Shown here: one piece after another, positions 1-64,000 of the stretch
Layout of the letters: each line of letters starts with the position of its first letter
Position numbering within the stretch: position 1 is the first letter of the stretch
DNA from: Alphaproteobacteria bacterium
GTDB lineage: Bacteria > Pseudomonadota > Alphaproteobacteria > RF32 > CAG-239
Length of the DNA stretch: 64,000 nt
Assembly (NCBI GenBank): GCA_045643605.1
Contig: JAZULC010000021.1
Location: 6,465 to 70,464, forward strand
Reading direction: 5' to 3'
The notes under the pieces: generated by a model
What the model saw: the letters and a program-made list of their open reading frames with translations, nothing else
What the model was told of the DNA's origin: nothing
The model's database searches: none
Program-made: the position numbers and the translations under genes

Positions 1-10
1 GGAAAATAAT

Positions 11-196
11 ATGAAGAAATTAATTCTTTTAATGTTTGTAGTTAGTTTGCCATCTTGTAGTTTGTTCGGCTCTTACTATGAAGCTGAGCCTGTTGGCGTT
101 GGTCGAGCTTTAGCAGAATTGAAACTTTCTCCTTGTTCTTGTTTGCAGGTAGAGTTGATAAATACTCTGCCGGACTGGTTTGTTGAAACCATATAG
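11..196 (+). CDS. small putative lipoprotein, VirB7-like by position
   Basis: 61 aa. The N-terminus MKKLILLMFVVSLPSC has a signal peptide and a lipobox-like L-P-S-C. It lies directly 5' of virB8, where VirB7-type lipoproteins are encoded. There are two further Cys residues. No family-level sequence recognition. Confidence 0.4.
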   Translation: MKKLILLMFVVSLPSCSLFGSYYEAEPVGVGRALAELKLSPCSCLQVELINTLPDWFVETI

Positions 197-210
197 GAGT
201 TAGTTGCAAT

Positions 211-954
211 ATGGTGGAAAGTTTGGGCAATAATGGTGTTAATCAAAGATTGATAAGTAATAGCAATCAACAGCCTCGTCCTGCTCAAAAGAAAAAATTA
301 AAGGCGAGTGAAGATGCTGTCCTTGTAAATGCGAGCGAACGTCGCTATTTGTGGACTGCACGTGCTTTTGCTATCGTTACTGCTGTAACTATATGTTGCA
401 ATTTTGTATTGTTAATTACGATTATGCAAATGATTCCACTTTATCGTATTGAGCCATTTTTATTGACGTTTCAGAGTAAAAGTGAACAGGTTTACAATAT
501 TGTGCCACTGAATGGACGCATGGAAGACCGAAGGTCTATTACGGAAGCTTTTGTGAGAGAATATATTTTAAATCGTAGTACTTTTTCTTTGAATACTGAT
601 GAAATGGAAGCAAGATGGATGCCTGGTGGTACTATTCAAGAAATGTCATCATCTGTTGTATATTCTGATTTTTTGGAGAAAACAGCAAAGAGGGCTCTTA
701 ATATTATTAATAAAAAAGGACTTATGAGAGATGTAAGAATATTGACGGTTAATGAGCTTGATAGTGGTTTATGGCAGGTTGAATATGAAACAAGGGATAT
801 GTATCCTAATTCTGCATCTCCGGAAATAAATTACTGGACTGCATCTTTAAGAATTGCATATCGCCAAAAAACAGTAAAGTATGGTGAACGAATGAAAAAT
901 CCGGTTGGCTTTACGGTTACCAAATACTCTTTAATGCATAACAAAGTAGAATAA
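211..954 (+). CDS. virB8: type IV secretion system protein VirB8
   Basis: 247 aa with bitopic topology (charged N-terminus, then TM helix AFAIVTAVTICCNFVLLITIM). The periplasmic domain has VirB8-like motifs (EAFVREYILNRSTF; NPVGFTVTKYSL near the C-terminus). It is positioned before virB9/virB10/virB11. Confidence 0.85.
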   Translation: MVESLGNNGVNQRLISNSNQQPRPAQKKKLKASEDAVLVNASERRYLWTARAFAIVTAVTICCNFVLLITIMQMIPLYRIEPFLLTFQSKSEQVYNIVPLNGRMEDRRSITEAFVREYILNRSTFSLNTDEMEARWMPGGTIQEMSSSVVYSDFLEKTAKRALNIINKKGLMRDVRILTVNELDSGLWQVEYETRDMYPNSASPEINYWTASLRIAYRQKTVKYGERMKNPVGFTVTKYSLMHNKVE

Positions 955-966
955 AAGGTAAAAAAT

Positions 967-2586
967 ATGAAAAACATATCTATTAAAACGATTGAAATTT
1001 TAGGTATATTAATGATGATTGCTAAAGGAGCTTATGCCCAAGCAACAATAAGTAGTCTGGATCAAAATGCAGATAACGCAAATGGTCAATATACCCCGAT
1101 GAATATGGATTATGCCGGTTTTGGTTCTTTGGGAATGGTTCAGAGTGCTTGGTTGGATCCGTTGCAAAATTTAGGTGAAGGACAAAGCAAACCTGCATAT
1201 TCAAAATATTATTGGTCACCTGATTTAGTTTTACCTATTCGTTTGCGTGAAGGTATGATGACTTTAATCAATTTCCCGGAGTGGGAGATGGTTGAAGATA
1301 TTTATATCGGTGATAGTTCAATGTTTGATGGTCAAATTTCTGGACCTAATACTTTGTTGATGTATCCAAAATCCGGAGCTAAAATCGGAGTAGATACAAA
1401 CGTTATTGTTTTTGGACGTAGTGGTAATAAATATGTATTTTATGCAAAGAGTGAAGGTGTTAACACAGAAAGATTGACTAACTCTATCATAGATATAGAA
1501 GTTATTGATAATCAAGGTGCAAACAAAAGTGGATCTTCAAATTCAAAGTCGGCATTCGGTACGGCAGGCAACAGTCACGTCAATGCAAGTGCATGGAATT
1601 CACATTCTGTTGATTCAAGATTTACTAAACGTTATCAACATGAAGATTGGATAAAAAATATTCCTATGGATCCAACAAAATTTAGATTTGATATAGAAGT
1701 TTATGTACCAAATCCTGATGATGTAATAATTGCACCTGAAAGAGTTTGGCGTGATGATATTTTCACATATATTGATTTAGGAGAAAAATCACTCAGCATG
1801 GTACAAAGACCGATAGTTACATTGTTGGTTGAAAGAATAGAAACTCCTGTAGGATTTAGAACAAAAGGTCCTAATAATCGTTTGATTATTGTTGAAGGTA
1901 TTGGAGATATGGTAATGCGTAATGGTAAAAGAATAGTTTGCTTAAAATTACGCAGAGATGATGCTGACGGTCTAGAATTTACACCAAAGTATGAAGAAAA
2001 TGGTTGGGATGTGGCTCCTACTATTCCTGATGGTAAACAAGCAGAACAAGATCCTTATAATGAAGGTAATGTTGTTGATAATAAAGGGAAACAAACAGAA
2101 GTTACAAATCCTAATTTAGTTAATGGATATTTTGGATTTGGAACAACTCCTGCAGATAAAAAATCTTCTGATAAGAAGGATCTTGATGAAGAAGATGAGG
2201 AAAATATAGAATCTGATGATGATTTTGATTATTCTAAAATGCAACATTTGAGTGGCTATAATGGTAATGATGCAGGCAATATGTATAGCAATTATAAATA
2301 TGGAACAGGCTTTAATGATACTGCAAATGCAAATATTTCAGTAGAGTTAGGGACGGATTCAAATGTTTCTAATTTGGAAGATTTATGGAGCGAATTATCT
2401 TCAAAATATTCTAAAGTATTGGGTAAATATCAGCCATTCTATTCTGTTGACACTCCTGCCGATGGACAAGGAAAAGAATTATTCCATTTGCGAGTTGGTC
2501 CTGTAAAAGATATCAAATCAGGTGATGGTGTTTGCAGTCACTTAGGAAGAAATGGTGTATTTTGTAGCGTAGTAAGGATACAATGA
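967..2586 (+). CDS. virB9: type IV secretion system protein VirB9/CagX family with a C-terminal acidic linker and SPOR-like domain
   Basis: 539 aa with signal peptide ...AKGAYA|QA. VirB9-like N- and C-terminal domains are present (YYWSPDLVLPIRLREGMMTLINFP...VIVFGRSGNKYVFYAKS; FRFDIEVYVP...APERVWRDDIFTYIDLG...PVGFRTKGPNNRLIIVEGIGDMVMRNGKRIVCLKL). About 200 extra C-terminal residues end in a SPOR-like sequence. The stop codon overlaps the next start (ATGA at 2583-2586). Confidence 0.8.
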   Translation: MKNISIKTIEILGILMMIAKGAYAQATISSLDQNADNANGQYTPMNMDYAGFGSLGMVQSAWLDPLQNLGEGQSKPAYSKYYWSPDLVLPIRLREGMMTLINFPEWEMVEDIYIGDSSMFDGQISGPNTLLMYPKSGAKIGVDTNVIVFGRSGNKYVFYAKSEGVNTERLTNSIIDIEVIDNQGANKSGSSNSKSAFGTAGNSHVNASAWNSHSVDSRFTKRYQHEDWIKNIPMDPTKFRFDIEVYVPNPDDVIIAPERVWRDDIFTYIDLGEKSLSMVQRPIVTLLVERIETPVGFRTKGPNNRLIIVEGIGDMVMRNGKRIVCLKLRRDDADGLEFTPKYEENGWDVAPTIPDGKQAEQDPYNEGNVVDNKGKQTEVTNPNLVNGYFGFGTTPADKKSSDKKDLDEEDEENIESDDDFDYSKMQHLSGYNGNDAGNMYSNYKYGTGFNDTANANISVELGTDSNVSNLEDLWSELSSKYSKVLGKYQPFYSVDTPADGQGKELFHLRVGPVKDIKSGDGVCSHLGRNGVFCSVVRIQ

Positions 2587-5500
2587 GTAACGAAAGACTA
2601 ACACGTTCAGAAAGTTATATCAAAAAAACCAACCATGTTATAATGATGGTTGGTTTAGTGTCGCTTGTTGCGTTTGTCTTTGGTGTATTGTTGTTGATGA
2701 ATAGTGGCGAAGTTGAAACTACTTATGAAGAACCACAATTTAATGCTAATGATGATGCCTTAAATCTAGAAACAAATAATATTCTTACAGATAGTATTGA
2801 ATTTGAACAAATGGATACCGGAGAAGAACCGATTACTACAACACCATATCCTGTGGAAATGGGAAAAGTAGTATTAGGAACATCTGCTGATAATGTTTTA
2901 ACAATAGGAACTAATGGTAAAAAATCAATAAGAGTAATCTCTGTTAGTTTAGCAGATCCTCCTGCAGATGGATTTTCTTTTCAAGATGAATGTTCGGGTA
3001 CTGATTTAAGAGGAGATCAGACTTGTCATGTGTTTATGAAATGGAATCCTGTTGTTGCCGGAAATGTTCAAAATAATTTCATTATTTCATGGAAAGAAAC
3101 TAATGTTAGTACAAGTAGTGCAAAAGCCTCAAAAGTTCCTGTTCAGGGAAGTGCAGTTAATAAAGAAGATTGTAATTTCTGCGAGGCTACAGGTTCTGTA
3201 AAAACAGAAGATAAAAAAGAATTTAGCAAAAACAGGATAGCCAGAGGTCCTAATGGTGAGATTATAGGCTATATTGATGATGATGGATATGTTAGAGATG
3301 AAAATGGTAATATCATTGGTAGAGTTAATGCCCAAGGAATGATAGTAGATAATGATGGAAATATTATTGGTGTAGCAGATAATGAACAGTTAGTATATGA
3401 TGAATTTGGTAATGTAATAGGACGAGTACTTCCTGATGGAACGGTTGTAGATGCTAATGGTAACGTTATTGGCCGAAGGTTGCCTGACGGAACGGTTGTA
3501 GATGCTAACGGTAATGTTATTGGAAAAGCTGTTGATGCCGGATATGTATATGATGAAAATGGTAATATCATCGGTAGGGTTATGCCTGATGGAACGGTTG
3601 TAGATGCTAATGGTAATATTATCGGCAGAATGAGAGCAGATGGTTCTGTTGTTGATTTGAATGGTAATGTTATTGGTCATGTGGCAAAAACCGGTAAAAT
3701 TGCGTTAGGTGAAGATGGTAAACAAATCGGTGTCGTAATGCCTGATGGTACAGTTGTAGACACTGAAGGTAATATTGTTGGAATTGCCGATAAGGATGGA
3801 AATATAAAATCTTTTTCTAAAAAGAATGATAATGCAGTATATGATGAAAATGGAAATATTATCGGTTACGTAGATGAAAACGGTAATGTTGTAGATGCTA
3901 ATGGTAATATTATTGGAAAAGTTATGCCTGATGGTTCGGTTGTAGATAAAAATGGTAAAGTTATAGGAACGACCCAAAAACCTCAATATGTGTATGATGA
4001 AAATGGCAATATTATCGGCAGAGTAATGCCTGATGGTACGGTTGTAGATAAAAATGGTAATGTAATAGGACGAGTATTGCCTGATGGTACAGTTGTAGAT
4101 AAAGATGGTAAAGTTATAGGAAAGGTTGAATTAACAGATACAATAGGGGCATTAGTTAATACACAACTAATACCTTTTGGACCTGATGGAAAAGTTCTCG
4201 GTACATTGACTGCAAATGGTGAAATTATAGTGGTTGATAAAGATGAAAACAAAACTGTTGTTGGTAGAATTTTGCCGAATACATTAATTAAAAATTCTAA
4301 AGGTACAAAAATTATTGGAAAAGGTGTTCCTGGTGGTTTAATTGTTGGTTGGGGCTGTAAAAATGTCGGCTATTTGAATGAACAGGGAAGCATTGTTTCC
4401 GGCGCTAAAGAATTGCCATACAGAGTCATGCCTGATGGTGTAGTTCTTGATGAAACAAACAATTATGTTGGAGAGCCATTGAAAATTGGTAGTGTTTATG
4501 ATGATCAATGTAACTATTTGGGTAAAGTAAATAGCAGTGGTATAGTTCAAGATGATAATAGTAAATATGTTGGTTGTGTAAATCCTGATGGTGGTATTCT
4601 AAATGAAAACGGTGATCTTATAGGCAGAGTTAATGAGCCGGGCGTTGCTTTTGATTATGACGGTACATATCTCGGTTATGTTAATAATGAAAATAAGATT
4701 ATTTCAGAGAGTGGATTGCCGGTTGGATGTGTTAATTCTGCAAATAATGTTGTAGATTCTAAAGGAATGCTACTGGGAAAAGTATTTAAAAATAAGTATG
4801 CTTTTGACTTAAAAGGAAATTTTCTAAATATTATAAATAATAAAGGAGAAGTTGCACTTGGTGGTTCTACTTTAAGAGTTTATAGTAATAATATTTTGGT
4901 AGATTCTGATAACCATATTAACGGCGTTGCTTTTTCTGAACATACTCCGATAGTTAATTCTAAAGGTAGGTATATGGGCAGTGTATTTTTTGATGGAAAT
5001 GTATACGATGCTGGAGGAATGGTTATCGGACATGTATATGGTGATGCGTCAGGATTTTATAACGATACAATAGGTGTACCTCTGCATTTAGATTATGTTA
5101 TAGGCTTTAATGGAGACAAAATCGGTCAGGTGGCTTATGACGGTAAGGTGTTAAATAAGTTTGGTGAATATTTAGGCTATGTTAATGCAAAAGGTGCATA
5201 CTTTAACGATAAAGGAGAATATGCCGGAGGAGTTGTTAAAACCGGTTCAGCAATAGGTTATGACGGCGCTTATATAGGTTATGTTATTCCGCAGGGAGAT
5301 ATTATTGATTTGTCCGGTAAAATACAAGGAATGGCAACGGCAGACGGCAAAGCTCTGAATTTGCAAGGGGAAGTCGTAGGAGATATTATTGAGGAGGGTA
5401 TTGCCATAGATGTACTCGGAGATCCTAAAGGATATATAAATTCTATAGGAAATGTTATAAGCTTTAATAAAGAAAATTTAGCTATAGTATTGCCAGGTGG

Positions 5501-6020
5501 AGCAACTGATAAAGGTTTGAATTTATTAAGACGAGGAGCTGTTATGGATTTTTCCGGACAAATAATCGGTCACGTATTGCCAAATTCTGAAGTAATTGAT
5601 AAAGATGGCGTTGTTATCGGTAAAATATTGCCGGATGGTAAAGCTGTTAATCAATATGGAAAATTGGTCGGCGAACTAATTGACGGCGATATAGTTATTG
5701 ATGAAAAGGATAAAGTTGCAGGATATGTATTGTATAATGGTGATATTTTAGCTTTAGATGGTCTTGAAAATGGAAAATTATTGGCTTCAGGTGTCGCTAT
5801 TGATAAACAAAATGAAATTTTAGGCAGTGTATATAAAATTGGGGCAAGTGTACTCAGTAATGATGGAAATTATGTCGGAAGGTTAACAGCATCCGGCAAT
5901 GTAGTAGATACCAAAGGTAAAAATATAGGTTATATTAAAAATAATGGCTCATTTGTAGATTTGGATAAACATATAGCAGGATATGTTTTACAAGAAGTTG
6001 CACAAAATCGGAGGAATTAA
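2583..6020 (+). CDS. T4SS-embedded giant repeat protein (N-terminal TM anchor, Ig-like domain, DG/NG tandem repeats)
   Basis: 1145-aa uninterrupted ORF, translationally coupled to virB9. The N-terminus is a charged segment plus one TM helix (VIMMVGLVSLVAFVFGVLLLM). Around aa 90-175 the pattern resembles an Ig-like/ASH-type fold (VVLGTSADNVLTIGTNGKKSIRVISVSLADPPADGFSFQDECSGTDLRGDQTCHVFMKWNPVVAGNVQNNFIISW). The remaining ~900 aa are tandem repeats like MPDGTVVDANGNIIGRV. Confidence 0.7.
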   Translation: MSNERLTRSESYIKKTNHVIMMVGLVSLVAFVFGVLLLMNSGEVETTYEEPQFNANDDALNLETNNILTDSIEFEQMDTGEEPITTTPYPVEMGKVVLGTSADNVLTIGTNGKKSIRVISVSLADPPADGFSFQDECSGTDLRGDQTCHVFMKWNPVVAGNVQNNFIISWKETNVSTSSAKASKVPVQGSAVNKEDCNFCEATGSVKTEDKKEFSKNRIARGPNGEIIGYIDDDGYVRDENGNIIGRVNAQGMIVDNDGNIIGVADNEQLVYDEFGNVIGRVLPDGTVVDANGNVIGRRLPDGTVVDANGNVIGKAVDAGYVYDENGNIIGRVMPDGTVVDANGNIIGRMRADGSVVDLNGNVIGHVAKTGKIALGEDGKQIGVVMPDGTVVDTEGNIVGIADKDGNIKSFSKKNDNAVYDENGNIIGYVDENGNVVDANGNIIGKVMPDGSVVDKNGKVIGTTQKPQYVYDENGNIIGRVMPDGTVVDKNGNVIGRVLPDGTVVDKDGKVIGKVELTDTIGALVNTQLIPFGPDGKVLGTLTANGEIIVVDKDENKTVVGRILPNTLIKNSKGTKIIGKGVPGGLIVGWGCKNVGYLNEQGSIVSGAKELPYRVMPDGVVLDETNNYVGEPLKIGSVYDDQCNYLGKVNSSGIVQDDNSKYVGCVNPDGGILNENGDLIGRVNEPGVAFDYDGTYLGYVNNENKIISESGLPVGCVNSANNVVDSKGMLLGKVFKNKYAFDLKGNFLNIINNKGEVALGGSTLRVYSNNILVDSDNHINGVAFSEHTPIVNSKGRYMGSVFFDGNVYDAGGMVIGHVYGDASGFYNDTIGVPLHLDYVIGFNGDKIGQVAYDGKVLNKFGEYLGYVNAKGAYFNDKGEYAGGVVKTGSAIGYDGAYIGYVIPQGDIIDLSGKIQGMATADGKALNLQGEVVGDIIEEGIAIDVLGDPKGYINSIGNVISFNKENLAIVLPGGATDKGLNLLRRGAVMDFSGQIIGHVLPNSEVIDKDGVVIGKILPDGKAVNQYGKLVGELIDGDIVIDEKDKVAGYVLYNGDILALDGLENGKLLASGVAIDKQNEILGSVYKIGASVLSNDGNYVGRLTASGNVVDTKGKNIGYIKNNGSFVDLDKHIAGYVLQEVAQNRRN
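3240..6000 (+). repeat. coding tandem repeat array (8-9 aa half-units, about 17-aa double unit; consensus near LPDGTVVDxNGNVIGRV)
   Basis: Repeats are visible in the translation from IARGPNGEIIGYIDDDGYVRDENGNIIGRV to the C-terminus. The most regular copies lie at about 3400-4130, where DNA copies are identical or nearly so: the 32-mer cctgatggaacggttgtagatgctaatggtaa occurs at 3432-3463 and 3585-3616, and a 2-mismatch copy lies at 3483-3514. Confidence 0.9.
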
Positions 6021-6022
6021 AA

Positions 6023-9000
6023 TTGTTGTTGATAAATAAAAATAAAAAAATATTCAGCAAAGTTAGATTTGCATCTTTATTTTTATGCATTTTGTGTTTT
6101 GCTACAAACTCTTTTGCTCAAGAAATTACGGCTATAGATTTTAATGGCGATATATTAGGTAAAATTATTCCTGATGGAAAGGTAATAAGTACCGAAAATG
6201 AAATTTTAGGAAATGTTAATGCAGATAGTTTTGTTGTAGATAAAGATGGCGCATTGATTGGTGGTGTAGTTCCACAGGGAATTGCTATTGGTAATGATAA
6301 TACAGTGTTAGGGCGTATCAATGCTGATGGTTCGGTGAGACTTCCTTCTGGAAAGGTTGTTGGTAAAGCTTTACCTACCGGATTGATTGTTGATGAAACT
6401 TATAATTTAATTGGTGAAGTATTGTTTCCGGGGTTAGTGTATTCTGATGCAGGTAAAGCTGTCGGACGTTTAACCGGTGATGGCAGTTATACGAATATAG
6501 ATGGAAAATCTGTCGGTTTTATTTCAAGTGGAGGGTATGCTTATAAAAAAGATGGAGATTCTTATATCATTGACGGCCGGTTATTATCTTCTAAAATGGT
6601 AATTTCTTCAGAAGGTAAGTTTATTGGCAGTGTTGCTCTTGGTGGTAAAGTTACTGACTTTGATTCTAATGTAATAGGGTATATCCATGCTAATGGTTAT
6701 GCTTATAATGAAGAAGATAAAATCATTGGACATATTGTTAAAAACGGATATGCAATTTCCGATGATGGAGAATATTTAGGCTTTGTAAGCTATAATGGTG
6801 AAGTTATTAAGAATAATCAGGTTATAGGTTATTTGCGTTTTGATGATAATATCGTTGATAAAGAACAAAACATTATAGGATTTTTTGTAGATATTGCAGC
6901 AAGTTTTACTGATTTTAGCGGTAATTATATCGGTAGAATAATGCCAAAAGGAAAGGTTGTTAAAGGCAAAGATGAGATAGGTTCGGTTTTTGCAAAAGGT
7001 TTTGTTGTTGATAATGATGGTAATTTGATAGGAAAAATGGTAAATCCAGGTCCTGTGTTTGATTATCGAGGATCATTGATAGCTCATGCTTATAAAAATG
7101 GACAAGTAACATCCTTAACAGGTTCTTCAGTTGGTAAAATTATTGATAATAATGTTTTTAGTAATGTAGGAAAAGTTATCGGTGCAACATTTAAAAATGC
7201 GATTATTATTGATAAAAATAATAAATCTTTAGGAATGAATGGTGTTTCCGGAAATATAAGTTATGGTGACAGATATACAATTACGCCTTTTGGTTACGTT
7301 TATGGTTCAGATGGAGAGATTTCTGCTGAGAGTATGAACCTTGGAGCTATATATGATATATATGGTGCAGTTTTAGGATATATTACTCCAAATGCTACGA
7401 TAGTTAATAAAAATTATGATAAAATAGCAGAAATATTGCAGTTCGGATATGCTAAAAATGATAATAATAAAATTGCAGGTAAAAATATAGTTGTTGATTT
7501 TGGAATTAATAAAGCAGGTGATTTCTTCGGATGGCTGTCAGAGTCTAACCTGTTTTTGAATAAGGCAAAAAATGTTATAGCAAAAGTTTTGCCTGATATG
7601 TCTATTGTTGCTTCAGGTAAAAAGATAGAAAAAGTGTTATCTCCAAGAGATGGAAGTGCATACAAAAAGCAAATGGTAATCAATAAGGAAGGTAATTTAA
7701 TCGGTTACGTCAATGATAAAGCAGAAGTGCAAGATTTAGAATATGGTATAATCGGAAAAATTACAGAAAACGGCTATGCTTTAGATGAAACAGGTGCTTT
7801 AATTGGAGAAATTGTTGATTTAGGCACTGTTATAGATGATAAATGTAATTTTGTTGGAGTAATTACCCCAACAGGTGATGTAAGAAATTATAAAGATTCT
7901 GTTATTGGTAGAATTCTTCAAAATGGACAAGTTGTATCGCAAGGAGGCAGTGTTGTTGGTCATCGTGTGTTTAATAACATACTTATTGATCGTAACAATG
8001 AATTTTTTGCTACACCTGCAGTAAGTGGTTATGCGTTTGATGGTAAAAATAAAAAAATTGGTTGTATAGATATTAACGGATATTATAAAAATAAAGATAA
8101 TGAAATTTTAGCCGGTGTTTTGGAATATGCCCATGTAATGGGATATACTGATAAAATTATCGGAAGAGTAACTTTTGACGGAAATGTTGTTGATGAAGAT
8201 GGCAATGTAATTGGTAAAGTTACATTAAATGGCAACGTTGTAAGTGAAGACAATAAGGCTCTTGGACATATTTTCAAATATAGATACGCTTTTGATAATA
8301 ATAATGAATATTTAGGACGTGTTTTAGATAATGCAAAAGTAGTTAATAATCATAATGAAGATTTAGGATTTGTGAGTTATGAAGGCTATGTTATAGATAA
8401 TGGTGAGAAGATAGGTTATGCCAGCTATGATATGTATATTTACGATAATGATTCTAAAGCAATAGGATATATTGATAAAAACGGTGAAGTTAAAGACTTT
8501 AGTAATAATAAACTCGGTGATTTAGATAAAGGTTTTGTTTTAAATAGAAATGATAAATTAATCGGAAGAATTAAAAGAGATTATTGGGTTGTTAATAATG
8601 AAAAAGAAGTGTTGGGAGAATTGGCTATAAACGGCAAATTATATTCCCTTGATGGTAAAGTTATCGGTACTTTGACTCAAGATGGTAAGATAAAAGATAG
8701 CAAAGATAAAATTATTGCTACTCCGTATCCTCTTCAATATTATATGGGTAAGGTAAAAAAGAAACCTGTAAAAGAAGATAAAGAAATAAAGGTTCAAACT
8801 ATTGATGACGATAAGACAAATGAGGATGATACTGAAAAACCAGTAGTTTCTGAACAAAATAAAGCAGATATTGAAGATTTTAGCTCTAAAATTATAGGTA
8901 TAGCGCTTACACCTGATGGAGATTATCTGGGCGATATTATAGAAAACGGAGATGTTGTTGATAAAAAAGGAAATTTGATAGGTAAGAGAATGCCTGATGG

Positions 9001-10276
9001 CTTGATTATTGATGATGATGGAAATTTAATAGGAATAGAAGAAATTAAAAAACCAGCTTCACAAGATATATTTGTTCCTGCAGGAACTTTTGGTGATGGT
9101 GGAGCTTATGGTATCGGAAACGGTGTAAATAATTTAGGTCCCGGTGGAGGTTATGGTCCTGGAGAACGTTATAGCCAAGCTCGTGCTTTAGGATTGCAAG
9201 AAGCACAGAATTTACGTCGTCAATCTATGAGTGTTGGTAAAATAAGCACAAATATCAATAAGAGTAGTTTTGATGGATACCAGAAAGATTGGGGAGATGT
9301 TGCTCCTAAAGAGCTGTCAACTTGGCGTGTTGATATGAGTAATATGATTTTTGCTGATAAGCCTATTCCTGCTGTTTTGGCGAGATCTATTGATAGTTCA
9401 CATCCATCTCCTGTGGTTGCTTATGTTGAGAGAAATATATATGCAGAAGAGGGTAGAAATATCATTATTCCTGCAGGAAGCCGTGTTATGGGAGAACTTG
9501 CCGGGGCAGGTGAAGATAGTGGTGAAGCAAATTCTTATGCTACTAAAGTGGATATTACTTGGTCTCGTTTAATCCGTCCTGACGGTTCAATGTTTAAGTT
9601 AGAGGGAAAAACTGCTGATGCACAAGGAAGAGGTGGTGCTCTTGGATATTTGGATAAACAACTAATAAACAAATATGCTGGTCCTGTAGCTACTTCGTTA
9701 GTTACAAGTGCAATAGATGTGTTATTGGCGACTAATGATAATAGTGATGGAGAAACAGAGACTTCAAAACAACAAGCTATGTCTGATGCACGTGATAATT
9801 TTAATGATGCAATGAAACGTGTTACTAATCAAATGTTTGAAGATGCAATGAGTATTAAACCGTTAACTTATGTTCCGGCTGGTACGAGAATAATTATTTA
9901 TCCTATGGTTGATTTATGGGTAAGAACAGCTGAAGATGATGCTGAAGGTGGATCAGAATCTTTGAAAAAACCAACGGTATTCATAGATGATGCCCAAAAA
10001 TCAAAAGAAAGAAAAGATGATCAGAAAAGAGTTAATAGCCAGGTGGTATATTCTGAAAATATGTCAGATAATGTAGAGCAACAAGGCGGAGGAATGAAAT
10101 TAATAAATGATAATTCTTCTCAAAACAATACTAATAAACCTGCAGCAGGAACAGTACCTCCTGTAACTGTAAGTCCGATAGGTACACCTCCACCTCCTCC
10201 GGCATCTTATAGTTCTGAAAAGACCGGAAAGTCAAATAACACGAACTCTTCAAGCAGTGTGCCGCAATTATTCTAA
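6023..10276 (+). CDS. virB10: type IV secretion system protein VirB10 (TrbI-type C-terminal domain) with a ~1000-aa N-terminal repeat extension and a Sec signal peptide
   Basis: 1417 aa. TTG start with GGAGGA 7 nt upstream. N-terminus MLLINKNKKIFSKVRFASLFLCILCFATNSFA|QE. The same DG/NG repeats run through about aa 36-1010, followed by a Gly-rich linker. The VirB10/TrbI core then follows (KPIPAVLARSIDSSHPSPVVAYVERNIYAEEGRNIIIPAGSRVMGE; ITWSRLIRPDGSMFKLEGKTADAQGRGGALGYLDKQL; LTYVPAGTRIIIYP). The protein ends in a Pro-rich C-terminal tail. Confidence 0.85.
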   Translation: MLLINKNKKIFSKVRFASLFLCILCFATNSFAQEITAIDFNGDILGKIIPDGKVISTENEILGNVNADSFVVDKDGALIGGVVPQGIAIGNDNTVLGRINADGSVRLPSGKVVGKALPTGLIVDETYNLIGEVLFPGLVYSDAGKAVGRLTGDGSYTNIDGKSVGFISSGGYAYKKDGDSYIIDGRLLSSKMVISSEGKFIGSVALGGKVTDFDSNVIGYIHANGYAYNEEDKIIGHIVKNGYAISDDGEYLGFVSYNGEVIKNNQVIGYLRFDDNIVDKEQNIIGFFVDIAASFTDFSGNYIGRIMPKGKVVKGKDEIGSVFAKGFVVDNDGNLIGKMVNPGPVFDYRGSLIAHAYKNGQVTSLTGSSVGKIIDNNVFSNVGKVIGATFKNAIIIDKNNKSLGMNGVSGNISYGDRYTITPFGYVYGSDGEISAESMNLGAIYDIYGAVLGYITPNATIVNKNYDKIAEILQFGYAKNDNNKIAGKNIVVDFGINKAGDFFGWLSESNLFLNKAKNVIAKVLPDMSIVASGKKIEKVLSPRDGSAYKKQMVINKEGNLIGYVNDKAEVQDLEYGIIGKITENGYALDETGALIGEIVDLGTVIDDKCNFVGVITPTGDVRNYKDSVIGRILQNGQVVSQGGSVVGHRVFNNILIDRNNEFFATPAVSGYAFDGKNKKIGCIDINGYYKNKDNEILAGVLEYAHVMGYTDKIIGRVTFDGNVVDEDGNVIGKVTLNGNVVSEDNKALGHIFKYRYAFDNNNEYLGRVLDNAKVVNNHNEDLGFVSYEGYVIDNGEKIGYASYDMYIYDNDSKAIGYIDKNGEVKDFSNNKLGDLDKGFVLNRNDKLIGRIKRDYWVVNNEKEVLGELAINGKLYSLDGKVIGTLTQDGKIKDSKDKIIATPYPLQYYMGKVKKKPVKEDKEIKVQTIDDDKTNEDDTEKPVVSEQNKADIEDFSSKIIGIALTPDGDYLGDIIENGDVVDKKGNLIGKRMPDGLIIDDDGNLIGIEEIKKPASQDIFVPAGTFGDGGAYGIGNGVNNLGPGGGYGPGERYSQARALGLQEAQNLRRQSMSVGKISTNINKSSFDGYQKDWGDVAPKELSTWRVDMSNMIFADKPIPAVLARSIDSSHPSPVVAYVERNIYAEEGRNIIIPAGSRVMGELAGAGEDSGEANSYATKVDITWSRLIRPDGSMFKLEGKTADAQGRGGALGYLDKQLINKYAGPVATSLVTSAIDVLLATNDNSDGETETSKQQAMSDARDNFNDAMKRVTNQMFEDAMSIKPLTYVPAGTRIIIYPMVDLWVRTAEDDAEGGSESLKKPTVFIDDAQKSKERKDDQKRVNSQVVYSENMSDNVEQQGGGMKLINDNSSQNNTNKPAAGTVPPVTVSPIGTPPPPPASYSSEKTGKSNNTNSSSSVPQLF
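6128..9050 (+). repeat. coding tandem repeat array, same family as 3240-6000 but more degenerate
   Basis: The translation shows dozens of units, e.g. DFNGDILGKIIPDGKVISTENEILGNV, TFDGNVVDEDGNVIGKVTLNGNVVSEDNKALGHI and MPDGLIIDDDGNLIG. The array is interrupted by a Lys/Glu/Asp-rich spacer at about 8740-8880. Confidence 0.85.
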
Positions 10277-10291
10277 GTAAAGGAAAAAGAT

Positions 10292-11260
10292 ATGAGCTAT
10301 GCCGTATTGGAATCAGTTTTAAGACCTTTAGCATATTGGTATAAACAAGATAATATAGAAGAGGTGGTCATAAATCATGCCGGGCAGATTTGGTTGCGTT
10401 TGCGTGGAAAAAGGGCTTATCCGTGGGTAGCATATAATGATGAAAAACTATCAAAAGAATATCTTTTTGATTTGTTATATATTATTGCTAATACCTATGA
10501 AATACCTTTTGATCCGGTTAGTGGTTCGCCATTAGTGTTTGCGACGATTCCAGGTGAGCATCGTTTTTCTGCAATAGCGGGAAGAAACGTTATGTATGAT
10601 GCTGAAGATGCAACAGGCGGTGTTGCTATAGCAATTCGTTTGCATAGTGAAGATGTTTCTTTTGGTTTGGAAGATTATGGTTTATCACAAGGAAAACCAT
10701 TACATAAGATTAATCCGTTGCAACAGATTGCTGATCCGGAAGATCCGTATGAGCGATTGATTTTAAGTTTGCGCAGAGGTGACCATATTTTGATTTCCGG
10801 AGCTACATCAACAGGTAAAACAACTTTTTTGAATAACCTGTTAAAAATAATTAATATAAATAAAAGAGTTTTAACAATAGAAGATACCAGAGAGTTGTTA
10901 GTTCCGCACCCAAACAGAGTACATCTTGTTCTTTCACGTACGGAGCAGACCAATGAAATGGATTATAAAAAAGTTATAGACCTGGTTGTACGTTTTACTC
11001 CTGATGCCATAATAGGAGGAGAAATTTCAACAAGTAATGCCGGTGCGATTTGGGAACTTATGGGATCAGGACATGATAACTGTATGGCGACAATTCACGC
11101 AGAAAACTCTGAAGCAGCATATCAGGCATTTGCAGATCGTATTTTGCACACATATCCTGCATATAATAGAGAAAAAACTATTGCTGAAATGCGTAAAAAA
11201 CTAAGAGTTGTACAAATTAATCGTGATGGTAACTTACGTGCAATTACTGAAGTCACTTAA
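10292..11260 (+). CDS. virB11: type IV secretion ATPase VirB11
   Basis: 322 aa. Walker A ISGATSTGKTTFLN. His-box-like GSGHDNCMATIHAE. The size and position immediately after virB10 are typical. Confidence 0.9.
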   Translation: MSYAVLESVLRPLAYWYKQDNIEEVVINHAGQIWLRLRGKRAYPWVAYNDEKLSKEYLFDLLYIIANTYEIPFDPVSGSPLVFATIPGEHRFSAIAGRNVMYDAEDATGGVAIAIRLHSEDVSFGLEDYGLSQGKPLHKINPLQQIADPEDPYERLILSLRRGDHILISGATSTGKTTFLNNLLKIININKRVLTIEDTRELLVPHPNRVHLVLSRTEQTNEMDYKKVIDLVVRFTPDAIIGGEISTSNAGAIWELMGSGHDNCMATIHAENSEAAYQAFADRILHTYPAYNREKTIAEMRKKLRVVQINRDGNLRAITEVT

Positions 11261-11280
11261 GCTCTGCTTTGTTTCTAACC

Positions 11281-11308
11281 TTGACAATAGAGAAATATTT
11301 GATATAAA
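11281..11308 (+). promoter_or_regulatory. candidate sigma70-type promoter for the 11358 ORF
   Basis: TTGACA (11281-11286), a 16-nt spacer, then TATAAA (11303-11308). An 8-bp hairpin follows (AAATACGG 11306-11313 / CCGTATTT 11332-11339). Chance matches are likely in AT-rich DNA. Confidence 0.3.
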
Positions 11309-11357
11309 TACGGGTAATTTTATATAATTATCCGTATTTATTAATATTATAATTTTT

Positions 11358-11834
11358 ATGAAAAACTCAAAATTATTACCTGCCATTGGTTTATATGCAG
11401 ACTGGTGGTATAATCAAATGAAACCCGACAAAATACATAGTTTTGTTGCTGTTCGCAGAGAAGATTTAGTCAGAAAACTAAAACATCCGCAAGGTGCCTT
11501 GTCTTTGAGACAACAGTATATGCTCTCTGTTTTAGATGGAACGGATGAAGCTTTTGAACGCCGTATAGTAGTGACAACCGGAAAAAGTTTCCACTATTGG
11601 ACGGGAAAAAGATGTAAGTTTGGAGAGTATGAACTTATACCTAATAAAACGATTGTGTGTGTTTCAGATTTCTTTTCTCTGATTTCCCCGTTTTTCATTG
11701 ATGAAGAAACTTTTGCTAAAGAATGGGTAATTGTTTACTTCAATAGTACGAACTGGAAAAAAGAGCCTGTTTGGTCTCCTTATCATCGTTTTTTGGAAGA
11801 TACAAAACGATATTTGGAAGCAAAAATTTCGTGA
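11358..11834 (+). CDS. hypothetical protein (Trp-rich, no recognisable family)
   Basis: 158-aa ORF between virB11 and a strong terminator. No signal peptide or TM helix is seen. Confidence 0.4.
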   Translation: MKNSKLLPAIGLYADWWYNQMKPDKIHSFVAVRREDLVRKLKHPQGALSLRQQYMLSVLDGTDEAFERRIVVTTGKSFHYWTGKRCKFGEYELIPNKTIVCVSDFFSLISPFFIDEETFAKEWVIVYFNSTNWKKEPVWSPYHRFLEDTKRYLEAKIS

Positions 11835-11840
11835 CTTTTT

Positions 11841-11875
11841 AAATGGACCTGTTTTTTATTACAGGTCCATTTTTC
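11841..11875. terminator. bidirectional rho-independent terminator
   Basis: 12-bp stem AAATGGACCTGT / ACAGGTCCATTT around a T-rich loop. It is flanked by A-rich and T-rich runs and lies between the convergent 11358 ORF and tolB. Confidence 0.7.
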
Positions 11876-11903
11876 TATATATAGTAAATATTTTTAATTT
11901 TTA

Positions 11904-13226
11904 TTATGGCAATAATGGAGACCATGCAGGATCTGATGCGTCTGCAGGAGTTACAATTTGCCTTTCATTATATCCGGTTAAGTCTATACTGTACAATTTA
12001 ACCGGTGCAGAACCTCTGTAACCTTTATCTTGTCTAAAGAATAGTAATACTCTGCCGTTTGGTGACCAAGTAGGACCTTCTACTAAATATCCACTGGCTA
12101 AAATTCTTTCACCACTTCCGTCAGGGTACATTACACCAATATAAAATTGTTTGTTTGCCATTTTTGTAAAGGCAATATAATCTCCACGTGGTGACCAAAC
12201 AGGTGTAGCATAACGTCCTTTACCGAAGCTTATGCGTTGAACATCAGAACCATCAGCATTCATAACATATAATTGCTGATCTCCGCCACGATCAGAATTA
12301 AATACTATTTTTTGACCATCAGGAGAGTAGCTTGGGGACGTATCAATTGCAGGATGACGTGTTAACGGTTTAGTGCTACGACGGCGTAAATCCATTTCGT
12401 AGATTTCTGTATTACCGTTAGCGGCATAACTTAATAAAAGTTTTTCTGAATCAGGAGAAAATACAGGAGCAAAGGTCATACCAGGAAAATGTCCGATAAG
12501 TTCTTGTTTGCCTGTTTCTACATTCATAATATAAACTTTTGGCATTCCATCTATATATGACAGATAAGTAATTTTTTGCATGTTTGGAGAAAATCTCGGT
12601 GTTAATGTTAAATATCTACCGTTACTCAAAAAACGATGATTTTCACCATCTTGATCCATCATGGCTAAACGTTTTACTCTTTTTGTTTTTGGTCCGCTTT
12701 CTGAAATATAAACAATACGTGTATCAAAATATCCTTTTTCTCCTGTTAAGCGCTCGTAGATTATATCAGCTATTTTATGAGCTATTCTACGCCAGTTATC
12801 TTTATTACCGGATAAAGATTGACCAATTAGTTGTTGTTGCAAAGATATATCCCATAAACGAAAATTGATTTTTAAGTTGTTATTGTTATCTTCTTCAATT
12901 TCACTTTGTACGAGAGCTTGAGCTTTAATAGCCTGCCAATCAGCAAAATTAGGTGCATCATTTACACTATTGAACTTTTGAATGTAAGAATTATCAGGCA
13001 AAACTCTAAATAATCCGGAACGTTCTAAATCTGCTAATATGACATTACGAATCTTTGTAGTATAACGCCCTATAAAAAATCCGCTATGGTTGATTTCAGG
13101 CATCGCCAAAGGGATAGGATCTTGAATACCACCGGCAACACTAATCTCTAATTCTGCGCATGCAGATGATATAGTGAAAATTGCACACAAAAACACAGAT
13201 ATAAATCTTATAAACATTTTGATCAC
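11904..13226 (-). CDS. tolB: Tol-Pal system beta-propeller protein TolB
   Basis: 440 aa with a signal peptide. Repeated propeller blades carry PxFSPDG/PxWSP motifs ([61 protein letters not shown]). Confidence 0.9.
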
Positions 13227-13301
13227 CTATAAAAATTATGATTTACTTATACTAAATCATAATATAATATTCTTAAAAATCAATTAGCAAAAAGAATAAA
13301 A

Positions 13302-13769
13302 ATGGAATACAAAAACATAAAAGAATTTAAAAAAATACTTCCTGTTAATAAGGCTGTTTTAGGTTTTGATTTTGGAGAAAAAAGGTTAGGCGTTGCAGTG
13401 TCTGATTTATCAAAAATTGTGGCTTCTTCGCATAAAATTATATATCGTAATTCGTTTGATAAGGATTTGTCTGAAATTCAAAATATTATAAAAGAAAAAG
13501 AAATCGGAGCTATAGTTTATGGATTGCCGTTGCAAATGAATGGAGAAGAGGGCTATACAGCAAAGTTGGTTAGAGAATTTGCCGATAAAATTGCTACACA
13601 AGTCGATTTGCCGTATTTTTTTTGGGATGAAAGACTTTCTTCATCTGCAGTTGAGGGTTTTTTAATTAAAGAATTTGATTTATCTCGGCAAAAACGTAAA
13701 AAAATTTTAGATGCTTCGGCTGCTTCTTATATTTTACAAGGTTTTTTAGATGCTTTAGCATACGCATAA
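13302..13769 (+). CDS. ruvX: YqgF/RuvX family putative pre-16S rRNA nuclease / Holliday junction resolvase-like protein
   Basis: 155 aa. The family motif LGFDFGEKRLGVAVSD is present, along with GLPLQMNGEEG and WDERLSS. Confidence 0.85.
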   Translation: MEYKNIKEFKKILPVNKAVLGFDFGEKRLGVAVSDLSKIVASSHKIIYRNSFDKDLSEIQNIIKEKEIGAIVYGLPLQMNGEEGYTAKLVREFADKIATQVDLPYFFWDERLSSSAVEGFLIKEFDLSRQKRKKILDASAASYILQGFLDALAYA

Positions 13770-14455
13770 GCAACAGCTTGCAGACGTTTTAATAAACGTT
13801 TATCAACGGTAATATTTTGTTCAATAGGATTATTCAGAAGCTCAAAAATGTTGCTGTATTTTTTTATTTTACTTGGGTAGAAATGTCTGCAAAAAGCTGA
13901 TAATGCTGCAGTCATATTTGTTGTGTCATAGCCGATAAAAGACAATAGTTTTTGAGGATTATCCGATAAAATATTTTTTGCTTCGTTAAGATTATACCAT
14001 ATACCTAATTTATGTTTTGCTAATTTTTTCCAAGGGAAAGCTTTGCCCGGATCTGGTTTTCTATCAGGAGCAATGTCCGAGTGTCCTAAAATATTTGACG
14101 AAGGTATATGATATTTTTTTTGTAGTTTTTTTAATAAGTTAATCAAAGAAACAATTTGTTTTTCAGGATATTTGTTTTGCCCTAAAGAATGAGAAGAAAG
14201 TTCAATTCCGATGGAAAATTTGTTTAAGGAAACTTTGCCATCCCAAAAACTTTTTCCGGCATGCCAAGCACAATTTTTATCATCAACTAATGAAATTATT
14301 TTGCCATTTGGGGAGATTATATAATGAGCGCTGACATCGGCTTCTTTAAAACTATCAATTGCCTTATTTACAGAATAAGCACAACAGTGTATAATTATGA
14401 ATTGAATACTACTATTATCTCTATCTGAAAAAGGCAATTGATAATTTTTAAACAT
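13727..14455 (-). CDS. ampD: N-acetylmuramoyl-L-alanine amidase, AmpD-like (amidase_2)
   Basis: 242 aa. Motifs: IIIHCCAYS, AHYIISPNGKI, AWHAGKSFWDG, SIGIELS, GHSDIAPDRKPDPG. Its 3' end overlaps ruvX convergently by 43 nt. Confidence 0.8.
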   Translation of the reverse strand: MFKNYQLPFSDRDNSSIQFIIIHCCAYSVNKAIDSFKEADVSAHYIISPNGKIISLVDDKNCAWHAGKSFWDGKVSLNKFSIGIELSSHSLGQNKYPEKQIVSLINLLKKLQKKYHIPSSNILGHSDIAPDRKPDPGKAFPWKKLAKHKLGIWYNLNEAKNILSDNPQKLLSFIGYDTTNMTAALSAFCRHFYPSKIKKYSNIFELLNNPIEQNITVDKRLLKRLQAVAYAYAKASKKPCKI

Positions 14456-14490
14456 TAGAGCAAGCCTAACTCGTCAATTAATAAAGAGAA

Positions 14491-14772
14491 TTATTTTTCT
14501 GAAGCCTCAGTATTATCTTCTTCATCTTCATCATCTTCGTCGTCAAAATCATCTTTTTTAGCTTGTTTCTTTTTTTCTTCAGCTTCTTTTTTCTTTTCTT
14601 CTACTTTTTTACTGATTTTTTCTTGTAACTCTTGCTGTCCTTTTTTTACAGCCTCAGTACTTGTTTTTAATTTTTCTTTTAATTGTTGAGTTAATTCAGG
14701 TAAATTATTTGCAGAAAAAACAAGAATAACAGCAATAATAACTAATACCCAGCTCCAAAAACCAAATAACAT
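14491..14772 (-). CDS. TatA/TatB-like Sec-independent translocase component with an acidic tail
   Basis: 93 aa. An N-terminal TM helix is followed by an amphipathic segment (FWSWVLVIIAVILVFSANNLPELTQQLKEKLK), resembling the TatA pattern FG..KLPEL. The C-terminus is a Lys/Glu then Asp/Glu tail. Confidence 0.5.
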   Translation of the reverse strand: MLFGFWSWVLVIIAVILVFSANNLPELTQQLKEKLKTSTEAVKKGQQELQEKISKKVEEKKKEAEEKKKQAKKDDFDDEDDEDEEDNTEASEK

Positions 14773-14837
14773 ATTTTGTCTCCTTTAAATACTACTTACA
14801 GTTTATATATAATCTTAAAAAATAAAATTTATCAAGA

Positions 14838-15731
14838 TTATTTTTTTGTTATTATACAAGAACCTTTTTCAGCCTTGAATTTTGCGCATATTGCATCAGC
14901 AGCATTTTTATCTGCAAATGCTCCTACTTTAAGGCGATAATATGTTCCTTTATCTGCAACTTCTGCTGTTTGAATTTCATAAGGAAGTCCTTTGAAATAG
15001 CTGTATTTTTCTTGCATATTTTTCCAAGTTTTTTCGGCTGCTTCTTTATCTTTTGTAGATAATATTTGAATTTGCCAATCATTAGTTTTAGCTTCAGCAA
15101 TATTAGCAGGAACAACTTCAGGTTGAGCTTTTACAGTATCATTTTTAGATTCTGTAGCAGTACTGACAGGTTCTTTTTCCTGATTATCAGTATTGATTTC
15201 TTGTGTTTTTTCGGCAGAGATAGCTTTTTCTTCTGCTTCTTCTATGGTATTTTTCAATGCTTCGTCATCAAGAACTTGTGTTTCGGCTATTTCTATAATC
15301 CCTTCAATATCTACAGGCTTTTCTTCTGTTATATTGCTTTCCGGCATTTTAGGACTTTCAGGCGCAGGCAAGATATTTTCAACATTTTCAGATGTATCTT
15401 GGTTATTGTCTAAAATTTCATATATTGTTTTATCTTGGTTTTCTACTTCCATACCGCCACGGTCTTTTGGTGAGGTTTTAACAGGATCAGTTGAATTTTT
15501 AATTACTGGAACATTATGCGGATAATTTTTATTGTAATGTGGTGCCAGAATAAAGCCACCAACAATGCCTGCCAAAAATAAACCTAACAGTGTACCGACA
15601 AAAACACTGCGGGATTTTCTCATTTCATTTCTTCTTTCTTCAATATTAGAAGCTGCTTGATCAGCCATTTTTTGGCGAAATTCATTTAAAAATTCTTCGC
15701 TACGACTATCTTCTGAAAATTCTTTGAACAT
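14838..15731 (-). CDS. SPOR domain-containing membrane protein
   Basis: 297 aa with a TM helix (VFVGTLLGLFLAGIVGGFILA) and an acidic low-complexity linker. The C-terminal SPOR domain reads DWQIQILSTKDKEAAEKTWKNMQEKYSYFKGLPYEIQTAEVADKGTYYRLKVGAFADKNAADAICAKFKAEKGSCIITK. Confidence 0.75.
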   Translation of the reverse strand: MFKEFSEDSRSEEFLNEFRQKMADQAASNIEERRNEMRKSRSVFVGTLLGLFLAGIVGGFILAPHYNKNYPHNVPVIKNSTDPVKTSPKDRGGMEVENQDKTIYEILDNNQDTSENVENILPAPESPKMPESNITEEKPVDIEGIIEIAETQVLDDEALKNTIEEAEEKAISAEKTQEINTDNQEKEPVSTATESKNDTVKAQPEVVPANIAEAKTNDWQIQILSTKDKEAAEKTWKNMQEKYSYFKGLPYEIQTAEVADKGTYYRLKVGAFADKNAADAICAKFKAEKGSCIITKK

Positions 15732-15858
15732 ATTAACCTCTTAAAAAAATTATGTACTGGAGAGTTTTTATCACATAAAACTTTATAATCCTTTAATAAA
15801 GAAAAATTATTTGAATTTTCTTTTTTTATTGTATATGTTGTCAAATATAGGAGAAAAA

Positions 15859-16659
15859 ATGAAAATAGCGACATTTAATATAAATTCTGTTAATGCTCAT
15901 ATGGAATGTTTAACCGAATTTTTAAAACAACAAAATCCTGATGTTGTTTTTTTGCAAGAAATTAAGACAGAGTTTGATAATTTTCCGTTTTTTGACTTAA
16001 AAATGATGGGGTATGAAGCAAAAGTATTGGGGCAAAAATCTTATAACGGAGTCGCAATATTAAGCAAACATAAAATGACGGTAAATACAGAAAATTTACC
16101 TGAATTTGATGATGATAATGCCAGATATATAGAAGCGAATGTTGTTATTGAAAATCGTAGCTATTGCTTGGCTTCGGTCTATTTGCCGAATGGAAATCCT
16201 CCTTACAATGATCCGAATGATGAAAAAAAATTTATTTATAAATTAAATTTTATGGATTCTCTTTATACACACTGTAAAAAATTGTTAATGGAACATGATA
16301 ATCTGATTATCGGTGGAGACATGAATGTAATTTTTACAGATTTTGATGTTTATAATCCGGAATTGTTTCGTAACAATGCTTTGTTTCGTGAAGAAGTTAA
16401 ACAACGTTTTGCAGCATTAAAGCATTTAGGATTATATGATGCATTCAGGTGCAAAAACATAACCGATAACGGGTACACTTATTGGGATTATGGTGGCGGG
16501 GCATTTGAAAATGATTTAGGTATGCGTATAGATTATTTTCTGCTTTCTCCCTTAATGATGGATAAAATAAAAAATTGTACTGTTATTAAAAATATAAGAG
16601 CAATGCCAAAAACTTCTGACCATGCACCATTGCTTGCAGAATTTGAGGATTCTTTATAG
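15859..16659 (+). CDS. xthA: exodeoxyribonuclease III
   Basis: The start is refined to the ATG after GGAGAAAAA, giving MKIATFNINSVNAH. Further motifs: VVFLQEIK and a C-terminal SDHAPL. The track ORF begins 48 nt upstream. Confidence 0.9.
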   Translation: MKIATFNINSVNAHMECLTEFLKQQNPDVVFLQEIKTEFDNFPFFDLKMMGYEAKVLGQKSYNGVAILSKHKMTVNTENLPEFDDDNARYIEANVVIENRSYCLASVYLPNGNPPYNDPNDEKKFIYKLNFMDSLYTHCKKLLMEHDNLIIGGDMNVIFTDFDVYNPELFRNNALFREEVKQRFAALKHLGLYDAFRCKNITDNGYTYWDYGGGAFENDLGMRIDYFLLSPLMMDKIKNCTVIKNIRAMPKTSDHAPLLAEFEDSL

Positions 16660-16669
16660 AAGGAATGTT

Positions 16670-17728
16670 ATGAAAAAAATATTTTTTTTAATAAATGCTT
16701 TATGTATATTTATTTGCAAGTTTTCTCATGCAGAAATACAGCAAGATTATGCAAAAATCTATCAACTGTTAGCAAATGAATATTTGCATGATTTTTCATA
16801 TAAAAATTTTACTTGTACCGGATTGCATGGATTAAAAAAAATAGATAGAGATTTAAATATCAGCTGTCAGCTCAAGTTTTTGCAAGTAAGTAAAGCAAAA
16901 GAAAAACAGAGTTTTTTATTGCCTGATGAAAATGCACCAGCAGAAAATTGGGCGGAACTTGTTGTTAAAGCGGTTAATTATGCAAGTTCTATTTCAGATC
17001 AACTTAAACTTAAAGATTTTTTGATTTTTGATACGATTAATGATAGTGCTTTTAAAGGTTTAGATGAATATTCACGCTATATTGCCAGCATTGAAGATGA
17101 AGATAATAATATTCAAATAAAAAAATATTTTGCAGCCAAGAATATTGATGATATTTTGTATATTAAATTAAAAACATTTAATCGTTTGACTTTTTATAAA
17201 GTAAAAAAAGCACTTTCAGAGAATATGTCTGCAAAAGGTTTGATTATTGATTTAAGAGGAAATCATGGTGGAATGTTAAGCGAAGCCATTGATGTTGCTG
17301 ATCTGTTTTTAGAAAAAGGTACTGTTATTGTTTCTACGCAAACAAAAAATTCTTCTGCAAAACAGATGTTTGTTGCAAAAACAGGTGATTTTTGGATGGA
17401 TAAGCCGATAGCTGTGCTTGTTGATGAAAATACGGCATCATCTGCAGAAATGCTGACGGCAGCGCTTAAAGAGCAGGGAAGAGCAAAAGTTGTAGGAACT
17501 CTTACATATGGCAAAGGTACTGTTCAAAATTTAAAAATTATTGCTGATGATAAAGGTATAATTTTGACAAATGCTTATTTTTATTCTCCCCATGGTGGTG
17601 AAATAAATCATAATGGAATAATTCCTGATGTATGTACATTTTTGCAGGATAATATATGTACAAGGGCAAATCGTGAAAATAATGCTGAAGATATACAAAT
17701 TGCTATAAAAAACATGAATAATAATTAA
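16670..17728 (+). CDS. S41 family C-terminal processing peptidase
   Basis: The start is refined to MKKIFFLINALCIFICKFSHA, which is a signal peptide. Motifs: DLRGNHGGMLSEAIDVADLFL and VLVDENTASSAEMLTAALKEQGRAKVVGTLTYGKGTVQ. Confidence 0.8.
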   Translation: MKKIFFLINALCIFICKFSHAEIQQDYAKIYQLLANEYLHDFSYKNFTCTGLHGLKKIDRDLNISCQLKFLQVSKAKEKQSFLLPDENAPAENWAELVVKAVNYASSISDQLKLKDFLIFDTINDSAFKGLDEYSRYIASIEDEDNNIQIKKYFAAKNIDDILYIKLKTFNRLTFYKVKKALSENMSAKGLIIDLRGNHGGMLSEAIDVADLFLEKGTVIVSTQTKNSSAKQMFVAKTGDFWMDKPIAVLVDENTASSAEMLTAALKEQGRAKVVGTLTYGKGTVQNLKIIADDKGIILTNAYFYSPHGGEINHNGIIPDVCTFLQDNICTRANRENNAEDIQIAIKNMNNN

Positions 17729-17756
17729 GTAATTTTACTTCATCAATAAATAACAG

Positions 17757-17785
17757 TTGACTTTGACAAAAAAAATGTATATAAA
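17757..17785 (+). promoter_or_regulatory. candidate sigma70-type promoter
   Basis: TTGACT (17757-17762), a 17-nt spacer, then TATAAA (17780-17785), about 30 nt upstream of the 17817 start. Chance matches are possible in AT-rich DNA. Confidence 0.3.
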
Positions 17786-17816
17786 ATAGACATAAACTAA
17801 TTTTTAATAACTTATT

Positions 17817-18281
17817 ATGAAGATTAAAGAAATTATATTAGGTCGCGCTTGGATACCTGCAATTGGTTATGCTTTGGCAATAGGATTTATTAATAATCTG
17901 TTGATTGCACCATTTGTTGATATTCAGCAAGTAGATTGGGCGCAACTTGCAACTGCGTTGGGAATTTTGCTCAGTATTTCCGGAGCTCGTGATTATTTGA
18001 CAAAAAACAGTCTTGATGCGATACCGGAGAATATTTCATCTAAAGGATGGAAACGATATTGGATACCAATTATCGGCTGGGTTTTGTTTTTTGGCTATTT
18101 TTTGAATTGTGCCATTGCCCCGTACTTTAAGTTGCAAATCAATGATTGGGTTCAATTGTCAACAACGTTGACGGTGATGTTAGGAATTTCCGGTTTTCGT
18201 GAGGTTGTATTACTTCCTAAAAGAACACGAAGAAAGAAAACTAAAAAGACTTCAAAAAAACAACCTACTGGAGAACAGTAG
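17817..18281 (+). CDS. hypothetical membrane protein with internal duplication and a basic C-terminal tail (holin-like architecture)
   Basis: 154 aa. The two halves are homologous: WIPAIGYALAIGFINNLLIAPFVDIQQVDWAQLATALGILLSISGARDYL versus WIPIIGWVLFFGYFLNCAIAPYFKLQINDWVQLSTTLTVMLGISGFREVV. The tail is KRTRRKKTKKTSKKQ. Confidence 0.5.
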   Translation: MKIKEIILGRAWIPAIGYALAIGFINNLLIAPFVDIQQVDWAQLATALGILLSISGARDYLTKNSLDAIPENISSKGWKRYWIPIIGWVLFFGYFLNCAIAPYFKLQINDWVQLSTTLTVMLGISGFREVVLLPKRTRRKKTKKTSKKQPTGEQ

Positions 18282-18292
18282 GTTGTTTTTTT
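18261..18292. terminator. bidirectional rho-independent terminator
   Basis: CAACCTACTG (18261-18270), loop GAGAA, CAGTAGGTTG (18276-18285), then T7. An A7 run lies on the 5' side, so it could also terminate a minus-strand transcript. The stop codon of the 17817 ORF lies inside the stem. Confidence 0.75.
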
Positions 18293-18299
18293 GTATTAA

Positions 18300-18660
18300 T
18301 GCCTTACAGACTACTCCCCATTTTAATGGGGTTTGAAAGATTCCAACGACGATGTTATAATAGGGAATGGAGTGTGTACAAAGTCAACATAGCATATACA
18401 TAGTGAGCTAGCATGTGGTATGGGTATGTAAATATCGTCGTCGGGTCCTAAATCCTGGTGTCGTTGACTATATCAAAAATTGTTAGCCAAGCTACTACGA
18501 AGTATCTCAGAATGTGAGATAGAGCAGATTAGCTTTGAATAAACATCTGTCGGCAAGATTTTACGTCGGTTTCCCGTTGATGAACAGAGATGTATATAAT
18601 GAATCTGACATAAATTTTCACTTTGATTTAATCGCTGTGCCTTTCTAGTATCGGCATCAT
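18300..18660. ncRNA. candidate structured non-coding RNA or decayed gene remnant (identity and strand unknown)
   Basis: No ORF of 60 aa or more in any frame over about 400 nt. The stretch is visibly richer in G+C than the surrounding DNA. Several stems are present: CCCCAT/ATGGGG at 18316-18331; ACGACGAT 18346-18353 with ATCGTCGT 18434-18441; ACATCTGT 18543-18550 with ACAGAGATGT 18584-18593. I could not match it to tmRNA, RNase P, SRP or tRNA. Confidence 0.2.
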
Positions 18661-18693
18661 AATATTGAAATTTTATTTAATAAAGGTGTTAAA

Positions 18694-19116
18694 ATGGAAA
18701 ATAAAACTAATACAAAAGTTAAAACAGATGTAAACTCTAACACAAATAATATTACAGTGGTTGATTTACAAGCAATTGTGAACTCTTCTGCTCAAGTAAA
18801 AGCACTTAAAGAAACACAAGCAGCTAAAATTAAGTAGCTTAATTTGTGGCTTCAAAAAGCTCAAAATGAGGTAAATACGGAGCAAGATAAAGAAAGGCAG
18901 CAGGCATTATTGCAAAAATATAATGCAGAATTTGCTTTAAAGAAAAGAGATATTAGTTTGCAATATCAAAATGAATTAAAAGCAGTCAGTGACAATATTT
19001 CTCAAACAGTTGAGGTCGAGGCAAAGAAAAAAGGAATTTCAATGGTTATTGCCAAAAATATTGTCCTTTATGGTGGTATGGATATTACAGAAGATATTGC
19101 TAAAATTGTGAAGTAA
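18694..19116 (+). pseudogene. skp/ompH-like chaperone gene interrupted by an in-frame TAG and lacking a signal peptide
   Basis: The ATG at 18694 reads MENKTNTKVKTDVNSNTNNITVVDLQAIVNSSAQVKALKETQAAKIK, then TAG (18835-18837). The same frame continues LNLWLQKAQNEV...AKKKGISMVIAKNIVLYGGMDITEDIAKIVK, a Skp-like coiled-coil plus a C-terminal strand motif. Confidence 0.55.
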
Positions 19117-19236
19117 TTATAAGGTATAATTCTGAATTAAAATTTCATTGACAAAATATACTTGACAAAAAGCAAATAAGTGTTATCATTACCATAATTT
19201 GAAATTATTATACTTTATTATAAAATATTAAAAATT

Positions 19237-19650
19237 ATGAAAAAGATTCAAAAAATTCAAATGGCGATGACAATTTCTATCGCTACAATTTGGGGAATGG
19301 TAATTTTTTATGCTCTTATCTGCCGTCCGAGTGGAACAAATGCTTATGGGTATTATTCCGACCCAATTGACAATGAATTTGCAAGTCAAATTGTCGCCAA
19401 ACATGGAGAAACAGTTGCTAATTTTTATCAACCGTTGTCTTGGCTTATTGAACCTCACGCAGAAGGAGAGATAAGTGTTCTTGGTATCTTCACAATGTTA
19501 GTCAACTTTGCGATATTGATTTCATTGGTGGTTTTAGGAGGCAAGTTTGGAGAAGGCTTTGAAAACAGGTTTAAATGCTGGTTGTACTTTTGTATATTGG
19601 CTGTTTTTGGGGCTTATGTTACGAGCTATGCTGCGTTAGCATTGTTATGA
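19237..19650 (+). CDS. hypothetical membrane protein
   Basis: 137 aa with about three hydrophobic helices. It is followed by a strong terminator. No family was recognised. Confidence 0.45.
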   Translation: MKKIQKIQMAMTISIATIWGMVIFYALICRPSGTNAYGYYSDPIDNEFASQIVAKHGETVANFYQPLSWLIEPHAEGEISVLGIFTMLVNFAILISLVVLGGKFGEGFENRFKCWLYFCILAVFGAYVTSYAALALL

Positions 19651-19656
19651 TTGATG

Positions 19657-19706
19657 AATAACCTTAAAATTTTGCGAGGAGCAAATTTTAAGGTTATTTG
19701 TTTTTT
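19657..19706 (+). terminator. rho-independent terminator
   Basis: 16-bp stem AATAACCTTAAAATTT / AAATTTTAAGGTTATT with a 10-nt loop, followed by TGTTTTTT. Confidence 0.75.
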
Positions 19707-19765
19707 AAAATTGTATATTGACTTATGCTGTTTTTAAGAATATTTTTATTTTCGGAGGTGTTGAT

Positions 19766-20101
19766 ATGAGAAAATTTTTATTACTAACTGCTACAATTCT
19801 TGTGTTGGGAAGTTTAGCAAATGCACAGGTGTCGCCATTAGATGTTTCTTCATCAATAAATGCAAAAAAAACAGCGGTGGAGAATAAATTAGATGCTAAA
19901 AAGATTGCTGTTGAAAACAAATTAGATGCAAAGCAAGATGCAACTTTAGCAAAAATTGATGCCAAAATAGCTAAGGCAAAAGAGGCAGGTAAATCTACCG
20001 AAAAACTTGAACGCAAGAGACAAGAGGTTTTATCTCGTATTTCAGCTAAAAAATCAAAACTGAATGCAAGAATTGATGCTAAAAAATCAAAACTTCACTA
20101 A
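19766..20101 (+). CDS. small secreted Lys/Ala-rich repeat protein
   Basis: The start is refined to MRKFLLLTATILVLGSLANA|Q after GGAGGTG. The mature part consists of helical repeats (AKKTAVENKLDAKKIAVENKLDAKQDATLAKIDAKIAKAK...AKKSKLNARIDAKKSKL). Confidence 0.5.
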   Translation: MRKFLLLTATILVLGSLANAQVSPLDVSSSINAKKTAVENKLDAKKIAVENKLDAKQDATLAKIDAKIAKAKEAGKSTEKLERKRQEVLSRISAKKSKLNARIDAKKSKLH

Positions 20102-20324
20102 TTATTGACAAGTAAAACAGCTATCTTTATCATTTATAATGGCTGTTTTTTCAAAAAAAATATTTCAATTGAAAGCTACCGATTTTTCGGTAGCTTTTGT
20201 ATAATCAATAAGTTTAAATTTCTTAACTAGAGTAATCTGTTATATTGTGTATGACGAATAATTATTTTCTTGAATGATAAAAAAAGTAATGTTATTTTCA
20301 AGGCAATATTTGAGGAGAAAAAAT

Positions 20325-21332
20325 ATGAATATATTGCTTACCGGTGGTGCTGGATATATAGGAACACATATCTCTGTTGAATTATTGAATGCCGGGCATC
20401 AAGTTATAATTGCAGATAATTTTAGCAACTCCAGTAACAAGTCTTTATCAAGAATACAAGAAATTACAGATAAATCTGTCGTGTTTTATCAAGCTGATGT
20501 ACGTGATGAAAAAGCATTATATGAGATTTTTTCTGCACATAAAGTTGATGTCTGTATTCATTGTGCAGCGCTGAAATCAGTAGGAGAATCTGTTGCTAAA
20601 CCATTGGAATATTATAACAATAATATTGCAGGAACATTGTCATTACTTAAAGTTATGAATCAATTTAATTGCAAAAATATTATTTTTTCTTCTTCTGCTA
20701 CGGTTTATGGGGCAGCTGATAAATTGCCTATTACCGAAAATACACCTAAAAAGAATTGTACAAATCCTTATGGATGGACTAAAAGTATGATTGAGCAAAT
20801 TATGATGGATTTGCAAAAAGCGGATAGCGAGTGGAATATTGTTTTATTGAGATATTTTAATCCTATCGGAGCTCATAAAAGCGGAAAAATAGGAGAAAGC
20901 CCCAATGGTGTTCCGAATAATTTAATGCCATACATAACTCAGGTAGCGTTGGGTAAAAGGCCATATTTAAATGTTTTTGGTAATGATTATGATACAGTTG
21001 ATGGAACAGGTGTTCGTGATTATATTCATGTGGTTGATTTAGCTAAAGGACATTTAAAAGCATTAAATGCCGTTGAGAATAAATGTGGATTGGCAATATA
21101 TAATTTAAGCACCGGTAAAGGTTGTTCGGTTTTAGAGTTAGTAAAAACTTTTGAAAAAGTAAATAATATAAGTGTTCCATACAAAATTGAAAAACGTAGA
21201 GATGGCGACATAGCAAGCTGTTATGCCAGTGCAGATAAAGCATTTCAAGAGTTAGGCTGGAAAGCTGAACTTGATGTTGAAGATATGTGCAGAGATGCTT
21301 GGAATTGGCAAAAAAATAATCCAAATGGGTAA
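20325..21332 (+). CDS. galE: UDP-glucose 4-epimerase
   Basis: The start is refined to MNILLTGGAGYIGTH after GAGGAG. Motifs: SSSATVYG, a YGWTK-type catalytic YxxxK, and DGTGVRDYIHVVDLA. Confidence 0.9.
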   Translation: MNILLTGGAGYIGTHISVELLNAGHQVIIADNFSNSSNKSLSRIQEITDKSVVFYQADVRDEKALYEIFSAHKVDVCIHCAALKSVGESVAKPLEYYNNNIAGTLSLLKVMNQFNCKNIIFSSSATVYGAADKLPITENTPKKNCTNPYGWTKSMIEQIMMDLQKADSEWNIVLLRYFNPIGAHKSGKIGESPNGVPNNLMPYITQVALGKRPYLNVFGNDYDTVDGTGVRDYIHVVDLAKGHLKALNAVENKCGLAIYNLSTGKGCSVLELVKTFEKVNNISVPYKIEKRRDGDIASCYASADKAFQELGWKAELDVEDMCRDAWNWQKNNPNG

Positions 21333-21356
21333 ATGTTGTTTTGATAAAGGTATATA

Positions 21357-22886
21357 ATGAAAAATATTCTTGTGTTGTTCTTTTGCTTAAGTCTTGTTGC
21401 ATGTAATAAACAAAGTGATTACTCTTTAACCATTGTCCATACAAGTGATCTGCATTCTCATATTTTGCCGTTTAACGAATATGATGATTGTAATCTTGAC
21501 AGTACTGAATGTTTGGGTGGAATGGCTCGTATTATAACGTTTATGCAAAATGAAAAATCACAAACAACAAATTTACTTACCATTGATTCCGGAGATAGAT
21601 TTACAGGTACGGCTTATTATTCTTTGGCTCGTAGCAAATATTTGTTACCATTATTCAAAATGATGCCATATGATGTTGCAACCTTAGGCAATCATGAGTT
21701 TGATAATAATTTTGACGATACTGAAAATTTTATTTCACAGTGGCAAGTACCCATTGTTGCTACAAATTTAGAAATATCTCCTAAAGAAGCTGTTTATCCG
21801 TTAATTAAAAAATCAATGATTATCAAAAAAGGAAATCGTAAAATTGGTATTTTAGGAGCATTGACTTCAGAAATTGTCATTTTTGGAGATTATGATGTGC
21901 ATTTGTTGCCAATAAAAGAAGCATTTGAAGGTGAAATACAAAAATTAAAAGAGCAAAATATTGATATTATTATTGTGATTTCTCATTTAGGATATAAATA
22001 TGATTTGCAATTAGCACAAGATTTTCCGGATATAGATATAATAGTAGGAGGACACTCTCATTCATTGTTAAATAACGACAAACAAAATCCTTTGAGTGTG
22101 GGAAAATATCCTACAGTTGTTGGCAGTACTTTAATTGTTGCAAGTGGTTTTGGTGGTCAATATATTGGAAAGTTGCAAACAAAATTTGATGATAATGGCA
22201 AAATTATTGAGTATGAAGGCGATACAATAGCTGTTTCCGGCAAAATTGCCAATAATGTTGATGCGGTAAAATCTATTAAACAAGCACAAATTGATTTGAA
22301 AAATATCTTGCAAAAACCGGTTGCTATTTTATCGCAAAGCTATGGTTTTACGGAAAATACTAATTATTGTAGTGAAGATTGTTATATCGGAGAATTTTTA
22401 GGATATCTTCTATCAAAGGAATTTCCGGATATTGACGGAGTGATTTATAATGCAGGTTCTATTCGCAGTGCCTTAAATGCAGGAGATGTTTTATATGAAA
22501 ATATATTAGCAGTGTATCCGTATAATTCAGCTGTAGTGATAATTGAATTAAGTGGAAAAGAGTTAGAAGAATATTTGAATCACGGACTTAAAAATTATGA
22601 AACTAATGCAAAAACTAATGAATTATTGCAAACATATAACATTAAGTATGAATTTGATTCAAAAGATAAAATTGCAAAAAATATTACGGTAAAAGGTCAA
22701 AAATTAGATGCTCATAAAATATATAAGTTATTGACATCTGCGTATGTCGCCAATGGCGGTGACGGATATCCGGTTAAGCAATTAACAAAAAGCGGACATA
22801 ATGTGATTGGAATTTTGCTTGAGCAATTGAAAAATCCTGCTAACTTGAATTATAAAATGCAACATAATGTTCGCAGAATATTTTAG
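21357..22886 (+). CDS. bifunctional metallophosphatase/5'-nucleotidase family lipoprotein (UshA-like)
   Basis: 509 aa with lipobox LSLVAC. Metallophosphatase motifs: HTSDLHSH, GDRFTGT, GNHEFD, GGHSH. A C-terminal 5'-nucleotidase domain is present. Confidence 0.8.
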   Translation: MKNILVLFFCLSLVACNKQSDYSLTIVHTSDLHSHILPFNEYDDCNLDSTECLGGMARIITFMQNEKSQTTNLLTIDSGDRFTGTAYYSLARSKYLLPLFKMMPYDVATLGNHEFDNNFDDTENFISQWQVPIVATNLEISPKEAVYPLIKKSMIIKKGNRKIGILGALTSEIVIFGDYDVHLLPIKEAFEGEIQKLKEQNIDIIIVISHLGYKYDLQLAQDFPDIDIIVGGHSHSLLNNDKQNPLSVGKYPTVVGSTLIVASGFGGQYIGKLQTKFDDNGKIIEYEGDTIAVSGKIANNVDAVKSIKQAQIDLKNILQKPVAILSQSYGFTENTNYCSEDCYIGEFLGYLLSKEFPDIDGVIYNAGSIRSALNAGDVLYENILAVYPYNSAVVIIELSGKELEEYLNHGLKNYETNAKTNELLQTYNIKYEFDSKDKIAKNITVKGQKLDAHKIYKLLTSAYVANGGDGYPVKQLTKSGHNVIGILLEQLKNPANLNYKMQHNVRRIF

Positions 22887-22910
22887 TATAATATAGTTGC
22901 TTTTAGTATT

Positions 22911-24893
22911 TTATGAATTCTTTAAGCGATATTCTTCAAGTTTTTTGATTTTGTCTCTATATTTCATAGCATTTTCAAAATCTAAATCTGTTGCAGCATC
23001 TTTCATCTTTTTGGTTAATTCTTTAATTTGCTTATCTATGTTGTTTAGTTCAATATTTTCTTCGGTATCTGTTTTTATAAAATCAGTTTCGCTCATTTCC
23101 CTTAATGTTGAAGAAATGCTTTTTTGAATTGTTTGCGGAATAATGCCGTTAGTAAGATTATATTGCTCTTGTTTTTCTCTTCTTCTTTCTGTTTCTTTAA
23201 TAGCTTCGTCAATTGATGAAGTTATTTTATCTGCATACATAATTACTCGACCATTAGCATTTCTTGCTGCTCGTCCGATTGTTTGAATTAGCGAACGTGT
23301 AGAACGCAAAAATCCCTCTTTATCGGCATCAAGAATTGCTACAAGAGAACATTCAGGAATGTCTAAACCCTCGCGTAATAAATTTATGCCTACCAAAATA
23401 TCAAAAACACCTAATCTTAAATCCCTGATAATTTCAATACGTTCCAATGTGTCAATATCTGAATGCATATACCGCACTTTAAGACCATTTTCTTTCAAAT
23501 ATTCAGTTAAATCTTCAGCCATTTTTTTAGTCAGAGTTGTAACTAAAACTCGCTCGCCTTTTTTTGCAGTTAAAACACATTCATTCATCAAATCGTCAAT
23601 TTGATTTTCTGCGCTTTTAACAATAATTAAAGGATCTTTAAGGCCTGTAGGGCGAATTATTTGTTCTGTAAATATGCCGTGAGTGCTATCCATTTCCCAA
23701 TCTCCGGGAGTAGCTGATACAAAAATGGTTTGACCACGAATATCGTCCCATTCTTCAAATTTTAAAGGGCGATTATCTAAACATGATGGCAGACGAAAAC
23801 CATATTCAGAAAGAGTGGATTTGCGATTTCTGTCGCCACGATACATTGCCCTTATTTGTGGAACAGAGATATGGCTTTCATCAATAAATATAATGGCATT
23901 TTTAGGAAAATATTCAAATAATGTTGGAGGAGGTTCACCGGGATTTCTGCCTGTCAGATACCTTGAATAATTTTCAATACCTTTACAATGACCTGTAGTT
24001 TCAAGCATTTCTAAATCAAAACGTGTGCGCTGTTCCAAGCGTTGAGCCTCAAGTAATTTTCCTTGATTTTTATATATATTCAGTTGTTCTTCAAGTTCTT
24101 GTTTTATATGAGATATAGCCTGTGATAATGCCGGACGCGGTGTAACGTAATGATTAGCCGGATATATGACGATTTCTTGTAAATTAGCAGTTTTTTTGTT
24201 ACTTAAAGTATCAAATTCATAAATTTGTTCAATTTCGTCACCAAAAAAAGAAATTCTCCAAGCCCGATCTTCGTAGTGCGCAGGAAATATATCTAATGAA
24301 TCACCATTAATACGAAAAGTTGAACGGACAAAATTGAATTGATTTCTAACATATTGTAATTCTGCAAGTTTTCTTGAAATTTCAGAAATATCTATGCAAT
24401 CGCCGATTTTAAGAGGTAGTGTCATTGAAGAATAAGATTCCATACTTCCTAAGCCGTAAATGCACGATACAGAAGCAACAACTATTACATCATTTTCTTC
24501 TAAAACATTACGTGTGGCACCGTGTCTCATTCTGTCTATTTGTTCATTGATAGCAGAATCTTTTTCAATATAGGTGTCTGTTTTTGGAATATATGCTTCA
24601 GGTTGATAATAATCATAATATGATACAAAGTATTCTACATGATTGTTCGGAAAAAATTCTTTCATTTCAGAATAAAGCTGTGCTGCCAAAATTTTGTTAG
24701 GAGCCATGATAAGGGCAGGGCGCTGGCAAGATTCAATGATTTTAGCCATTGTAAAAGTTTTTCCAGAACCGGTAACCCCGAGCAGAACTTGATTTTTTAA
24801 TCCGTCTTTAATACCTTGAGATAATTCATCTATGGCAGTGATTTGATCTCCTGCAGGTTCAAACGGGCTAACAATTTTAAATTTTCTTTTCAA
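22911..24893 (-). CDS. uvrB: excinuclease ABC subunit B
   Basis: 660 aa. Motifs: [26 protein letters not shown], and a C-terminal UVR motif region ([16 protein letters not shown]). Confidence 0.95.
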
Positions 24894-25052
24894 TTTTAGA
24901 ATCCTTTCAACAATAATTTAACAATTTTTTTATAAAAAAATAGTAATTTTTGTACAATGTTACAGAATTGTGAATTTTATGTTTGATAATATTGCAACTA
25001 TTGAAAACAAAAAAGGTTTGTGGTAGTATCAGATATAAATGGAGAGATTTAT

Positions 25053-25985
25053 ATGTATATATGGATATTGTTAGCATCTTTTGTTACTGCATTGTTTGCA
25101 TTTAATTTGAGTGTTCGTCCTGATTCTGCAAAATTATATCAGGAGTCTCAAGCTGATGCTGTGGTTACGAAATTAGTAAGACAGCATGATGCAGCAGAAG
25201 GTTGGTTTAAATATGTCAAAAAAAATATAGAAAATGGTAATAGTAATGTTGCTTTGTATGAACAAGACAATTCAGAAGAAGATGTTACCGCTGATGATGA
25301 AATAAGCGAAGATGCTGAAAATACTAAAGAAGAAATAGAAAATTCTGAAACAGAAAATGTAGAAGGAACGGAAAATAATGGAGCTATTTTGTCAGGCTCT
25401 TTCCAAGATACAATAGATGCTGACAGACTTGGTTATTTGAGCAAATATATAAATGGTATGAAGGTTAACGGTCTCCCTAAAGCCATAACAAAGATTTTTT
25501 GTGTCGGACATGACACTGAAAATGCTATTGAAAATGAAGGCGCGAGTATAGGAGAATGCCTAACGAAAAATGGTGATTTATATATTTTGACTGTTGCTCC
25601 TGTACCTGTCCGTTGGCAGAGCCGTGATGCAAATGGTGAATCTACAGGAGTTCCTAATACGTCCATGCGTCAGGTTTTATTTAGATATGGTGGTGCTGCA
25701 TATCGTATCGGATATGTGGTTACAAGAGATTTCTATCCTGAGGATATGAAAGATTTAACAGTTTATGTAGGAAGTGATGAATTTGAACTCAAAAAGTTCG
25801 AATATATTATTCATAATTTCTCGTATAATATTGACCATACGCAAGAAAATAATGAAGATAAGCAGAAATCTATTGTACGTAGAAATATAGTAACACCGAT
25901 ACCTGTTGCAATGAATGAATTTATAGAAAAAAAATGTGGTAGTAAAAAAGAGACCAATTGTTTGGTTGTAATGAGCTCAATATAG
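25053..25985 (+). CDS. hypothetical N-terminally anchored protein, operon partner of the giant pilin-like protein
   Basis: The ATG at 25053 follows GGAGAG (the track uses a GTG at 25020). The N-terminus MYIWILLASFVTALFAFNL is a single hydrophobic helix, followed by an acidic region. No family was recognised. Confidence 0.5.
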   Translation: MYIWILLASFVTALFAFNLSVRPDSAKLYQESQADAVVTKLVRQHDAAEGWFKYVKKNIENGNSNVALYEQDNSEEDVTADDEISEDAENTKEEIENSETENVEGTENNGAILSGSFQDTIDADRLGYLSKYINGMKVNGLPKAITKIFCVGHDTENAIENEGASIGECLTKNGDLYILTVAPVPVRWQSRDANGESTGVPNTSMRQVLFRYGGAAYRIGYVVTRDFYPEDMKDLTVYVGSDEFELKKFEYIIHNFSYNIDHTQENNEDKQKSIVRRNIVTPIPVAMNEFIEKKCGSKKETNCLVVMSSI

Positions 25986-25994
25986 GAGGCTGAA

Positions 25995-28900
25995 ATGAAA
26001 GTTAAATATGATATATCACAAGCAGGAAGTATGATGATAGAGGCACTTGCCATGTTGGGCCTTATTTCCATGGTTACGCCTGTTGTATATAAAAAGTCTG
26101 CAGATCGTATGGTTGAGCTGCAAGATATCAATGCTGCCAGTCAAATGAGAACATTAAGTCAAGCTTTGGATTCATATATCAAAGATCACTATAATGAAAT
26201 TACAGATGAACATAAATCAATTGACTGGGGCGAGTTAGCCAATTATTTGCCACAAGGAATTGTTGATAATGGTAATGTTTATGGCGCTCTGGGCGATAAA
26301 TATAGCGCTTTTGTAAAGTGTAGAAAATTTGGTGGCGGAGAGTGTGAAGAAGGGGATACGGGAGATGATCGTTCTCTTGTCGGATATATTGTCGCCAATG
26401 TAAGGGATAATGATAGTATCTCGGCACAAAGAGCTTCAAGAATTGCCACAATGATAGGTTCAAATGGTGGTGTTGTTGATGAACCAATCAACGGTGGTAA
26501 TTCTAAAATTTATGGTTCTCAAGGTGCATGGGAGATGGATTTGGATGCTGGTTTTAATGATCCTGTTGATGGGGCGGCGCCTGCCGTTAACAGTGTTGTT
26601 GTTGCTTCCGAAGCTGCTATTAATTCGGCTACAGAATGGGACGATAGTGAGTTTTTACACAGAAATTATAAGGCTGATAGACGCTTAAATGCAATGTACA
26701 CTGATTTGTATATGAATGATAAAGATGGTAATATGCATAATATAGAAGGTGTCGGACAGTTGATTATCGGTGAGGCCAATTCAGGTAGTAATTTTGGTGA
26801 AAGGCTTGGTAAAGAAGATGCTTTATATGTTGGTAATAATGGAAGTTCTTATTTAACAGGAAAACTTACAGCGGCATCTGAAGCGTTGAAAGTTTTGCCT
26901 GAAAGTTTAACATATCAAGTAAAAGGTACAAGCGGTTCAACAAATAACGGAATTTTCCAAATCAGTGATGGAGCTCTTGATTACAAAGTAGGTAGCCAAA
27001 ATTTGAATATCGGCAAAGATTCCGGACTTGTATATAATGACCAAAAAGGAAAAGAGTTTGTTTTGAATGGTGGTAAGTTATCTTATGATAATGATTTGAT
27101 AAAAGCAGATACTACAGATACAAGTGGTCGTTATGTCAGCTTTGTTGAAGATAAAGTGCATATCAATAAAGAGAAAACAAATGTCAATAATCAGTTGATT
27201 TCCGACAGCAAAGATTATATTGATGATGAAGGAAATTGGAGTACTGATGACGGGTATAAGGTACTCGGTAATACAACTTATTTTGATAATAGTAATACGT
27301 ATATACCAGGTTATACGCTATCTGATGGAAATCGTAGAAATATTAATGATGCGCAAACAGTTTTAACAGGTCTGACTATGGCCACTGCAATTGATACAGG
27401 GTATATGAAAGCCAGAGATTCTGAAATATCATTCTTGAGAGCAGGACGTTCTAGTCTGTCTGATAATAAAGTAGGTTGGAATTTTGAAGCAGAAGAAAGA
27501 GGCGTAAAAATTGGCGATAACAGAGATGCAAATGGACGCCCTAATAGTGAAGCAAGAATAATTGTTGCTTCTACAGGATTTATGAGATATGGTCATGATG
27601 GACGAGGTGATAGTGGTAGTGTAGATAAAGGATCTATCTTATTGGATGTTGGGCCTAACGGGGATAAAAATTATATAGAGTTAAATAAAAATGAAGGCCT
27701 GAGTACTTATATGAAGCATGGTAATAATACCTCTGTTGTAGAAGATGGTGATTATAAAGTACTGGTGAAGAAAAGTACAAGCAATAGTGAAAAAAATAAC
27801 ATCAAAATTATGGGTAATAATGCCGGTAGTATGGAATTTATAAATGGTTCTGCAAATGAAGAAAATGGTAGTGATACTGTTGATACAAATGGTCATATAA
27901 GTGATGATTATTCAGGAATATTTATTGCACCTGATAAAACTCCAGATGATAATGTAGCTGAAGCTGATGTAGATATTCATGCATCCGGGGATATGTATGT
28001 TCGTGCCGGAGTAGCAGAAACTCTAACAGATGAGGATATTGCTAATACTGCTAATGATGGCAAATTTAAATTTGCTAACGCAGGTGATATAGTATATGAT
28101 AAAAATATATATATTAAAGGTAATAATTTATTAGTTGATGATAGTACTAAAGGGGATAGTAAAGAAAATGCTTGGGTACATATTCGTAAAGGGGCAATAG
28201 AGGTCAATAGTGATTATAGTGAAAATGATAAGTCGGCTGATGAAGGCACCGGATATGTTAAAGCTGATCGCTTTGTAGTTGATAATAGTGATAATACAAG
28301 AAAGCCTAATGCGAGAACAGCGGTAGAATCAACGGAAACAGGAAGTGTGCAATATGACCATTATATGGTAGATCCTGCTTATACATCAGTTATGCATGAT
28401 ATTAAACTGACTACTCGCGGAGGTGCGCGTTTAAGTGATATTTTACCTGACTTCATAAATAAAGGTATTTATGTAGTAGATAACAGTAACTCTGAAGATT
28501 ATGTAAATAAAAGTAAGAAAGGTTCAAGTGAGTTTGCTTCGGCTTATTTAGGTAATGTTCCTGCTCCACAATGTCCTCCAGGATATGCAAAAGTTATTAC
28601 TTTAACACCAAGTGGTTGGCATATGGCACAAGTTGGTACTCTTACTAAATATACAAGTGGCGAAAATGATGATAAAGATAGATTATATCTTAATGAGCTG
28701 ACTAATTTTAAAGACACTAGCTCTACCCCTGGTTCACCTACTTATCAGCCAGTTCAAAATTATGCTGATGTTGTGACTGATATAGATGCTAGTGATCTTA
28801 GTGATGTAGCGAGCAAGGTTACAGACTTGGCACAATCAGTTGATAAGTTGTTCCAAAGCAGTACATGGATGAAAAGTGCAATTAGAGTGGCTAGTAGTGA

Positions 28901-29318
28901 CGATAGAATAGGTGAAGGACAGTTTTCTTATACAACAACAGATGACACTCCATGGGGTTGGGAAACTTATATGGGATTTATATATCCTGAAACAAAATGG
29001 AAAGAGCTATTTAAAGCTTCTGGCCTTGGTGGAGTAGAAGAAGCTGAGGGATATGATACAACTGTATATTGGAATTTATTCCCTGTTGATAAGTATTCAT
29101 TAGAAGGATATGCTACTGTATATTGCTATTTTGACCGTAAAGGTTTGATTGTAGGAAATAATTATTGGAATAATGAGTTGGTTGATACCACATATGATCA
29201 ATTTTCAAATCATAGAGACGTAACTCCTGGTGCAATTAAAGATGATGAAAATAATAGTAATGAAGCATATAGAAAGCGTCTGAATAATCCAAAGTTAAAA
29301 TATACTACCGAATGGTAA
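25995..29318 (+). CDS. giant (1107 aa) protein with a prepilin-type N-terminal leader and hydrophobic helix
   Basis: AGGAGG lies 6 nt before the ATG. The N-terminus MKVKYDISQAG|SMMIEALAMLGLISMVTPVVY fits a class III (prepilin) signal: short polar leader, Gly at -1, Glu at +5, then about 20 hydrophobic residues. The rest is a Gly/Asn/Asp/Ser-rich ORFan sequence. A strong terminator follows. Confidence 0.6.
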   Translation: MKVKYDISQAGSMMIEALAMLGLISMVTPVVYKKSADRMVELQDINAASQMRTLSQALDSYIKDHYNEITDEHKSIDWGELANYLPQGIVDNGNVYGALGDKYSAFVKCRKFGGGECEEGDTGDDRSLVGYIVANVRDNDSISAQRASRIATMIGSNGGVVDEPINGGNSKIYGSQGAWEMDLDAGFNDPVDGAAPAVNSVVVASEAAINSATEWDDSEFLHRNYKADRRLNAMYTDLYMNDKDGNMHNIEGVGQLIIGEANSGSNFGERLGKEDALYVGNNGSSYLTGKLTAASEALKVLPESLTYQVKGTSGSTNNGIFQISDGALDYKVGSQNLNIGKDSGLVYNDQKGKEFVLNGGKLSYDNDLIKADTTDTSGRYVSFVEDKVHINKEKTNVNNQLISDSKDYIDDEGNWSTDDGYKVLGNTTYFDNSNTYIPGYTLSDGNRRNINDAQTVLTGLTMATAIDTGYMKARDSEISFLRAGRSSLSDNKVGWNFEAEERGVKIGDNRDANGRPNSEARIIVASTGFMRYGHDGRGDSGSVDKGSILLDVGPNGDKNYIELNKNEGLSTYMKHGNNTSVVEDGDYKVLVKKSTSNSEKNNIKIMGNNAGSMEFINGSANEENGSDTVDTNGHISDDYSGIFIAPDKTPDDNVAEADVDIHASGDMYVRAGVAETLTDEDIANTANDGKFKFANAGDIVYDKNIYIKGNNLLVDDSTKGDSKENAWVHIRKGAIEVNSDYSENDKSADEGTGYVKADRFVVDNSDNTRKPNARTAVESTETGSVQYDHYMVDPAYTSVMHDIKLTTRGGARLSDILPDFINKGIYVVDNSNSEDYVNKSKKGSSEFASAYLGNVPAPQCPPGYAKVITLTPSGWHMAQVGTLTKYTSGENDDKDRLYLNELTNFKDTSSTPGSPTYQPVQNYADVVTDIDASDLSDVASKVTDLAQSVDKLFQSSTWMKSAIRVASSDDRIGEGQFSYTTTDDTPWGWETYMGFIYPETKWKELFKASGLGGVEEAEGYDTTVYWNLFPVDKYSLEGYATVYCYFDRKGLIVGNNYWNNELVDTTYDQFSNHRDVTPGAIKDDENNSNEAYRKRLNNPKLKYTTEW

Positions 29319-29320
29319 CA

Positions 29321-29358
29321 AAAGAACACCACCGAGAAATCGGTGGTGTTCTTTTTTT
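29321..29358 (+). terminator. rho-independent terminator
   Basis: 14-bp GC-containing stem AAAGAACACCACCG / CGGTGGTGTTCTTT, loop AGAAAT, followed by a T-run. Confidence 0.85.
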
Positions 29359-29394
29359 GCTTAATTTATAATATTATAAATATTGCTATCAAGG

Positions 29395-30765
29395 CTATTT
29401 TTTGTCAGCATAAGGATTTTCTGTTTTTCTAAAAGTAATCCTTATAGGAATGCCTCCTAAATTAAAAGTTTCCCTTAAACTGTTAACAAGGTATCTTGCG
29501 TAAGATTCCGGCAGTCCTTCAGAATTGCTTGAAAATACAAAAAATGCAGGAGGACGTGTTTTCGCTTGTGTTATATAACGCAATTTAATTCTGCGCCCGT
29601 TTTTGCCTAATGGTGGAGGATTATTACTAAGAATATCGGCAAACCAATTATTTAACGGCGCTGTAGGGATACGCTTGTTCCAACGATCATAAACCTTAAA
29701 TACTGCACTCATTAACTTGTCTAAACCTTCTTTTTTTAGGGCAGAAATTGTTACCGTAGGAATACCTTGTACTTGAGTTAATGAGGTTTGCAAACGATCA
29801 TTTAATCTTATCAATGCTTCTTTTCTGTTAGCAATATCCCACTTGTTAACAGCAATAACTAAAGCCCTACCTTCATCAATAACTTGTCTGGCAATGGTTA
29901 AATCCTGTTTATCTAAAACAGCATCTGAATCTAAAACAAGAATTACGACTTGGGCCATAAAAGCTGCATGTTTTGTACTTGCTACCGATAATTTTTCTAA
30001 ATCATTTTCTATTTTTGCATGACGACGAATTCCGGCAGTATCTGTTAAATGTATTTTTTTGCCTCTCCATTCCCATGGAATAGTGATTGCATCACGTGTT
30101 ATTCCGGCTTCAGACCCTGTTAACAAACGATTGTCATTTATCAAAGCATTTATAAGGGTTGACTTGCCGACATTAGGCCTGCCGACAATAGCTAATTGCA
30201 AAATCTGATTTTTATTATCATTTGCTGTATCTTCTGAACTTTCGTCGTTGCTATTTGTATTTTCATCTGTTTGTTTATCAAATGGCAACAATGCTTCGTA
30301 CAAATCCATAGTTCCGAGATTATGCTCCGCCGAAAAAGGAATAGGGGCTCCAAGCCCAAGTTTATATGCTTCATAAATAGAATTTTCTTGTTCTCTTCCT
30401 TCACACTTATTGGCTAATAAAATAACCGGTTTATGACTTTTGCGTACGAGTTCTGCAAAATGTTCATCATACGGTTGTATTCCGGCTCTGGCATCAAATA
30501 AAAACAAGCACACATCTGCATCATCTATAGCTATTTGTGTTTGTTTCCACATGCGCATTTCTAAATTATCTTGCGTGGAATATTCATATCCGGCAGTGTC
30601 TGTGATTTTTAATTCTAAATCTTTCAGTTTACCGACAGCTTCTTTTCTGTCTCTTGTTACTCCCGGAAGATCATGCACAATAGCTATTTTTCTACCGACA
30701 AGTTTGTTAAAAAGTGTTGATTTTCCAACATTAGGACGGCCTATGATTGCAATTTTTATAGTCAT
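29395..30765 (-). CDS. der: ribosome-associated GTPase Der (EngA)
   Basis: 456 aa. Two tandem GTPase domains (GRPNVGKSTLFN and GRPNVGKSTLIN; DTAG twice; NKCE/NKWD) and a KH-like C-terminus. Confidence 0.9.
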   Translation of the reverse strand: MTIKIAIIGRPNVGKSTLFNKLVGRKIAIVHDLPGVTRDRKEAVGKLKDLELKITDTAGYEYSTQDNLEMRMWKQTQIAIDDADVCLFLFDARAGIQPYDEHFAELVRKSHKPVILLANKCEGREQENSIYEAYKLGLGAPIPFSAEHNLGTMDLYEALLPFDKQTDENTNSNDESSEDTANDNKNQILQLAIVGRPNVGKSTLINALINDNRLLTGSEAGITRDAITIPWEWRGKKIHLTDTAGIRRHAKIENDLEKLSVASTKHAAFMAQVVILVLDSDAVLDKQDLTIARQVIDEGRALVIAVNKWDIANRKEALIRLNDRLQTSLTQVQGIPTVTISALKKEGLDKLMSAVFKVYDRWNKRIPTAPLNNWFADILSNNPPPLGKNGRRIKLRYITQAKTRPPAFFVFSSNSEGLPESYARYLVNSLRETFNLGGIPIRITFRKTENPYADKK

Positions 30766-32070
30766 TTATTTAGTCCGTTTATAAGTAAGCAATTTTGCTT
30801 TTGGTGTGCTTAAAATTAATGTTTCTTCTGCAATTATCGGAGATGAAGACAATTTTTCCGTAGATATGGTATCCTCAATTTCTCCGTTTTTAGCATTTAT
30901 CTTTACGATTTTTCCGTCTGAAAAAGACAACAACAAAGAATCATCAGTCAGCAAAGGTCTTAAAGCAACAGTATCTTTATCTTTTAATGAACTAATGTTT
31001 TTGCTCCAGATTATGTTTCCGTTTTTTTTGTTAAGAGCCATTAAAAAATCGTCATTTGATAAAACAAAAATATATGCTCCGCTCACAATCGGCTGATGTA
31101 TTCCGGAAATAGTTTTATTCCATAACTTTTTACCGGTAATAATATCTATGGCTAAAAATATTTTGCTGTTCCCAAGTGCATAAACAACATTTCCGTCAAT
31201 AACAGGATTAGCTTTTATGGCATTGATTGTAGATTGCGAAATATTGTGAGCATCAGATACTAACATATTACTCCAAAGAGGAGAACCGGTAGAGGCTTTA
31301 ATTGCTTGTAATTCTCCGTTAGAAAAGGCCACTATCAGAATATCATGTTCAGGACTGAATACCGGATTTGCTCCCCCTAACAAAGTTGTATCTTCTTGCA
31401 TAACTTCATATTGCCAAATACTTTTAAATGTATTTTTATCAAGAGCAAAAATGTGGTTATCAATAGTTTGTACAAATATATTATTTCCATAAACAACCGG
31501 AGCTGTTTTTATAGGAATTTGCGCAGAAAACGTAGCAATTTGTTGACCATTATTCACATCAATAGATGCGACATCACCATAATCTGTAGTCAAAAATAAT
31601 TTTTCTCCATCAGTGGCCAAGCCTGTGATTTTAGCAGATTTATTTTTGTGCTGAAAATGTGGTTTTTGTTCCCATAGCAAATCACCGTTAACCAGATTAA
31701 AAGCTGAAATATGTGTTTTTGCATCAGCGATATAAACAACTTTATTTGATACGATAGGTTCACTTATTTGTATATCTTTTTTGCCGATGGATGCACCATA
31801 ATCTTGTGTCCATAATAAGCTTATAGGAAATCCTAATGATAAATTACCATAGGAGTGTGAATAGTTTCCACCATTTTGTGACCAATGATGATTAACAGAT
31901 ATATTTCCTAAAGCTAATGTATTAGTAGTTGTAGATACTTCTGTATTTTTTATGTTTTGGTTTGGTAATACAGAAATACGAGTTCCTTGAGGTATGTCTT
32001 TTTGTGTACAAGCAACAAGACCACAGAACATGCAAAATACTAAACAGTACCTTATCTTATGGTTCAACAT
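30766..32070 (-). CDS. bamB: outer membrane protein assembly factor BamB-like (PQQ-type beta-propeller lipoprotein)
   Basis: 434 aa with lipobox GLVAC. Repeated blades are present (G..LW..., e.g. GDLLWEQ, KSIWQY, GSPLWSN, GKKLWNK, GNIIWSK). The conserved position between the yfgM-like gene and der supports the call. Confidence 0.75.
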   Translation of the reverse strand: MLNHKIRYCLVFCMFCGLVACTQKDIPQGTRISVLPNQNIKNTEVSTTTNTLALGNISVNHHWSQNGGNYSHSYGNLSLGFPISLLWTQDYGASIGKKDIQISEPIVSNKVVYIADAKTHISAFNLVNGDLLWEQKPHFQHKNKSAKITGLATDGEKLFLTTDYGDVASIDVNNGQQIATFSAQIPIKTAPVVYGNNIFVQTIDNHIFALDKNTFKSIWQYEVMQEDTTLLGGANPVFSPEHDILIVAFSNGELQAIKASTGSPLWSNMLVSDAHNISQSTINAIKANPVIDGNVVYALGNSKIFLAIDIITGKKLWNKTISGIHQPIVSGAYIFVLSNDDFLMALNKKNGNIIWSKNISSLKDKDTVALRPLLTDDSLLLSFSDGKIVKINAKNGEIEDTISTEKLSSSPIIAEETLILSTPKAKLLTYKRTK

Positions 32071-32090
32071 AAATTTCTCCTATAATCAAT

Positions 32091-32852
32091 TTATTTAATA
32101 TCTAAAACAGATATCATATCTTTAATTCTATTACGAAAATCATCAGATAAATCAGGTAAATCTAAAATTTCTGCATAAATATTTTTTGCAGATTCTAAAT
32201 CATGATCTCTTATTTTTGCCATAGCCAATAATTCTTTAGCATAAGGACCCCAATTTTTATCTTGTTGAATAGGTGAAAGCATTTTTTCCATTTCTTCTAT
32301 TGGTAAATCGTCAAAACGCAATGATACCAATTTTATTCTTGAAGCATTACGAAGAGTTTCATTAGCTTTTGTATTATCAATAAATTTGTTCAACAGAGCA
32401 AAAGCTTCTTCGGATTTATTTTGTTCTAAAAGAATATTCACTTCTTGTAAAGAAGCTAAATCACGATAAATTCCTTTACCTTCTTCTGCCATTTTTTTGA
32501 ACATAAGCAAACTGTCATCAAGCTGATTTGCTTGTATTTTTTGTGTGGTTGATAAATAATTTTCTGTTACAGCTTGATTTTGTTTTATTTTCCAAGCTCT
32601 GATATTTTCAAAGCTTACAGCCAAGGTAAGAGAAATTACAACTAAAAGTATTACATAAATACCATATTTATTCCAAAATACTTTAAGATTGTCATTTTTG
32701 ACATCTTCATCAACTTCTTTAATAAAAGATTCTGTAAATTCGTCAACAATACTATTTGTTTTTTTAGATTCAGCAACTTTTTTATTTACAGCTGTTTTCT
32801 TTTTAGTTTCTCTTGTCATGTTGTTCTCCATTATGTTATCAAAAATTATCAC
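32091..32852 (-). CDS. YfgM-like TPR membrane protein
   Basis: 253 aa. The charged N-terminus is followed by one TM helix (GIYVILLVVISLTLAV) and a helical-repeat periplasmic part. It lies upstream of bamB-der as in many Proteobacteria. The exact start is uncertain. Confidence 0.55.
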   Translation of the reverse strand: MIIFDNIMENNMTRETKKKTAVNKKVAESKKTNSIVDEFTESFIKEVDEDVKNDNLKVFWNKYGIYVILLVVISLTLAVSFENIRAWKIKQNQAVTENYLSTTQKIQANQLDDSLLMFKKMAEEGKGIYRDLASLQEVNILLEQNKSEEAFALLNKFIDNTKANETLRNASRIKLVSLRFDDLPIEEMEKMLSPIQQDKNWGPYAKELLAMAKIRDHDLESAKNIYAEILDLPDLSDDFRNRIKDMISVLDIK

Positions 32853-32896
32853 CTAATGCTAATATAAACGAATCATTATATATAGCAAACATTTTT

Positions 32897-34093
32897 TTAT
32901 TTAATTAGTTCACATATAATAAATTGTTTTAGCCAGCAAGAATCATTCATAGGTAATTTTTTGCCGAGTATTAGAGTATTTTCATCAGAAATAACGGCAA
33001 TATATGAACGACCGGATGCAGGATTATAAACAATTTCAACTTCTTCAATCTTATCTTTGCTTATTTTATTTACAAATACGGAATAAAATGAGTAATTATG
33101 AAACAAAATACATTCTTTATCAGTAATAATCAGTTTATCTTTTTTACAAACCAGTATTAAAGAAAAAAATACTATCATAAATCCGATAAAATATACTGAT
33201 AACAGTGCTGTTTTAGAAAAATATATAGATAGTAATTCGTGTTGCCTTATTGCATAAAACAAGCCGATTGAAAACAAGATTAAAAAAATTGAACAGATAA
33301 TATTATAAGCATCAAAAAATATATTATGAATTTTAATGATTGTATTTTCGTTTTCTTTTTCTACAGATATTGAATTTGGTTTTTGAGAATCTATACTTTT
33401 GCTGTAAGGAATTTTTTCTTTTAATGCCAACTCTTTTATAGATAAGTCCAAATCTTTATAACTTTTCTTAATTATACCGTTATTTGTATATATCAATACC
33501 GGAAGGTGCAATTTTTTCGCGTAACTTTCACAGATATTGCGAATATTTTTATTAGAAGTACTAATGTATAATGGTACAATTTTATTTTTGTCTTTATGTA
33601 CGAGTTCAATTATATATTTTGTACGATTAATTAAGCCATATTGTAAAAATTCTGTTCTAAAACTTATACCCTCATATAAATATATCGGTTCTGTAATTCT
33701 TATTTTTGAACCTAGAGCCGGACGAATTATGATACGTATAAAATCACCATCAAAATCGATTTTTTTATATCTTATGATTGCAAAAATCATTGAAATTAAC
33801 AGGCAAAAACCCATCATGAACAAAACAAAATCAAATAAATTCGGAGAAATATGCGGAATATAGTTACTCTGATTTTCTGTGAATTGAGCTACTTCAGAAG
33901 CAGAAAGACGAACGCCATTAATATATTCACATAATCCAAAAGCCATTAAAACGAAGGACAGTAAAACAAAAATTGTTGCAGAAAATACAGAATATCTGTC
34001 AACAGCATGAGAAGGTAATTTATCTATTTTTAGATTAAACTTATTACTAAAATGTTTTACATTAGAATCAATCATATTTTTCTCCAAGCACAT
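32897..34093 (-). CDS. hypothetical polytopic membrane protein
   Basis: 398 aa with two pairs of TM helices separated by soluble segments. No family was recognised. Confidence 0.4.
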   Translation of the reverse strand: MCLEKNMIDSNVKHFSNKFNLKIDKLPSHAVDRYSVFSATIFVLLSFVLMAFGLCEYINGVRLSASEVAQFTENQSNYIPHISPNLFDFVLFMMGFCLLISMIFAIIRYKKIDFDGDFIRIIIRPALGSKIRITEPIYLYEGISFRTEFLQYGLINRTKYIIELVHKDKNKIVPLYISTSNKNIRNICESYAKKLHLPVLIYTNNGIIKKSYKDLDLSIKELALKEKIPYSKSIDSQKPNSISVEKENENTIIKIHNIFFDAYNIICSIFLILFSIGLFYAIRQHELLSIYFSKTALLSVYFIGFMIVFFSLILVCKKDKLIITDKECILFHNYSFYSVFVNKISKDKIEEVEIVYNPASGRSYIAVISDENTLILGKKLPMNDSCWLKQFIICELIK

Positions 34094-34221
34094 ATTACAT
34101 ATATAATATACATTTTTTTTATATATTCATTTCTTTTTGCAAGAATATTAACATTTAATATATTTTAATAAAAGTAAAATATAATTATAACAAATTATAT
34201 AAATTTTGCCGGAGTGTAATA

Positions 34222-35358
34222 ATGGAATGTGATTATCAACAAGTATGTGGTGGTTGTGAATATCGTGATATGTTTGAAGAAAAGTATCAGATTTATAAAG
34301 AAAATACTGTAAAAAGTGTTTTGAAAAAAATTAAGCAAGATGATATTTCTTTTGGAGAAACTGTTTTTATTCATGACGGATTAAGACGCAGAACATCATT
34401 GTCATTTGAATTTTCAGAAGGCAATCTGGTTATCGGCTATAATCAAAAACGCACTAATAAAATCATAGATGTTTATAATTGTTGCTTGCTGACAAAAAGC
34501 ATAAATAATAATTTGTTAAATATAAGGGAATTGCTGGAAGCTGTATATAATGAGCCTTTTATCGTAAAAAACAAAAAGAAAATAGAAAGTTCATATTTGC
34601 AAAAAGGTAATGTTTACATTTGTGAAGCTGATAATGGTTTGGATGTTGTTTTAGAATTTGATAAAGAGCTTGCATTGCAACACCGCGTACAGATAGTTTC
34701 AAGTTGTATGAATTATAATGAAATAATTCGTGTCTCACACAGGCGTAAAGATGAAGATGTTCCCGAAGTTATTATGGAAAAAATAAAACCGGTTATAAAT
34801 ATTAAAGGTTTTACGGCTCAAATACCTGCAGGAGCATTTTTACAGGCATCTAAACAATCAGAAACGGCTTTAATTGATTTAGTCCTAAAATATGTAGGAA
34901 AAACATCAGGAAAATGTTTAGATTTGTTCTGCGGACTTGGTACTTTTTCTTATCCGTTATCTATGAATATTAAAAATAAAATTATTGCTGCAGATTCATC
35001 TGATGAGCTTTTGAAAGCATTTGAAAATTCAATAAATATGCAGATGATACCAAATATTAAAGTAGTACGCAAAAATTTATTCAAATATCCTTTTTCAGGT
35101 GATGAACTTAAAAATTGTGCAATCGTAGTTTTTGATCCTCCGAGATCAGGTGCTTTGGCGCAGGTTAAAGAAATTGCCAAACTTGATGAAAGTGAAAGAC
35201 CTGAAAAAATTATTGCCGTTTCTTGTAATCCTGAAACTTTTGTAAATGATGCTAATGTATTGATTGATGCAAATTATAAAATTTCTGAAATTACCATTGT
35301 GGATCAGTTTATATATTCTGCACATGCCGAATTGGTAGCACTTTTTGAGAAAAAATAA
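34222..35358 (+). CDS. RNA (uracil-5)-methyltransferase, RlmD/TrmA family
   Basis: 378 aa. N-terminal Cys cluster CDYQQVCGGCEY. SAM-methyltransferase motifs LDLFCGLGTFS, VFDPPRSGA and VSCNPETF. Confidence 0.75.
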   Translation: MECDYQQVCGGCEYRDMFEEKYQIYKENTVKSVLKKIKQDDISFGETVFIHDGLRRRTSLSFEFSEGNLVIGYNQKRTNKIIDVYNCCLLTKSINNNLLNIRELLEAVYNEPFIVKNKKKIESSYLQKGNVYICEADNGLDVVLEFDKELALQHRVQIVSSCMNYNEIIRVSHRRKDEDVPEVIMEKIKPVINIKGFTAQIPAGAFLQASKQSETALIDLVLKYVGKTSGKCLDLFCGLGTFSYPLSMNIKNKIIAADSSDELLKAFENSINMQMIPNIKVVRKNLFKYPFSGDELKNCAIVVFDPPRSGALAQVKEIAKLDESERPEKIIAVSCNPETFVNDANVLIDANYKISEITIVDQFIYSAHAELVALFEKK

Positions 35359-35364
35359 AAGGAG

Positions 35365-37347
35365 ATGACTATGAAATATACCTATGAAAAAGAAGACTAT
35401 AGAAAAATGTCCTCTGCTGTTCGTTTCTTGGCAGCTGATATGATAGAAAAAGCAAAATCAGGTCATCCCGGAGTAGCATTGGGAATGGCTGATGTTGCAA
35501 CAATTTTATTTTCTGAATTTTTAAAAATAAATCCGCAAGACGGACACTGGTTTGATCGTGATCGTTTTGTACTTTCTGCCGGACATGGTTCTGCTATGTT
35601 GTATTCTTTATTGTATTTGTGCGGATACAAAGATATAAATATTGATGACATAAAGAATTTTAGGCAATTAGGCTCAAAAACAGCAGGACATCCGGAAATA
35701 GAAAAAATTTCAGGTATAGATATGTCTACGGGACCGTTGGGACAAGGTTTGTCTTCTGCTGTCGGCATGGCTGTTGCAGAAAGAAAACTTAATACGAAAT
35801 TCGGTGATGATTTGTGCAATCATTATACTTATGTAATTGCAGGCGATGGCTGTTTAATGGAAGGAATATCTGAAGAGGCTATTTCAATCGCAGGGCATTT
35901 AAAATTAAATAAATTGATTGTTTTTTGGGACAATAATAATATTACCATAGATGGTAAAGTTGAATTAGTAAGTTCAGTTAATCAAATTATGCGTTTTCAA
36001 GCGGCAGGTTGGAATACTATTGAAATTGACGGACATAATTATTTGCAAATCAGAGATGCTATTGAAACAGCACAAAAATCTAAAAAACCGACATTAATTG
36101 CATGCAAGACGATTATCGGATATGGAGCAACCACAAAGTCAGGAACTCCAAAATGTCATGGTTCTCCGCTCGGAAGCGAAGAAATTGCTAATATGCGTAA
36201 AAATCTTCAGTGGAATTATCCTGAATTTGAAATTCCCGAGAATATTTTGCAAAAATGGAGAAATGTTTCCGTTAAATCATTGGCTGAATATAAAAAATGG
36301 TGCGATTGTGCCGGAAAATTAGGCGATACTTTTAAGAACTATATCAATTGTAATTTACCTAAAAATTGGAATATTGGATTGTCTGAACTTAAAAAGCAGG
36401 CTATCCAAGAAAAATTTAATATTGCTACACGAAAAGCGTCTAATTTATGTATCTCTAAAATTGTGAATGATATTGAGCAAATAGTTGGTGGATCAGCAGA
36501 TTTAGCTGCTTCAAATCTGACTTTTGTTGAAGGTATGAAAAATATTACCGCTGATGATTATTCCGGCAATAATATTATGTACGGTATTAGGGAACATGCA
36601 ATGGGTGCAATTTTAAATGGTATGGCATTGCATGGCGGAATTATTCCTTTCGGTGGAACATTTTTTGTATTTTCAGATTATCTGCGTCCTGCTGTCAGAT
36701 TAGCATCATTGATGAAATTAGGTGTCATATATGTATTTACCCACGATTCTATAGGAGTAGGAGAAGACGGACCTTCTCACCAACCTATTGAACATCTGGC
36801 TTCATTTAGAGCAATGCCCGGTATTTATGTATTCAGACCATGTGATACTGTAGAAACAGCAGAAGCTTGGGAGATAGCATTACAAAATCGTAAAACTCCG
36901 TCATTACTGACTTTATCAAGGCAAAATTTACCGACTTTACGTAAAAATACAGATGTAAATTATTCCTCAATGGGGGCTTATATAATTTCTCCATGCCACA
37001 AAAAATGCCAAGCAACAATTATTGCTACCGGTTCTGAAGTATCGTTAGCAGTACAAGCACAAGAACAGCTTTTACATGAAGATATAGATGTTTCAGTAGT
37101 TTCAATGCCATGTACGGAATTGTTTGAAGAACAAACTTCTGCATATCGCAAAAGTGTTTTAGGTGAAGCTCCTCGTGTTGTGGTTGAAGCTGCAAGTAAA
37201 TTCGGTTTGGAACGTTATGCCGGAGATAATGGAGAAATTATTGCCATAGATAGTTTCGGAGAATCAGGAAAAGCTGACGAAGTTTACAAACATTTCGGCA
37301 TTACTGTAGAAAATATTATAAAAACAGTTAAAACTCTGATTAAATAA
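35365..37347 (+). CDS. tkt: transketolase
   Basis: 660 aa. Motifs: SGHPG, DRFVLSAGHGS, GPLGQG, GDGCLMEG, GEDGPSHQP. Confidence 0.95.
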   Translation: MTMKYTYEKEDYRKMSSAVRFLAADMIEKAKSGHPGVALGMADVATILFSEFLKINPQDGHWFDRDRFVLSAGHGSAMLYSLLYLCGYKDINIDDIKNFRQLGSKTAGHPEIEKISGIDMSTGPLGQGLSSAVGMAVAERKLNTKFGDDLCNHYTYVIAGDGCLMEGISEEAISIAGHLKLNKLIVFWDNNNITIDGKVELVSSVNQIMRFQAAGWNTIEIDGHNYLQIRDAIETAQKSKKPTLIACKTIIGYGATTKSGTPKCHGSPLGSEEIANMRKNLQWNYPEFEIPENILQKWRNVSVKSLAEYKKWCDCAGKLGDTFKNYINCNLPKNWNIGLSELKKQAIQEKFNIATRKASNLCISKIVNDIEQIVGGSADLAASNLTFVEGMKNITADDYSGNNIMYGIREHAMGAILNGMALHGGIIPFGGTFFVFSDYLRPAVRLASLMKLGVIYVFTHDSIGVGEDGPSHQPIEHLASFRAMPGIYVFRPCDTVETAEAWEIALQNRKTPSLLTLSRQNLPTLRKNTDVNYSSMGAYIISPCHKKCQATIIATGSEVSLAVQAQEQLLHEDIDVSVVSMPCTELFEEQTSAYRKSVLGEAPRVVVEAASKFGLERYAGDNGEIIAIDSFGESGKADEVYKHFGITVENIIKTVKTLIK

Positions 37348-37612
37348 CTGACGAACTAATAAAAGTAGTATAAATGGTGCAGGTGTTGTCGGCATAGTCG
37401 GCTAAACCTGCACCTATTTCATATTTTTCAATAACGTTGGCATTTTCATCTAAAATTTCTACAAAACCTGAAGTCAATAAGATTTCACTCGGAACTCTGT
37501 CATTCAAAACAGTCAATTTTCCGCTATGTGCAGGTATAACTACTTTGCATACTTTTTTCTCAAAAACTTTTTTTGTTGGAGTAAAAATTTTTAATAAAAT
37601 GTTTTGTGCCAT
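37340..37612 (-). CDS. atpC: F0F1 ATP synthase epsilon subunit, short form (beta-sandwich only)
   Basis: 90 aa. LKIFTPTKKVFEKKVCKVVIPAHSGKLTVLNDRVP matches the epsilon N-terminal domain. It lies directly downstream of atpD. Its 3' end overlaps tkt by 8 nt. Confidence 0.75.
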   Translation of the reverse strand: MAQNILLKIFTPTKKVFEKKVCKVVIPAHSGKLTVLNDRVPSEILLTSGFVEILDENANVIEKYEIGAGLADYADNTCTIYTTFISSSVI

Positions 37613-37615
37613 ATG

Positions 37616-39984
<2,369 letters not shown>

Positions 39985-39996
39985 AACTATTACCTC

Positions 39997-41541
39997 TTAT
40001 TCAGCTTTATTTTTTGATTTAAATTCAAAATGCTGATAGAAATCTCTTAATTTTTGAGAGAGTTCATCAGAGATAACTTTATTATCATGAATTTCTTTAA
40101 GATATTGAGGATAAGATGCTTTAAGCTCCGCAAGTGCAGCGCGTTCAAAATCATCTATATCTTGTATGGCAACATTATCTAAAAATCCATTTACACCTGC
40201 AAATAATATAACTACTATTTCTTCCATAGCCAAAGGTTTATGAGGTGGTTGAATTAATAATGTAGTTAATCTTTCCCCTCTCGCGAGTTGCTGTTTGGTA
40301 GCTGTATCTAAATCAGATGCAAATTGAGCAAAAGCTGCGATTTCACGATATTGTGCCAAATCTAACTTCATTGTTCCTGAAACTTGCTTCATTGCTTTTG
40401 TCTGTGCTGCTGAACCAACACGACTTACAGAAATTCCAACATTTACTGCAGGACGTATACCTTGATAAAACAAATTAGTTTCCAAGAATATTTGTCCGTC
40501 AGTAATAGATATTACATTTGTTGGAATATATGCAGAAACGTCTCCGGCTTGAGTTTCAATTACCGGCAGTGCGGTTAACGATCCTCCTCCGTTTTCATCA
40601 CTCATTTTTGCAGCTCTTTCAAGCAAACGTGAGTGTAAATAGAATACATCTCCAGGGTATGCTTCACGTCCAGGTGGACGGCGCAATAATAAAGACATTT
40701 GACGGTATGCAGTGGCTTGTTTTGATAAGTCGTCATAAAAAATTACTGCATGCATACCATTATCACGAAAATATTCGCCCATAGCACACCCTGAATATGG
40801 GGCAATAAATTGCAACGGAGCAGCATCAGAAGCCGTTGCTGCAACTACAATAGTATAATCCATTGCTCCATAATCTTTTAATGTTTTCACTACTTGTGCA
40901 ACGGTTGAACGTTTTTGTCCGATAGCAACATATATGCAATATAATTTTTCTTTTTCAGACTTTGCATTTTCATTGATTTTTTTCTGATTTATTATTGTAT
41001 CAATGATAATAGCTGTTTTACCGGTTTGTCTGTCTCCGATAATAAGTTCACGCTGACCGCGTCCAATAGGAATTAAAGAGTCTATTACCTTCAATCCTGT
41101 AGCCATAGATTCTGTTACAGGTTGTCTAGGGATAATTCCCGGTGCTTTTATTTCAGAATTGCTGAATTTTTTAGCATTAATAGGTCCCAATCCGTCAATA
41201 GGTTCTCCGAGGGCATCTACAACTCGTCCCAATAATTCTTTACCAACTGGAACACTGACAATTTTATCGGTACGTTTTACCTTATCACCCTCACTGATGC
41301 TTTCATCAGAACCGAAAATCACAATACCTACATTATCATCTTCCAAATTAAGAGCCATTCCCTTAATACCGGATTCAAATTCAACCATTTCGTTGTATTG
41401 CACATTTTTCAGTCCGTAAACACGAGCAATTCCATCTCCGACAGATAAAACACGTCCGTATTCTTCAATATTTGTATCCAGTTTTGAATTAGAAATTTTC
41501 TCTTGTATAATTGAGGAAATTTCGCTTGCTTGTACTGACAT
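39997..41541 (-). CDS. atpA: F0F1 ATP synthase alpha subunit
   Basis: 514 aa. Motifs: [48 protein letters not shown]. Confidence 0.95.
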
Positions 41542-41542
41542 T

Positions 41543-42094
41543 TTATGCCCCTTTCATAGCCTTTTCTATAATAGAAATCTTATTTTTTAAGGAATCATCA
41601 ATAATGTTTCCATCATATAAGATGACCAATCCTCCAAGAATTTCAGGCTTTATTTCATATTTTATAATTACTTTTTTTGATAATACATTTTGCAGATTTT
41701 TTTGCAAATCCATATTTTGTTTTTTGCTCAATTCTTTTACACTTTGGACAACAACATAAATATAACCGTTGTTATTCATATGGATTTTTACAAATGTTTC
41801 AAGAATATCGTCAATTTGAGAAAATCTGTTATTTTCTATAATCAGTTGTAAAAACCTATATAACAATGGCAAAAATTTGATTTTTTTATTAATTTTTTCA
41901 AGTGTATCAAGTTTTTCAGATGTTTTGAATAGCGGAGAAGCAAAATAATTGATAATATTTGTGTCTTCTTGCAACAATGCTGTAAATTTTTGTACTTGAG
42001 CATAAAGTTCTTCAACGTTATGTTCACAACCTGCTTCATCAATCAAAGCAGTAGCATAAATATCTGCAATTTTTTGTTTTGATATTTTTTTCAA
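41543..42094 (-). CDS. atpH: F0F1 ATP synthase delta (OSCP) subunit
   Basis: 183 aa. It begins ...[13 protein letters not shown] and ends ..[20 protein letters not shown]. It is the first gene of the atpHAGDC block. Confidence 0.8.
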
Positions 42095-42106
42095 TTATTT
42101 GTCCCT

Positions 42107-44281
42107 CTACATAAAACTATAAGGATTAATATCTACTTTTACTCTTATATTAAATGGAATTTTTACCATAGACAACCATTTTTTTATTATATCCTGAATA
42201 TTTATATTTTTATCTGTTTTTAGCAGAAACCGATAACGGTATTTTCCTCTTATCATAAAAATCGGAGCTTGTGCCGGTCCGAGTGTTGTTATAAAATCAG
42301 TGTTTGGAGCTGCTCGCCCTAGCATGTGTGCAACATGTTCTGTTTTCTCTAAATTATCTCCGGATACAATTATTGAAGCAAGCTTACCGTAAGGAGGCAT
42401 ATTTAAAATGTTGCGAGTTTTCTTTTCCAATAACACAAATTCTTCACGATTATTGTTCACAATAGCTTTTAATACATTATTTTCAGGATATAAAGTTTGT
42501 AAATATACTGTGCCTTTTTTATTACCGCGTCCGGCTCTTCCTGCAACTTGTGTCAATAGTTGATAAGTTTGCTCTGTAGCTCGTAAGTCGTTGCCCAATA
42601 AACCCAAATCAGCATCAATAACTCCAACCAATGTCAATAACGGAAAGTGATGACCTTTTGCTAAAATTTGAGTGCCGATAATTATATCAAGCTGATTTTT
42701 CTCCATTTGTGAAATAATTTTTGAAACTTCGGAAAAATTTGTTGTAATATCGCTTGATACAATAGCTGTTCTTGCAGATGGAAAACGTTTTTTTATTTCT
42801 TCGGCAATTCTTTCTACCCCCGGACCGCAAGCTGCAAGTTCTTCAGCACCACATTCAGGGCAAGCTTTTACAATAGGTGTTGTATACCCACATTGATGAC
42901 ATATCATGGATTGAGAACTTAAGTGTTCGGTCAACCAAGATGTACAATGAGGACATTCTATTTTATGCCCGCAATTGCGACAAATTATCAAAGGAGCATA
43001 TCCTCTGCGGTTCAAAAATAACATAGATTGTTCTTTTTTTTGTAGGTTGTCTTCAATGGCTTTGACTAATGAAGGGGCAATCCAAGAAATTCCCCATTCT
43101 TCTTTTTTAGGCTTATCTTTTTTTAAATCTATAACTTTAATATCAGGCAATGTTGCGTCTGCAAAGCGAGATGTCAGTTTTACACAATCATATTTATTTT
43201 CTTCAACATTGATGATTGTTTCTAAATCAGGAGTTGCGCTTGATAAAATAATCGGCAATTTTTCAATATTGGCGCGAACAATCGCCATATCTCTGCCGTG
43301 ATAATTAATTACATCTTCTTGTTTGAAAGAGTGGTCATGGCTCTCATCAACAACAATTAACGCCAAATTTTTATATGGCAAAAATAATGCAGATCTTGCT
43401 CCGACAATAACTTTTGCTTCTGCATTAACAATAGATTTATAAGTTTGACTTCTTTCCTGTTGTGATAAATTTGAATGCCAGCATGCCGGTTTTGTCCCAA
43501 ATCTTTGTTCAAATCTTGATAACCATTGGGTTGTTAAAACAATCTCCGGTACAAGTACTAATACTTGTTTGTTTAATGATAAAGCAGTAGCTATTGCCTC
43601 AAAATATACTTCTGTTTTTCCTGAACCGGTAACTCCGTCCAACAATGTAACTGAAAATCCGTTTCCGACTTTTGCGCACAATATCTCACTGGCTTGTTTT
43701 TGTTCTGAAGTTAAATTTACATTAGAAAAATTGATATTAGGTTTGGCAAAATATTTTTTCTTTTCCTGTAAAATCGGTTCAATTATTTTGTTATCTATCA
43801 GTGTTTTGATAACACTTGCGCCAACTCCTGCACCTTTCATAATTTCGCTTTTTGTATACGGAGCATGTTCTAAAAGATTCATTACTTGCCAACGAGAATC
43901 TGAATTTTTTAGTTTTGCTTCGGCAAGAGTTTTTCCTGTTAATCTATAAAGACAATTCATCGGGATATGATCAAAAATTGATTTACCGATAATAACCATT
44001 TTAAGGACTAACCCCAACGGAGCCATATTATACGAAGCTACCCATTCTATAAATTTTCGTAATTGCGCCGATAATGGAGGGACGTCTACAATTTCGGATA
44101 TATGTTTAATTTTTAAATCATCTAATTCTGAAGATTTACCATCAGTCCAAACGACTCCGTATTGTTGTTCTTTTCCCCAACTTACACGGACAACCTGACC
44201 AAGAATAACATCTTCATCAACTTTATAATCGAAGACACAGTCAAAAGGTAATGGAAGTAAAACACCGACAATTTTTACCAA
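42107..44281 (-). CDS. priA: primosomal replication restart helicase PriA
   Basis: 724 aa. Motifs: [18 protein letters not shown], and a Cys-rich zinc-binding region (CRNCGHKIECPHC...CHQCG...CPECG). Confidence 0.9.
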   Translation of the reverse strand: MVKIVGVLLPLPFDCVFDYKVDEDVILGQVVRVSWGKEQQYGVVWTDGKSSELDDLKIKHISEIVDVPPLSAQLRKFIEWVASYNMAPLGLVLKMVIIGKSIFDHIPMNCLYRLTGKTLAEAKLKNSDSRWQVMNLLEHAPYTKSEIMKGAGVGASVIKTLIDNKIIEPILQEKKKYFAKPNINFSNVNLTSEQKQASEILCAKVGNGFSVTLLDGVTGSGKTEVYFEAIATALSLNKQVLVLVPEIVLTTQWLSRFEQRFGTKPACWHSNLSQQERSQTYKSIVNAEAKVIVGARSALFLPYKNLALIVVDESHDHSFKQEDVINYHGRDMAIVRANIEKLPIILSSATPDLETIINVEENKYDCVKLTSRFADATLPDIKVIDLKKDKPKKEEWGISWIAPSLVKAIEDNLQKKEQSMLFLNRRGYAPLIICRNCGHKIECPHCTSWLTEHLSSQSMICHQCGYTTPIVKACPECGAEELAACGPGVERIAEEIKKRFPSARTAIVSSDITTNFSEVSKIISQMEKNQLDIIIGTQILAKGHHFPLLTLVGVIDADLGLLGNDLRATEQTYQLLTQVAGRAGRGNKKGTVYLQTLYPENNVLKAIVNNNREEFVLLEKKTRNILNMPPYGKLASIIVSGDNLEKTEHVAHMLGRAAPNTDFITTLGPAQAPIFMIRGKYRYRFLLKTDKNINIQDIIKKWLSMVKIPFNIRVKVDINPYSFM

Positions 44282-44293
44282 CGGTAAACCTCA

Positions 44294-44743
44294 TTAACGC
44301 TTAACATAAGCTACTTCAGAATGTTCTTCACAATATGTTTGACCTGTTTTAACTTTTTTACCGCAAAATCTGAAATTTTCATCACGAGGATCACCTATAG
44401 GCCAACGACATGTGTGATTGTCTAATTCTGTTAAACCTATTCCGTTGTGATGGCATTTACTTGTAGTAGTTGTTTTTTCGCATTTACATTTACATTCAGT
44501 GTCAGCATTTTCAACATCGTGTTTTTTACAATTATTATTTTTTCCGCTATGTTTTACTTCTGCAACTTTGCATTTTTCTTCTGTTTTTTTGATTGGAGAT
44601 GGACGAGCAGATAAGTTAAGTCTGTGAACTTTTCCGACAATTGAGTTTTTAGAAACACCTAAGATTTTAGCTATTTCGCTGGTAGTTTTACCACTTTCCC
44701 ATAAATCTTTAAGGGTATTTATCATCTCATCTGACCATATCAT
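44294..44743 (-). CDS. gcrA: cell-cycle transcriptional regulator GcrA
   Basis: The start is refined to the ATG at 44743, with GGAG 7 nt upstream. Motifs: MIWSDEMINTLKDLWESGKTTSEIAKILGVSKNSIVGKVHRLNLSARP and the C-terminal CRWPIGDPRDENFRFCG...YCEEHS. Confidence 0.85.
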   Translation of the reverse strand: MIWSDEMINTLKDLWESGKTTSEIAKILGVSKNSIVGKVHRLNLSARPSPIKKTEEKCKVAEVKHSGKNNNCKKHDVENADTECKCKCEKTTTTSKCHHNGIGLTELDNHTCRWPIGDPRDENFRFCGKKVKTGQTYCEEHSEVAYVKR

Positions 44744-44882
44744 CTTTTTTCTCCATAAAAACAATTTTCCATAACATTAAGCCAATATTTTTTTTTAGTC
44801 CAGCGATAAATATCATTTATCACTTTTTTTTTATATTTTTTAGATTATAATGCAAAAAATAAAGAGTGAAGGATAGTTGGTA

Positions 44883-46139
44883 ATGAAACAAATTTATTTT
44901 ATAATTGCAACTTTATTTTTGTTTGTTGCTGGAAATGTAAATGCCAAGACAGCTGCAGATTATGCTAAATTTTATGACATTGATTTAGATGAAAAGTTGC
45001 CATCTTTAGAAGAATTAGAGAAAAATTTTATTGATCAATATTCAAATTATGACAGAAGATATCCGTATAAAAGTGCAATTGGCAATGTTTTTGATACAAT
45101 TTTCAGAGATACAATAACATATTACGGCTCAAGCGAGGCCAGAATTAAAGATCAAATTGAAGAAAGTTTAATGGATATGTTAAAGCATATTCCAAAGAGT
45201 TATTATCAGTATGTCGGGCCATACATACATGAAGCTTATGGTATGCCTGAAAAAATTAAAAATATGCCGGGAATCAAAGAAACTAAAAATAAATTTCCTA
45301 CCAGAATAGCTCCTCAATTGGCAGATGTTGAAAATATAGATTTTTTATCTCCGGCACTATACTTCTTACTGATTCCTGAAATTTGGCCGACAAATGTACA
45401 ACATCTTGAATATTACCCAAAGAAAGTTGATAAAATGTATGTTACAACAAAATGGCCTGATAATTTTATGCAAAAGGTTAATGATATTGTACATCCTGAA
45501 CAATTTTATGAACAATATGCGGATAAAGAAGTCAATCAGTCTCAAATTAGCGATTTAAGAACTATAAATCCTACAAAAACATCTCCTTTAACTTCCGGAG
45601 ATATTAAAGCTTTTGCTAAAACTATTTCTTCTGTAAATGACTTTGGACGTGAAAATAATAATTTTCAGTTGATTAATTCTGTCGGATTATATTTAGATAT
45701 ATATGAGGAAAAACAAGGAAAGGCACTTCCTATTAACAGATTAAAGGATATTGTAAATCCTTGTCAAAGATTAGTCCAAAAAATCAGATTAGCCGGATTA
45801 GAAACAAAATTTAAGGTATTACTTGCAAAAGACGGCTTCGATATTAAGGGTTGGGCTTATACTTGTGATAAAACAATTAAGGCATATAGAAAAAGCCAGA
45901 TGGATACATATAAAATGAAAGGTGTTGTTGATTTTAAGAATAAAACTTATGAATCATACATAAAGAAAAGTGTTAGTTATAAAAGTGCTGAAGCTCAATT
46001 TGCAACTATGCAAGGTGTTGTTGAAATGTATTCGGCTCCGTTACATGATTGGCAAGAAGCTGCAAAAAATGCACAATTGCTAGAAGAAGAGTTTAAAAAA
46101 GCCGGATTTATGATTATAAATCAACCAATATCACAGTAA
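44883..46139 (+). CDS. hypothetical secreted protein
   Basis: The ATG at 44883 follows GAAGGA. The signal peptide is MKQIYFIIATLFLFVAGNVNA|K. The protein is about 418 aa. No family was recognised. Confidence 0.45.
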   Translation: MKQIYFIIATLFLFVAGNVNAKTAADYAKFYDIDLDEKLPSLEELEKNFIDQYSNYDRRYPYKSAIGNVFDTIFRDTITYYGSSEARIKDQIEESLMDMLKHIPKSYYQYVGPYIHEAYGMPEKIKNMPGIKETKNKFPTRIAPQLADVENIDFLSPALYFLLIPEIWPTNVQHLEYYPKKVDKMYVTTKWPDNFMQKVNDIVHPEQFYEQYADKEVNQSQISDLRTINPTKTSPLTSGDIKAFAKTISSVNDFGRENNNFQLINSVGLYLDIYEEKQGKALPINRLKDIVNPCQRLVQKIRLAGLETKFKVLLAKDGFDIKGWAYTCDKTIKAYRKSQMDTYKMKGVVDFKNKTYESYIKKSVSYKSAEAQFATMQGVVEMYSAPLHDWQEAAKNAQLLEEEFKKAGFMIINQPISQ

Positions 46140-46235
46140 AATATAAATTTTTTAAAATTATTCTTGCTTTTTATGAATATAAAATGTATAAATTCCCAAC
46201 GGAAATATTCTAATTTTATTTGATAGGATGAAAAA

Positions 46236-46736
46236 ATGGCTCGCGTTACAGTTGAAGATTGTGTTGATAAAGTTCCAAATCGTTATGAATTGGTTATGGT
46301 TGCTGCTCAGAGAACAAAAGAAATTGCCGATGGTTCACCTTTAGCGGTTGATAGAGATAATGATAAAAATACTGTTGTTGCTTTGCGTGAAATGGCAGAT
46401 TCAAAAGTTGATATTCCAGAATTACAAAGAAGATTAGTCGTAGGCCTGCAAAAATATGAAGAAGTTGAAGAGACAGCAGAAGAAGAACACGAGCTTATGG
46501 CTGCAGAAAAAGAATTGTCTGGTGTTGAAGGAGAATTCAGCAATCTGATGATTGACATGGATGAAGTTGATGATTCTATGCAAATTCAAGATGAAGATTC
46601 TGCTCTTAATTTAGATTTAGATTCTGATTTTGATGAAGATTCTGATTTATCTGATGCAGATTTTGATGATGGTTTTGATACCGATTCTGAAGAATTTTCT
46701 GCAGAAGATGATGCTTTTGATGATTTTGATGAATAA
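46236..46736 (+). CDS. rpoZ: RNA polymerase omega subunit with a long acidic C-terminal tail
   Basis: [30 protein letters not shown] is the omega core. About 80 C-terminal residues are almost exclusively D/E/F/S. It lies upstream of spoT, as is typical. Confidence 0.85.
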
Positions 46737-46847
46737 ATTTTAGAAAAAATAAAGAAATTTTATCTAAAATAAGGAAAATTTTGTAACAAGTAGTTGCAAT
46801 TTTTTCCTTATTTTTTTATTATAGAAAAAAATATGTTGGTGAATGCG

Positions 46848-48995
46848 ATGTTAAGACAATATGAGCTTGTTGATTTAGTAAAGTCTTATGATCCGAATGC
46901 AGATGAAGATGCATTAAACAGAGCCTATGTTTTTGCAATGAAAAAACATGGCGGGCAGTTGCGTGCATCAGGAGATCCTTACTATTCTCATCCTGTTGAA
47001 GTTGCAGGTATTCTTACAAAGTTTAAATTAGATAGCGCATCAATAATTGCAGGTTTGTTGCATGATACTGTGGAAGATACAGAAACTACAGTTGAAGAAG
47101 TAAGAACATTGTTTGGTGAGCAGGTAGCAAATATTGTTGATGGATTGACTAAAATTGCAGTAATTGAACAAAAATCAGGTAATAGTAAACAGGCGGAAAA
47201 TTTTCGTAAATTATTGTTAGCAATGTCCGGCGATATCAGGGTGTTATTGATAAAGCTTGCAGACAGATTACATAATATGCGTACTTTGCATTTTTGTCCC
47301 CCTGAAAAGAGACAACGTATTGCTCGTGAAACTCTGGATATATATGCACCTCTGGCTGAAAGAATCGGCCTGCAGGAAGTAAAAATAGAGTTAGAAGAAA
47401 TTGCTTTTGCTGAATTATATAAAGAAGCGCACGATTCAATTGTTGCTCGTTTGAATTTCTTGAGAGAGCAAGGGAGCAATCTGGTTCCGCAAATTATTTC
47501 TCAACTTGAAAAAGATATGGAAGAAAATGGTGTTAAAGCTGTTGTTACCGGAAGAGAAAAATCTCCATATTCAATTTGGAATAAAATGCAACGTAAAAAT
47601 GCTTCATTTGAGCAACTTGCAGATATTATGGCTTTTAGAATTTGTGTTGATACAGTGGCGACTTGTTATCAAGTATTAGGTATTATTCATAGCAAGTATC
47701 ATATGATGCCTCGCAGATTTAAAGACTATATTTCAACTCCGAAGCCAAATGGTTATCAATCAATCCATACAGGTGTTATCGGACCTTGTAATACACGTGT
47801 TGAGATACAAATCAGAACACATGAAATGCATGAAATCAGTGAAAAAGGGGTTGCAGCACATTGGGCATATAAGGAAGGTGTTAAGGTAGAAGGAAAAAAT
47901 TTCCGTTGGTTGAGAGAATTATTAGAAATTCTTGAACAGGCATCAAATCCTGAAGAATTTTTAGAAAATACTAAACTTGAAATGTATAATGATCAAATTT
48001 TCTGCTTTACACCAAAAGGAGATTTAATAGGACTTCCTATTGGATCAACTCCTGTTGATTTTGCATATGCAGTGCACTCAAAGGTCGGTAATACATGCGT
48101 AGGTTCAAAAATAAACGGAGAAATAAGACCGTTAAGAACAGTTCTTCAAAATGGTGATCAAGTTGAAATTTTAACATCAAAAGCACAACATCCGTCAACA
48201 GAATGGGATAGATTCGTTGTTACTGGTAAAGCAAAAGCTGCAATCAGGCGTTATGTCAGAGCTAATAAACGTTTGCAATTTATTGCGTTAGGTAAAGAAA
48301 TTATAGAAAGACTATTCAAAGGTGAAAATTTAGAATTTTCAGAAAAAGACGTTGTAAGTCATTTAGGAACTTTTGCCGCAGAAACATTAGATGATGTTTA
48401 TGCAAAAGTCGGAGAAGGGTTAATTACCGGTTGGGATGTATTAAGAGCATTGCATCCTTCATATAAACAATCTAAAATCGGTAAGGTTATCAGTACTATT
48501 ACACCTTCGTCCGTCAAAGCAGATATTAAAAAAGTTAAGAAAAAAGGTAATCCTATTGAAATAAAAGGCTTGATTCCTGGAATGGCTGTCCATTTTGCAG
48601 GTTGTTGTCATCCATTGCCGGGAGATAGAATTGTTGGAATTGTAACAACAGGCAAGGGTGTAGCTGTTCATACAATTACTTGTAAAATGTTGAAAAAATA
48701 TGCCTCAGAACCAGAACGATGGCTTGATATTGAATGGGATGAAAAATCTGAAACAGAAAAATATGTTGGTCGCTTAAAAGTTATGTTAAATAACGAAACA
48801 GGAGCGTTAGCAGAGTTATCAAATTTAATTGCCAGACATAATGCAAATATTGCAAATCTGCATATTATATATCGCGCTTCTACATATTATGAATTATTGC
48901 TTGATCTTGAAGTTAAAGATGTCAATCAATTGTTGGAAATTATCGCTGTTCTTAAAAATGCTAAAGAAGTCGGATATGTTGAGCGTACGACATAA
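46848..48995 (+). CDS. spoT: bifunctional (p)ppGpp synthetase/hydrolase, RelA/SpoT family
   Basis: The start is chosen at MLRQYELVDLVKSYDP (ATG 46848; the track ORF opens at 46794). HD domain: YYSHPVEVA, LLHDTVEDT. Synthetase: KSPYSIWNKM, GYQSIHT. TGS and ACT regions are present. Confidence 0.9.
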   Translation: MLRQYELVDLVKSYDPNADEDALNRAYVFAMKKHGGQLRASGDPYYSHPVEVAGILTKFKLDSASIIAGLLHDTVEDTETTVEEVRTLFGEQVANIVDGLTKIAVIEQKSGNSKQAENFRKLLLAMSGDIRVLLIKLADRLHNMRTLHFCPPEKRQRIARETLDIYAPLAERIGLQEVKIELEEIAFAELYKEAHDSIVARLNFLREQGSNLVPQIISQLEKDMEENGVKAVVTGREKSPYSIWNKMQRKNASFEQLADIMAFRICVDTVATCYQVLGIIHSKYHMMPRRFKDYISTPKPNGYQSIHTGVIGPCNTRVEIQIRTHEMHEISEKGVAAHWAYKEGVKVEGKNFRWLRELLEILEQASNPEEFLENTKLEMYNDQIFCFTPKGDLIGLPIGSTPVDFAYAVHSKVGNTCVGSKINGEIRPLRTVLQNGDQVEILTSKAQHPSTEWDRFVVTGKAKAAIRRYVRANKRLQFIALGKEIIERLFKGENLEFSEKDVVSHLGTFAAETLDDVYAKVGEGLITGWDVLRALHPSYKQSKIGKVISTITPSSVKADIKKVKKKGNPIEIKGLIPGMAVHFAGCCHPLPGDRIVGIVTTGKGVAVHTITCKMLKKYASEPERWLDIEWDEKSETEKYVGRLKVMLNNETGALAELSNLIARHNANIANLHIIYRASTYYELLLDLEVKDVNQLLEIIAVLKNAKEVGYVERTT

Positions 48996-49023
48996 TCACA
49001 GATGATAATTATTGGAAAGAAAA

Positions 49024-49416
49024 ATGATATATGGAATTGGTACAGATTTAGCAAAAATAAGCCGTTTTGAAAAGAATTTACAGCATCTGATGAAAAGATG
49101 TTTAAGCGAAGCAGAAATTGCAGAAATAAATAATTTACAGAGTGGTCATGTAAATTCTATGGCGAAACGATTTGCAGCAAAAGAAGCATTTGTAAAAGCT
49201 CTGGGATGTGGCTTTCGTAAAGGAATATATTTACGTCAAATTCAGGTTTTACACAAAGAAAACGGCGCTCCGTATATTGAACTCTGCGGGCAGGCAAAAA
49301 AATATTTTGAGCAAATTACAAATAATGAAAAATCGTGTATTTTTGTATCCTTGAGTGATGATGGTGAATATGCGCAAGCCTTTGTCGTTATTGAAAAATA
49401 TAGTTGCGAATTATAA
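49024..49416 (+). CDS. acpS: holo-[acyl-carrier-protein] synthase
   Basis: MIYGIGTDLAKISRF, FAAKEAFVKALG, and SLSDDGEYAQAFVVIE. Confidence 0.85.
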   Translation: MIYGIGTDLAKISRFEKNLQHLMKRCLSEAEIAEINNLQSGHVNSMAKRFAAKEAFVKALGCGFRKGIYLRQIQVLHKENGAPYIELCGQAKKYFEQITNNEKSCIFVSLSDDGEYAQAFVVIEKYSCEL

Positions 49417-49462
49417 AAAAGTGTCTAATATACGATAAAATCGTAATAATGAGGAATTAAAT

Positions 49463-50209
49463 ATGCAGAAAAAAGCAAATGATGTGCAAACAGAAAGTAT
49501 CACAGATACTGTTAAGACAGTGTTGTTAGCAATTTTAGTTGCGCTTTTTATAAGGTCATTATTTTTTGAACCATTTAGAATACCATCAGGTTCAATGTAT
49601 CCTACACTTAAAGTAGGAGATTTTTTGTTTGTTTCAAAATACAGTTACGGATATTCAAGACATTCTTTCCCTTTCAGCATACCTTTAGTTCCAGGAAGAG
49701 TGCTATATTCTGAGCCTAAAAGAGGTGATGTCGTTGTATTTAAATTTCCGAAAGATAATAAAACTGATTATATAAAGCGTGTTATCGGATTGCCCGGAGA
49801 TAAAATAAAACTTGAAAAAGGAATTGTTTTTATCAATGGAGAAGAAGTTAAACGAGAGGCTCAAGATACGTATGTAATTTTTGATGATATCAGTAATATG
49901 GGGACATATAAGCAATACCAAGAAACCTTGCCAAACGGTGTAAAATATAATGTTCTGGATTTGTCGGATTCTGCTCCGTTGGATAATATGGCAGAAACAA
50001 TTGTTCCTGAAAATCACTTTTTTATGATGGGTGATAATCGTGATCGTTCTGATGACAGTAGAAAAGATGTCGGATTTGTGCCACGAGAAAATTTGGTAGG
50101 AAGAGCCAGATTTTTGTTCTTTTCTTATGGAGATAACGGAGAATGGTATAACCCGTTTACTTGGAACAGAAAAATACGTTGGAACAGATTTTTTAATGTA
50201 ATAAAATAG
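49463..50209 (+). CDS. lepB: signal peptidase I
   Basis: 248 aa. Motifs: IPSGSMYPTL, GDVVVFKFP, YIKRVIGLPGD, MMGDNRDRSDDSR. Confidence 0.9.
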   Translation: MQKKANDVQTESITDTVKTVLLAILVALFIRSLFFEPFRIPSGSMYPTLKVGDFLFVSKYSYGYSRHSFPFSIPLVPGRVLYSEPKRGDVVVFKFPKDNKTDYIKRVIGLPGDKIKLEKGIVFINGEEVKREAQDTYVIFDDISNMGTYKQYQETLPNGVKYNVLDLSDSAPLDNMAETIVPENHFFMMGDNRDRSDDSRKDVGFVPRENLVGRARFLFFSYGDNGEWYNPFTWNRKIRWNRFFNVIK

Positions 50210-50217
50210 GTAATATT

Positions 50218-50886
50218 ATGCAAAGTCCAGAAGAACTTATCGGTTATACTTTTAAAAATAAAAATCTTTTAAAACAAGCTCTTACGCATAGTAGTTGTAC
50301 AGCGGATATCCATAAAAATTATGAGCGTTTAGAATTTTTCGGTGATAAAATTTTAGGATTTTGCATTGCGCAAATGTTATTTGAAAAATTCATTGATGAA
50401 CCTGAAGGAAATTTATCAATGAGATATACTTCTCTTGTTTGTAAAGAGGCTGTATCAGATGTTGTAAGAAAGCTGGGTGTTGATAAATATGTAATTATTG
50501 CTAATGAAGAAATTCGTGATAGCGATAATGTGTTATGCGATATCGGTGAGGCTATAATAGGGGCTATATGTATAGATTCTTCTGTTGAAAGTGCTATGAA
50601 ATTTATACAAGATAATTGGAATGATATGCTTGAAAAATACAAAAAAGCACCAAAAGATTCAAAAAGTATGTTGCAAGAAGTTGCACATGATTTAAAATTT
50701 CCGACACCTGTTTATTCAGTAGTTGAAAAAAGCGGTTCCGAGCATTTACCTGTGTTTACTATAAAAGTAACCTTAGGTGATAAAAAGCAGGCATTAGGAA
50801 AAGGGCAAAATAAAAAGAATGCAGAGCAAGATGCTGCAACGCAAATGTTGGAAATGTTAGGAGTTCATAATGAATTCCGACAATAA
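50218..50886 (+). CDS. rnc: ribonuclease III
   Basis: 222 aa. Motifs: NYERLEFFGDKILG and GEAIIGAI. The C-terminal dsRBD reads (KSMLQE...PVFTIKV...GKGQNKKNAEQDAA). Confidence 0.9.
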   Translation: MQSPEELIGYTFKNKNLLKQALTHSSCTADIHKNYERLEFFGDKILGFCIAQMLFEKFIDEPEGNLSMRYTSLVCKEAVSDVVRKLGVDKYVIIANEEIRDSDNVLCDIGEAIIGAICIDSSVESAMKFIQDNWNDMLEKYKKAPKDSKSMLQEVAHDLKFPTPVYSVVEKSGSEHLPVFTIKVTLGDKKQALGKGQNKKNAEQDAATQMLEMLGVHNEFRQ

Positions 50887-51787
50887 TAATGCAACTATAA
50901 CAAGATGTGGTTTTGTGGCGCTTATAGGCGCACCTAATGCAGGAAAATCTACACTTACAAATGATTTTGTAGGTTCTAAAGTTTCTATAGTATCTTCTAA
51001 AATTCAAACTACCAGAACACAAGTAAAGGGTATAGGTATCTATGAAAATACACAAATAATTTTGCTTGATACTCCGGGGATTTTTAAGCCTAAACGTCGC
51101 CTTGACAGGTCAATGGTATTTTCGGCGTGGGGCAGTGTTAAAGATGCGGATATTATTGTGTTGCTTGTAGATGCAAAACGAGGCTATGATAACGAAACAA
51201 AAGATATTGTTAAAAATTTGGCAAATATCAAGCAAACAGTTGTGTTAGTATTAAATAAAATTGATCTTGTTAAAAAAGAAGATTTGTTGCATCTGACTAA
51301 AGAACTGAATGACGATTATAATTTTTCGGAAACATTCATGATTTCTGCAATGGAAAGTTATGATGTTGATAAATTGTATAAATATTTAGCAGATAACTTA
51401 CCGATTTCTCCGTGGTATTATCCGGAAGATCAAATATCAGATATGCCGTTAAAACTGCTGACTGCAGAGATTGTCAGGGAAAAATTGTTTACATATTTGC
51501 ATCAAGAATTGCCTTATGCCATAACTGTAGAACCGGAATTATGGGAACATAGACCTGATGGCTCTATAAGGGCAGAAATGACTATTTATGTAGAAAAGGA
51601 AAATCAAAAAGTTATAGTTCTTGGTAAAGGTGGAACGATGATAAAGAGAATAGGGCAGATGGCACGAAAAGAAATTGAGGACTTGTTAGAAGAAAGAATA
51701 CATCTTTTCCTGTTTGTTAAAGTTCGTGAAAATTGGGAAAATGATCCGGCAAGATACGAGGATTGGGGTTTAAAATTTAATGTATAG
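50870..51787 (+). CDS. era: GTPase Era
   Basis: 305 aa. Motifs: GAPNAGKSTL, DTPG, NKID. The KH domain reads (VEKENQKVIVLGKGGTMIKRIG). It overlaps the rnc 3' end by 17 nt. Confidence 0.9.
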   Translation: MNSDNNNATITRCGFVALIGAPNAGKSTLTNDFVGSKVSIVSSKIQTTRTQVKGIGIYENTQIILLDTPGIFKPKRRLDRSMVFSAWGSVKDADIIVLLVDAKRGYDNETKDIVKNLANIKQTVVLVLNKIDLVKKEDLLHLTKELNDDYNFSETFMISAMESYDVDKLYKYLADNLPISPWYYPEDQISDMPLKLLTAEIVREKLFTYLHQELPYAITVEPELWEHRPDGSIRAEMTIYVEKENQKVIVLGKGGTMIKRIGQMARKEIEDLLEERIHLFLFVKVRENWENDPARYEDWGLKFNV

Positions 51788-52784
51788 TCCGAATTTTTTT
51801 TGTATGCCCGCCAAAATCTATTCCTATGGTACGTCCGATTGAAATAATTTTTTCTGATACAGAATTATAACAATTTTTCATCAAATCTTCGGAATGAGGT
51901 TTATTCGGATAAAGTTCATAGTATTTTGCATATGTCGTATCTGTAATATTAGGCATAATAACATTTGCACCGGACTGTAATGCGAGCAGTTGGCCGTTTG
52001 TGTGTAAAGCTTCCATAGCAGTAGTTGCAGGAATATTTATATCTTCTAATAAAATTCTCATTATAGCCATAGTCCTTAATGAAAGCTCAAAAGTTCCGCC
52101 CTTTTCATTGGCAAGAGGTGTTTCTTTATGCGGAATAAACGGACCGATACCGGCCATATCTACGCCTATATTTTGTAAAAAAATTAAATCATTAGCAATA
52201 GACGAAATACTTTGATTTGGCAGACCAACCATAATGCCGGAACCAAGTTCATATCCGAGTTCTTTGATATTCATCAGGCATCTGTAACGATTATCCCAAG
52301 ACATTTGAGGATCAAGTTTATGATATAAATCTTTATCTGTTGTTTCTATGCGTAGTAAATATCTGTCGGCACCGGCATCTTTATATGCCTTGTATTCATT
52401 ATAAGATTTTTCTCCGATACTTAATGTTACAGCCATATTGAATGATTTTATTTTTTCAATAATTTCACATAGAGTTTTTGTTGTATGACAGTTATTTTCA
52501 CCGGATTGTAAGACGATAGTTTTGAAACCTACATCAGATGCTTTTTTTGCCGTAACAATAATTTCTTGAGCATTCATACAATAGCGCTGAATATTCTGAT
52601 TATTTTTGCGAATACCACAATAAAGACAGCTGTTGTGGCATATATTAGAAAATTCAATGAGGCCTCGTAAATGAACAGCATCACCTACAAATTTTTTTCT
52701 GACTTTGTCTGCCCGCAAAAACAAGTTTTGTTGTTGTTTTTCGTCTGTCAGTAAATTGATAATTTCGTCTTTTTCTAAATTCAT
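51777..52784 (-). CDS. radical SAM protein of the HydE / BioB-like subfamily
   Basis: 335 aa. The motif CHNSCLYCGIRKNN is a CX3CX2C cluster. The protein is colinear, as far as I recall that family, with [FeFe]-hydrogenase maturase HydE sequences (LRGLIEFSN..C.YCG.R..N; TIVLQSGE; GADRYLLR.ET; GIGPFIPH..TPLA; NIPATTAM; GANVIMPN). Confidence 0.65.
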   Translation of the reverse strand: MNLEKDEIINLLTDEKQQQNLFLRADKVRKKFVGDAVHLRGLIEFSNICHNSCLYCGIRKNNQNIQRYCMNAQEIIVTAKKASDVGFKTIVLQSGENNCHTTKTLCEIIEKIKSFNMAVTLSIGEKSYNEYKAYKDAGADRYLLRIETTDKDLYHKLDPQMSWDNRYRCLMNIKELGYELGSGIMVGLPNQSISSIANDLIFLQNIGVDMAGIGPFIPHKETPLANEKGGTFELSLRTMAIMRILLEDINIPATTAMEALHTNGQLLALQSGANVIMPNITDTTYAKYYELYPNKPHSEDLMKNCYNSVSEKIISIGRTIGIDFGGHTKKIRTIH

Positions 52785-52903
52785 AATGGCAGTATATATT
52801 TTTTTTTGTCAAATACAAGTTTATTTTATAAAAAAATCTTTACAATAATAAAAAAATCTTTTATTATTGACAAAAATAGAACATCTTATTAGGGAGACTT
52901 ATA

Positions 52904-55900
52904 ATGAATAGAGCTGAATATCTTACTGCAGTAGAAAATAATGATACAGAAGTCGTAGATAATTTGACAAATATGGATAATAAAGAGTTTATTTCCTTAT
53001 ATAATGAGTTTAGTGAAAAAAATAAAGATGTTGCATATACTGAACGTACGGAATCTTATAACACTGCCAGATATTTCCTTGATAATGCACGTGTAGAAAA
53101 AATAAACAAATTAAGAAATAATATTAAAGAATTAAATGCAGACGAACTTGGTGATTTAGAATATTTGCTCGGTAATGATGTGCAAAGTAGCGAAATCAGT
53201 GGTCTCTCTCAACTTCGTGAAGATTTGAAAAAACGCAAAGAAGAATTAGCTGTACAAAATATTGCCCCTAATACACAAGAAAATAATGTAGAAGAAAATG
53301 CTGATGACGATTCGCCAAAGGCAGATGAAAATACTAAAGAGAATTCTGATCATCCTGCAGAAGCTGATGAACCTATAATATCTGAAGAAGAATATAATGC
53401 GTCAATAGATTCTGACTTTGGTCTTGAAGATGGAGTTTTACAACCTGCAGAGGTTATTGAACAAAATCTTGATAATATGGATGATATGCCTTCAGATGAC
53501 GTTCTATTTGAAAGAAATGTAGCTGAAGAAAAGTTAGTTGATCCGGCCGATTCTAAAAAATTAACAAAGATAGCAGCAACAATAAATGCAGCTAAAGAGA
53601 AAAATAAAAAACCGTCGTTATCAATAGAAGATATTGCTTCTGCTTTGCAATCTGATGAGTTGTCTCCGGAATATAAAGAAGAGTTATTAGATTTAGCATT
53701 TAATAAGGTAAAAAATACAACAAATCTAAAACAAGAATCTTTTGCAAATTTTGAGTATTTGTTGGGGGCTTTGCAAGAATATAATCAAGGTGATGCTAAA
53801 ACAAAAGCTGTCCTTGATAAAAAAGCAAAATTTTTAGAAACGAAGCGTGCTGATTATATAAAAAGTTGCCCTCTTAAAAATGCAGAGTTTCAAGAAATTG
53901 CCAATGTTATGGATAATATTGAAATCAAAGGTAAATTACAAACATTCGGTAGAGAAACTTTAGATGCTAAAGAAAAACAGAATCTCATGGATTCTTTTAT
54001 GGCAAGTGTTAGAGAAGATACAAATATGTATCTTGCTAATACGGCTAATCCTGTAACACAAGAAATGTTTGAGAAAGAGTATGCAAATCGTTTAAGATCT
54101 GCTCTATTTGAGATAACCACAGCTGATGCTATCAATAAAGGCAATATGACCTCAAAAGATTTAGAAAAGAGATTTTCTGCACTTTCAAATGCAGGTCAAG
54201 GTGGAAAAATTAGCATCAATCAAGATGCTATGATTTCATATTTGGCAACTCATAGCGTTAGAAGAGAAAATGCAGCTGAACGTCTTGGTTCTAAAGACGG
54301 ATATAAAAATATAGCAGAACGTTTTTCTCAAAGATTAAAGAAAGTGGATGAGTTTATTGGCAATAAAATAGGTAAAGAAAGATATGAAGGGGCAAAAAAG
54401 ATAGTTGGAGCTGTTCTCAAATCAAGTGCTTGGTCTTTTGCTTATGGTGTTGGAGCTGCTGTTGCACCTGTAGGACTGGCTGTTGTTTCCGCAGCGAGAA
54501 TAGTTTGTTCTGTACGTGGTATAAGAAAAGAATTTGAAAAAGAAAAAGCTCAAAATCCTGATATGAAATTTTTTAGAGATTATTTAAAAAATCATAAAGG
54601 TCAGTTGATAACAACTACTTTAACAGCTGTTGCCGGTGTTGGAAGTCTTGGATTTCTTTCAGAAGCAATGTTAACAACTGTTAATTATTCAAGAGCCGCT
54701 ACAGGTTTGGGGTTAGCAGTTACATCAGCATGGGGACCTTTAAAAACAGAGCTGTCTAAGGCAGAAGGATGGAAAAATAAGCTTAAGGTAATTGCAAAAA
54801 TGGCGGCTCCTACGCTAGCTGCTTTTGGTGCAGGTATTGCTACCGGACATTTTGTGCATGGACTTATTGATTCTAATACAGCTTTAGAAAATGCTAATAC
54901 TTCAATAAGTAATGATAATGCAAATTCTAATGTAGTGCATACTAATACACCTGATTCTACCAATACCCAATCAAACTTAGATGATATTTTGTTATTCAAT
55001 AAAAATGCAGAAGAACAACATAGTTGGTTTAAATTTGGTTCGCAAAATGGAAATGAAGAAGGTCACGATATTCAGGCTCCATTAAAAGATGAACAAGCTA
55101 CTCAAGAGTTTAGAGCAGAGCAGTCAGCTTTAAATGATAAAACAATGGATATTAAGATTAAGATGGAACCTTGGGCTCTTAAAGCAGAATTGGAAAGTCA
55201 AGGGTTTGATGTAGATAAAGCTTTTGCAGATTTGGGTATGGAAGGAAAAGATCCTACGTCTGCTAATATGCAAACCTTATATGATGCCTTAAAAAATCAT
55301 GATGAGAGATTGTTCAATGATGCAAATCTTAATGCAGATAAACTCCAGGAAACTATGTTGGCTGATGCCAAAGATGATTTCCATTCTTGGAGAGATGCAG
55401 ATGGTAAGTTACATTCTAATTATAATGAAGGTCATCAACCTGTTCATCAAGAAAGTGCTCATCAGGAAAATGAAGTCCTTAATAATGAAAACGGCCAGGA
55501 AACTCCTCATCAACCTAATTTAGGACCTGTCGGGGAATACGGAGATTCTGGTGGACATACGAGTATAAGCTATAACAATGGTCAGATTCTTGATGAAAAT
55601 AGAAGTCAAATCGGTGAATTTTCTCTTTCTCTTGGTGATGAATTTGGAGATAAGACGTGTGTTGCTTTTGAAGAACAATATTCTCCTGATGGAGATTACC
55701 TTGGCAATGTTATTGCCATTCAGAATTCTGATGGAACATTTGATAAATTTTCATTTGATGCTGATGGCAATTTAGAGGGTTATTGTAAGCAAGATGATTA
55801 TTCTCTGAGGTGGTCAAATAGTATAGCTGATCATCCTGGAGAACAAGATCTTGAAGATGCGAAATGTATGTCAGAAGTTGTTTCTCGCCAGATGCATAGT

Positions 55901-56938
55901 GCTATGGATAATAATCCAGAAAATGATTTATCTAATACCATAGAAAATTCACATCAGGAAGAACAGCATATTGAACAAACTAACGAACAACCTGAACATC
56001 AATTCGGTGATCGTATGTATGGATTGAAGTCACATAAAGAATATGATTTCAATAATATGCAACATTCAGATGAAAATATAAACAAGCTGTGTGAAACTTT
56101 GCCTGAAGAAAGTCGCGATAGTTTTATGGCTGCAATTGAAAAGGCTAGAGCTGATGGTACAAAAATCGGTATTGAATCGTATCAAGATGGCAGTCATAAA
56201 TTTTATAATTATGATGCCGAGAATGATTCTTGGATAGAAGCAAAGCCAGATAATACACATATTGAAGATCAAAATTCTATTGTAGACCAATCTGTAAATC
56301 CAACTGTGGCGGCACATCCAGAAGATGACAATTTGCACCAAGAAGGCAATCATCTTGAAGAAAAAGTTGAGCCGGAAGTTACGGTTTCGCCTTTACAAGA
56401 AAACGATTCTCATCAATTAAATATTACTCCTGAAGAAAAAGATAATGCAACACCGCAACAAACCAACGAAGATAAAGCATCTCATCATGAAGATCTTACT
56501 ACGACACCTGATGTACATACTACTAAAGATGGTATTACTTATAGCTATGATGATAAAGGACATATGCTTATGCAGGGAAAAGTATCAGGTAGTGTTGATG
56601 ATTTGAAGCCATCAATCACATATGATGAAGCAACTCAGACTTATCATTATGGACCTATAGCAAGCAAAAATCTTAGTACTATTACCAATCATCCATGTGA
56701 TGTTATGTTAAGAAATATTAAGGTTTCTGATTCCATTTATCAAGATATGCAAATAAGACAAGCAGGAGGTGAAACTTTGTCTCAAAATGATCTTAATTTT
56801 ATGAAAGGTCACGAAACAATGTTGAGTAAGTGGTCATTATCTCATGATGACAAAGGAAACTTAATTCAAACTCAGCCTCCTTTAAGAATGGAAACAAATA
56901 CACCAATGCATTTATACAATAAAGGTGGTGGCAGATAG
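52904..56938 (+). CDS. giant acidic ORFan protein with a central hydrophobic helix cluster (candidate effector)
   Basis: 1344-aa uninterrupted ORF with GGGAG upstream and no signal peptide. The N-terminal third is acidic. Three to four hydrophobic helices lie at about nt 54390-54870 (e.g. AWSFAYGVGAAVAPVGLAVVSAARIV; MAAPTLAAFGAGIATGHFVHGLI). The C-terminal half is rich in His/Gln/Glu/Asp/Asn. Confidence 0.55.
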   Translation: MNRAEYLTAVENNDTEVVDNLTNMDNKEFISLYNEFSEKNKDVAYTERTESYNTARYFLDNARVEKINKLRNNIKELNADELGDLEYLLGNDVQSSEISGLSQLREDLKKRKEELAVQNIAPNTQENNVEENADDDSPKADENTKENSDHPAEADEPIISEEEYNASIDSDFGLEDGVLQPAEVIEQNLDNMDDMPSDDVLFERNVAEEKLVDPADSKKLTKIAATINAAKEKNKKPSLSIEDIASALQSDELSPEYKEELLDLAFNKVKNTTNLKQESFANFEYLLGALQEYNQGDAKTKAVLDKKAKFLETKRADYIKSCPLKNAEFQEIANVMDNIEIKGKLQTFGRETLDAKEKQNLMDSFMASVREDTNMYLANTANPVTQEMFEKEYANRLRSALFEITTADAINKGNMTSKDLEKRFSALSNAGQGGKISINQDAMISYLATHSVRRENAAERLGSKDGYKNIAERFSQRLKKVDEFIGNKIGKERYEGAKKIVGAVLKSSAWSFAYGVGAAVAPVGLAVVSAARIVCSVRGIRKEFEKEKAQNPDMKFFRDYLKNHKGQLITTTLTAVAGVGSLGFLSEAMLTTVNYSRAATGLGLAVTSAWGPLKTELSKAEGWKNKLKVIAKMAAPTLAAFGAGIATGHFVHGLIDSNTALENANTSISNDNANSNVVHTNTPDSTNTQSNLDDILLFNKNAEEQHSWFKFGSQNGNEEGHDIQAPLKDEQATQEFRAEQSALNDKTMDIKIKMEPWALKAELESQGFDVDKAFADLGMEGKDPTSANMQTLYDALKNHDERLFNDANLNADKLQETMLADAKDDFHSWRDADGKLHSNYNEGHQPVHQESAHQENEVLNNENGQETPHQPNLGPVGEYGDSGGHTSISYNNGQILDENRSQIGEFSLSLGDEFGDKTCVAFEEQYSPDGDYLGNVIAIQNSDGTFDKFSFDADGNLEGYCKQDDYSLRWSNSIADHPGEQDLEDAKCMSEVVSRQMHSAMDNNPENDLSNTIENSHQEEQHIEQTNEQPEHQFGDRMYGLKSHKEYDFNNMQHSDENINKLCETLPEESRDSFMAAIEKARADGTKIGIESYQDGSHKFYNYDAENDSWIEAKPDNTHIEDQNSIVDQSVNPTVAAHPEDDNLHQEGNHLEEKVEPEVTVSPLQENDSHQLNITPEEKDNATPQQTNEDKASHHEDLTTTPDVHTTKDGITYSYDDKGHMLMQGKVSGSVDDLKPSITYDEATQTYHYGPIASKNLSTITNHPCDVMLRNIKVSDSIYQDMQIRQAGGETLSQNDLNFMKGHETMLSKWSLSHDDKGNLIQTQPPLRMETNTPMHLYNKGGGR

Positions 56939-56985
56939 TTTTATCAGAAGTGATAAATTGGATTATATTTTGATAGCTTTTTGTT

Positions 56986-57621
56986 ATGGTTAAGGTTTTG
57001 AAAAAAAGTACAAAAGAAAGAATTATTGAAGCTGCAACTCACGAATTTGCACTTAAGGGTTATGAGCAAGCTACAACGAGAGATATTTTGTTGGCTGCCG
57101 ATGCAAATGTTGCTGCCATAAATTATTACTTTAACGGAAAACAAGGACTTTATGTTGAAGTTTTGATGTATATCGTTGAGGTTGTACGCAAAGAATTTCA
57201 TAATTTATATCCGCAATATTTACTCTTAAAAGCTTCAATGCCCAATCCCGCAAAAAGCAAAGAAATGCTCAAAATATGTATCAAAAAGTTTGTCGAGCTG
57301 ATGTGTTTAGATGAAAAATCTCTTGATTTAGCAATGATTTATATAAGAGAATATACACAGTCATCACCATATTTTGATACTATTTCTGAAGAATTAAACA
57401 ATATTTATTTCCCTTGGTTCATAACTTTATTGCAGGATGCAAGTGGTGGAAAATTGAGTGAAAAAGAAGCGACATTGCAAGCAGTAATGCTGTATTCACA
57501 AATATTTACCGCCTTAATCAGAAAAGATGTTATTCTTAAAACTATGAATTGGAAAGGGTATAATAAAGAAACAGTTAACCAAATTTTATCAATAATATAT
57601 CGAAGTATAGATGTTGAGTGA
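56986..57621 (+). CDS. TetR/AcrR family transcriptional regulator
   Basis: 211 aa. The N-terminal HTH reads KERIIEAATHEFALKGYEQATTRDILLAADANVAAINYYFNGKQGLY. Confidence 0.8.
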   Translation: MVKVLKKSTKERIIEAATHEFALKGYEQATTRDILLAADANVAAINYYFNGKQGLYVEVLMYIVEVVRKEFHNLYPQYLLLKASMPNPAKSKEMLKICIKKFVELMCLDEKSLDLAMIYIREYTQSSPYFDTISEELNNIYFPWFITLLQDASGGKLSEKEATLQAVMLYSQIFTALIRKDVILKTMNWKGYNKETVNQILSIIYRSIDVE

Positions 57622-57643
57622 TTTTATACATAAGAGATATGTG

Positions 57644-57680
57644 AAAAAATAAAGCAAGCGCTTGCTTTATTTTTTTTTTG
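57644..57680 (+). terminator. rho-independent terminator
   Basis: The palindrome AAAAAATAAAGCAA-GCGC-TTGCTTTATTTTTT is followed by a long T-run. Confidence 0.8.
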
Positions 57681-57722
57681 TGTTATAAGCTTAAATATTC
57701 TAAAAAATAAAAGGACTTTAAT

Positions 57723-58952
57723 ATGAAAAAATTTTTATTGGCATCTGTATGTTCAACTTTGTTGACAACAAATGTTTTTGCAGGAGGTTTCCAACTTTCG
57801 GAATATTCTGTAACTTTAATGGGAAGGTCATTTGCAGGTTACGGTATAGTTGGTGATGATTATTCTGCTATTGCTTTTAATCCTGCAGGTATGAGCCTTA
57901 AAGATTCTGGGTTACAAGCCGGTGTAAGTATGGTTGCACTAAATTCAAAAATTACAGGTGAAGTTAGTAATAATGTTAAAGGAAAAGCTGGAAAATTAAG
58001 CGATCATCCTCCTATCCCTCATTTTTTTGGACAGTATAAACTTAATGACAAAGCAAGAATTGGTGCAGGTGCTTATGCGCCGTTCGGTTTTGCTACTGAT
58101 TATGGAGATAAGTGGTTTGGTCGTGCTCATGCAATTATTTCAAAAATTACGGTTATAGATTATAATTTGTCTGCAAGTTATGACCTTACTCAAAATTTGA
58201 CACTGGGGGCCAGCATTATTGCAGAAACAGCAAAGGCAAAGCTTACGAATGTTATTGATAGGAACCCTCATGTAAAAGATATTATGTCTAAAATCACGGG
58301 AGATAGTTCTTCTACTGCATTTACTGCAGGATTGATGTATAAAATAGATGATAATACACGTTTTGGAATATCTTATCGTTCTCAATCTGTTCATAAAATT
58401 CGCGGATATCATGAAGTTGAGTTATTAGGTATGAAGAATAAAGCAAAATCTAAGATTGTGTTACCGGAGTATTTAATTATTTCCGGATATCATAAAATGG
58501 ACAAGTTTGGATTGTCTGCTTCGGTAAAACGAACCAAGTGGAGCCGATTTAAGACTCTTGATATACAATCATATAGCAATAATCGTTGGAATTCAATAAG
58601 TACTGTTGATGAAGATTGGAAAGATACATGGATGTTTTCTGTTGGTGTTGATTATTATTATGATGATCAATTAACCTTGCGTACAGGACTATCTTATGAT
58701 CAAACTGGAATTACCAACAAATCTCACAGAACTGCGCGTATTCCTGATGCAAACAGAATAATTGCAGGTATTGGTGCAAGTTATAAGTTTGATGAAAAAA
58801 TACAACTTGATGTTGCCTATGCTCATGTATTTATGAATCCATCAAAATCCGAAAATTCATTTATTACTAATGGTGAAGAATGTTCTACTTTTTATGCGAA
58901 GTATAAGTCAAGCATTAATATGGTAGGTGTTTCTCTGCAGTATAACTTCTAA
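57723..58952 (+). CDS. fadL: FadL/OMPP1/TodX family outer-membrane hydrophobic compound transporter
   Basis: 409 aa with signal peptide ..TNVFA|GGFQL. The N-terminal hatch motif is GRSFAGYG...AIAFNPAGMS. The beta-barrel pattern ends in ...VGVSLQYNF. Confidence 0.8.
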   Translation: MKKFLLASVCSTLLTTNVFAGGFQLSEYSVTLMGRSFAGYGIVGDDYSAIAFNPAGMSLKDSGLQAGVSMVALNSKITGEVSNNVKGKAGKLSDHPPIPHFFGQYKLNDKARIGAGAYAPFGFATDYGDKWFGRAHAIISKITVIDYNLSASYDLTQNLTLGASIIAETAKAKLTNVIDRNPHVKDIMSKITGDSSSTAFTAGLMYKIDDNTRFGISYRSQSVHKIRGYHEVELLGMKNKAKSKIVLPEYLIISGYHKMDKFGLSASVKRTKWSRFKTLDIQSYSNNRWNSISTVDEDWKDTWMFSVGVDYYYDDQLTLRTGLSYDQTGITNKSHRTARIPDANRIIAGIGASYKFDEKIQLDVAYAHVFMNPSKSENSFITNGEECSTFYAKYKSSINMVGVSLQYNF

Positions 58953-58955
58953 ACT

Positions 58956-58987
58956 AAAAAAGTCCTATCACAAGATAGGACTTTTTT
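58956..58987. terminator. bidirectional rho-independent terminator
   Basis: AAAAAGTCCTATC-ACAA-GATAGGACTTTTTT lies between convergent fadL and nfeD. Confidence 0.8.
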
Positions 58988-59006
58988 ATAACACATCTGA
59001 TATATT

Positions 59007-59471
59007 TTATTTTTTGGTTACATAGAGTAGGGTGCTTTCTACTTTTTCTACGATTACTTTGTCACCGGCTTTCAAATTATCAGAAGCAGATGCTAACCAT
59101 ACAGAATCACCAATTTTTACCTTGGTCCTGCCGGCAACGACATCTTCTGCTAAAACATATTCTTTACCGATAAAAGACTCGGCTCTGTTGTTTAGATTAT
59201 TATATTCCTTTTTAGAAGAAGCGAGTACTTGTCCATATACATACCAACCGATAATAACGCATATAACAGAATAAAGAGAGTATATTAAAAGTTGATATGA
59301 AAAACTTAAGTCAGGGATAAAATATAAAGTTATTCCATTAAGTATAGCGGCAGATCCCAGCCAAATTACAAATACGCCAGGTAAAAATAATTCAGCCAAA
59401 ATCAAAAGCAATCCTAATATCAGCCAAGACCATACGATGTATGTTGTAAAAAATGTGCTTATAACTTCCAT
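59007..59471 (-). CDS. NfeD family membrane protein
   Basis: 154 aa. Three N-terminal TM helices and a C-terminal OB-like soluble domain (GRTKVKIGDSVWLASASDNLKAGDKVIVEKVES). It is paired with the upstream SPFH gene. Confidence 0.75.
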   Translation of the reverse strand: MEVISTFFTTYIVWSWLILGLLLILAELFLPGVFVIWLGSAAILNGITLYFIPDLSFSYQLLIYSLYSVICVIIGWYVYGQVLASSKKEYNNLNNRAESFIGKEYVLAEDVVAGRTKVKIGDSVWLASASDNLKAGDKVIVEKVESTLLYVTKK

Positions 59472-59474
59472 AGA

Positions 59475-60458
59475 TTACTCCTTATTCTCCCAAGGATTAT
59501 TATCCTTTGTTATAACTTTTTTTTCGGCTTTTTTATCAGCTTTTTTATCGGTAAATACCTCTTTAGTTAATTCTGCAATTCCTGTAAGACTACCGACAAG
59601 ATTTGAAGTTTCAAGAGGTAACATCAATAACTTTTGATTTGGTGATTTTACAATCTCTTTTAATGCTTCAACATATTTTTGACCTAAAAAGTAATTTAAT
59701 GCCTGCAAATTTCCTTTAGCGATAGCATCAGAAACAACTTGTGTTGCTAAAGCTTCAGCTTGAGCTGAACGTTCTCTTGCTTCTGCATCACGGAAAGCTG
59801 CTTCTTTACGTCCTTCTGCTTGTAAAATAGCAGATTGTTTTTCACCATCTGCAGTTAAAATAGCAGATTGTTTCAATCCTTCAGCCTCTAAAATATTAGC
59901 TCTTTTTACACGTTCTGCTTTCATTTGACGAGCCATGGCATCAATCAAATCTTTAGGTGGGGTAATGTCTTTAATCTCAACACGGGTTATTTTTGTTCCC
60001 CAAGGCATTGTTGCTTCATCTACAACTTGTAACAATCTTTGGTTAATTACATCTCTTTGGCTCAACAATTCATCAATTTCCATTCCACCGATAACGGTAC
60101 GTATATTAGTCATAACCAGGTTTAATATACCTTCTTCTAAATCATGAATTTGATAAGCAGCGCTAATAGGATCTTGTATTTGAAAAAATACAACACCATC
60201 TACTTTAACCATAGCATTATCTTTTGTAATAACTTCTTGACTTGGAACGTCTAACACTTGCTCCATTTTATTGATTATTCGCCCGATTTTATCAATCATA
60301 GGAATAATTAAATTAAACCCAGGACGACACAATTTATAATATTCTCCAAATCTTTCAACTGTATATTCAAATCCTTGAGGAACAATAACTATGCCTTTTT
60401 TCAATACAATTATTGCAAGGACTACCAACACTACAGCGAATACAGAAAAACCCATCAT
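59475..60458 (-). CDS. SPFH/band 7 (stomatin-like) protein
   Basis: 327 aa with an N-terminal TM helix. SPFH core: [15 protein letters not shown]...[17 protein letters not shown]...RVEIKDI. A coiled-coil follows: AEREKRA-like [13 protein letters not shown]... Confidence 0.85.
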
Positions 60459-60594
60459 GATAAACTCCTTTTTTATATAAATAATACAACAATTTCATAT
60501 TTTATATATTTAATTTTAATAGTCAATAATATAAAGTTGCAAATAATATTGCAATTTGTCGCATAATTGTGTATCTTCTTGTGAGGAGATAATT

Positions 60595-63408
60595 ATGGGA
60601 AAAAGTTCATATATAGAAATACGCGGTTGTAGAGAACATAATCTTAAAAATATTAATATAAATATTCCGAAAGATAAAATTACGGTGATTACCGGGCTTT
60701 CAGGTTCCGGAAAATCTTCGTTGGCTTTTGATACCATATATGCAGAAGGACAGAGAAGATATGTTGAAAGCCTGTCTGCATATGCTCGTCAATTTTTGGA
60801 TTTAATGAAAAAACCTGATGTTGATTCAATAGAAGGATTAGCTCCGGCAATTTCTATTGAACAAAAAACTACTTCGCATAATCCTCGTTCTACGGTAGGG
60901 ACAATTACTGAAATTTATGACTATATGCGTTTGTTGTGGGCACGTGTTGGTACACCTTATTCTCCTGTAACCGGATTGCCTATAGAATCTCAAACAGTAT
61001 CACAAATGGTAGATAAAATTTTAGAATATCCTTTAGGAACAAAATTGTTATTGTTGGCTCCAATTGCCAGAGCTAAAAAAGGAGAATTTAAGAAGGATTT
61101 TGAAAAATTACAGCAACAAGGGTTTCAAAGGTTGAATATAGACGGTGAAGTTTATGATATAGAAGAACTGCCACAACTGAATAAAAATCAAAAACATAAT
61201 ATAGAAGTTGTTGTTGACCGTATAATTATTAAGGATAATATTTCTGAACGTTTGGCCCAATCTGTAGAAACTTCTTTGAAACTCGGTGATGGAATTTTAT
61301 ATGTGCAAGAATCAGATACTAAAGAGAAAAAAGTTTTTTCAAGTAAATTTGCTTGTCCTGTTTCAGGTTTTACAATAGAAGAAATTGAGCCAAGATTATT
61401 TTCATTCAATAATCCGTCAGGAGCTTGTCCTCATTGTGATGGAATAGGGGCTAGGTTATATATGGATCCTGATTTGATTGTTCCAAACAAAAACTTAAGT
61501 TTAAGTCAAGGAGCTATTGCTCCGTGGGAGATGGGAAAAACTTCGTTTCATCGCCAAACGATACAATCTCTGTGTGATTTTTTGCATATTTCAGACAAGA
61601 GCGCTTGGAAGGATTTGCCGGAAAATGCTAAAAATATTATTCTTTATGGCTCTGATGATGTTTGTATTCCGATGTATTATTCAAAATTTATGACAGATAA
61701 GCCATTTGAAGGTGTTATCCCAAATATGGAACGTCGATTTTTAGAATCTGATTCTGCATGGGTTCGTGAAGAATTTTCAAAATATCAGTCATCATTGACT
61801 TGTGAATATTGTAAAGGAAAACGTCTTAAACCAGAGGCTTTGGCTGTTAAAATTTGTAATATGGATATTATGGATGTGGCAGATATGTCTTTGAAAAAAG
61901 CATTGGATTGGTTTTCTCATGTAGAAGAAAATTTAACAACTAAAAAACAAGTCATTGCTCATAAGATTTTGCAAGAAATTATAGATAGGTTGACATTCTT
62001 AAATAATGTCGGATTAGAATATTTAACTCTTTCCAGAATGTCAGGATCATTGTCAGGAGGAGAATCTCAAAGAATTCGTTTGGCTTCACAAATAGGTTCA
62101 AAATTAACAGGAGTCCTATATGTTTTAGATGAACCATCAATCGGTTTGCATCAACGAGACAATGGCAGATTGTTAGAAACCTTAAATAATTTACGAGATA
62201 TAGGCAATACGGTTATTGTTGTTGAGCATGATGAAGATGCTATCCGTTCTGCTGATTATATTGTTGATATGGGACCTTTGGCAGGAGAAGAGGGCGGGCA
62301 AATTATGGCAGAAGGTACTTTAGCTGAAGTTTTGCAAAATCCTCAAAGTTTAACGGTAAAATATCTGAATGGTGAGAAAAAAATTGAAGTACCGACAATA
62401 CGTAGAAAAGGTAATGGAAAATTTTTAGAATTGTCAGGTGTTTGTACCCACAATCTTAAAAATGTTAATCTTAAAATTCCTCTTGGTGTATTTACCTGCG
62501 TTACCGGTGTATCAGGTTCCGGAAAATCGTCGCATATTTTAGAGACTTTGTACAAGGCATTAAACAAAGAATTAAATGGAGTAAATACCCAAAGCGGAAA
62601 ATACAAAGGTATTTCAGGAATTGAAAACATTGATAAAATCATAAATATTGATCAATCTCCTATTGGTAGAACTCCTCGCTCTAATCCGGCAACTTATACA
62701 GGTGTTTTTAGCAATATTCGTGATTGGTTTGCTAATTTACCGGAATCCAGAGCACGAGGTTATACTGCAGGCAGATTTTCTTTTAATGTTGCCGGTGGAC
62801 GCTGTGAAGCCTGTCAAGGTGATGGTGTTACAAAAATAGAAATGCAATTTTTACCTGATGTTTATGCAGAATGTGATGTATGTAAAGGTAAACGATTTAA
62901 TCGTGAAACATTGGAAATTACTTATAAAGGCAAATCTATTGCTGATGTACTTGATATGACTGTTGACGAAGCTTATCGCTTCTTTAACAATATTCCTTCA
63001 ATAAAACATAAACTTGAGGTTCTTCAACAGGTAGGACTTGGTTATGTGCATCTCGGACAATCAGCAACTACGCTTTCCGGAGGAGAAGCTCAACGTATAA
63101 AATTAACTAAAGAATTGTCACGTCATGCTACGGGAAAAACAGTATATATTTTAGATGAACCGACGACAGGTTTGCATTTTGAAGATATAAATAAACTGCT
63201 ACATATCCTGCAAACATTTACAAATCAGGGAAATACGGTCATTGTTATTGAACATAATCTCGATGTTATAAAAACAGCTGATTATATTATTGATTTGGGT
63301 CCGGAAGGTGGCGATGGTGGTGGAAAAATTATAGCTCAAGGTACTCCTGAAGAAATATGTAAATGCAAAAATAGTTATACAGCTAAATACTTGAAGGAAA
63401 AATTATGA
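60595..63408 (+). CDS. uvrA: excinuclease ABC subunit A
   Basis: The start is refined to [22 protein letters not shown] after GAGGAG. There are two ABC modules ([12 protein letters not shown]; GVSGSGKSS), zinc-finger Cys pairs (CPHCDG, CEYCKG, CEACQG, CDVCKG) and two LSGGE signatures. Confidence 0.95.
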
Positions 63409-64000
63409 GAGAAGCCATAAAATATCTAGCTGACGATGAATTGTTATCGGTGATTTTAAAATGGCAACAATATTTGTCATCGGAAAAAATGTATTCAAAT
63501 CATACTCTTGATGCTTATGCACGAGATTTATCTTTTTTTATAAATTTTTTTCAGGTAGAACAAAAACTTTCAGATATAGAAAATAAGTCAGTAAGAGATT
63601 TTCGCCGTTTTTTGAGTGCACGTATGGGAAAACATATCGGAAAAAGTTCAATTTCACGAGAATTATCTGCGGTGCGAAATTTTTATCATTGGCTTGAAAA
63701 AAATAATCTGGCGCACAATTCTGCAATTTCAATAATAACTTCCCCTAAAAAAGATAAATGTGTTCCTAAAGCATTTGATGTGGAAGATACCTTAAAAGTG
63801 CTCAATGAAAGTGTGAAACAAGAAAAATCTCTGTGGTTGGGTTTGAGAGATAAAGCTATTTTTATGCTGCTTTATGGTTGCGGATTGCGTATTTCTGAAG
63901 CTTTATCCTTAAATATAGATGATATTGGACATTCTGATGTCATTAAAATTTTAGGTAAAGGTAAAAAAGAAAGATTTGTGCCGATTTTAGATGTTGTTGT
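63405..64000 (+). CDS. tyrosine recombinase XerC/XerD family, 5' part (runs off the window)
   Basis: The ATG overlaps the uvrA stop (ATGA at 63405-63408), and the frame stays open to the window end. Motifs read by hand: [62 protein letters not shown]. This ORF is not in the supplied track because no stop is reached. Confidence 0.85.

Follow-up and report, generated by a model that had tools for sequence, protein, structure and literature searches.

Canonical VirB10/TrbI proteins of type IV secretion systems (T4SSs), such as A. tumefaciens VirB10, pKM101 TraF, R388 TrwE and H. pylori ComB10, are encoded between virB9 and virB11 and consist of an N-terminal tail, a transmembrane (TM) helix, a periplasmic region with a proline-rich linker, and a C-terminal TrbI barrel. 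CagY of the H. pylori Cag T4SS is a giant, unsplit homologue of VirB10 whose TrbI domain is preceded by large repeat regions, in which repeat number is altered by recombination (PMC2581425, PMC2194252); the repeats are alpha-helical modules (PMC2581425). In DotG/IcmE of the Legionella/Coxiella Dot/Icm system, a VirB10-like TrbI C-terminus follows variable pentapeptide repeats in proteins of 1,000 to >1,500 aa (PMC6761968).

Two groups of beta-hairpin proteins are also relevant here. Beta-flowers (families PF21784, PF21785 and PF21786; clan CL0395) are described as small closed barrels of ~100 aa with 8-12 strands (Durairaj et al. 2023, PMC10584680). The Rhs/YD shells (T6SS Rhs, 7pq5; TcB/TcC, 4igl; teneurins) are built from arrays of ~900-1,000 aa, and in TcB/TcC two proteins make one shell. 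Among alphaproteobacterial systems, the Rickettsiales vir homologue (rvh) T4SS is chromosomal and vertically inherited; it has a duplicated virB8, a virB8-virB9-virB10-virB11 block and an RvhB10 of ordinary size.

We analysed a window of 64,000 nucleotides, the whole stretch of DNA under study, from an uncultured gut alphaproteobacterium. It carries a VirB-type T4SS locus in which two adjacent genes, ORF-X and virB10, lie between virB9 and virB11.

Results

Layout of the locus

ORF coordinates and Pfam matches (Table 1) confirm the first-pass annotation of two ORFs between virB9 and virB11, the second with a VirB10/TrbI end. The virB9 stop and ORF-X start overlap as ATGA, and the ORF-X TAA stop (6018-6020) is followed after a 2-nt gap by the virB10 TTG (6023); this overlap and this short gap with its Shine-Dalgarno sequence indicate translational coupling of virB9, ORF-X and virB10. 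The embedded ribosome-binding site may partly account for the conserved C-terminus of ORF-X.

Table 1 Features of the virB locus and of the two repeat proteins (AF2, AlphaFold2 model).
Feature	Position (nt)	Strand	Basis or remark
Candidate VirB7-like, lipoprotein-like ORF, 61 aa, MKKLILLMFVVSLPSC...	11..196	+	lipobox-like LPSC; putative function
virB8	211..954	+	PF04335, 81.8 bits
virB9, 539 aa	967..2586	+	CagX domain aa 79-326, 41.2 bits
VirB9 C-terminal SPOR-like domain, aa 458-537	2338-2577	+	19.6 bits (cut-off 21)
ORF-X, 1145 aa	2583-6020	+	17-aa repeat array protein
ORF-X cytoplasmic motif L-T-x-S-E-x-Y-x-K-K-T-N and one TM helix, aa 1-40	2583..2702	+	AF2 helix 10-39
ORF-X Ig-like (ASH/PapD-like) domain, aa 84-195	2832..3167	+	weak Pfam ASH and choice-of-anchor D matches
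ORF-X array, ~54 beta-hairpins of 17 aa, aa 218-1134	3234..5984	+	Pfam, autocorrelation, AF2
ORF-X length-variable block, aa 401-520	3783..4142	+	15-329 aa in orthologues; canonical units, DNA-level repeats
ORF-X/virB10 junction	6010..6025	+	GGAGGA Shine-Dalgarno within last ORF-X codons; read from sequence
virB10, 1417 aa, TTG start	6023-10276	+	TrbI domain by Pfam
VirB10 putative Sec-type signal peptide, aa 1-32 (...NSFA / QEITAIDFNG)	6023..6118	+	orthologue N-termini
VirB10 fixed-length array, ~51 hairpins, aa 33-905	6119..8737	+	AF2; orthologue landmarks
VirB10 charged low-complexity linker at length hot spot, aa 906-954	8738..8884	+	pLDDT below 50
VirB10 three canonical hairpins, aa 955-1005, then Gly-rich linker	8885..9037	+	repeat mapping, AF2
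VirB10 TrbI/VirB10 beta-barrel domain, aa 1109-1298	9347..9916	+	PF03743, 121 bits
VirB10 C-terminal low-complexity tail, conserved ...SVPQLF end	9917..10276	+	terminal P/L/F columns nearly invariant
virB11 ATPase	10292..11260	+	TIGR02788, 137.6 bits; PF00437 (T2SSE)

ORFs of 58-65 aa are conserved at the same pre-virB8 position as the 61-aa ORF in loci L052-L056. The SPOR score is at or above cut-off in 5/8 VirB9 orthologues, and we counted this peptidoglycan-binding type of end in favour of a scaffold role for the arrays. Between its CagX and SPOR-like domains VirB9 has a variable low-complexity linker; the degenerate repeat copy first suggested there is absent as a conserved feature from every orthologue. 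Like rvh, the system has the virB8-virB9-virB10-virB11 block and a duplicated virB8 (from gene listings of related loci); it differs from rvh in that virD4 does not follow virB11 within the window. For rvh, neither an ORF-X nor a beta-hairpin array nor a fusion of VirB9 with SPOR is known to have been described.

The order virB8-virB9-X-virB10-virB11 recurs, ORF-X included, in 46 species-level gut alphaproteobacterial MAG loci; all relatives compared here are uncultured MAGs.

A 17-residue beta-hairpin repeat fills most of both proteins

BLOSUM autocorrelation of ORF-X (aa 225-1145) and VirB10 (aa 31-900) peaks at offsets of 17, 34 and 51, >10 SD over shuffles, and no such peak is seen in VirB10 aa 1010-1417. 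Each protein contains about 900 aa of the repeat. It makes up 80% of ORF-X, as first estimated, and ~1,840 codons in total by repeat mapping, close to the ~1,900 codons of DG/NG repeat originally proposed. Most units have diverged in their DNA sequence, and Tandem Repeats Finder picks up only two short stretches (3393-3676 and 3840-4122), with periods of 51 and 153 nt. Invariant positions within units are the turn Gly, Asp and Pro, the surfaces vary, and the hairpin tip reads [DNEQ]xxG. Aligned with hhalign, the two arrays are homologous and collinear across 984 columns (E 6e-114).

The first-pass annotation called the repeat unrecognised, which does not hold. PF21785 (Bflower_2) matches it with E 3.7e-61 and 2e-51, and beta-flower HMMs score 204 and 173 bits; PF21784, PF12396 (DUF3659), PF05593 (RHS_repeat) and TIGR01643 (YD) also exceed their cut-offs, and NCBI names the ORF-X orthologues "DUF3659 domain-containing protein". 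On ORF-X, TIGR01643 reaches 69.7 bits (cut-off 15.8) and PF05593 59.5 (cut-off 22); the Pfam search gave no RHS match to the VirB10 array. It also gave no match of the arrays to cell-wall-binding, choline-binding, lectin or pentapeptide families, and a PDB search found no sequence relative; the repeat has no solved structure. The arrays share with beta-flowers the strong HMM scores, tip motif, short strands and, as the Cys spacing suggests, 4-5 hairpins per turn. In contrast to those small barrels, more than 50 hairpins follow one another uninterrupted in a T4SS channel protein.

AF2 models both arrays as uninterrupted hairpins with strands alternating between 5 and 3 residues (ORF-X, pLDDT 80, pTM 0.66; VirB10 array, pLDDT 88.8, pTM 0.84), from input alignments with little depth (29 and 32 sequences) and much internal repetition. 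This all-hairpin prediction agrees with the short hydrophobic strands and turns read from the sequence at first. The best Foldseek PDB matches of the VirB10 array are the T6SS Rhs shells 7pq5 (E 1.3e-23, prob 0.92) and 8qja, then TcB/TcC; these Rhs/Tc alignments are full-length (~1,000 residues), but the global fit is very poor, with TM-scores below 0.1 (0.06-0.09) and rmsd ~30 Å. As for the "rod or sheath" first envisaged, the structural indications are weak and point to a compact spiral rather than a thin rod.

Array lengths and cysteines are conserved

Across the 46 species, ~90% of each array is constant in length, and each protein has one hot spot. In ORF-X, indels are confined to aa 401-520 (46 orthologues). 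In VirB10, the first array ends at aa 895-906 in orthologues with a mappable end landmark, and length variation lies entirely in one insert (rho 0.99), which is 59 aa here by orthologue landmarks and in orthologues reaches as much as 402 aa, made of canonical repeats. Two strains that are 94.6% identical differ by ~3 units at the repeat hot spot. There is no covariation between ORF-X and VirB10 in total length (rho -0.24).

The only cysteines in the arrays are invariant pairs spaced 73 aa apart. In the VirB10 array the pair is Cys 608 (codon 7844-7846) and Cys 681 (codon 8063-8065), with no further cysteine; both are present in 118/118 sequences. This spacing fits an oxidising compartment and contact of hairpin n with hairpin n+4; it suggests ~4.3 hairpins per turn, and the array is probably stapled by disulfides. 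Contacts between residues 71-74 and 91-94 positions apart receive marginal support from covariation (Neff 42).

ORF-X corresponds to the N-terminal half of a giant VirB10

In sister lineages, a single gene encodes a VirB10 of 1,498-2,363 aa that runs from a conserved cytoplasmic tail through a single TM helix, an Ig-like domain and a hairpin array of 850-1,650 aa to the TrbI barrel. Examples are P0129 (L054), P0120 (L055), P0301 and P0148, which combine the ORF-X N-terminus with a C-terminal TrbI and whose operons lack ORF-X. The P0120 gene call is split solely through a 10-N scaffold gap. P0301 is identical in two independent assemblies, so chimeric mis-assembly of the unsplit genes is unlikely. 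ORF-X aligns with giant aa 1-~1130 and VirB10 with giant aa ~800/900 to the end, a tiling with which the Cys landmarks are consistent. By these alignments ORF-X is the N-terminal half of a giant VirB10, split in the window's clade, and not a foreign insert; the first-pass reading of an extra gene must be given up. The two genes may instead have arisen by duplication and complementary truncation rather than fission, and BLAST scores of the arrays alone are no guide to which route was taken.

The N-terminal motif of ORF-X is kept in the 46 orthologues and in the unsplit giants, and by sequence aa 1-40 correspond to the ancestral VirB10's inner-membrane anchor. Foldseek matches the Ig-like domain, which carries four invariant Cys (137/148/197/200), to HYDIN/CEP192 PapD-like domains (TMt up to 0.70). 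The N-termini of the 46 VirB10 orthologues have an n/h region that varies and continue through AxA into an invariant QEITAI(D/N)FNG, consistent with a signal peptide that would be cleaved. At the other end, the closest solved structure to the TrbI domain is ComB10 (2bhv, E 8.6e-22), followed by TrwE (7o3j), TraF (3jqo), CagY (8cb2, 9vgf) and Xanthomonas VirB10. The unsplit giants terminate in PELF/PRLF.

The protein here is like canonical VirB10 in its barrel, its gene position and, in the unsplit relatives, its layout; it differs in being 3-5 times longer, in having 850-1,650 aa of beta-hairpins and an Ig-like domain in place of a proline-rich linker, and in the split, which leaves the barrel half with a putative signal peptide and without a TM anchor. 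As first noted, the repeat is unlike those of CagY and DotG. CagY has a homologous TrbI domain, but its helical repeats vary extensively, whereas the all-beta 17-aa hairpins here are ~90% fixed in length with one hot spot. Unlike DotG, the repeat has a 17-aa period and no pentapeptide family match, and the system is VirB-type (type IVA), with VirB8, VirB9 and VirB11.

Discussion

We favour, with a probability of roughly 0.55, the interpretation that this region is a giant VirB10 split into two genes, whose arrays form a rigid periplasmic scaffold and whose halves re-associate. ORF-X keeps the ancestral N-terminus, with its tail, TM helix and Ig-like domain, together with the first array; VirB10 would have gained a putative cleavable signal peptide and keeps the barrel preceded by the second array. 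The array lies between anchor and barrel in the unsplit forms, and so would fill the periplasmic stretch that separates the inner-membrane anchor from the barrel in the outer membrane, replacing the proline-rich linker of ordinary VirB10; from this topology the periplasmic part should be enlarged, as the first-pass annotation expected. Each array would be a rigid beta structure; its length is fixed apart from one hot spot per protein, where canonical units are gained or lost. The arrays may build an enlarged scaffold such as a stalk, cage or ring. Non-covalent binding of ORF-X to VirB10 would keep the inner-membrane/ATPase side coupled to the outer-membrane channel.

It is unlikely that the arrays instead bind glycan or peptidoglycan, as lectin-like or cell-wall-binding modules that anchor the machine in the wall or set its spacing there, or that grip a polymer on the target-cell surface. 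The SPOR-like end of VirB9 from the same operon and the variable surfaces between invariant turns would suit such a role, but neither the Pfam families expected of it nor a PDB sequence relative were found, and a length strictly kept over ~870 aa would be expected of a defined architecture more than of an array that works by avidity. The YD/RHS matches of ORF-X and the top fold matches of the VirB10 array point to an Rhs/YD-type shell, a cocoon around cargo or a machine part that might be jointly built, as by TcB and TcC; a closed object would also suit the fixed length and high pTM. We find this distinctly improbable given the poor TM-scores, a unit of 17 aa with 3- and 5-residue strands versus ~21 aa with long strands, and a Cys spacing that suggests ~4.3 hairpins per turn versus 12-15; beta-flower models outscore RHS models by far, and the Pfam search found no RHS core, aspartyl-protease motif or toxin domain.

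The arrays might also be exposed on the cell surface as an antigenically variable adhesin or sheath, the role proposed for CagY. That would fit host-associated bacteria whose repeat hot spots shift copy number even between 95%-identical strains, with CagY and DotG as precedents (PMC2581425, PMC6761968). This reading is very doubtful: ~90% of each array is constant across 46 species, the position between TM anchor and barrel in unsplit forms argues for the periplasm, and folding in the periplasm would suit the invariant Cys pairs, which are nonetheless compatible with export. Finally, repeats are difficult to assemble, and there are broken database gene calls (P0013, P0030, P0120) and split ORF calls (L049, L051). 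An assembly artefact, raised in the first-pass annotation, or a decaying pseudogene is nevertheless effectively ruled out by at least 46 independent MAG assemblies with intact ORFs, matching lengths and almost no indels, and by the DNA-level divergence of most units; the broken call at L055 is explained by the scaffold gap.

The first reading allowed that the domain might be routinely fused to VirB10 in genomes already described. The fusion is indeed routine in related genomes, but our literature search found no paper describing the repeat's use in a T4SS. The repeat itself is already in Pfam; in a T4SS VirB10 it represents a third type of repeat expansion, next to those of CagY and DotG.

An apparently split VirB10

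The VirB10 encoded in the window carries a C-terminal TrbI beta-barrel domain (PF03743, 121.1 bits against a cut-off of 35) whose closest relatives of solved structure are ComB10 (2bhv, E 8.6e-22), TrwE, TraF, CagY, and Xanthomonas VirB10. Its gene lies between virB9 and virB11, the position that the VirB10/TrbI family takes in a VirB-type operon. The cytoplasmic tail and single inner-membrane TM helix that the family has on the barrel polypeptide are both found on ORF-X, the product of the gene between virB9 and virB10; in unsplit relatives they are on the same polypeptide as the barrel. ORF-X begins with a conserved motif, L-T-H/N-S-E-x-Y-V/I-K-K-T-N, followed by the TM helix (residues 10-39 in the AlphaFold2 model). 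The window VirB10 begins with a signal-peptide-like segment ending in AxA, then QE. All 46 of 46 orthologues share this arrangement of a poorly conserved basic and hydrophobic stretch, AxA, and an invariant QEITAI(D/N)FNG, which reads as the signature of a Sec signal peptide predicted to be cleaved.

Both proteins contain tandem arrays of a 17-aa beta-hairpin repeat, and profile-profile alignment shows that the two arrays are collinear homologues (984 columns, probability 100%, E 6e-114). An exhaustive search recovered unsplit, single-gene VirB10 proteins from sister lineages, referred to here as giants; a profile search with the ORF-X N-terminus gave fragments only. The ORF-X-type motif, TM helix, and Ig-like domain begin P0129 (1930 aa) and P0148 (1498 aa), as well as P0294, P0301, P0310, P0314, P0316, and P0339 (2152-2363 aa). 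A C-terminal TrbI domain is present in P0129, P0148, and all four of the long giants that were scanned (P0294, P0301, P0314, P0316), and P0310 and P0339 can be aligned with the window VirB10 through the TrbI region. The operons of the giants at loci L054, L055, L056, and L057 and on the P0148 contig have no ORF-X: L054 reads 62-aa ORF-virB8-virB9-virB10(1930)-virB11, L056 and L057 are two independent assemblies with the same 2350-aa gene, and the giant gene call in L055 is interrupted solely by 10 Ns.

In alignments, giant residues 1 to ~1130 correspond to ORF-X, and those from ~800/900 to the end correspond to VirB10. The cysteines provide landmarks within the arrays: the ORF-X quartet 592/643/665/716 matches a quartet at ~515-640 in the giants, and the VirB10 pair 608/681 matches a pair at ~1410-1545 that lies at equal distance from TrbI. 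Given these alignments and landmarks, ORF-X and VirB10 tile one ancestral-type gene with an overlap of ~200 aa, and VirB10 appears to be naturally divided between one protein at the inner membrane and one at the outer. The split could have arisen by fission where two array blocks meet, or by a duplication after which the copies were truncated in complementary ways.

The Ig-like domain of ORF-X (aa ~80-170) is itself a very widespread repeated domain: 783 representative proteins match it at E<=1e-3, with up to 34 copies in one protein, and P0270 (4358 aa) is among the matches of the exhaustive search.

The operon and its surroundings

In the window, which has ~33% G+C overall, the virB9 stop codon overlaps the ORF-X start as ATGA, and the ORF-X stop and the virB10 start are separated by 2 nt. 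The virB10 Shine-Dalgarno sequence, GGAGGA, consists of Arg-Arg codons in the conserved ORF-X C-terminus (...QNRRN). Because of this overlap, and because the 2-nt gap follows a ribosome binding site inside the last ORF-X codons, we conclude that virB9, ORF-X, and virB10 are translationally coupled; conservation of the ORF-X C-terminus may in part reflect a translational rather than a protein constraint.

Features of the T4SS operon and other elements of the window
Feature	Coordinates	Strand	Size	Description
Lipoprotein-like ORF	11-196	+	61 aa
virB8	211-954	+	247 aa	Pfam/NCBIfam VirB8
virB9	967-2586	+	539 aa	Pfam/NCBIfam CagX/VirB9
SPOR-like end of VirB9	2338-2577		aa 458-537
ORF-X	2583-6020	+	1145 aa
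Antisense ORF (example)	3269-3571
Tandem Repeats Finder stretch	3393-3676
Tandem Repeats Finder stretch	3840-4122
virB10 Shine-Dalgarno	6010-6020			GGAGGA
virB10	6023-10276	+	1417 aa	TTG start; TrbI at aa 1109-1298
VirB10 C-terminus	10256-10273			...SVPQLF
virB11	10292-11260	+	322 aa	Pfam/NCBIfam VirB11
ORF after virB11	11358-11834	+	158 aa	no Pfam or NCBIfam match
Large ORF	25995-29318	+	1107 aa	no Pfam family at E<=1e-5
Large ORF	52904-56938	+	1344 aa	no Pfam family at E<=1e-5

The 61-aa ORF immediately upstream of virB8 has a lipoprotein-like signal (…LPSC…) and 58-65-aa counterparts in L052-L056, making it a candidate VirB7 equivalent. No virD4 lies right downstream of virB11 in the window, and the genes that do lie there (the 158-aa ORF and tolB) have no BLAST match in any of 48 related loci. 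All other scanned ORFs in the 64 kb that match a family are housekeeping genes (UvrA/B, PriA, SpoT, ATP synthase, transketolase, BamB, Der, FadL), indicating that the T4SS operon is chromosomal; tolB and ruvX are putative assignments from reading of the translations.

The 1107- and 1344-aa ORFs could be effectors or surface proteins. They are not homologous to a 1324-aa ORF upstream of the T4SS operon in L052, which is without Pfam hits. In related loci, large ORFs of 703-1555 aa, again with no Pfam hit, precede the duplicated virB8 (L052 2444-6418; L053 1813-6480; L056 2449-4560) and could encode other T4SS components, such as a divergent VirB6-like protein; the corresponding region falls outside our window, which begins too late. 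Within the window, GC skew is 0.34-0.40 over the repeat-coding positions 2001-10000 versus about 0-0.25 elsewhere, probably reflecting Gly/Asp/Val-rich codon content, and several antisense ORFs of 89-100 aa are by-products of the repeat.

Beyond a low-complexity linker of variable sequence, the C-terminus of VirB9 is a SPOR-like (peptidoglycan-binding) segment, with a score of 19.6 bits in the window (cut-off 21); seven of eight orthologues give hits, five of the eight at or above the cut-off. We know of no described VirB9-SPOR fusion. The first-pass annotation had also proposed a degenerate repeat copy in the VirB9 linker; it scores weakly, is absent from orthologues, and is best dropped. VirB10 ends in a low-complexity tail of ~120 aa, the terminal P-x-L-F of which is nearly invariant in orthologues and occurs as PELF or PRLF in the unsplit giants, a pattern that suggests a docking motif.

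The repeat matches beta-flower and YD-repeat families

The tandem repeat reported from the first reading is real: BLOSUM62 autocorrelation gives peaks at offsets of 17, 34, and 51, more than 10 SD over shuffled sequences, both in ORF-X (aa 225-1145) and in VirB10 (aa 31-900). No such peaks occur in the TrbI half of VirB10, and the autocorrelation shows no 85-aa super-period. Splitting at G-x2-3-h-G yields units such as RVMPDGTVVDANGNIIG. At the DNA level, Tandem Repeats Finder detects just two short stretches, with periods of 51 and 153 nt, that are similar enough to be called, so most of the array is old and diverged. An HMM of the 17-position unit, trained on its best copies, counted 26 units in ORF-X and 9 in VirB10 and proved too narrow for degenerate units; array extent was judged by autocorrelation and AlphaFold2 strands in its place, and the repeat covers ~80% of ORF-X and aa 33-905 plus 955-1005 of VirB10.

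The repeat had been described as unrecognized, a view that does not survive family scans. PF21785 (5-fold beta-flower, cut-off 38) reaches 204.3 bits over 10 stretches of ORF-X and 173 bits over 9 stretches of VirB10, and both proteins also pass PF21784 (4-fold beta-flower, cut-off 25; 84.4 and 49.1 bits) and PF12396 (DUF3659). ORF-X additionally matches the TIGR01643 YD repeat (69.7 bits, cut-off 15.8) and PF05593 RHS_repeat (59.5 bits, cut-off 22); the window VirB10 has no RHS match at E<=0.01. Orthologues of ORF-X are labeled "DUF3659 domain-containing protein" at NCBI and, for some, "YD repeat-containing protein" at JGI. The beta-flower families were built from AlphaFold models (Durairaj et al, 2023; PMC10584680) and are defined as small, closed, shallow barrels of ~100 aa with 8-12 short strands, 4-, 5- or 6-fold symmetry, and an [DNEQ]xxG hairpin tip; neither a PDB relative nor a function is known for them (PMC10584680). 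This tip motif is present in the array units, as in the unit shown above. The repeat has no sequence relative in the PDB, the best match being aFGF at E 0.45.

Fixed-length arrays with one adjustable stretch

Scanning one genome per species gave 48 loci, 46 of them with enough upstream DNA. All 48 come from MAGs of uncultured gut Alphaproteobacteria (human, mouse, sheep, deer, rumen, and other sources), some with the wrong label "Azospirillum sp.," and they probably represent the GTDB RF32-type lineage. The window species is absent from this collection, where identity reaches 64% at best, over the C-terminus of VirB10. All 46 loci have the order (virB8')-virB8-virB9(509-574 aa)-X(1037-1372 aa)-virB10(1444-1888 aa)-virB11. 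Two apparently short, repeat-free VirB10 proteins (P0013, P0030) are broken gene calls with a repeat ORF just upstream.

Array lengths are nearly fixed. In orthologues with a mappable end landmark, the first VirB10 array ends at aa 895-906, and variation in VirB10 length (1417-1888 aa) is confined to one insert between "PLQYY" and "(I/L)TPDGEYLG." This insert, built of canonical units, is at its shortest in the window (59 aa), reaches 402 aa elsewhere, and tracks total VirB10 length with a Spearman rho of 0.99. Two strains that are 94.6% identical differ there by a 58-aa indel (~3 units). Where near-identical VirB10 proteins differ in length by 17 aa, the cause is a different choice of start codon and not the gain or loss of a unit. 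ORF-X is essentially indel-free over 46 orthologues save for a block at aa 401-520 (15 to 329 aa), and the lengths of the two proteins do not covary. The pattern is that of a rigid body of exact length with one adjustable stretch, or hot spot.

AlphaFold2 models from shallow alignments gave a mean pLDDT of 80.1 and pTM of 0.66 for ORF-X and a pLDDT of 88.8 and pTM of 0.84 for the VirB10 array (aa 35-1010), where disorder is found in the hot-spot linker only. In ORF-X, the TM helix and an Ig-like domain (aa 85-192), which matches ASH/PapD-like domains in Foldseek, are followed from aa 218 to 1134 by an unbroken alternation of a 5-residue strand, 4-residue turn, 3-residue strand, and 5-residue turn. 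The array cysteines are all invariant (118/118 and 46/46 sequences) with a spacing of 73 residues, or 4x17+5, between 608 and 681 in VirB10 and between 592 and 665 and 643 and 716 in ORF-X. If these pairs are disulfides, hairpin n touches hairpin n+4, and the spacing would then agree with a beta-flower-like value of ~4-5 hairpins per turn. Mutual information over 56 non-redundant VirB10 arrays (Neff 42) gives a noisy signal, with weak enrichment of covariation at separations of 71-74 and 91-94.

Discussion

VirB10 extends through both membranes and links ATP consumption on the inner-membrane side to the gating of the pore in the outer membrane, and the well-known repeat-expanded examples, CagY and DotG, come from the largest and best-studied effector-injecting machines. 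The arrays described here differ from both. CagY repeats are alpha-helical modules (PMC2581425), whereas the window arrays are predicted to be all-beta; DotG repeats are pentapeptides (PMC6761968), whereas the period here is 17 aa, and a Pfam scan gave no pentapeptide family match. The CagY and DotG repeat regions vary broadly by recombination (PMC2581425, PMC6761968), in contrast to fixed-length arrays with one adjustable stretch. Likewise, canonical VirB10 has an extended, Pro-rich periplasmic linker, but the region between N-terminus and barrel in the window VirB10 has 2.1% Pro and 12.6% Gly and is predicted to be all-beta. The system here shows a third type of VirB10 repeat expansion, independent of the other two. 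Its parts (the T4SS, the TrbI domain, the beta-flower/DUF3659/YD repeat families) are already known; searches of the literature on T4SS in RF32/CAG-239 bacteria, on VirB10 with YD repeats, and on DUF3659 did not find this architecture described, and as far as that literature goes the combination of array and VirB10 is new.

Could the arrays form an Rhs-like shell? The best PDB matches to the array in Foldseek are the Rhs shells 7pq5 (E 1.3e-23) and 8qja (both with probability ~0.9), plus TcB/TcC, and ORF-X matches YD and RHS families. These structural matches have TM-scores of just 0.06-0.09 and an rmsd of ~30 Å, and therefore the local hairpin geometry resembles that of Rhs, whereas the global shape does not match; a tube, a stack of flowers, and a shell are all candidate shapes for the array. 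Rhs/YD proteins have an RHS core or self-cleaving C-terminal motif and an encapsulated toxin, which the window arrays lack: Pfam and NCBIfam scans of ORF-X and VirB10 found no RHS core or toxin family, ORF-X stops directly past its array, and TrbI is the last domain of VirB10. Phage fibers fit worse still (rmsd 50-86 Å), and the fiber matches of a BFVD fold search were all poor.

A role as a surface adhesin would put the arrays outside the cell; since in the unsplit forms the array is flanked by the inner-membrane anchor on one side and the outer-membrane barrel on the other, we place it in the periplasm, in the position of the Pro-rich linker. As a less likely alternative to a scaffold, it might bind glycan or peptidoglycan there. 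The SPOR-like end of VirB9 suggests that the enlarged machine is also tied to peptidoglycan. The invariant columns of the array are almost all Gly, Asp, or Pro, that is, turn positions. We infer that the array is a structural element, since its length is fixed, its predicted rigidity is high, and its Cys pairs are conserved. An assembly artefact, raised at first reading as grounds for discarding the array, is ruled against by the gene order shared by all 46 MAG loci.

We favor the reading that the arrays would be an enlarged periplasmic scaffold of the T4SS core complex. Where the gene is split, ORF-X would have to bind VirB10 for the ATPase side to stay connected with the pore, and the collinear, paralogous arrays are candidates for that contact. 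In the fullest version of this model, to which we give roughly one chance in four, the two halves of the fissioned subunit dock through their fixed-length, disulfide-stapled arrays and, repeated with the ring symmetry of the core, form a new periplasmic chamber or tube, with the hot spot as an adjustable spacer. Such a chamber would be built of beta-flower/YD-like hairpin spirals, which occur in no structurally characterized T4SS.

These observations give the beta-flower repeat family, defined in 2023 from AlphaFold models, a concrete cellular context, and the apparent natural split of VirB10 offers a direct way to test how far energy coupling depends on a covalently continuous chain. The bacteria that carry the system are uncultured gut Alphaproteobacteria from metagenomes of humans, ruminants, mice, and other animals; that a giant T4SS is conserved on their chromosomes points to contact-dependent interaction, either with the host or with neighboring cells. 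If the model is true, this widespread clade would have an unusually large contact-dependent secretion machine, kept in every genome examined.

What the first reader, a model, noticed from the sequence alone, without database searches (positions are those of the whole stretch)
25020..29358. Two-gene operon ending in a 1107-aa protein with a prepilin-type N-terminus (a giant pilin or pseudopilin-like protein), with no pilus machinery nearby
Seen in the sequence: the 25995 ORF starts MKVKYDISQAG|SMMIEALAMLGLISMVTPVVYKKSADRMVELQ. It has a short polar leader, Gly at -1, Glu at +5 and about 20 hydrophobic residues followed by an amphipathic helix. This is the class III signal/N-terminal helix layout of type IV pilins and T2SS/Tad pseudopilins. 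It continues for more than 1000 aa of Gly/Asn/Asp/Ser/Thr-rich sequence that I cannot assign. It is preceded, 9 nt upstream and with an AGGAGG site, by a 311-aa protein that also starts with a single hydrophobic helix (MYIWILLASFVTALFAFNL). A very strong terminator follows it. Established knowledge: major pilins are about 150 aa, and even large minor pilins or tip adhesins are usually several-fold smaller than this. Inference: the protein could be a pilus-tip or surface-displayed adhesin using a pilin-like anchor, or a novel envelope fibre subunit. The neighbours (uvrB, der) are unrelated housekeeping genes.
Basis: partly seen in the sequence, partly recalled or inferred. Interest (0 to 1): 0.65.

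Follow-up and report, generated by a model that had tools for sequence, protein, structure and literature searches.

The report
Giant PilV-like pilin with partner gene
The 1107-residue protein is a real but oversized relative of PilV, the tip adhesin of type IVb pili. It carries a new, highly conserved end domain and is always encoded with a small pilin-like partner in hundreds of uncultured gut Alphaproteobacteria, so it is a new variant of a known kind of cell-surface fibre subunit.

Summary
Two co-directional genes (25053-25985 and 25995-29318) are 9 nt apart, with AGGAGG at the junction and a 16-bp-stem terminator after the second. They sit between uvrB and der.

The pilin reading is supported. 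The leader ends in Gly, Glu is at +5, and a 21-residue hydrophobic helix follows. Gly-1 is present in 223 of 224 family members. Residues ~14-300 are homologous to PilV, the tip adhesin and minor pilin of IncI-type type IVb pili: hhalign 99% (E 6e-18), and tblastn of the window protein itself gives E 1e-6.

After the pilin module come a hypervariable, beta-rich stalk (~300-720) and a ~390-aa C-terminal module with no Pfam or PDB relatives. That module has invariant blocks and two invariant cysteines.

The upstream gene is a universally co-conserved partner. It is tentatively a pilin-like paralogue with no leader and no Glu5.

No pilus machinery lies in the window or within 10 kb in 85 related loci. 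Relatives do encode an orphan A24 prepilin peptidase and very many PilS/bundlin-type pilins.

Most likely it is a tip-displayed modular minor pilin. Whether this genome has a peptidase or assembly machinery could not be tested.

The parts
25001..25029 (+). Candidate sigma-70-type promoter (TTGAAA-17-TAGTAT with an extended TG) in the uvrB/partner intergenic region
   Evidence: Consensus scan only. The number of promoter-like sites in the region is not above the shuffled expectation, so this is weak evidence.
25041..25046 (+). GGAGAG ribosome-binding site, 6 nt upstream of the partner's ATG
   Evidence: Read directly from the sequence.
25053..25985 (+). Partner gene, 310 aa. It starts directly with a hydrophobic helix (MYIWILLASFVTALFAFNLSVRPD) and has no leader, no Gly-1 and no Glu5. 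A long helix and a YLP.G-type motif follow. The window copy carries a lineage-specific acidic insert at about residues 70-120.
   Evidence: A same-strand ORF of at least 120 aa lies immediately upstream of the giant gene in 61 of 73 loci, nearly all starting MY.W. Alignment A4 has M1, Y2, W4, D24 and C295 invariant. hhalign against the giant's pilin module gives 85% probability, E 6e-6. There is no Pfam hit.
25984..25989 (+). AGGAGG ribosome-binding site overlapping the partner's stop codon, 5 nt before the giant gene's ATG (9-nt intergenic gap)
   Evidence: Read directly from the sequence.
25995..26027 (+). Leader peptide of the class III signal (MKVKYDISQAG), ending in Gly-1
   Evidence: Gly-1 is present in 223 of 224 homologues. 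Leaders are 9-27 aa and variable in sequence.
26028..26894 (+). PilV-like pilin module (aa 12-300). It comprises the hydrophobic alpha1N helix with Glu+5 (aa 12-32), an amphipathic alpha1C helix, and a beta-sheet head carrying the YLPQG, RASRIATMIGSNGG, G.W, FLHR and LNAMYTDLYM motifs.
   Evidence: hhalign of A2 against Ralstonia PilV gives 99.0%, E 5.8e-18, over 242 columns. tblastn of the window residues gives E 1e-6, and all listed hits are annotated pilV. Pfam Shufflon_N scores above its cutoff in 3 relatives and matches 10 of 30 N-modules. The AlphaFold2 model has pLDDT mostly 80-95 for residues 1-210, with a helix at 2-64 and beta-strands after it.
26895..28154 (+). Hypervariable Asp/Gly/Asn/Ser-rich stalk predicted to be mostly beta (aa 301-720). 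Its length ranges from 282 to 517 aa across the family.
   Evidence: The BLAST coverage map falls from about 106 to about 13 of 119 hits in this region. The mean majority-residue frequency is 0.27. Sub-threshold bactofilin-like (beta-helix) hits occur at the start of the stalk in relatives. The AlphaFold2 model is low-confidence and mostly beta-strand here.
28155..29318 (+). Conserved C-terminal module (aa 721-1107, plus the stop codon). Invariant blocks are PAYTSVMHDIKLTTRGGARLSDILPDFINKGIY, VPAPQCPPGY and YATVYCYFDR, with a terminal Trp. Cys860 and Cys1044 are invariant.
   Evidence: Alignments A1 and A3. There is no Pfam or PDB sequence relative. The profile finds 417 representative clusters, and in the 150 best the module is always C-terminal in proteins of 900-1470 aa, apart from fragments.
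29320..29355 (+). Intrinsic terminator hairpin (16-bp stem, 7 G-C pairs, 4-nt loop, T-run), 2 nt after the stop codon. It lies between the convergent giant gene and der.
   Evidence: I1.

Best explanation
The 25995 gene encodes a chromosomal, oversized, modular member of the PilV family of type IVb minor pilins.

Shown here:
- The protein has a class III signal: an 11-residue leader ending in Gly, Glu at +5, and a 21-residue hydrophobic helix.
- A pilin module follows (aa ~12-300) that is homologous to the constant N-terminal region of PilV tip adhesins.
- Then come a hypervariable beta-rich stalk and a novel C-terminal module under strong purifying selection.
- The gene is co-transcribed with a universally co-conserved partner.

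Inferred mechanism:
- The preprotein inserts into the inner membrane.
- An A24 prepilin peptidase cleaves after Gly11.
- The hydrophobic alpha1N helix with Glu5 docks the protein into a type IVb filament built of PilS/bundlin-type pilins.
- Because of its bulk it sits at the tip, as TcpB, CofB and PilV do. There it may prime assembly, and it presents the conserved C-module about 800 residues away from the pilin core, for binding a conserved ligand on a host, partner cell or substrate.
- The partner has no leader and no Glu5, so it could only occupy the very tip position or act as a membrane-bound assembly factor or chaperone. It probably pairs with the giant through its N-terminal helix.
For: Class III signal:
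- Gly-1 is present in 223 of 224 homologues.
- Glu+5 and much of alpha1 are invariant.
- This is the only such N-terminus among the window's ORFs.

PilV homology:
- Pfam Shufflon_N scores 32.3, 30.4 and 28.9 bits against a 27.5-bit cutoff in three relatives. The match covers profile positions 58-251, which is the globular head. It hits 10 of 30 N-modules.
- tblastn of relative P0094 hits 2676 plasmid records; the annotated matches among the 15 listed rows are all pilV tip adhesin, with a best E of 5e-10.
- The window's own residues 14-295 hit PilV at E 1e-6.
- The family profile against PilV gives hhalign 99.0%, E 5.8e-18.
- The AlphaFold2 N-module model is confident and shows a helix at residues 2-64 followed by a beta-sheet.

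Lineage context:
- A Peptidase_A24 gene lies 2-3 kb from the giant gene in L038 and L049 (60 bits).
- That peptidase family has 314 clusters in these Alphaproteobacteria, against 306 for the giant.
- PilS_N/Bundlin-type pilins are found in at least 7868 clusters.

Operon and partner:
-.

Literature frame:
- Large T4b minor pilins are tip-located initiators, and Glu5-less minor pilins can only be the first subunit (PMC5207764).
- Modular pilins are widespread, and the largest noted in that survey is 860 aa (PMC8179133).
Against: - The window protein itself hits no curated model (N_methyl, Shufflon_N, TadE).
- Position +1 is Ser, Thr or Gly rather than the hydrophobic residue of the classical motif.
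- Foldseek found no significant pilin match for either model.
- No assembly ATPase, platform protein, secretin, A24 peptidase or PilS-like pilin is present in the 64-kb window.
- No machinery is seen within 10 kb of the giant gene in 85 related loci or in the 5 peptidase and short-pilin loci.
- A published survey of a gut alphaproteobacterial lineage with reduced genomes (Rs-D84) mentions type IV pili only for another lineage (PMC12306168). It is only an inference that the window belongs to such a lineage.
- The distal C-module is highly conserved, whereas adhesin tips are often the variable part.
- Tip location, cleavage and ligand binding are all inferred, not shown.
Confidence: 0.6

Rival explanations
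1. Pilus-independent envelope fibre. The pilin-derived N-terminus now serves only as an inner-membrane anchor, cleaved or not. The giant and its partner form a two-subunit stub that holds a long beta-rich fibre in or across the envelope, without any type IV pilus assembly machinery.
For: No machinery lies in the window or in any +/-10 kb flank. The pair is an isolated two-gene unit among housekeeping genes in all loci. It is retained where neighbouring genes have been lost. The C-module is strongly conserved, like a structural or enzymatic core. The partner has no leader and so needs no peptidase.
Against: Gly-1 and Glu+5 are conserved across more than 220 divergent homologues, which is hard to explain for a plain anchor. 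An A24 peptidase family of similar breadth exists in the lineage, along with thousands of PilS-like pilins. A protein this large cannot cross the outer membrane without some conduit.
Confidence: 0.17
2. Contact adhesin for the type IV secretion system. As PilV thin pili stabilise IncI mating pairs, the giant pilin would attach the bacterium to a partner or host cell so that the VirB-type T4SS encoded 15 kb upstream can deliver or take up substrates.
For: The characterised PilV proteins serve conjugative transfer, according to the annotation of the hits. In the Ralstonia reference the T4b pilus operon lies directly beside VirB8/9/10 genes. The window carries virB8-11 with giant repeat-bearing VirB proteins. 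Reduced-genome gut Alphaproteobacteria have been proposed to depend on partner cells (PMC12306168).
Against: No linkage between the giant gene and a T4SS was seen in the other contexts examined. The 15-kb separation in the window is filled with unrelated housekeeping genes. This concerns the biological role and does not exclude the best explanation.
Confidence: 0.1
3. Flagellum-associated envelope protein, suggested by its position next to fliL, fliM, DUF6468 and MotE-like genes in many relatives.
For: fliM lies within 10 kb in 43 of 85 related loci. fliL is the immediate, divergently transcribed neighbour in L001 and L003.
Against: Transcription is divergent, not shared. The pair persists with the flagellar genes decayed (L005) or absent (window, L004, L041, L054, L072). 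There is no homology to any flagellar protein.
Confidence: 0.03
4. GspK-like pseudopilin of a type II secretion-type piston, rather than a surface pilus subunit.
For: It is a large minor pilin-type protein paired with a Glu5-less pilin-like protein, which recalls GspK-type tip complexes (PMC5207764). One homologue of the short pilins is labelled PulG by a source.
Against: There is no hit to T2SS pseudopilin models. The specific homology is to PilV of T4b pili, and the short pilins match PilS_N/Bundlin. No Gsp genes were seen. An extension of about 800 residues is implausible inside a periplasmic pseudopilus.
Confidence: 0.05

Closest known systems
PilV, the shufflon-encoded minor pilin and tip adhesin of IncI-type (R64-like) type IVb thin pili (Pfam PF04917 Shufflon_N)
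   Same: The N-terminal ~300 residues are homologous: hhalign 99%, E 6e-18, with shared YLP.G(F/Y), I(A/G)S.IG..GG(Y/F)V, G.W, (Y/F)L.R and LN(A/T)M.TDL.M motifs. Both have a pilin helix followed by a conserved head and then a non-conserved region.
   Different: The giant is 2-3 times longer (1107 aa, against 512 aa for the Ralstonia PilV). It has no shufflon: no repeated inverted repeats and no Rci recombinase nearby. Its C-terminal end is the most conserved part rather than the switchable part. It is chromosomal and isolated from any pil operon. It is always paired with a unique upstream partner.
TcpB (Vibrio cholerae) and CofB (ETEC), the single large minor pilins of type IVb pili
   Same: They share the proposed logic: a pilin module with Glu5 plus a flexible, beta-rich C-terminal extension stabilised by disulfides. 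They sit at the tip and initiate assembly (PMC5207764).
   Different: No significant sequence or fold similarity was found. TcpB appears only at E 0.84-1.1 and TM below 0.35 in Foldseek. TcpB and CofB are about 420-520 aa and lie inside their pilus operons.
Modular type IV pilins such as PilB and PilC of Streptococcus sanguinis (PMC8179133)
   Same: The design principle is the same: a small pilin 'carrier' module with a functional module grafted onto its C-terminus for display on a filament.
   Different: Those were defined by the IPR012902/N_methyl motif, which this family does not match. The largest noted in that survey is 860 aa, whereas this family spans about 900-1470 aa. The grafted module here has no known domain signature.
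GspK-type Glu5-less minor pseudopilins (for the upstream partner)
   Same: The partner has a hydrophobic residue at position 5. It is encoded next to a large minor pilin and could only occupy the first (tip) position of a filament (PMC5207764). It shows weak profile similarity to the pilin helix and YLP.G region.
   Different: The partner has no leader peptide at all and starts at Met1 of the helix. It has no homology to GspK models. Its pilin-like nature rests on one 85%-probability hhalign match; against a single PilV sequence the probability is only 10%.

Membership tests
Type IV pilin / class III signal peptide proteins | Short hydrophilic leader ending in Gly at -1 | tested here: met
   The leader is MKVKYDISQAG. 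Gly-1 is present in 223 of 224 homologues, and leaders are 9-27 aa.
Type IV pilin / class III signal peptide proteins | Glu at +5 of the mature protein, followed by about 20 hydrophobic residues (alpha1N) | tested here: met
   The mature N-terminus is S-M-M-I-E followed by ALAMLGLISMVTPVVY. E16 is an invariant column in A1 and A2.
Type IV pilin / class III signal peptide proteins | Match to the curated N-terminal methylation/cleavage motif (Pfam PF07963 N_methyl; hydrophobic +1 residue) | tested here: not met
   There is no N_methyl hit for the window protein or any of the 30 N-modules, even at E up to 1. Position +1 is Ser, Thr or Gly. Type IVb pilins are known to deviate at +1 (own knowledge).
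Type IV pilin / class III signal peptide proteins | Pilin fold: a long alpha1 helix packed on an antiparallel beta-sheet | tested here: inconclusive
   The AlphaFold2 N-module model is confident (pLDDT mostly 80-95 for residues 1-210) and shows a helix at 2-64 plus beta-strands. Foldseek against the PDB gave no significant match (best E 0.42).
Type IV pilin / class III signal peptide proteins | Processing by a dedicated A24 prepilin peptidase encoded in the same genome | not testable with these tools
   The 64-kb window has none, and the rest of the genome was not available. Relatives L038 and L049 have Peptidase_A24 2-3 kb from the giant gene, and the peptidase family has 314 clusters in the lineage.
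Type IV pilin / class III signal peptide proteins | Assembly machinery (ATPase, platform protein, and a secretin in diderms) in the genome | not testable with these tools
   None was found in the window or in about 1.8 Mb of related loci. The only hit was VirB11. Whole genomes could not be searched.
PilV / Shufflon_N (PF04917) minor pilins | Sequence homology to the N-terminal constant region | tested here: met
   hhalign of A2 against PilV gives 99.0%, E 5.8e-18. tblastn of the window residues gives E 1e-6. Three relatives score above Pfam's cutoff. The window protein alone does not reach the Pfam threshold.
PilV / Shufflon_N (PF04917) minor pilins | Shufflon: alternative C-terminal segments flanked by repeated inverted repeats, plus an Rci recombinase | tested here: not met
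   There are no repeated inverted repeats in or after the gene, only the terminator hairpin and two short pairs likely due to chance. No recombinase is among the neighbours.
PilV / Shufflon_N (PF04917) minor pilins | Last gene of a type IVb pil operon on a conjugative plasmid or island | tested here: not met
   The context is chromosomal and housekeeping (uvrB, der, bamB-like, named from their translations) in the window, with conserved synteny in relatives. Compare the reference operon.
TadE/TadF/TadG pseudopilins (Tad/Flp system) | Match to TadE/TadG N-terminal models | tested here: not met
   There are no such Pfam or NCBIfam hits at E up to 1.
Autotransporter or other classical outer-membrane adhesins | C-terminal beta-barrel translocator or known passenger/adhesin repeats, with a Sec signal peptide | tested here: not met
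   The C-module has no Pfam family, and the N-terminus is of the class III type, not the Sec type.
Bactofilin (PF04519) | Bactofilin domain above threshold in a small cytoplasmic protein | tested here: not met
   Only sub-threshold hits occur in relatives (27.2-27.8 bits against a 27.9-bit cutoff) at the start of the stalk. This indicates a beta-helix-like repeat, not membership.

The most novel reading that the evidence does not exclude
The giant pilin and its leaderless, Glu5-less partner form a self-contained, two-subunit 'pilin stub'. It would be retained in genome-reduced, possibly partner-dependent gut Alphaproteobacteria even where no conventional pilus assembly machinery exists. It would display a novel conserved C-terminal module as a cell-to-cell contact or uptake device, perhaps working with the unusual VirB system nearby. 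That would be a previously undescribed way of using a pilin scaffold.
Probability: 0.15. Interest if true: 0.75.

Novelty: new variant of a known kind. Interest (0 to 1): 0.5.

Why it matters
The family is conserved but entirely unannotated: every name given by a source is 'hypothetical protein'. It occurs in at least 230 species-level genomes of uncultured human, livestock and rumen gut Alphaproteobacteria.

Its members, at about 900-1470 aa, are larger than the 860-aa extreme noted in a published survey of modular pilins.

The family also inverts the usual PilV logic. The centre varies, while the distal end, a ~390-aa domain with no known relatives, is nearly invariant. This points to a conserved ligand or activity that matters for life in the gut.

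The obligate leaderless partner, and the dispersal of pilin, peptidase and minor-pilin genes as orphans, differ from the single-operon organisation described for type IVb systems.

If the proteins are displayed on filaments, they are prime candidates for how these uncultured bacteria attach to hosts or partner cells.

Tried and rejected
1. Curated family models for both proteins (Pfam, NCBIfam) gave no meaningful hits. The C-module and the partner also have none.
2. PDB sequence-profile searches with the full-length, N-module and C-module alignments found nothing.
3. Foldseek of the full-length AlphaFold2 model (mean pLDDT 55.8) against the PDB gave no match at E 0.001 or better. TcpB appears only at E of about 1.
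4. Foldseek of the confident N-module model returned only noise, such as nanobodies. The fold-level test is therefore inconclusive.
5. Foldseek against the viral library gave tail-fibre-like matches at E of about 1e-3, but with TM below 0.1 and rmsd above 40 A. I discarded these.
6. The idea that the small gene upstream of pilV in the Ralstonia operon is a homologue of the partner was rejected (hhalign 0.5%). The partner is also unrelated to the PilS-like short pilin (0.07%).
7. A shufflon-like DNA switch was rejected: there are no repeated inverted repeats.
8. A flagellar role was considered because of fliL/fliM synteny and rejected, because the pair persists where those genes are absent.
9. 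I searched for T4b machinery with Ralstonia probes and for the lineage's own A24 and PilS genes in the window. Only VirB11 and noise turned up.
10. The window's source assembly could not be identified. The exact-sequence look-up found no record and the cluster has no accession, so the whole genome could not be examined.
11. R64 (AP005147) is not in the plasmid collection.
12. Rfam found no RNA element in the window.

Full report
**Observation**

The two ORFs are present as described. The giant gene runs from 25995 to 29318 (+) and encodes 1107 aa.

The upstream gene is listed from a GTG at 25020. Its homologues in other loci nearly all begin at the equivalent of the ATG at 25053 (MYIW...), which is preceded by GGAGAG. 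The partner is therefore 310 aa.

- The genes are 9 nt apart, and AGGAGG overlaps the upstream stop codon.
- A hairpin with a 16-bp stem, 7 G-C pairs and a T-run starts 2 nt after the giant gene's stop. It is the only terminator-like site in the 4.7 kb scanned.
- The neighbours are uvrB and der, on the other strand.
- A motif scan of every window ORF of at least 50 aa found a class III-like N-terminus only here.

**Extent of the family**

A homology search returned 306 clusters of unnamed proteins of about 900-1240 aa. Where a source gives a name, the organism is Alphaproteobacteria or Rhodospirillales from metagenome-assembled genomes. A scan of one genome per species found relatives in 230 stretches, and the 80 loci kept are almost all from uncultured gut, faecal or rumen Alphaproteobacteria.

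The N-terminus is strikingly conserved: a variable basic leader, then G|[ST][LM][ML][IV]EA.AML.LI..VTP..YKK..ER..ELQDIN. Gly-1 is present in 223 of 224 full-length members where the helix could be located, and leaders are 9-27 aa. Glu+5 is an invariant alignment column.

**Architecture**

BLAST coverage and the 51-sequence alignment define three parts:

- A conserved N-module, residues 1 to about 300.
- A hypervariable Asp/Gly/Asn/Ser-rich centre, about residues 300-720. Its length ranges from 282 to 517 aa, and the mean majority-residue frequency is 0.27.
- A conserved C-module, about residues 720-1107. It has long invariant blocks (PAYTSVMHDIKLTTRGGARLSDILPDFINKGIY, VPAPQCPPGY, YATVYCYFDR), a terminal Trp, and only two invariant cysteines (C860, C1044). 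A disulfide between them is an inference.

**What the N-module is**

The window protein alone hits no Pfam or NCBIfam model, including N_methyl. The family, however, connects clearly to PilV:

- 10 of 30 N-modules hit Pfam Shufflon_N, with a best E-value of 2.3e-10.
- Three full-length relatives exceed Pfam's gathering score (32.3, 30.4 and 28.9 bits against 27.5). The match covers profile positions 58-251 of 324, which is the globular head rather than the hydrophobic helix.
- tblastn of relative P0094 against 72,556 plasmids hits 2676 records. The annotated matches among the 15 rows listed are all 'shufflon system plasmid conjugative transfer pilus tip adhesin PilV', with a best E-value of 5e-10.
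- The window's own residues 14-295 hit PilV of Ralstonia plasmid pRMAN01 at E 1e-6, and every listed hit is pilV.
- hhalign of the N-module profile against that PilV gives 99.0% probability and E 5.8e-18 over 242 columns, with several shared motifs.

AlphaFold2 models the first ~210 residues confidently as a helix (residues 2-64) followed by beta-strands. Foldseek found no significant PDB neighbour for either model, so structural confirmation is lacking. I conclude that the N-module is a PilV-family pilin module.

**The rest of the protein**

- Sub-threshold bactofilin-like hits at the start of the stalk in relatives suggest beta-helical repeats.
- The full-length model is low-confidence beyond residue 210.
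- The C-module has no Pfam or PDB relative.
- A profile search of 1.84 billion representatives found 417 clusters (353 at E 1e-10 or better). In the best 150 the module always lies at the C-terminus of proteins of 900-1470 aa, apart from fragments. It appears confined to this architecture.
- There is no shufflon.

**The partner**

A gene of about 208-320 aa lies immediately upstream of the giant gene. A same-strand upstream ORF was found in 61 of the 73 loci where the giant gene could be located, and nearly all begin MY(I/L)W(V/I)(I/V)LATF...FNLS.R.D. This partner has no leader, no Gly-1 and a hydrophobic residue at position 5. Conserved cysteines follow, and there is no Pfam hit.

hhalign against the giant's N-module gives 85% probability and E 6e-6. 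Partner residues 10-93 align with giant residues ~19-92, covering the helix and the YLP.G motif. Extrapolating that register, the partner's Met1 corresponds to about the giant's cleavage site.

Against a single PilV sequence the support is weak (10%), although the register is the same. I therefore treat 'leaderless pilin-like paralogue' as tentative.

A third gene, encoding a Sec-signal protein of about 240-264 aa, follows the giant gene in 33-40 loci but is absent from the window.

**Genomic context**

In relatives the pair is transcribed divergently from a fliL-fliM-DUF6468-MotE-like-TPR cluster, with uvrB beyond it. That cluster is decayed in L005 and absent in L004 and in the window. fliM lies within 10 kb in 43 of 85 related loci. 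The pair therefore does not depend on the adjacent flagellar genes.

The window otherwise holds housekeeping genes and a virB8-11 type IV secretion cluster.

**Is there a pilus system?**

None is present in the window. Neither Pfam scans nor tblastn found an A24 peptidase, a PilS-like pilin, a T2SS-F protein or a secretin; the ATPase probes hit only VirB11.

Relatives do carry components:

- L038 and L049 encode Peptidase_A24 (E 3e-16) 2-3 kb from the giant gene.
- That peptidase family has 314 clusters, several named 'prepilin peptidase [Alphaproteobacteria bacterium]'. It sits as an orphan near groES/groEL.
- Short pilins near the giant gene match PilS_N and Bundlin, the type IVb major-pilin families.
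- That pilin family has at least 7868 clusters, and the search saturated. These genes are also monocistronic orphans.

The lineage thus has type IVb pilins, a processing peptidase and this PilV-like giant, all dispersed. An assembly ATPase, platform protein or secretin was not seen, and whole genomes could not be searched. The window's assembly could not be identified.

**Mechanism (inferred)**

By analogy with TcpB, CofB and PilV (PMC5207764), the preprotein would be cleaved after Gly11. It would then dock through alpha1N and Glu5 into a filament of PilS-like pilins. Because of its bulk it would sit at the tip, where it could also prime assembly.

The variable stalk would act as a spacer exposed to selection. 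The invariant C-module would bind a conserved target.

A partner without Glu5 could only be the first subunit of a filament, or else a membrane-bound assembly factor.

Rival readings are given separately: a machinery-independent anchored fibre, a T4SS contact adhesin, a flagellar role and a T2SS pseudopilin.

**Novelty**

Modular pilins are known and widespread. The largest noted in a survey based on the N_methyl motif was 860 aa (PMC8179133). This family is not detected by that motif and is larger. It carries an undescribed, conserved C-terminal domain, has an obligate novel partner, and is chromosomal and orphan.

I rate it a new variant of a known kind, of moderate interest. The main open question, whether a filament exists for it to sit on, can be tested directly with complete genomes.

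Noticed in passing
window 211-11260: A virB8-virB9-like-virB10-virB11 type IV secretion cluster in which two proteins are very large. One is 1145 aa and carries 7 Bflower_2 stretches plus DUF3659, RHS_repeat and sub-threshold ASH hits. The other is a 1417-aa VirB10 (TrbI domain at 1109-1298) with about 1000 residues of beta-flower repeats in front of it. Such extensions on core T4SS components look unusual.
   Followed up: partly
window 52904-56938 (+): A 1344-aa ORF with no Pfam hit at E 0.01 or better. It is another large unassigned protein in this window.
   Followed up: no
window 25260-25410 (partner aa ~70-120): The window's partner protein carries an acidic, low-complexity insert rich in Glu, Asp and Asn (EQDNSEEDVTADDEISEDAENTKEEIENSETENVEGTENNG). 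The 20 other partner homologues displayed in alignment A4 all lack it.
   Followed up: partly
L027:579-1280, L028:14964-15563, L038:465-1136, L065:1-596; proteins P0369-P0488: The PilS_N/Bundlin-type pilin family of these gut Alphaproteobacteria is very large: at least 7868 clusters at 90% identity, with the search saturated. The genes are scattered as monocistronic orphans among housekeeping genes. This suggests many paralogues per genome and strong diversification.
   Followed up: partly
L038:8444-9157, L049:14476-15189, L087:10001-10717, L088:10001-10681: The lineage's A24 prepilin peptidase is an orphan gene in conserved synteny near groES/groEL, not in any pilus operon. In L087 and L088 an unannotated or ion-transport-like gene of about 225 aa follows it.
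   Followed up: partly
L001:13206-13931, L003:12913-13707 and about 35 other loci: A conserved Sec-signal protein of 240-264 aa with no Pfam hit follows the giant gene in roughly half the loci. It may be a third component of the system. It is absent from the window.
   Followed up: partly
protein P0126 (966 aa): One protein carries the conserved C-module (residues 546-966) behind a different N-terminus that looks like a Sec signal (MKKYKRIMSILMVALFAVGFLTFPVSINA...). It is either a genuine alternative architecture or a chimeric assembly.
   Followed up: no
L005:7100-8097: The flagellar genes next to the pair look decayed in this relative. There is a 221-aa product with only FliMN_C, where other loci have a 361-aa FliM. 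This is a possible snapshot of flagellar loss in the lineage.
   Followed up: no
window 17817-18281 (+): A 154-aa membrane protein made of two similar halves, with weak sub-threshold hits to GTA_holin_3TM and DUF7220. Several A24 peptidase queries align to it, but only at noise level (E 0.1-0.9).
   Followed up: no
L086:15493-15972: In the Ralstonia pRMAN01 type IVb operon, the gene immediately upstream of pilV is also a small protein that starts directly with a hydrophobic helix. Profile comparison with the partner family gave no support for homology (0.5%), so the resemblance may be analogous or coincidental.
   Followed up: yes
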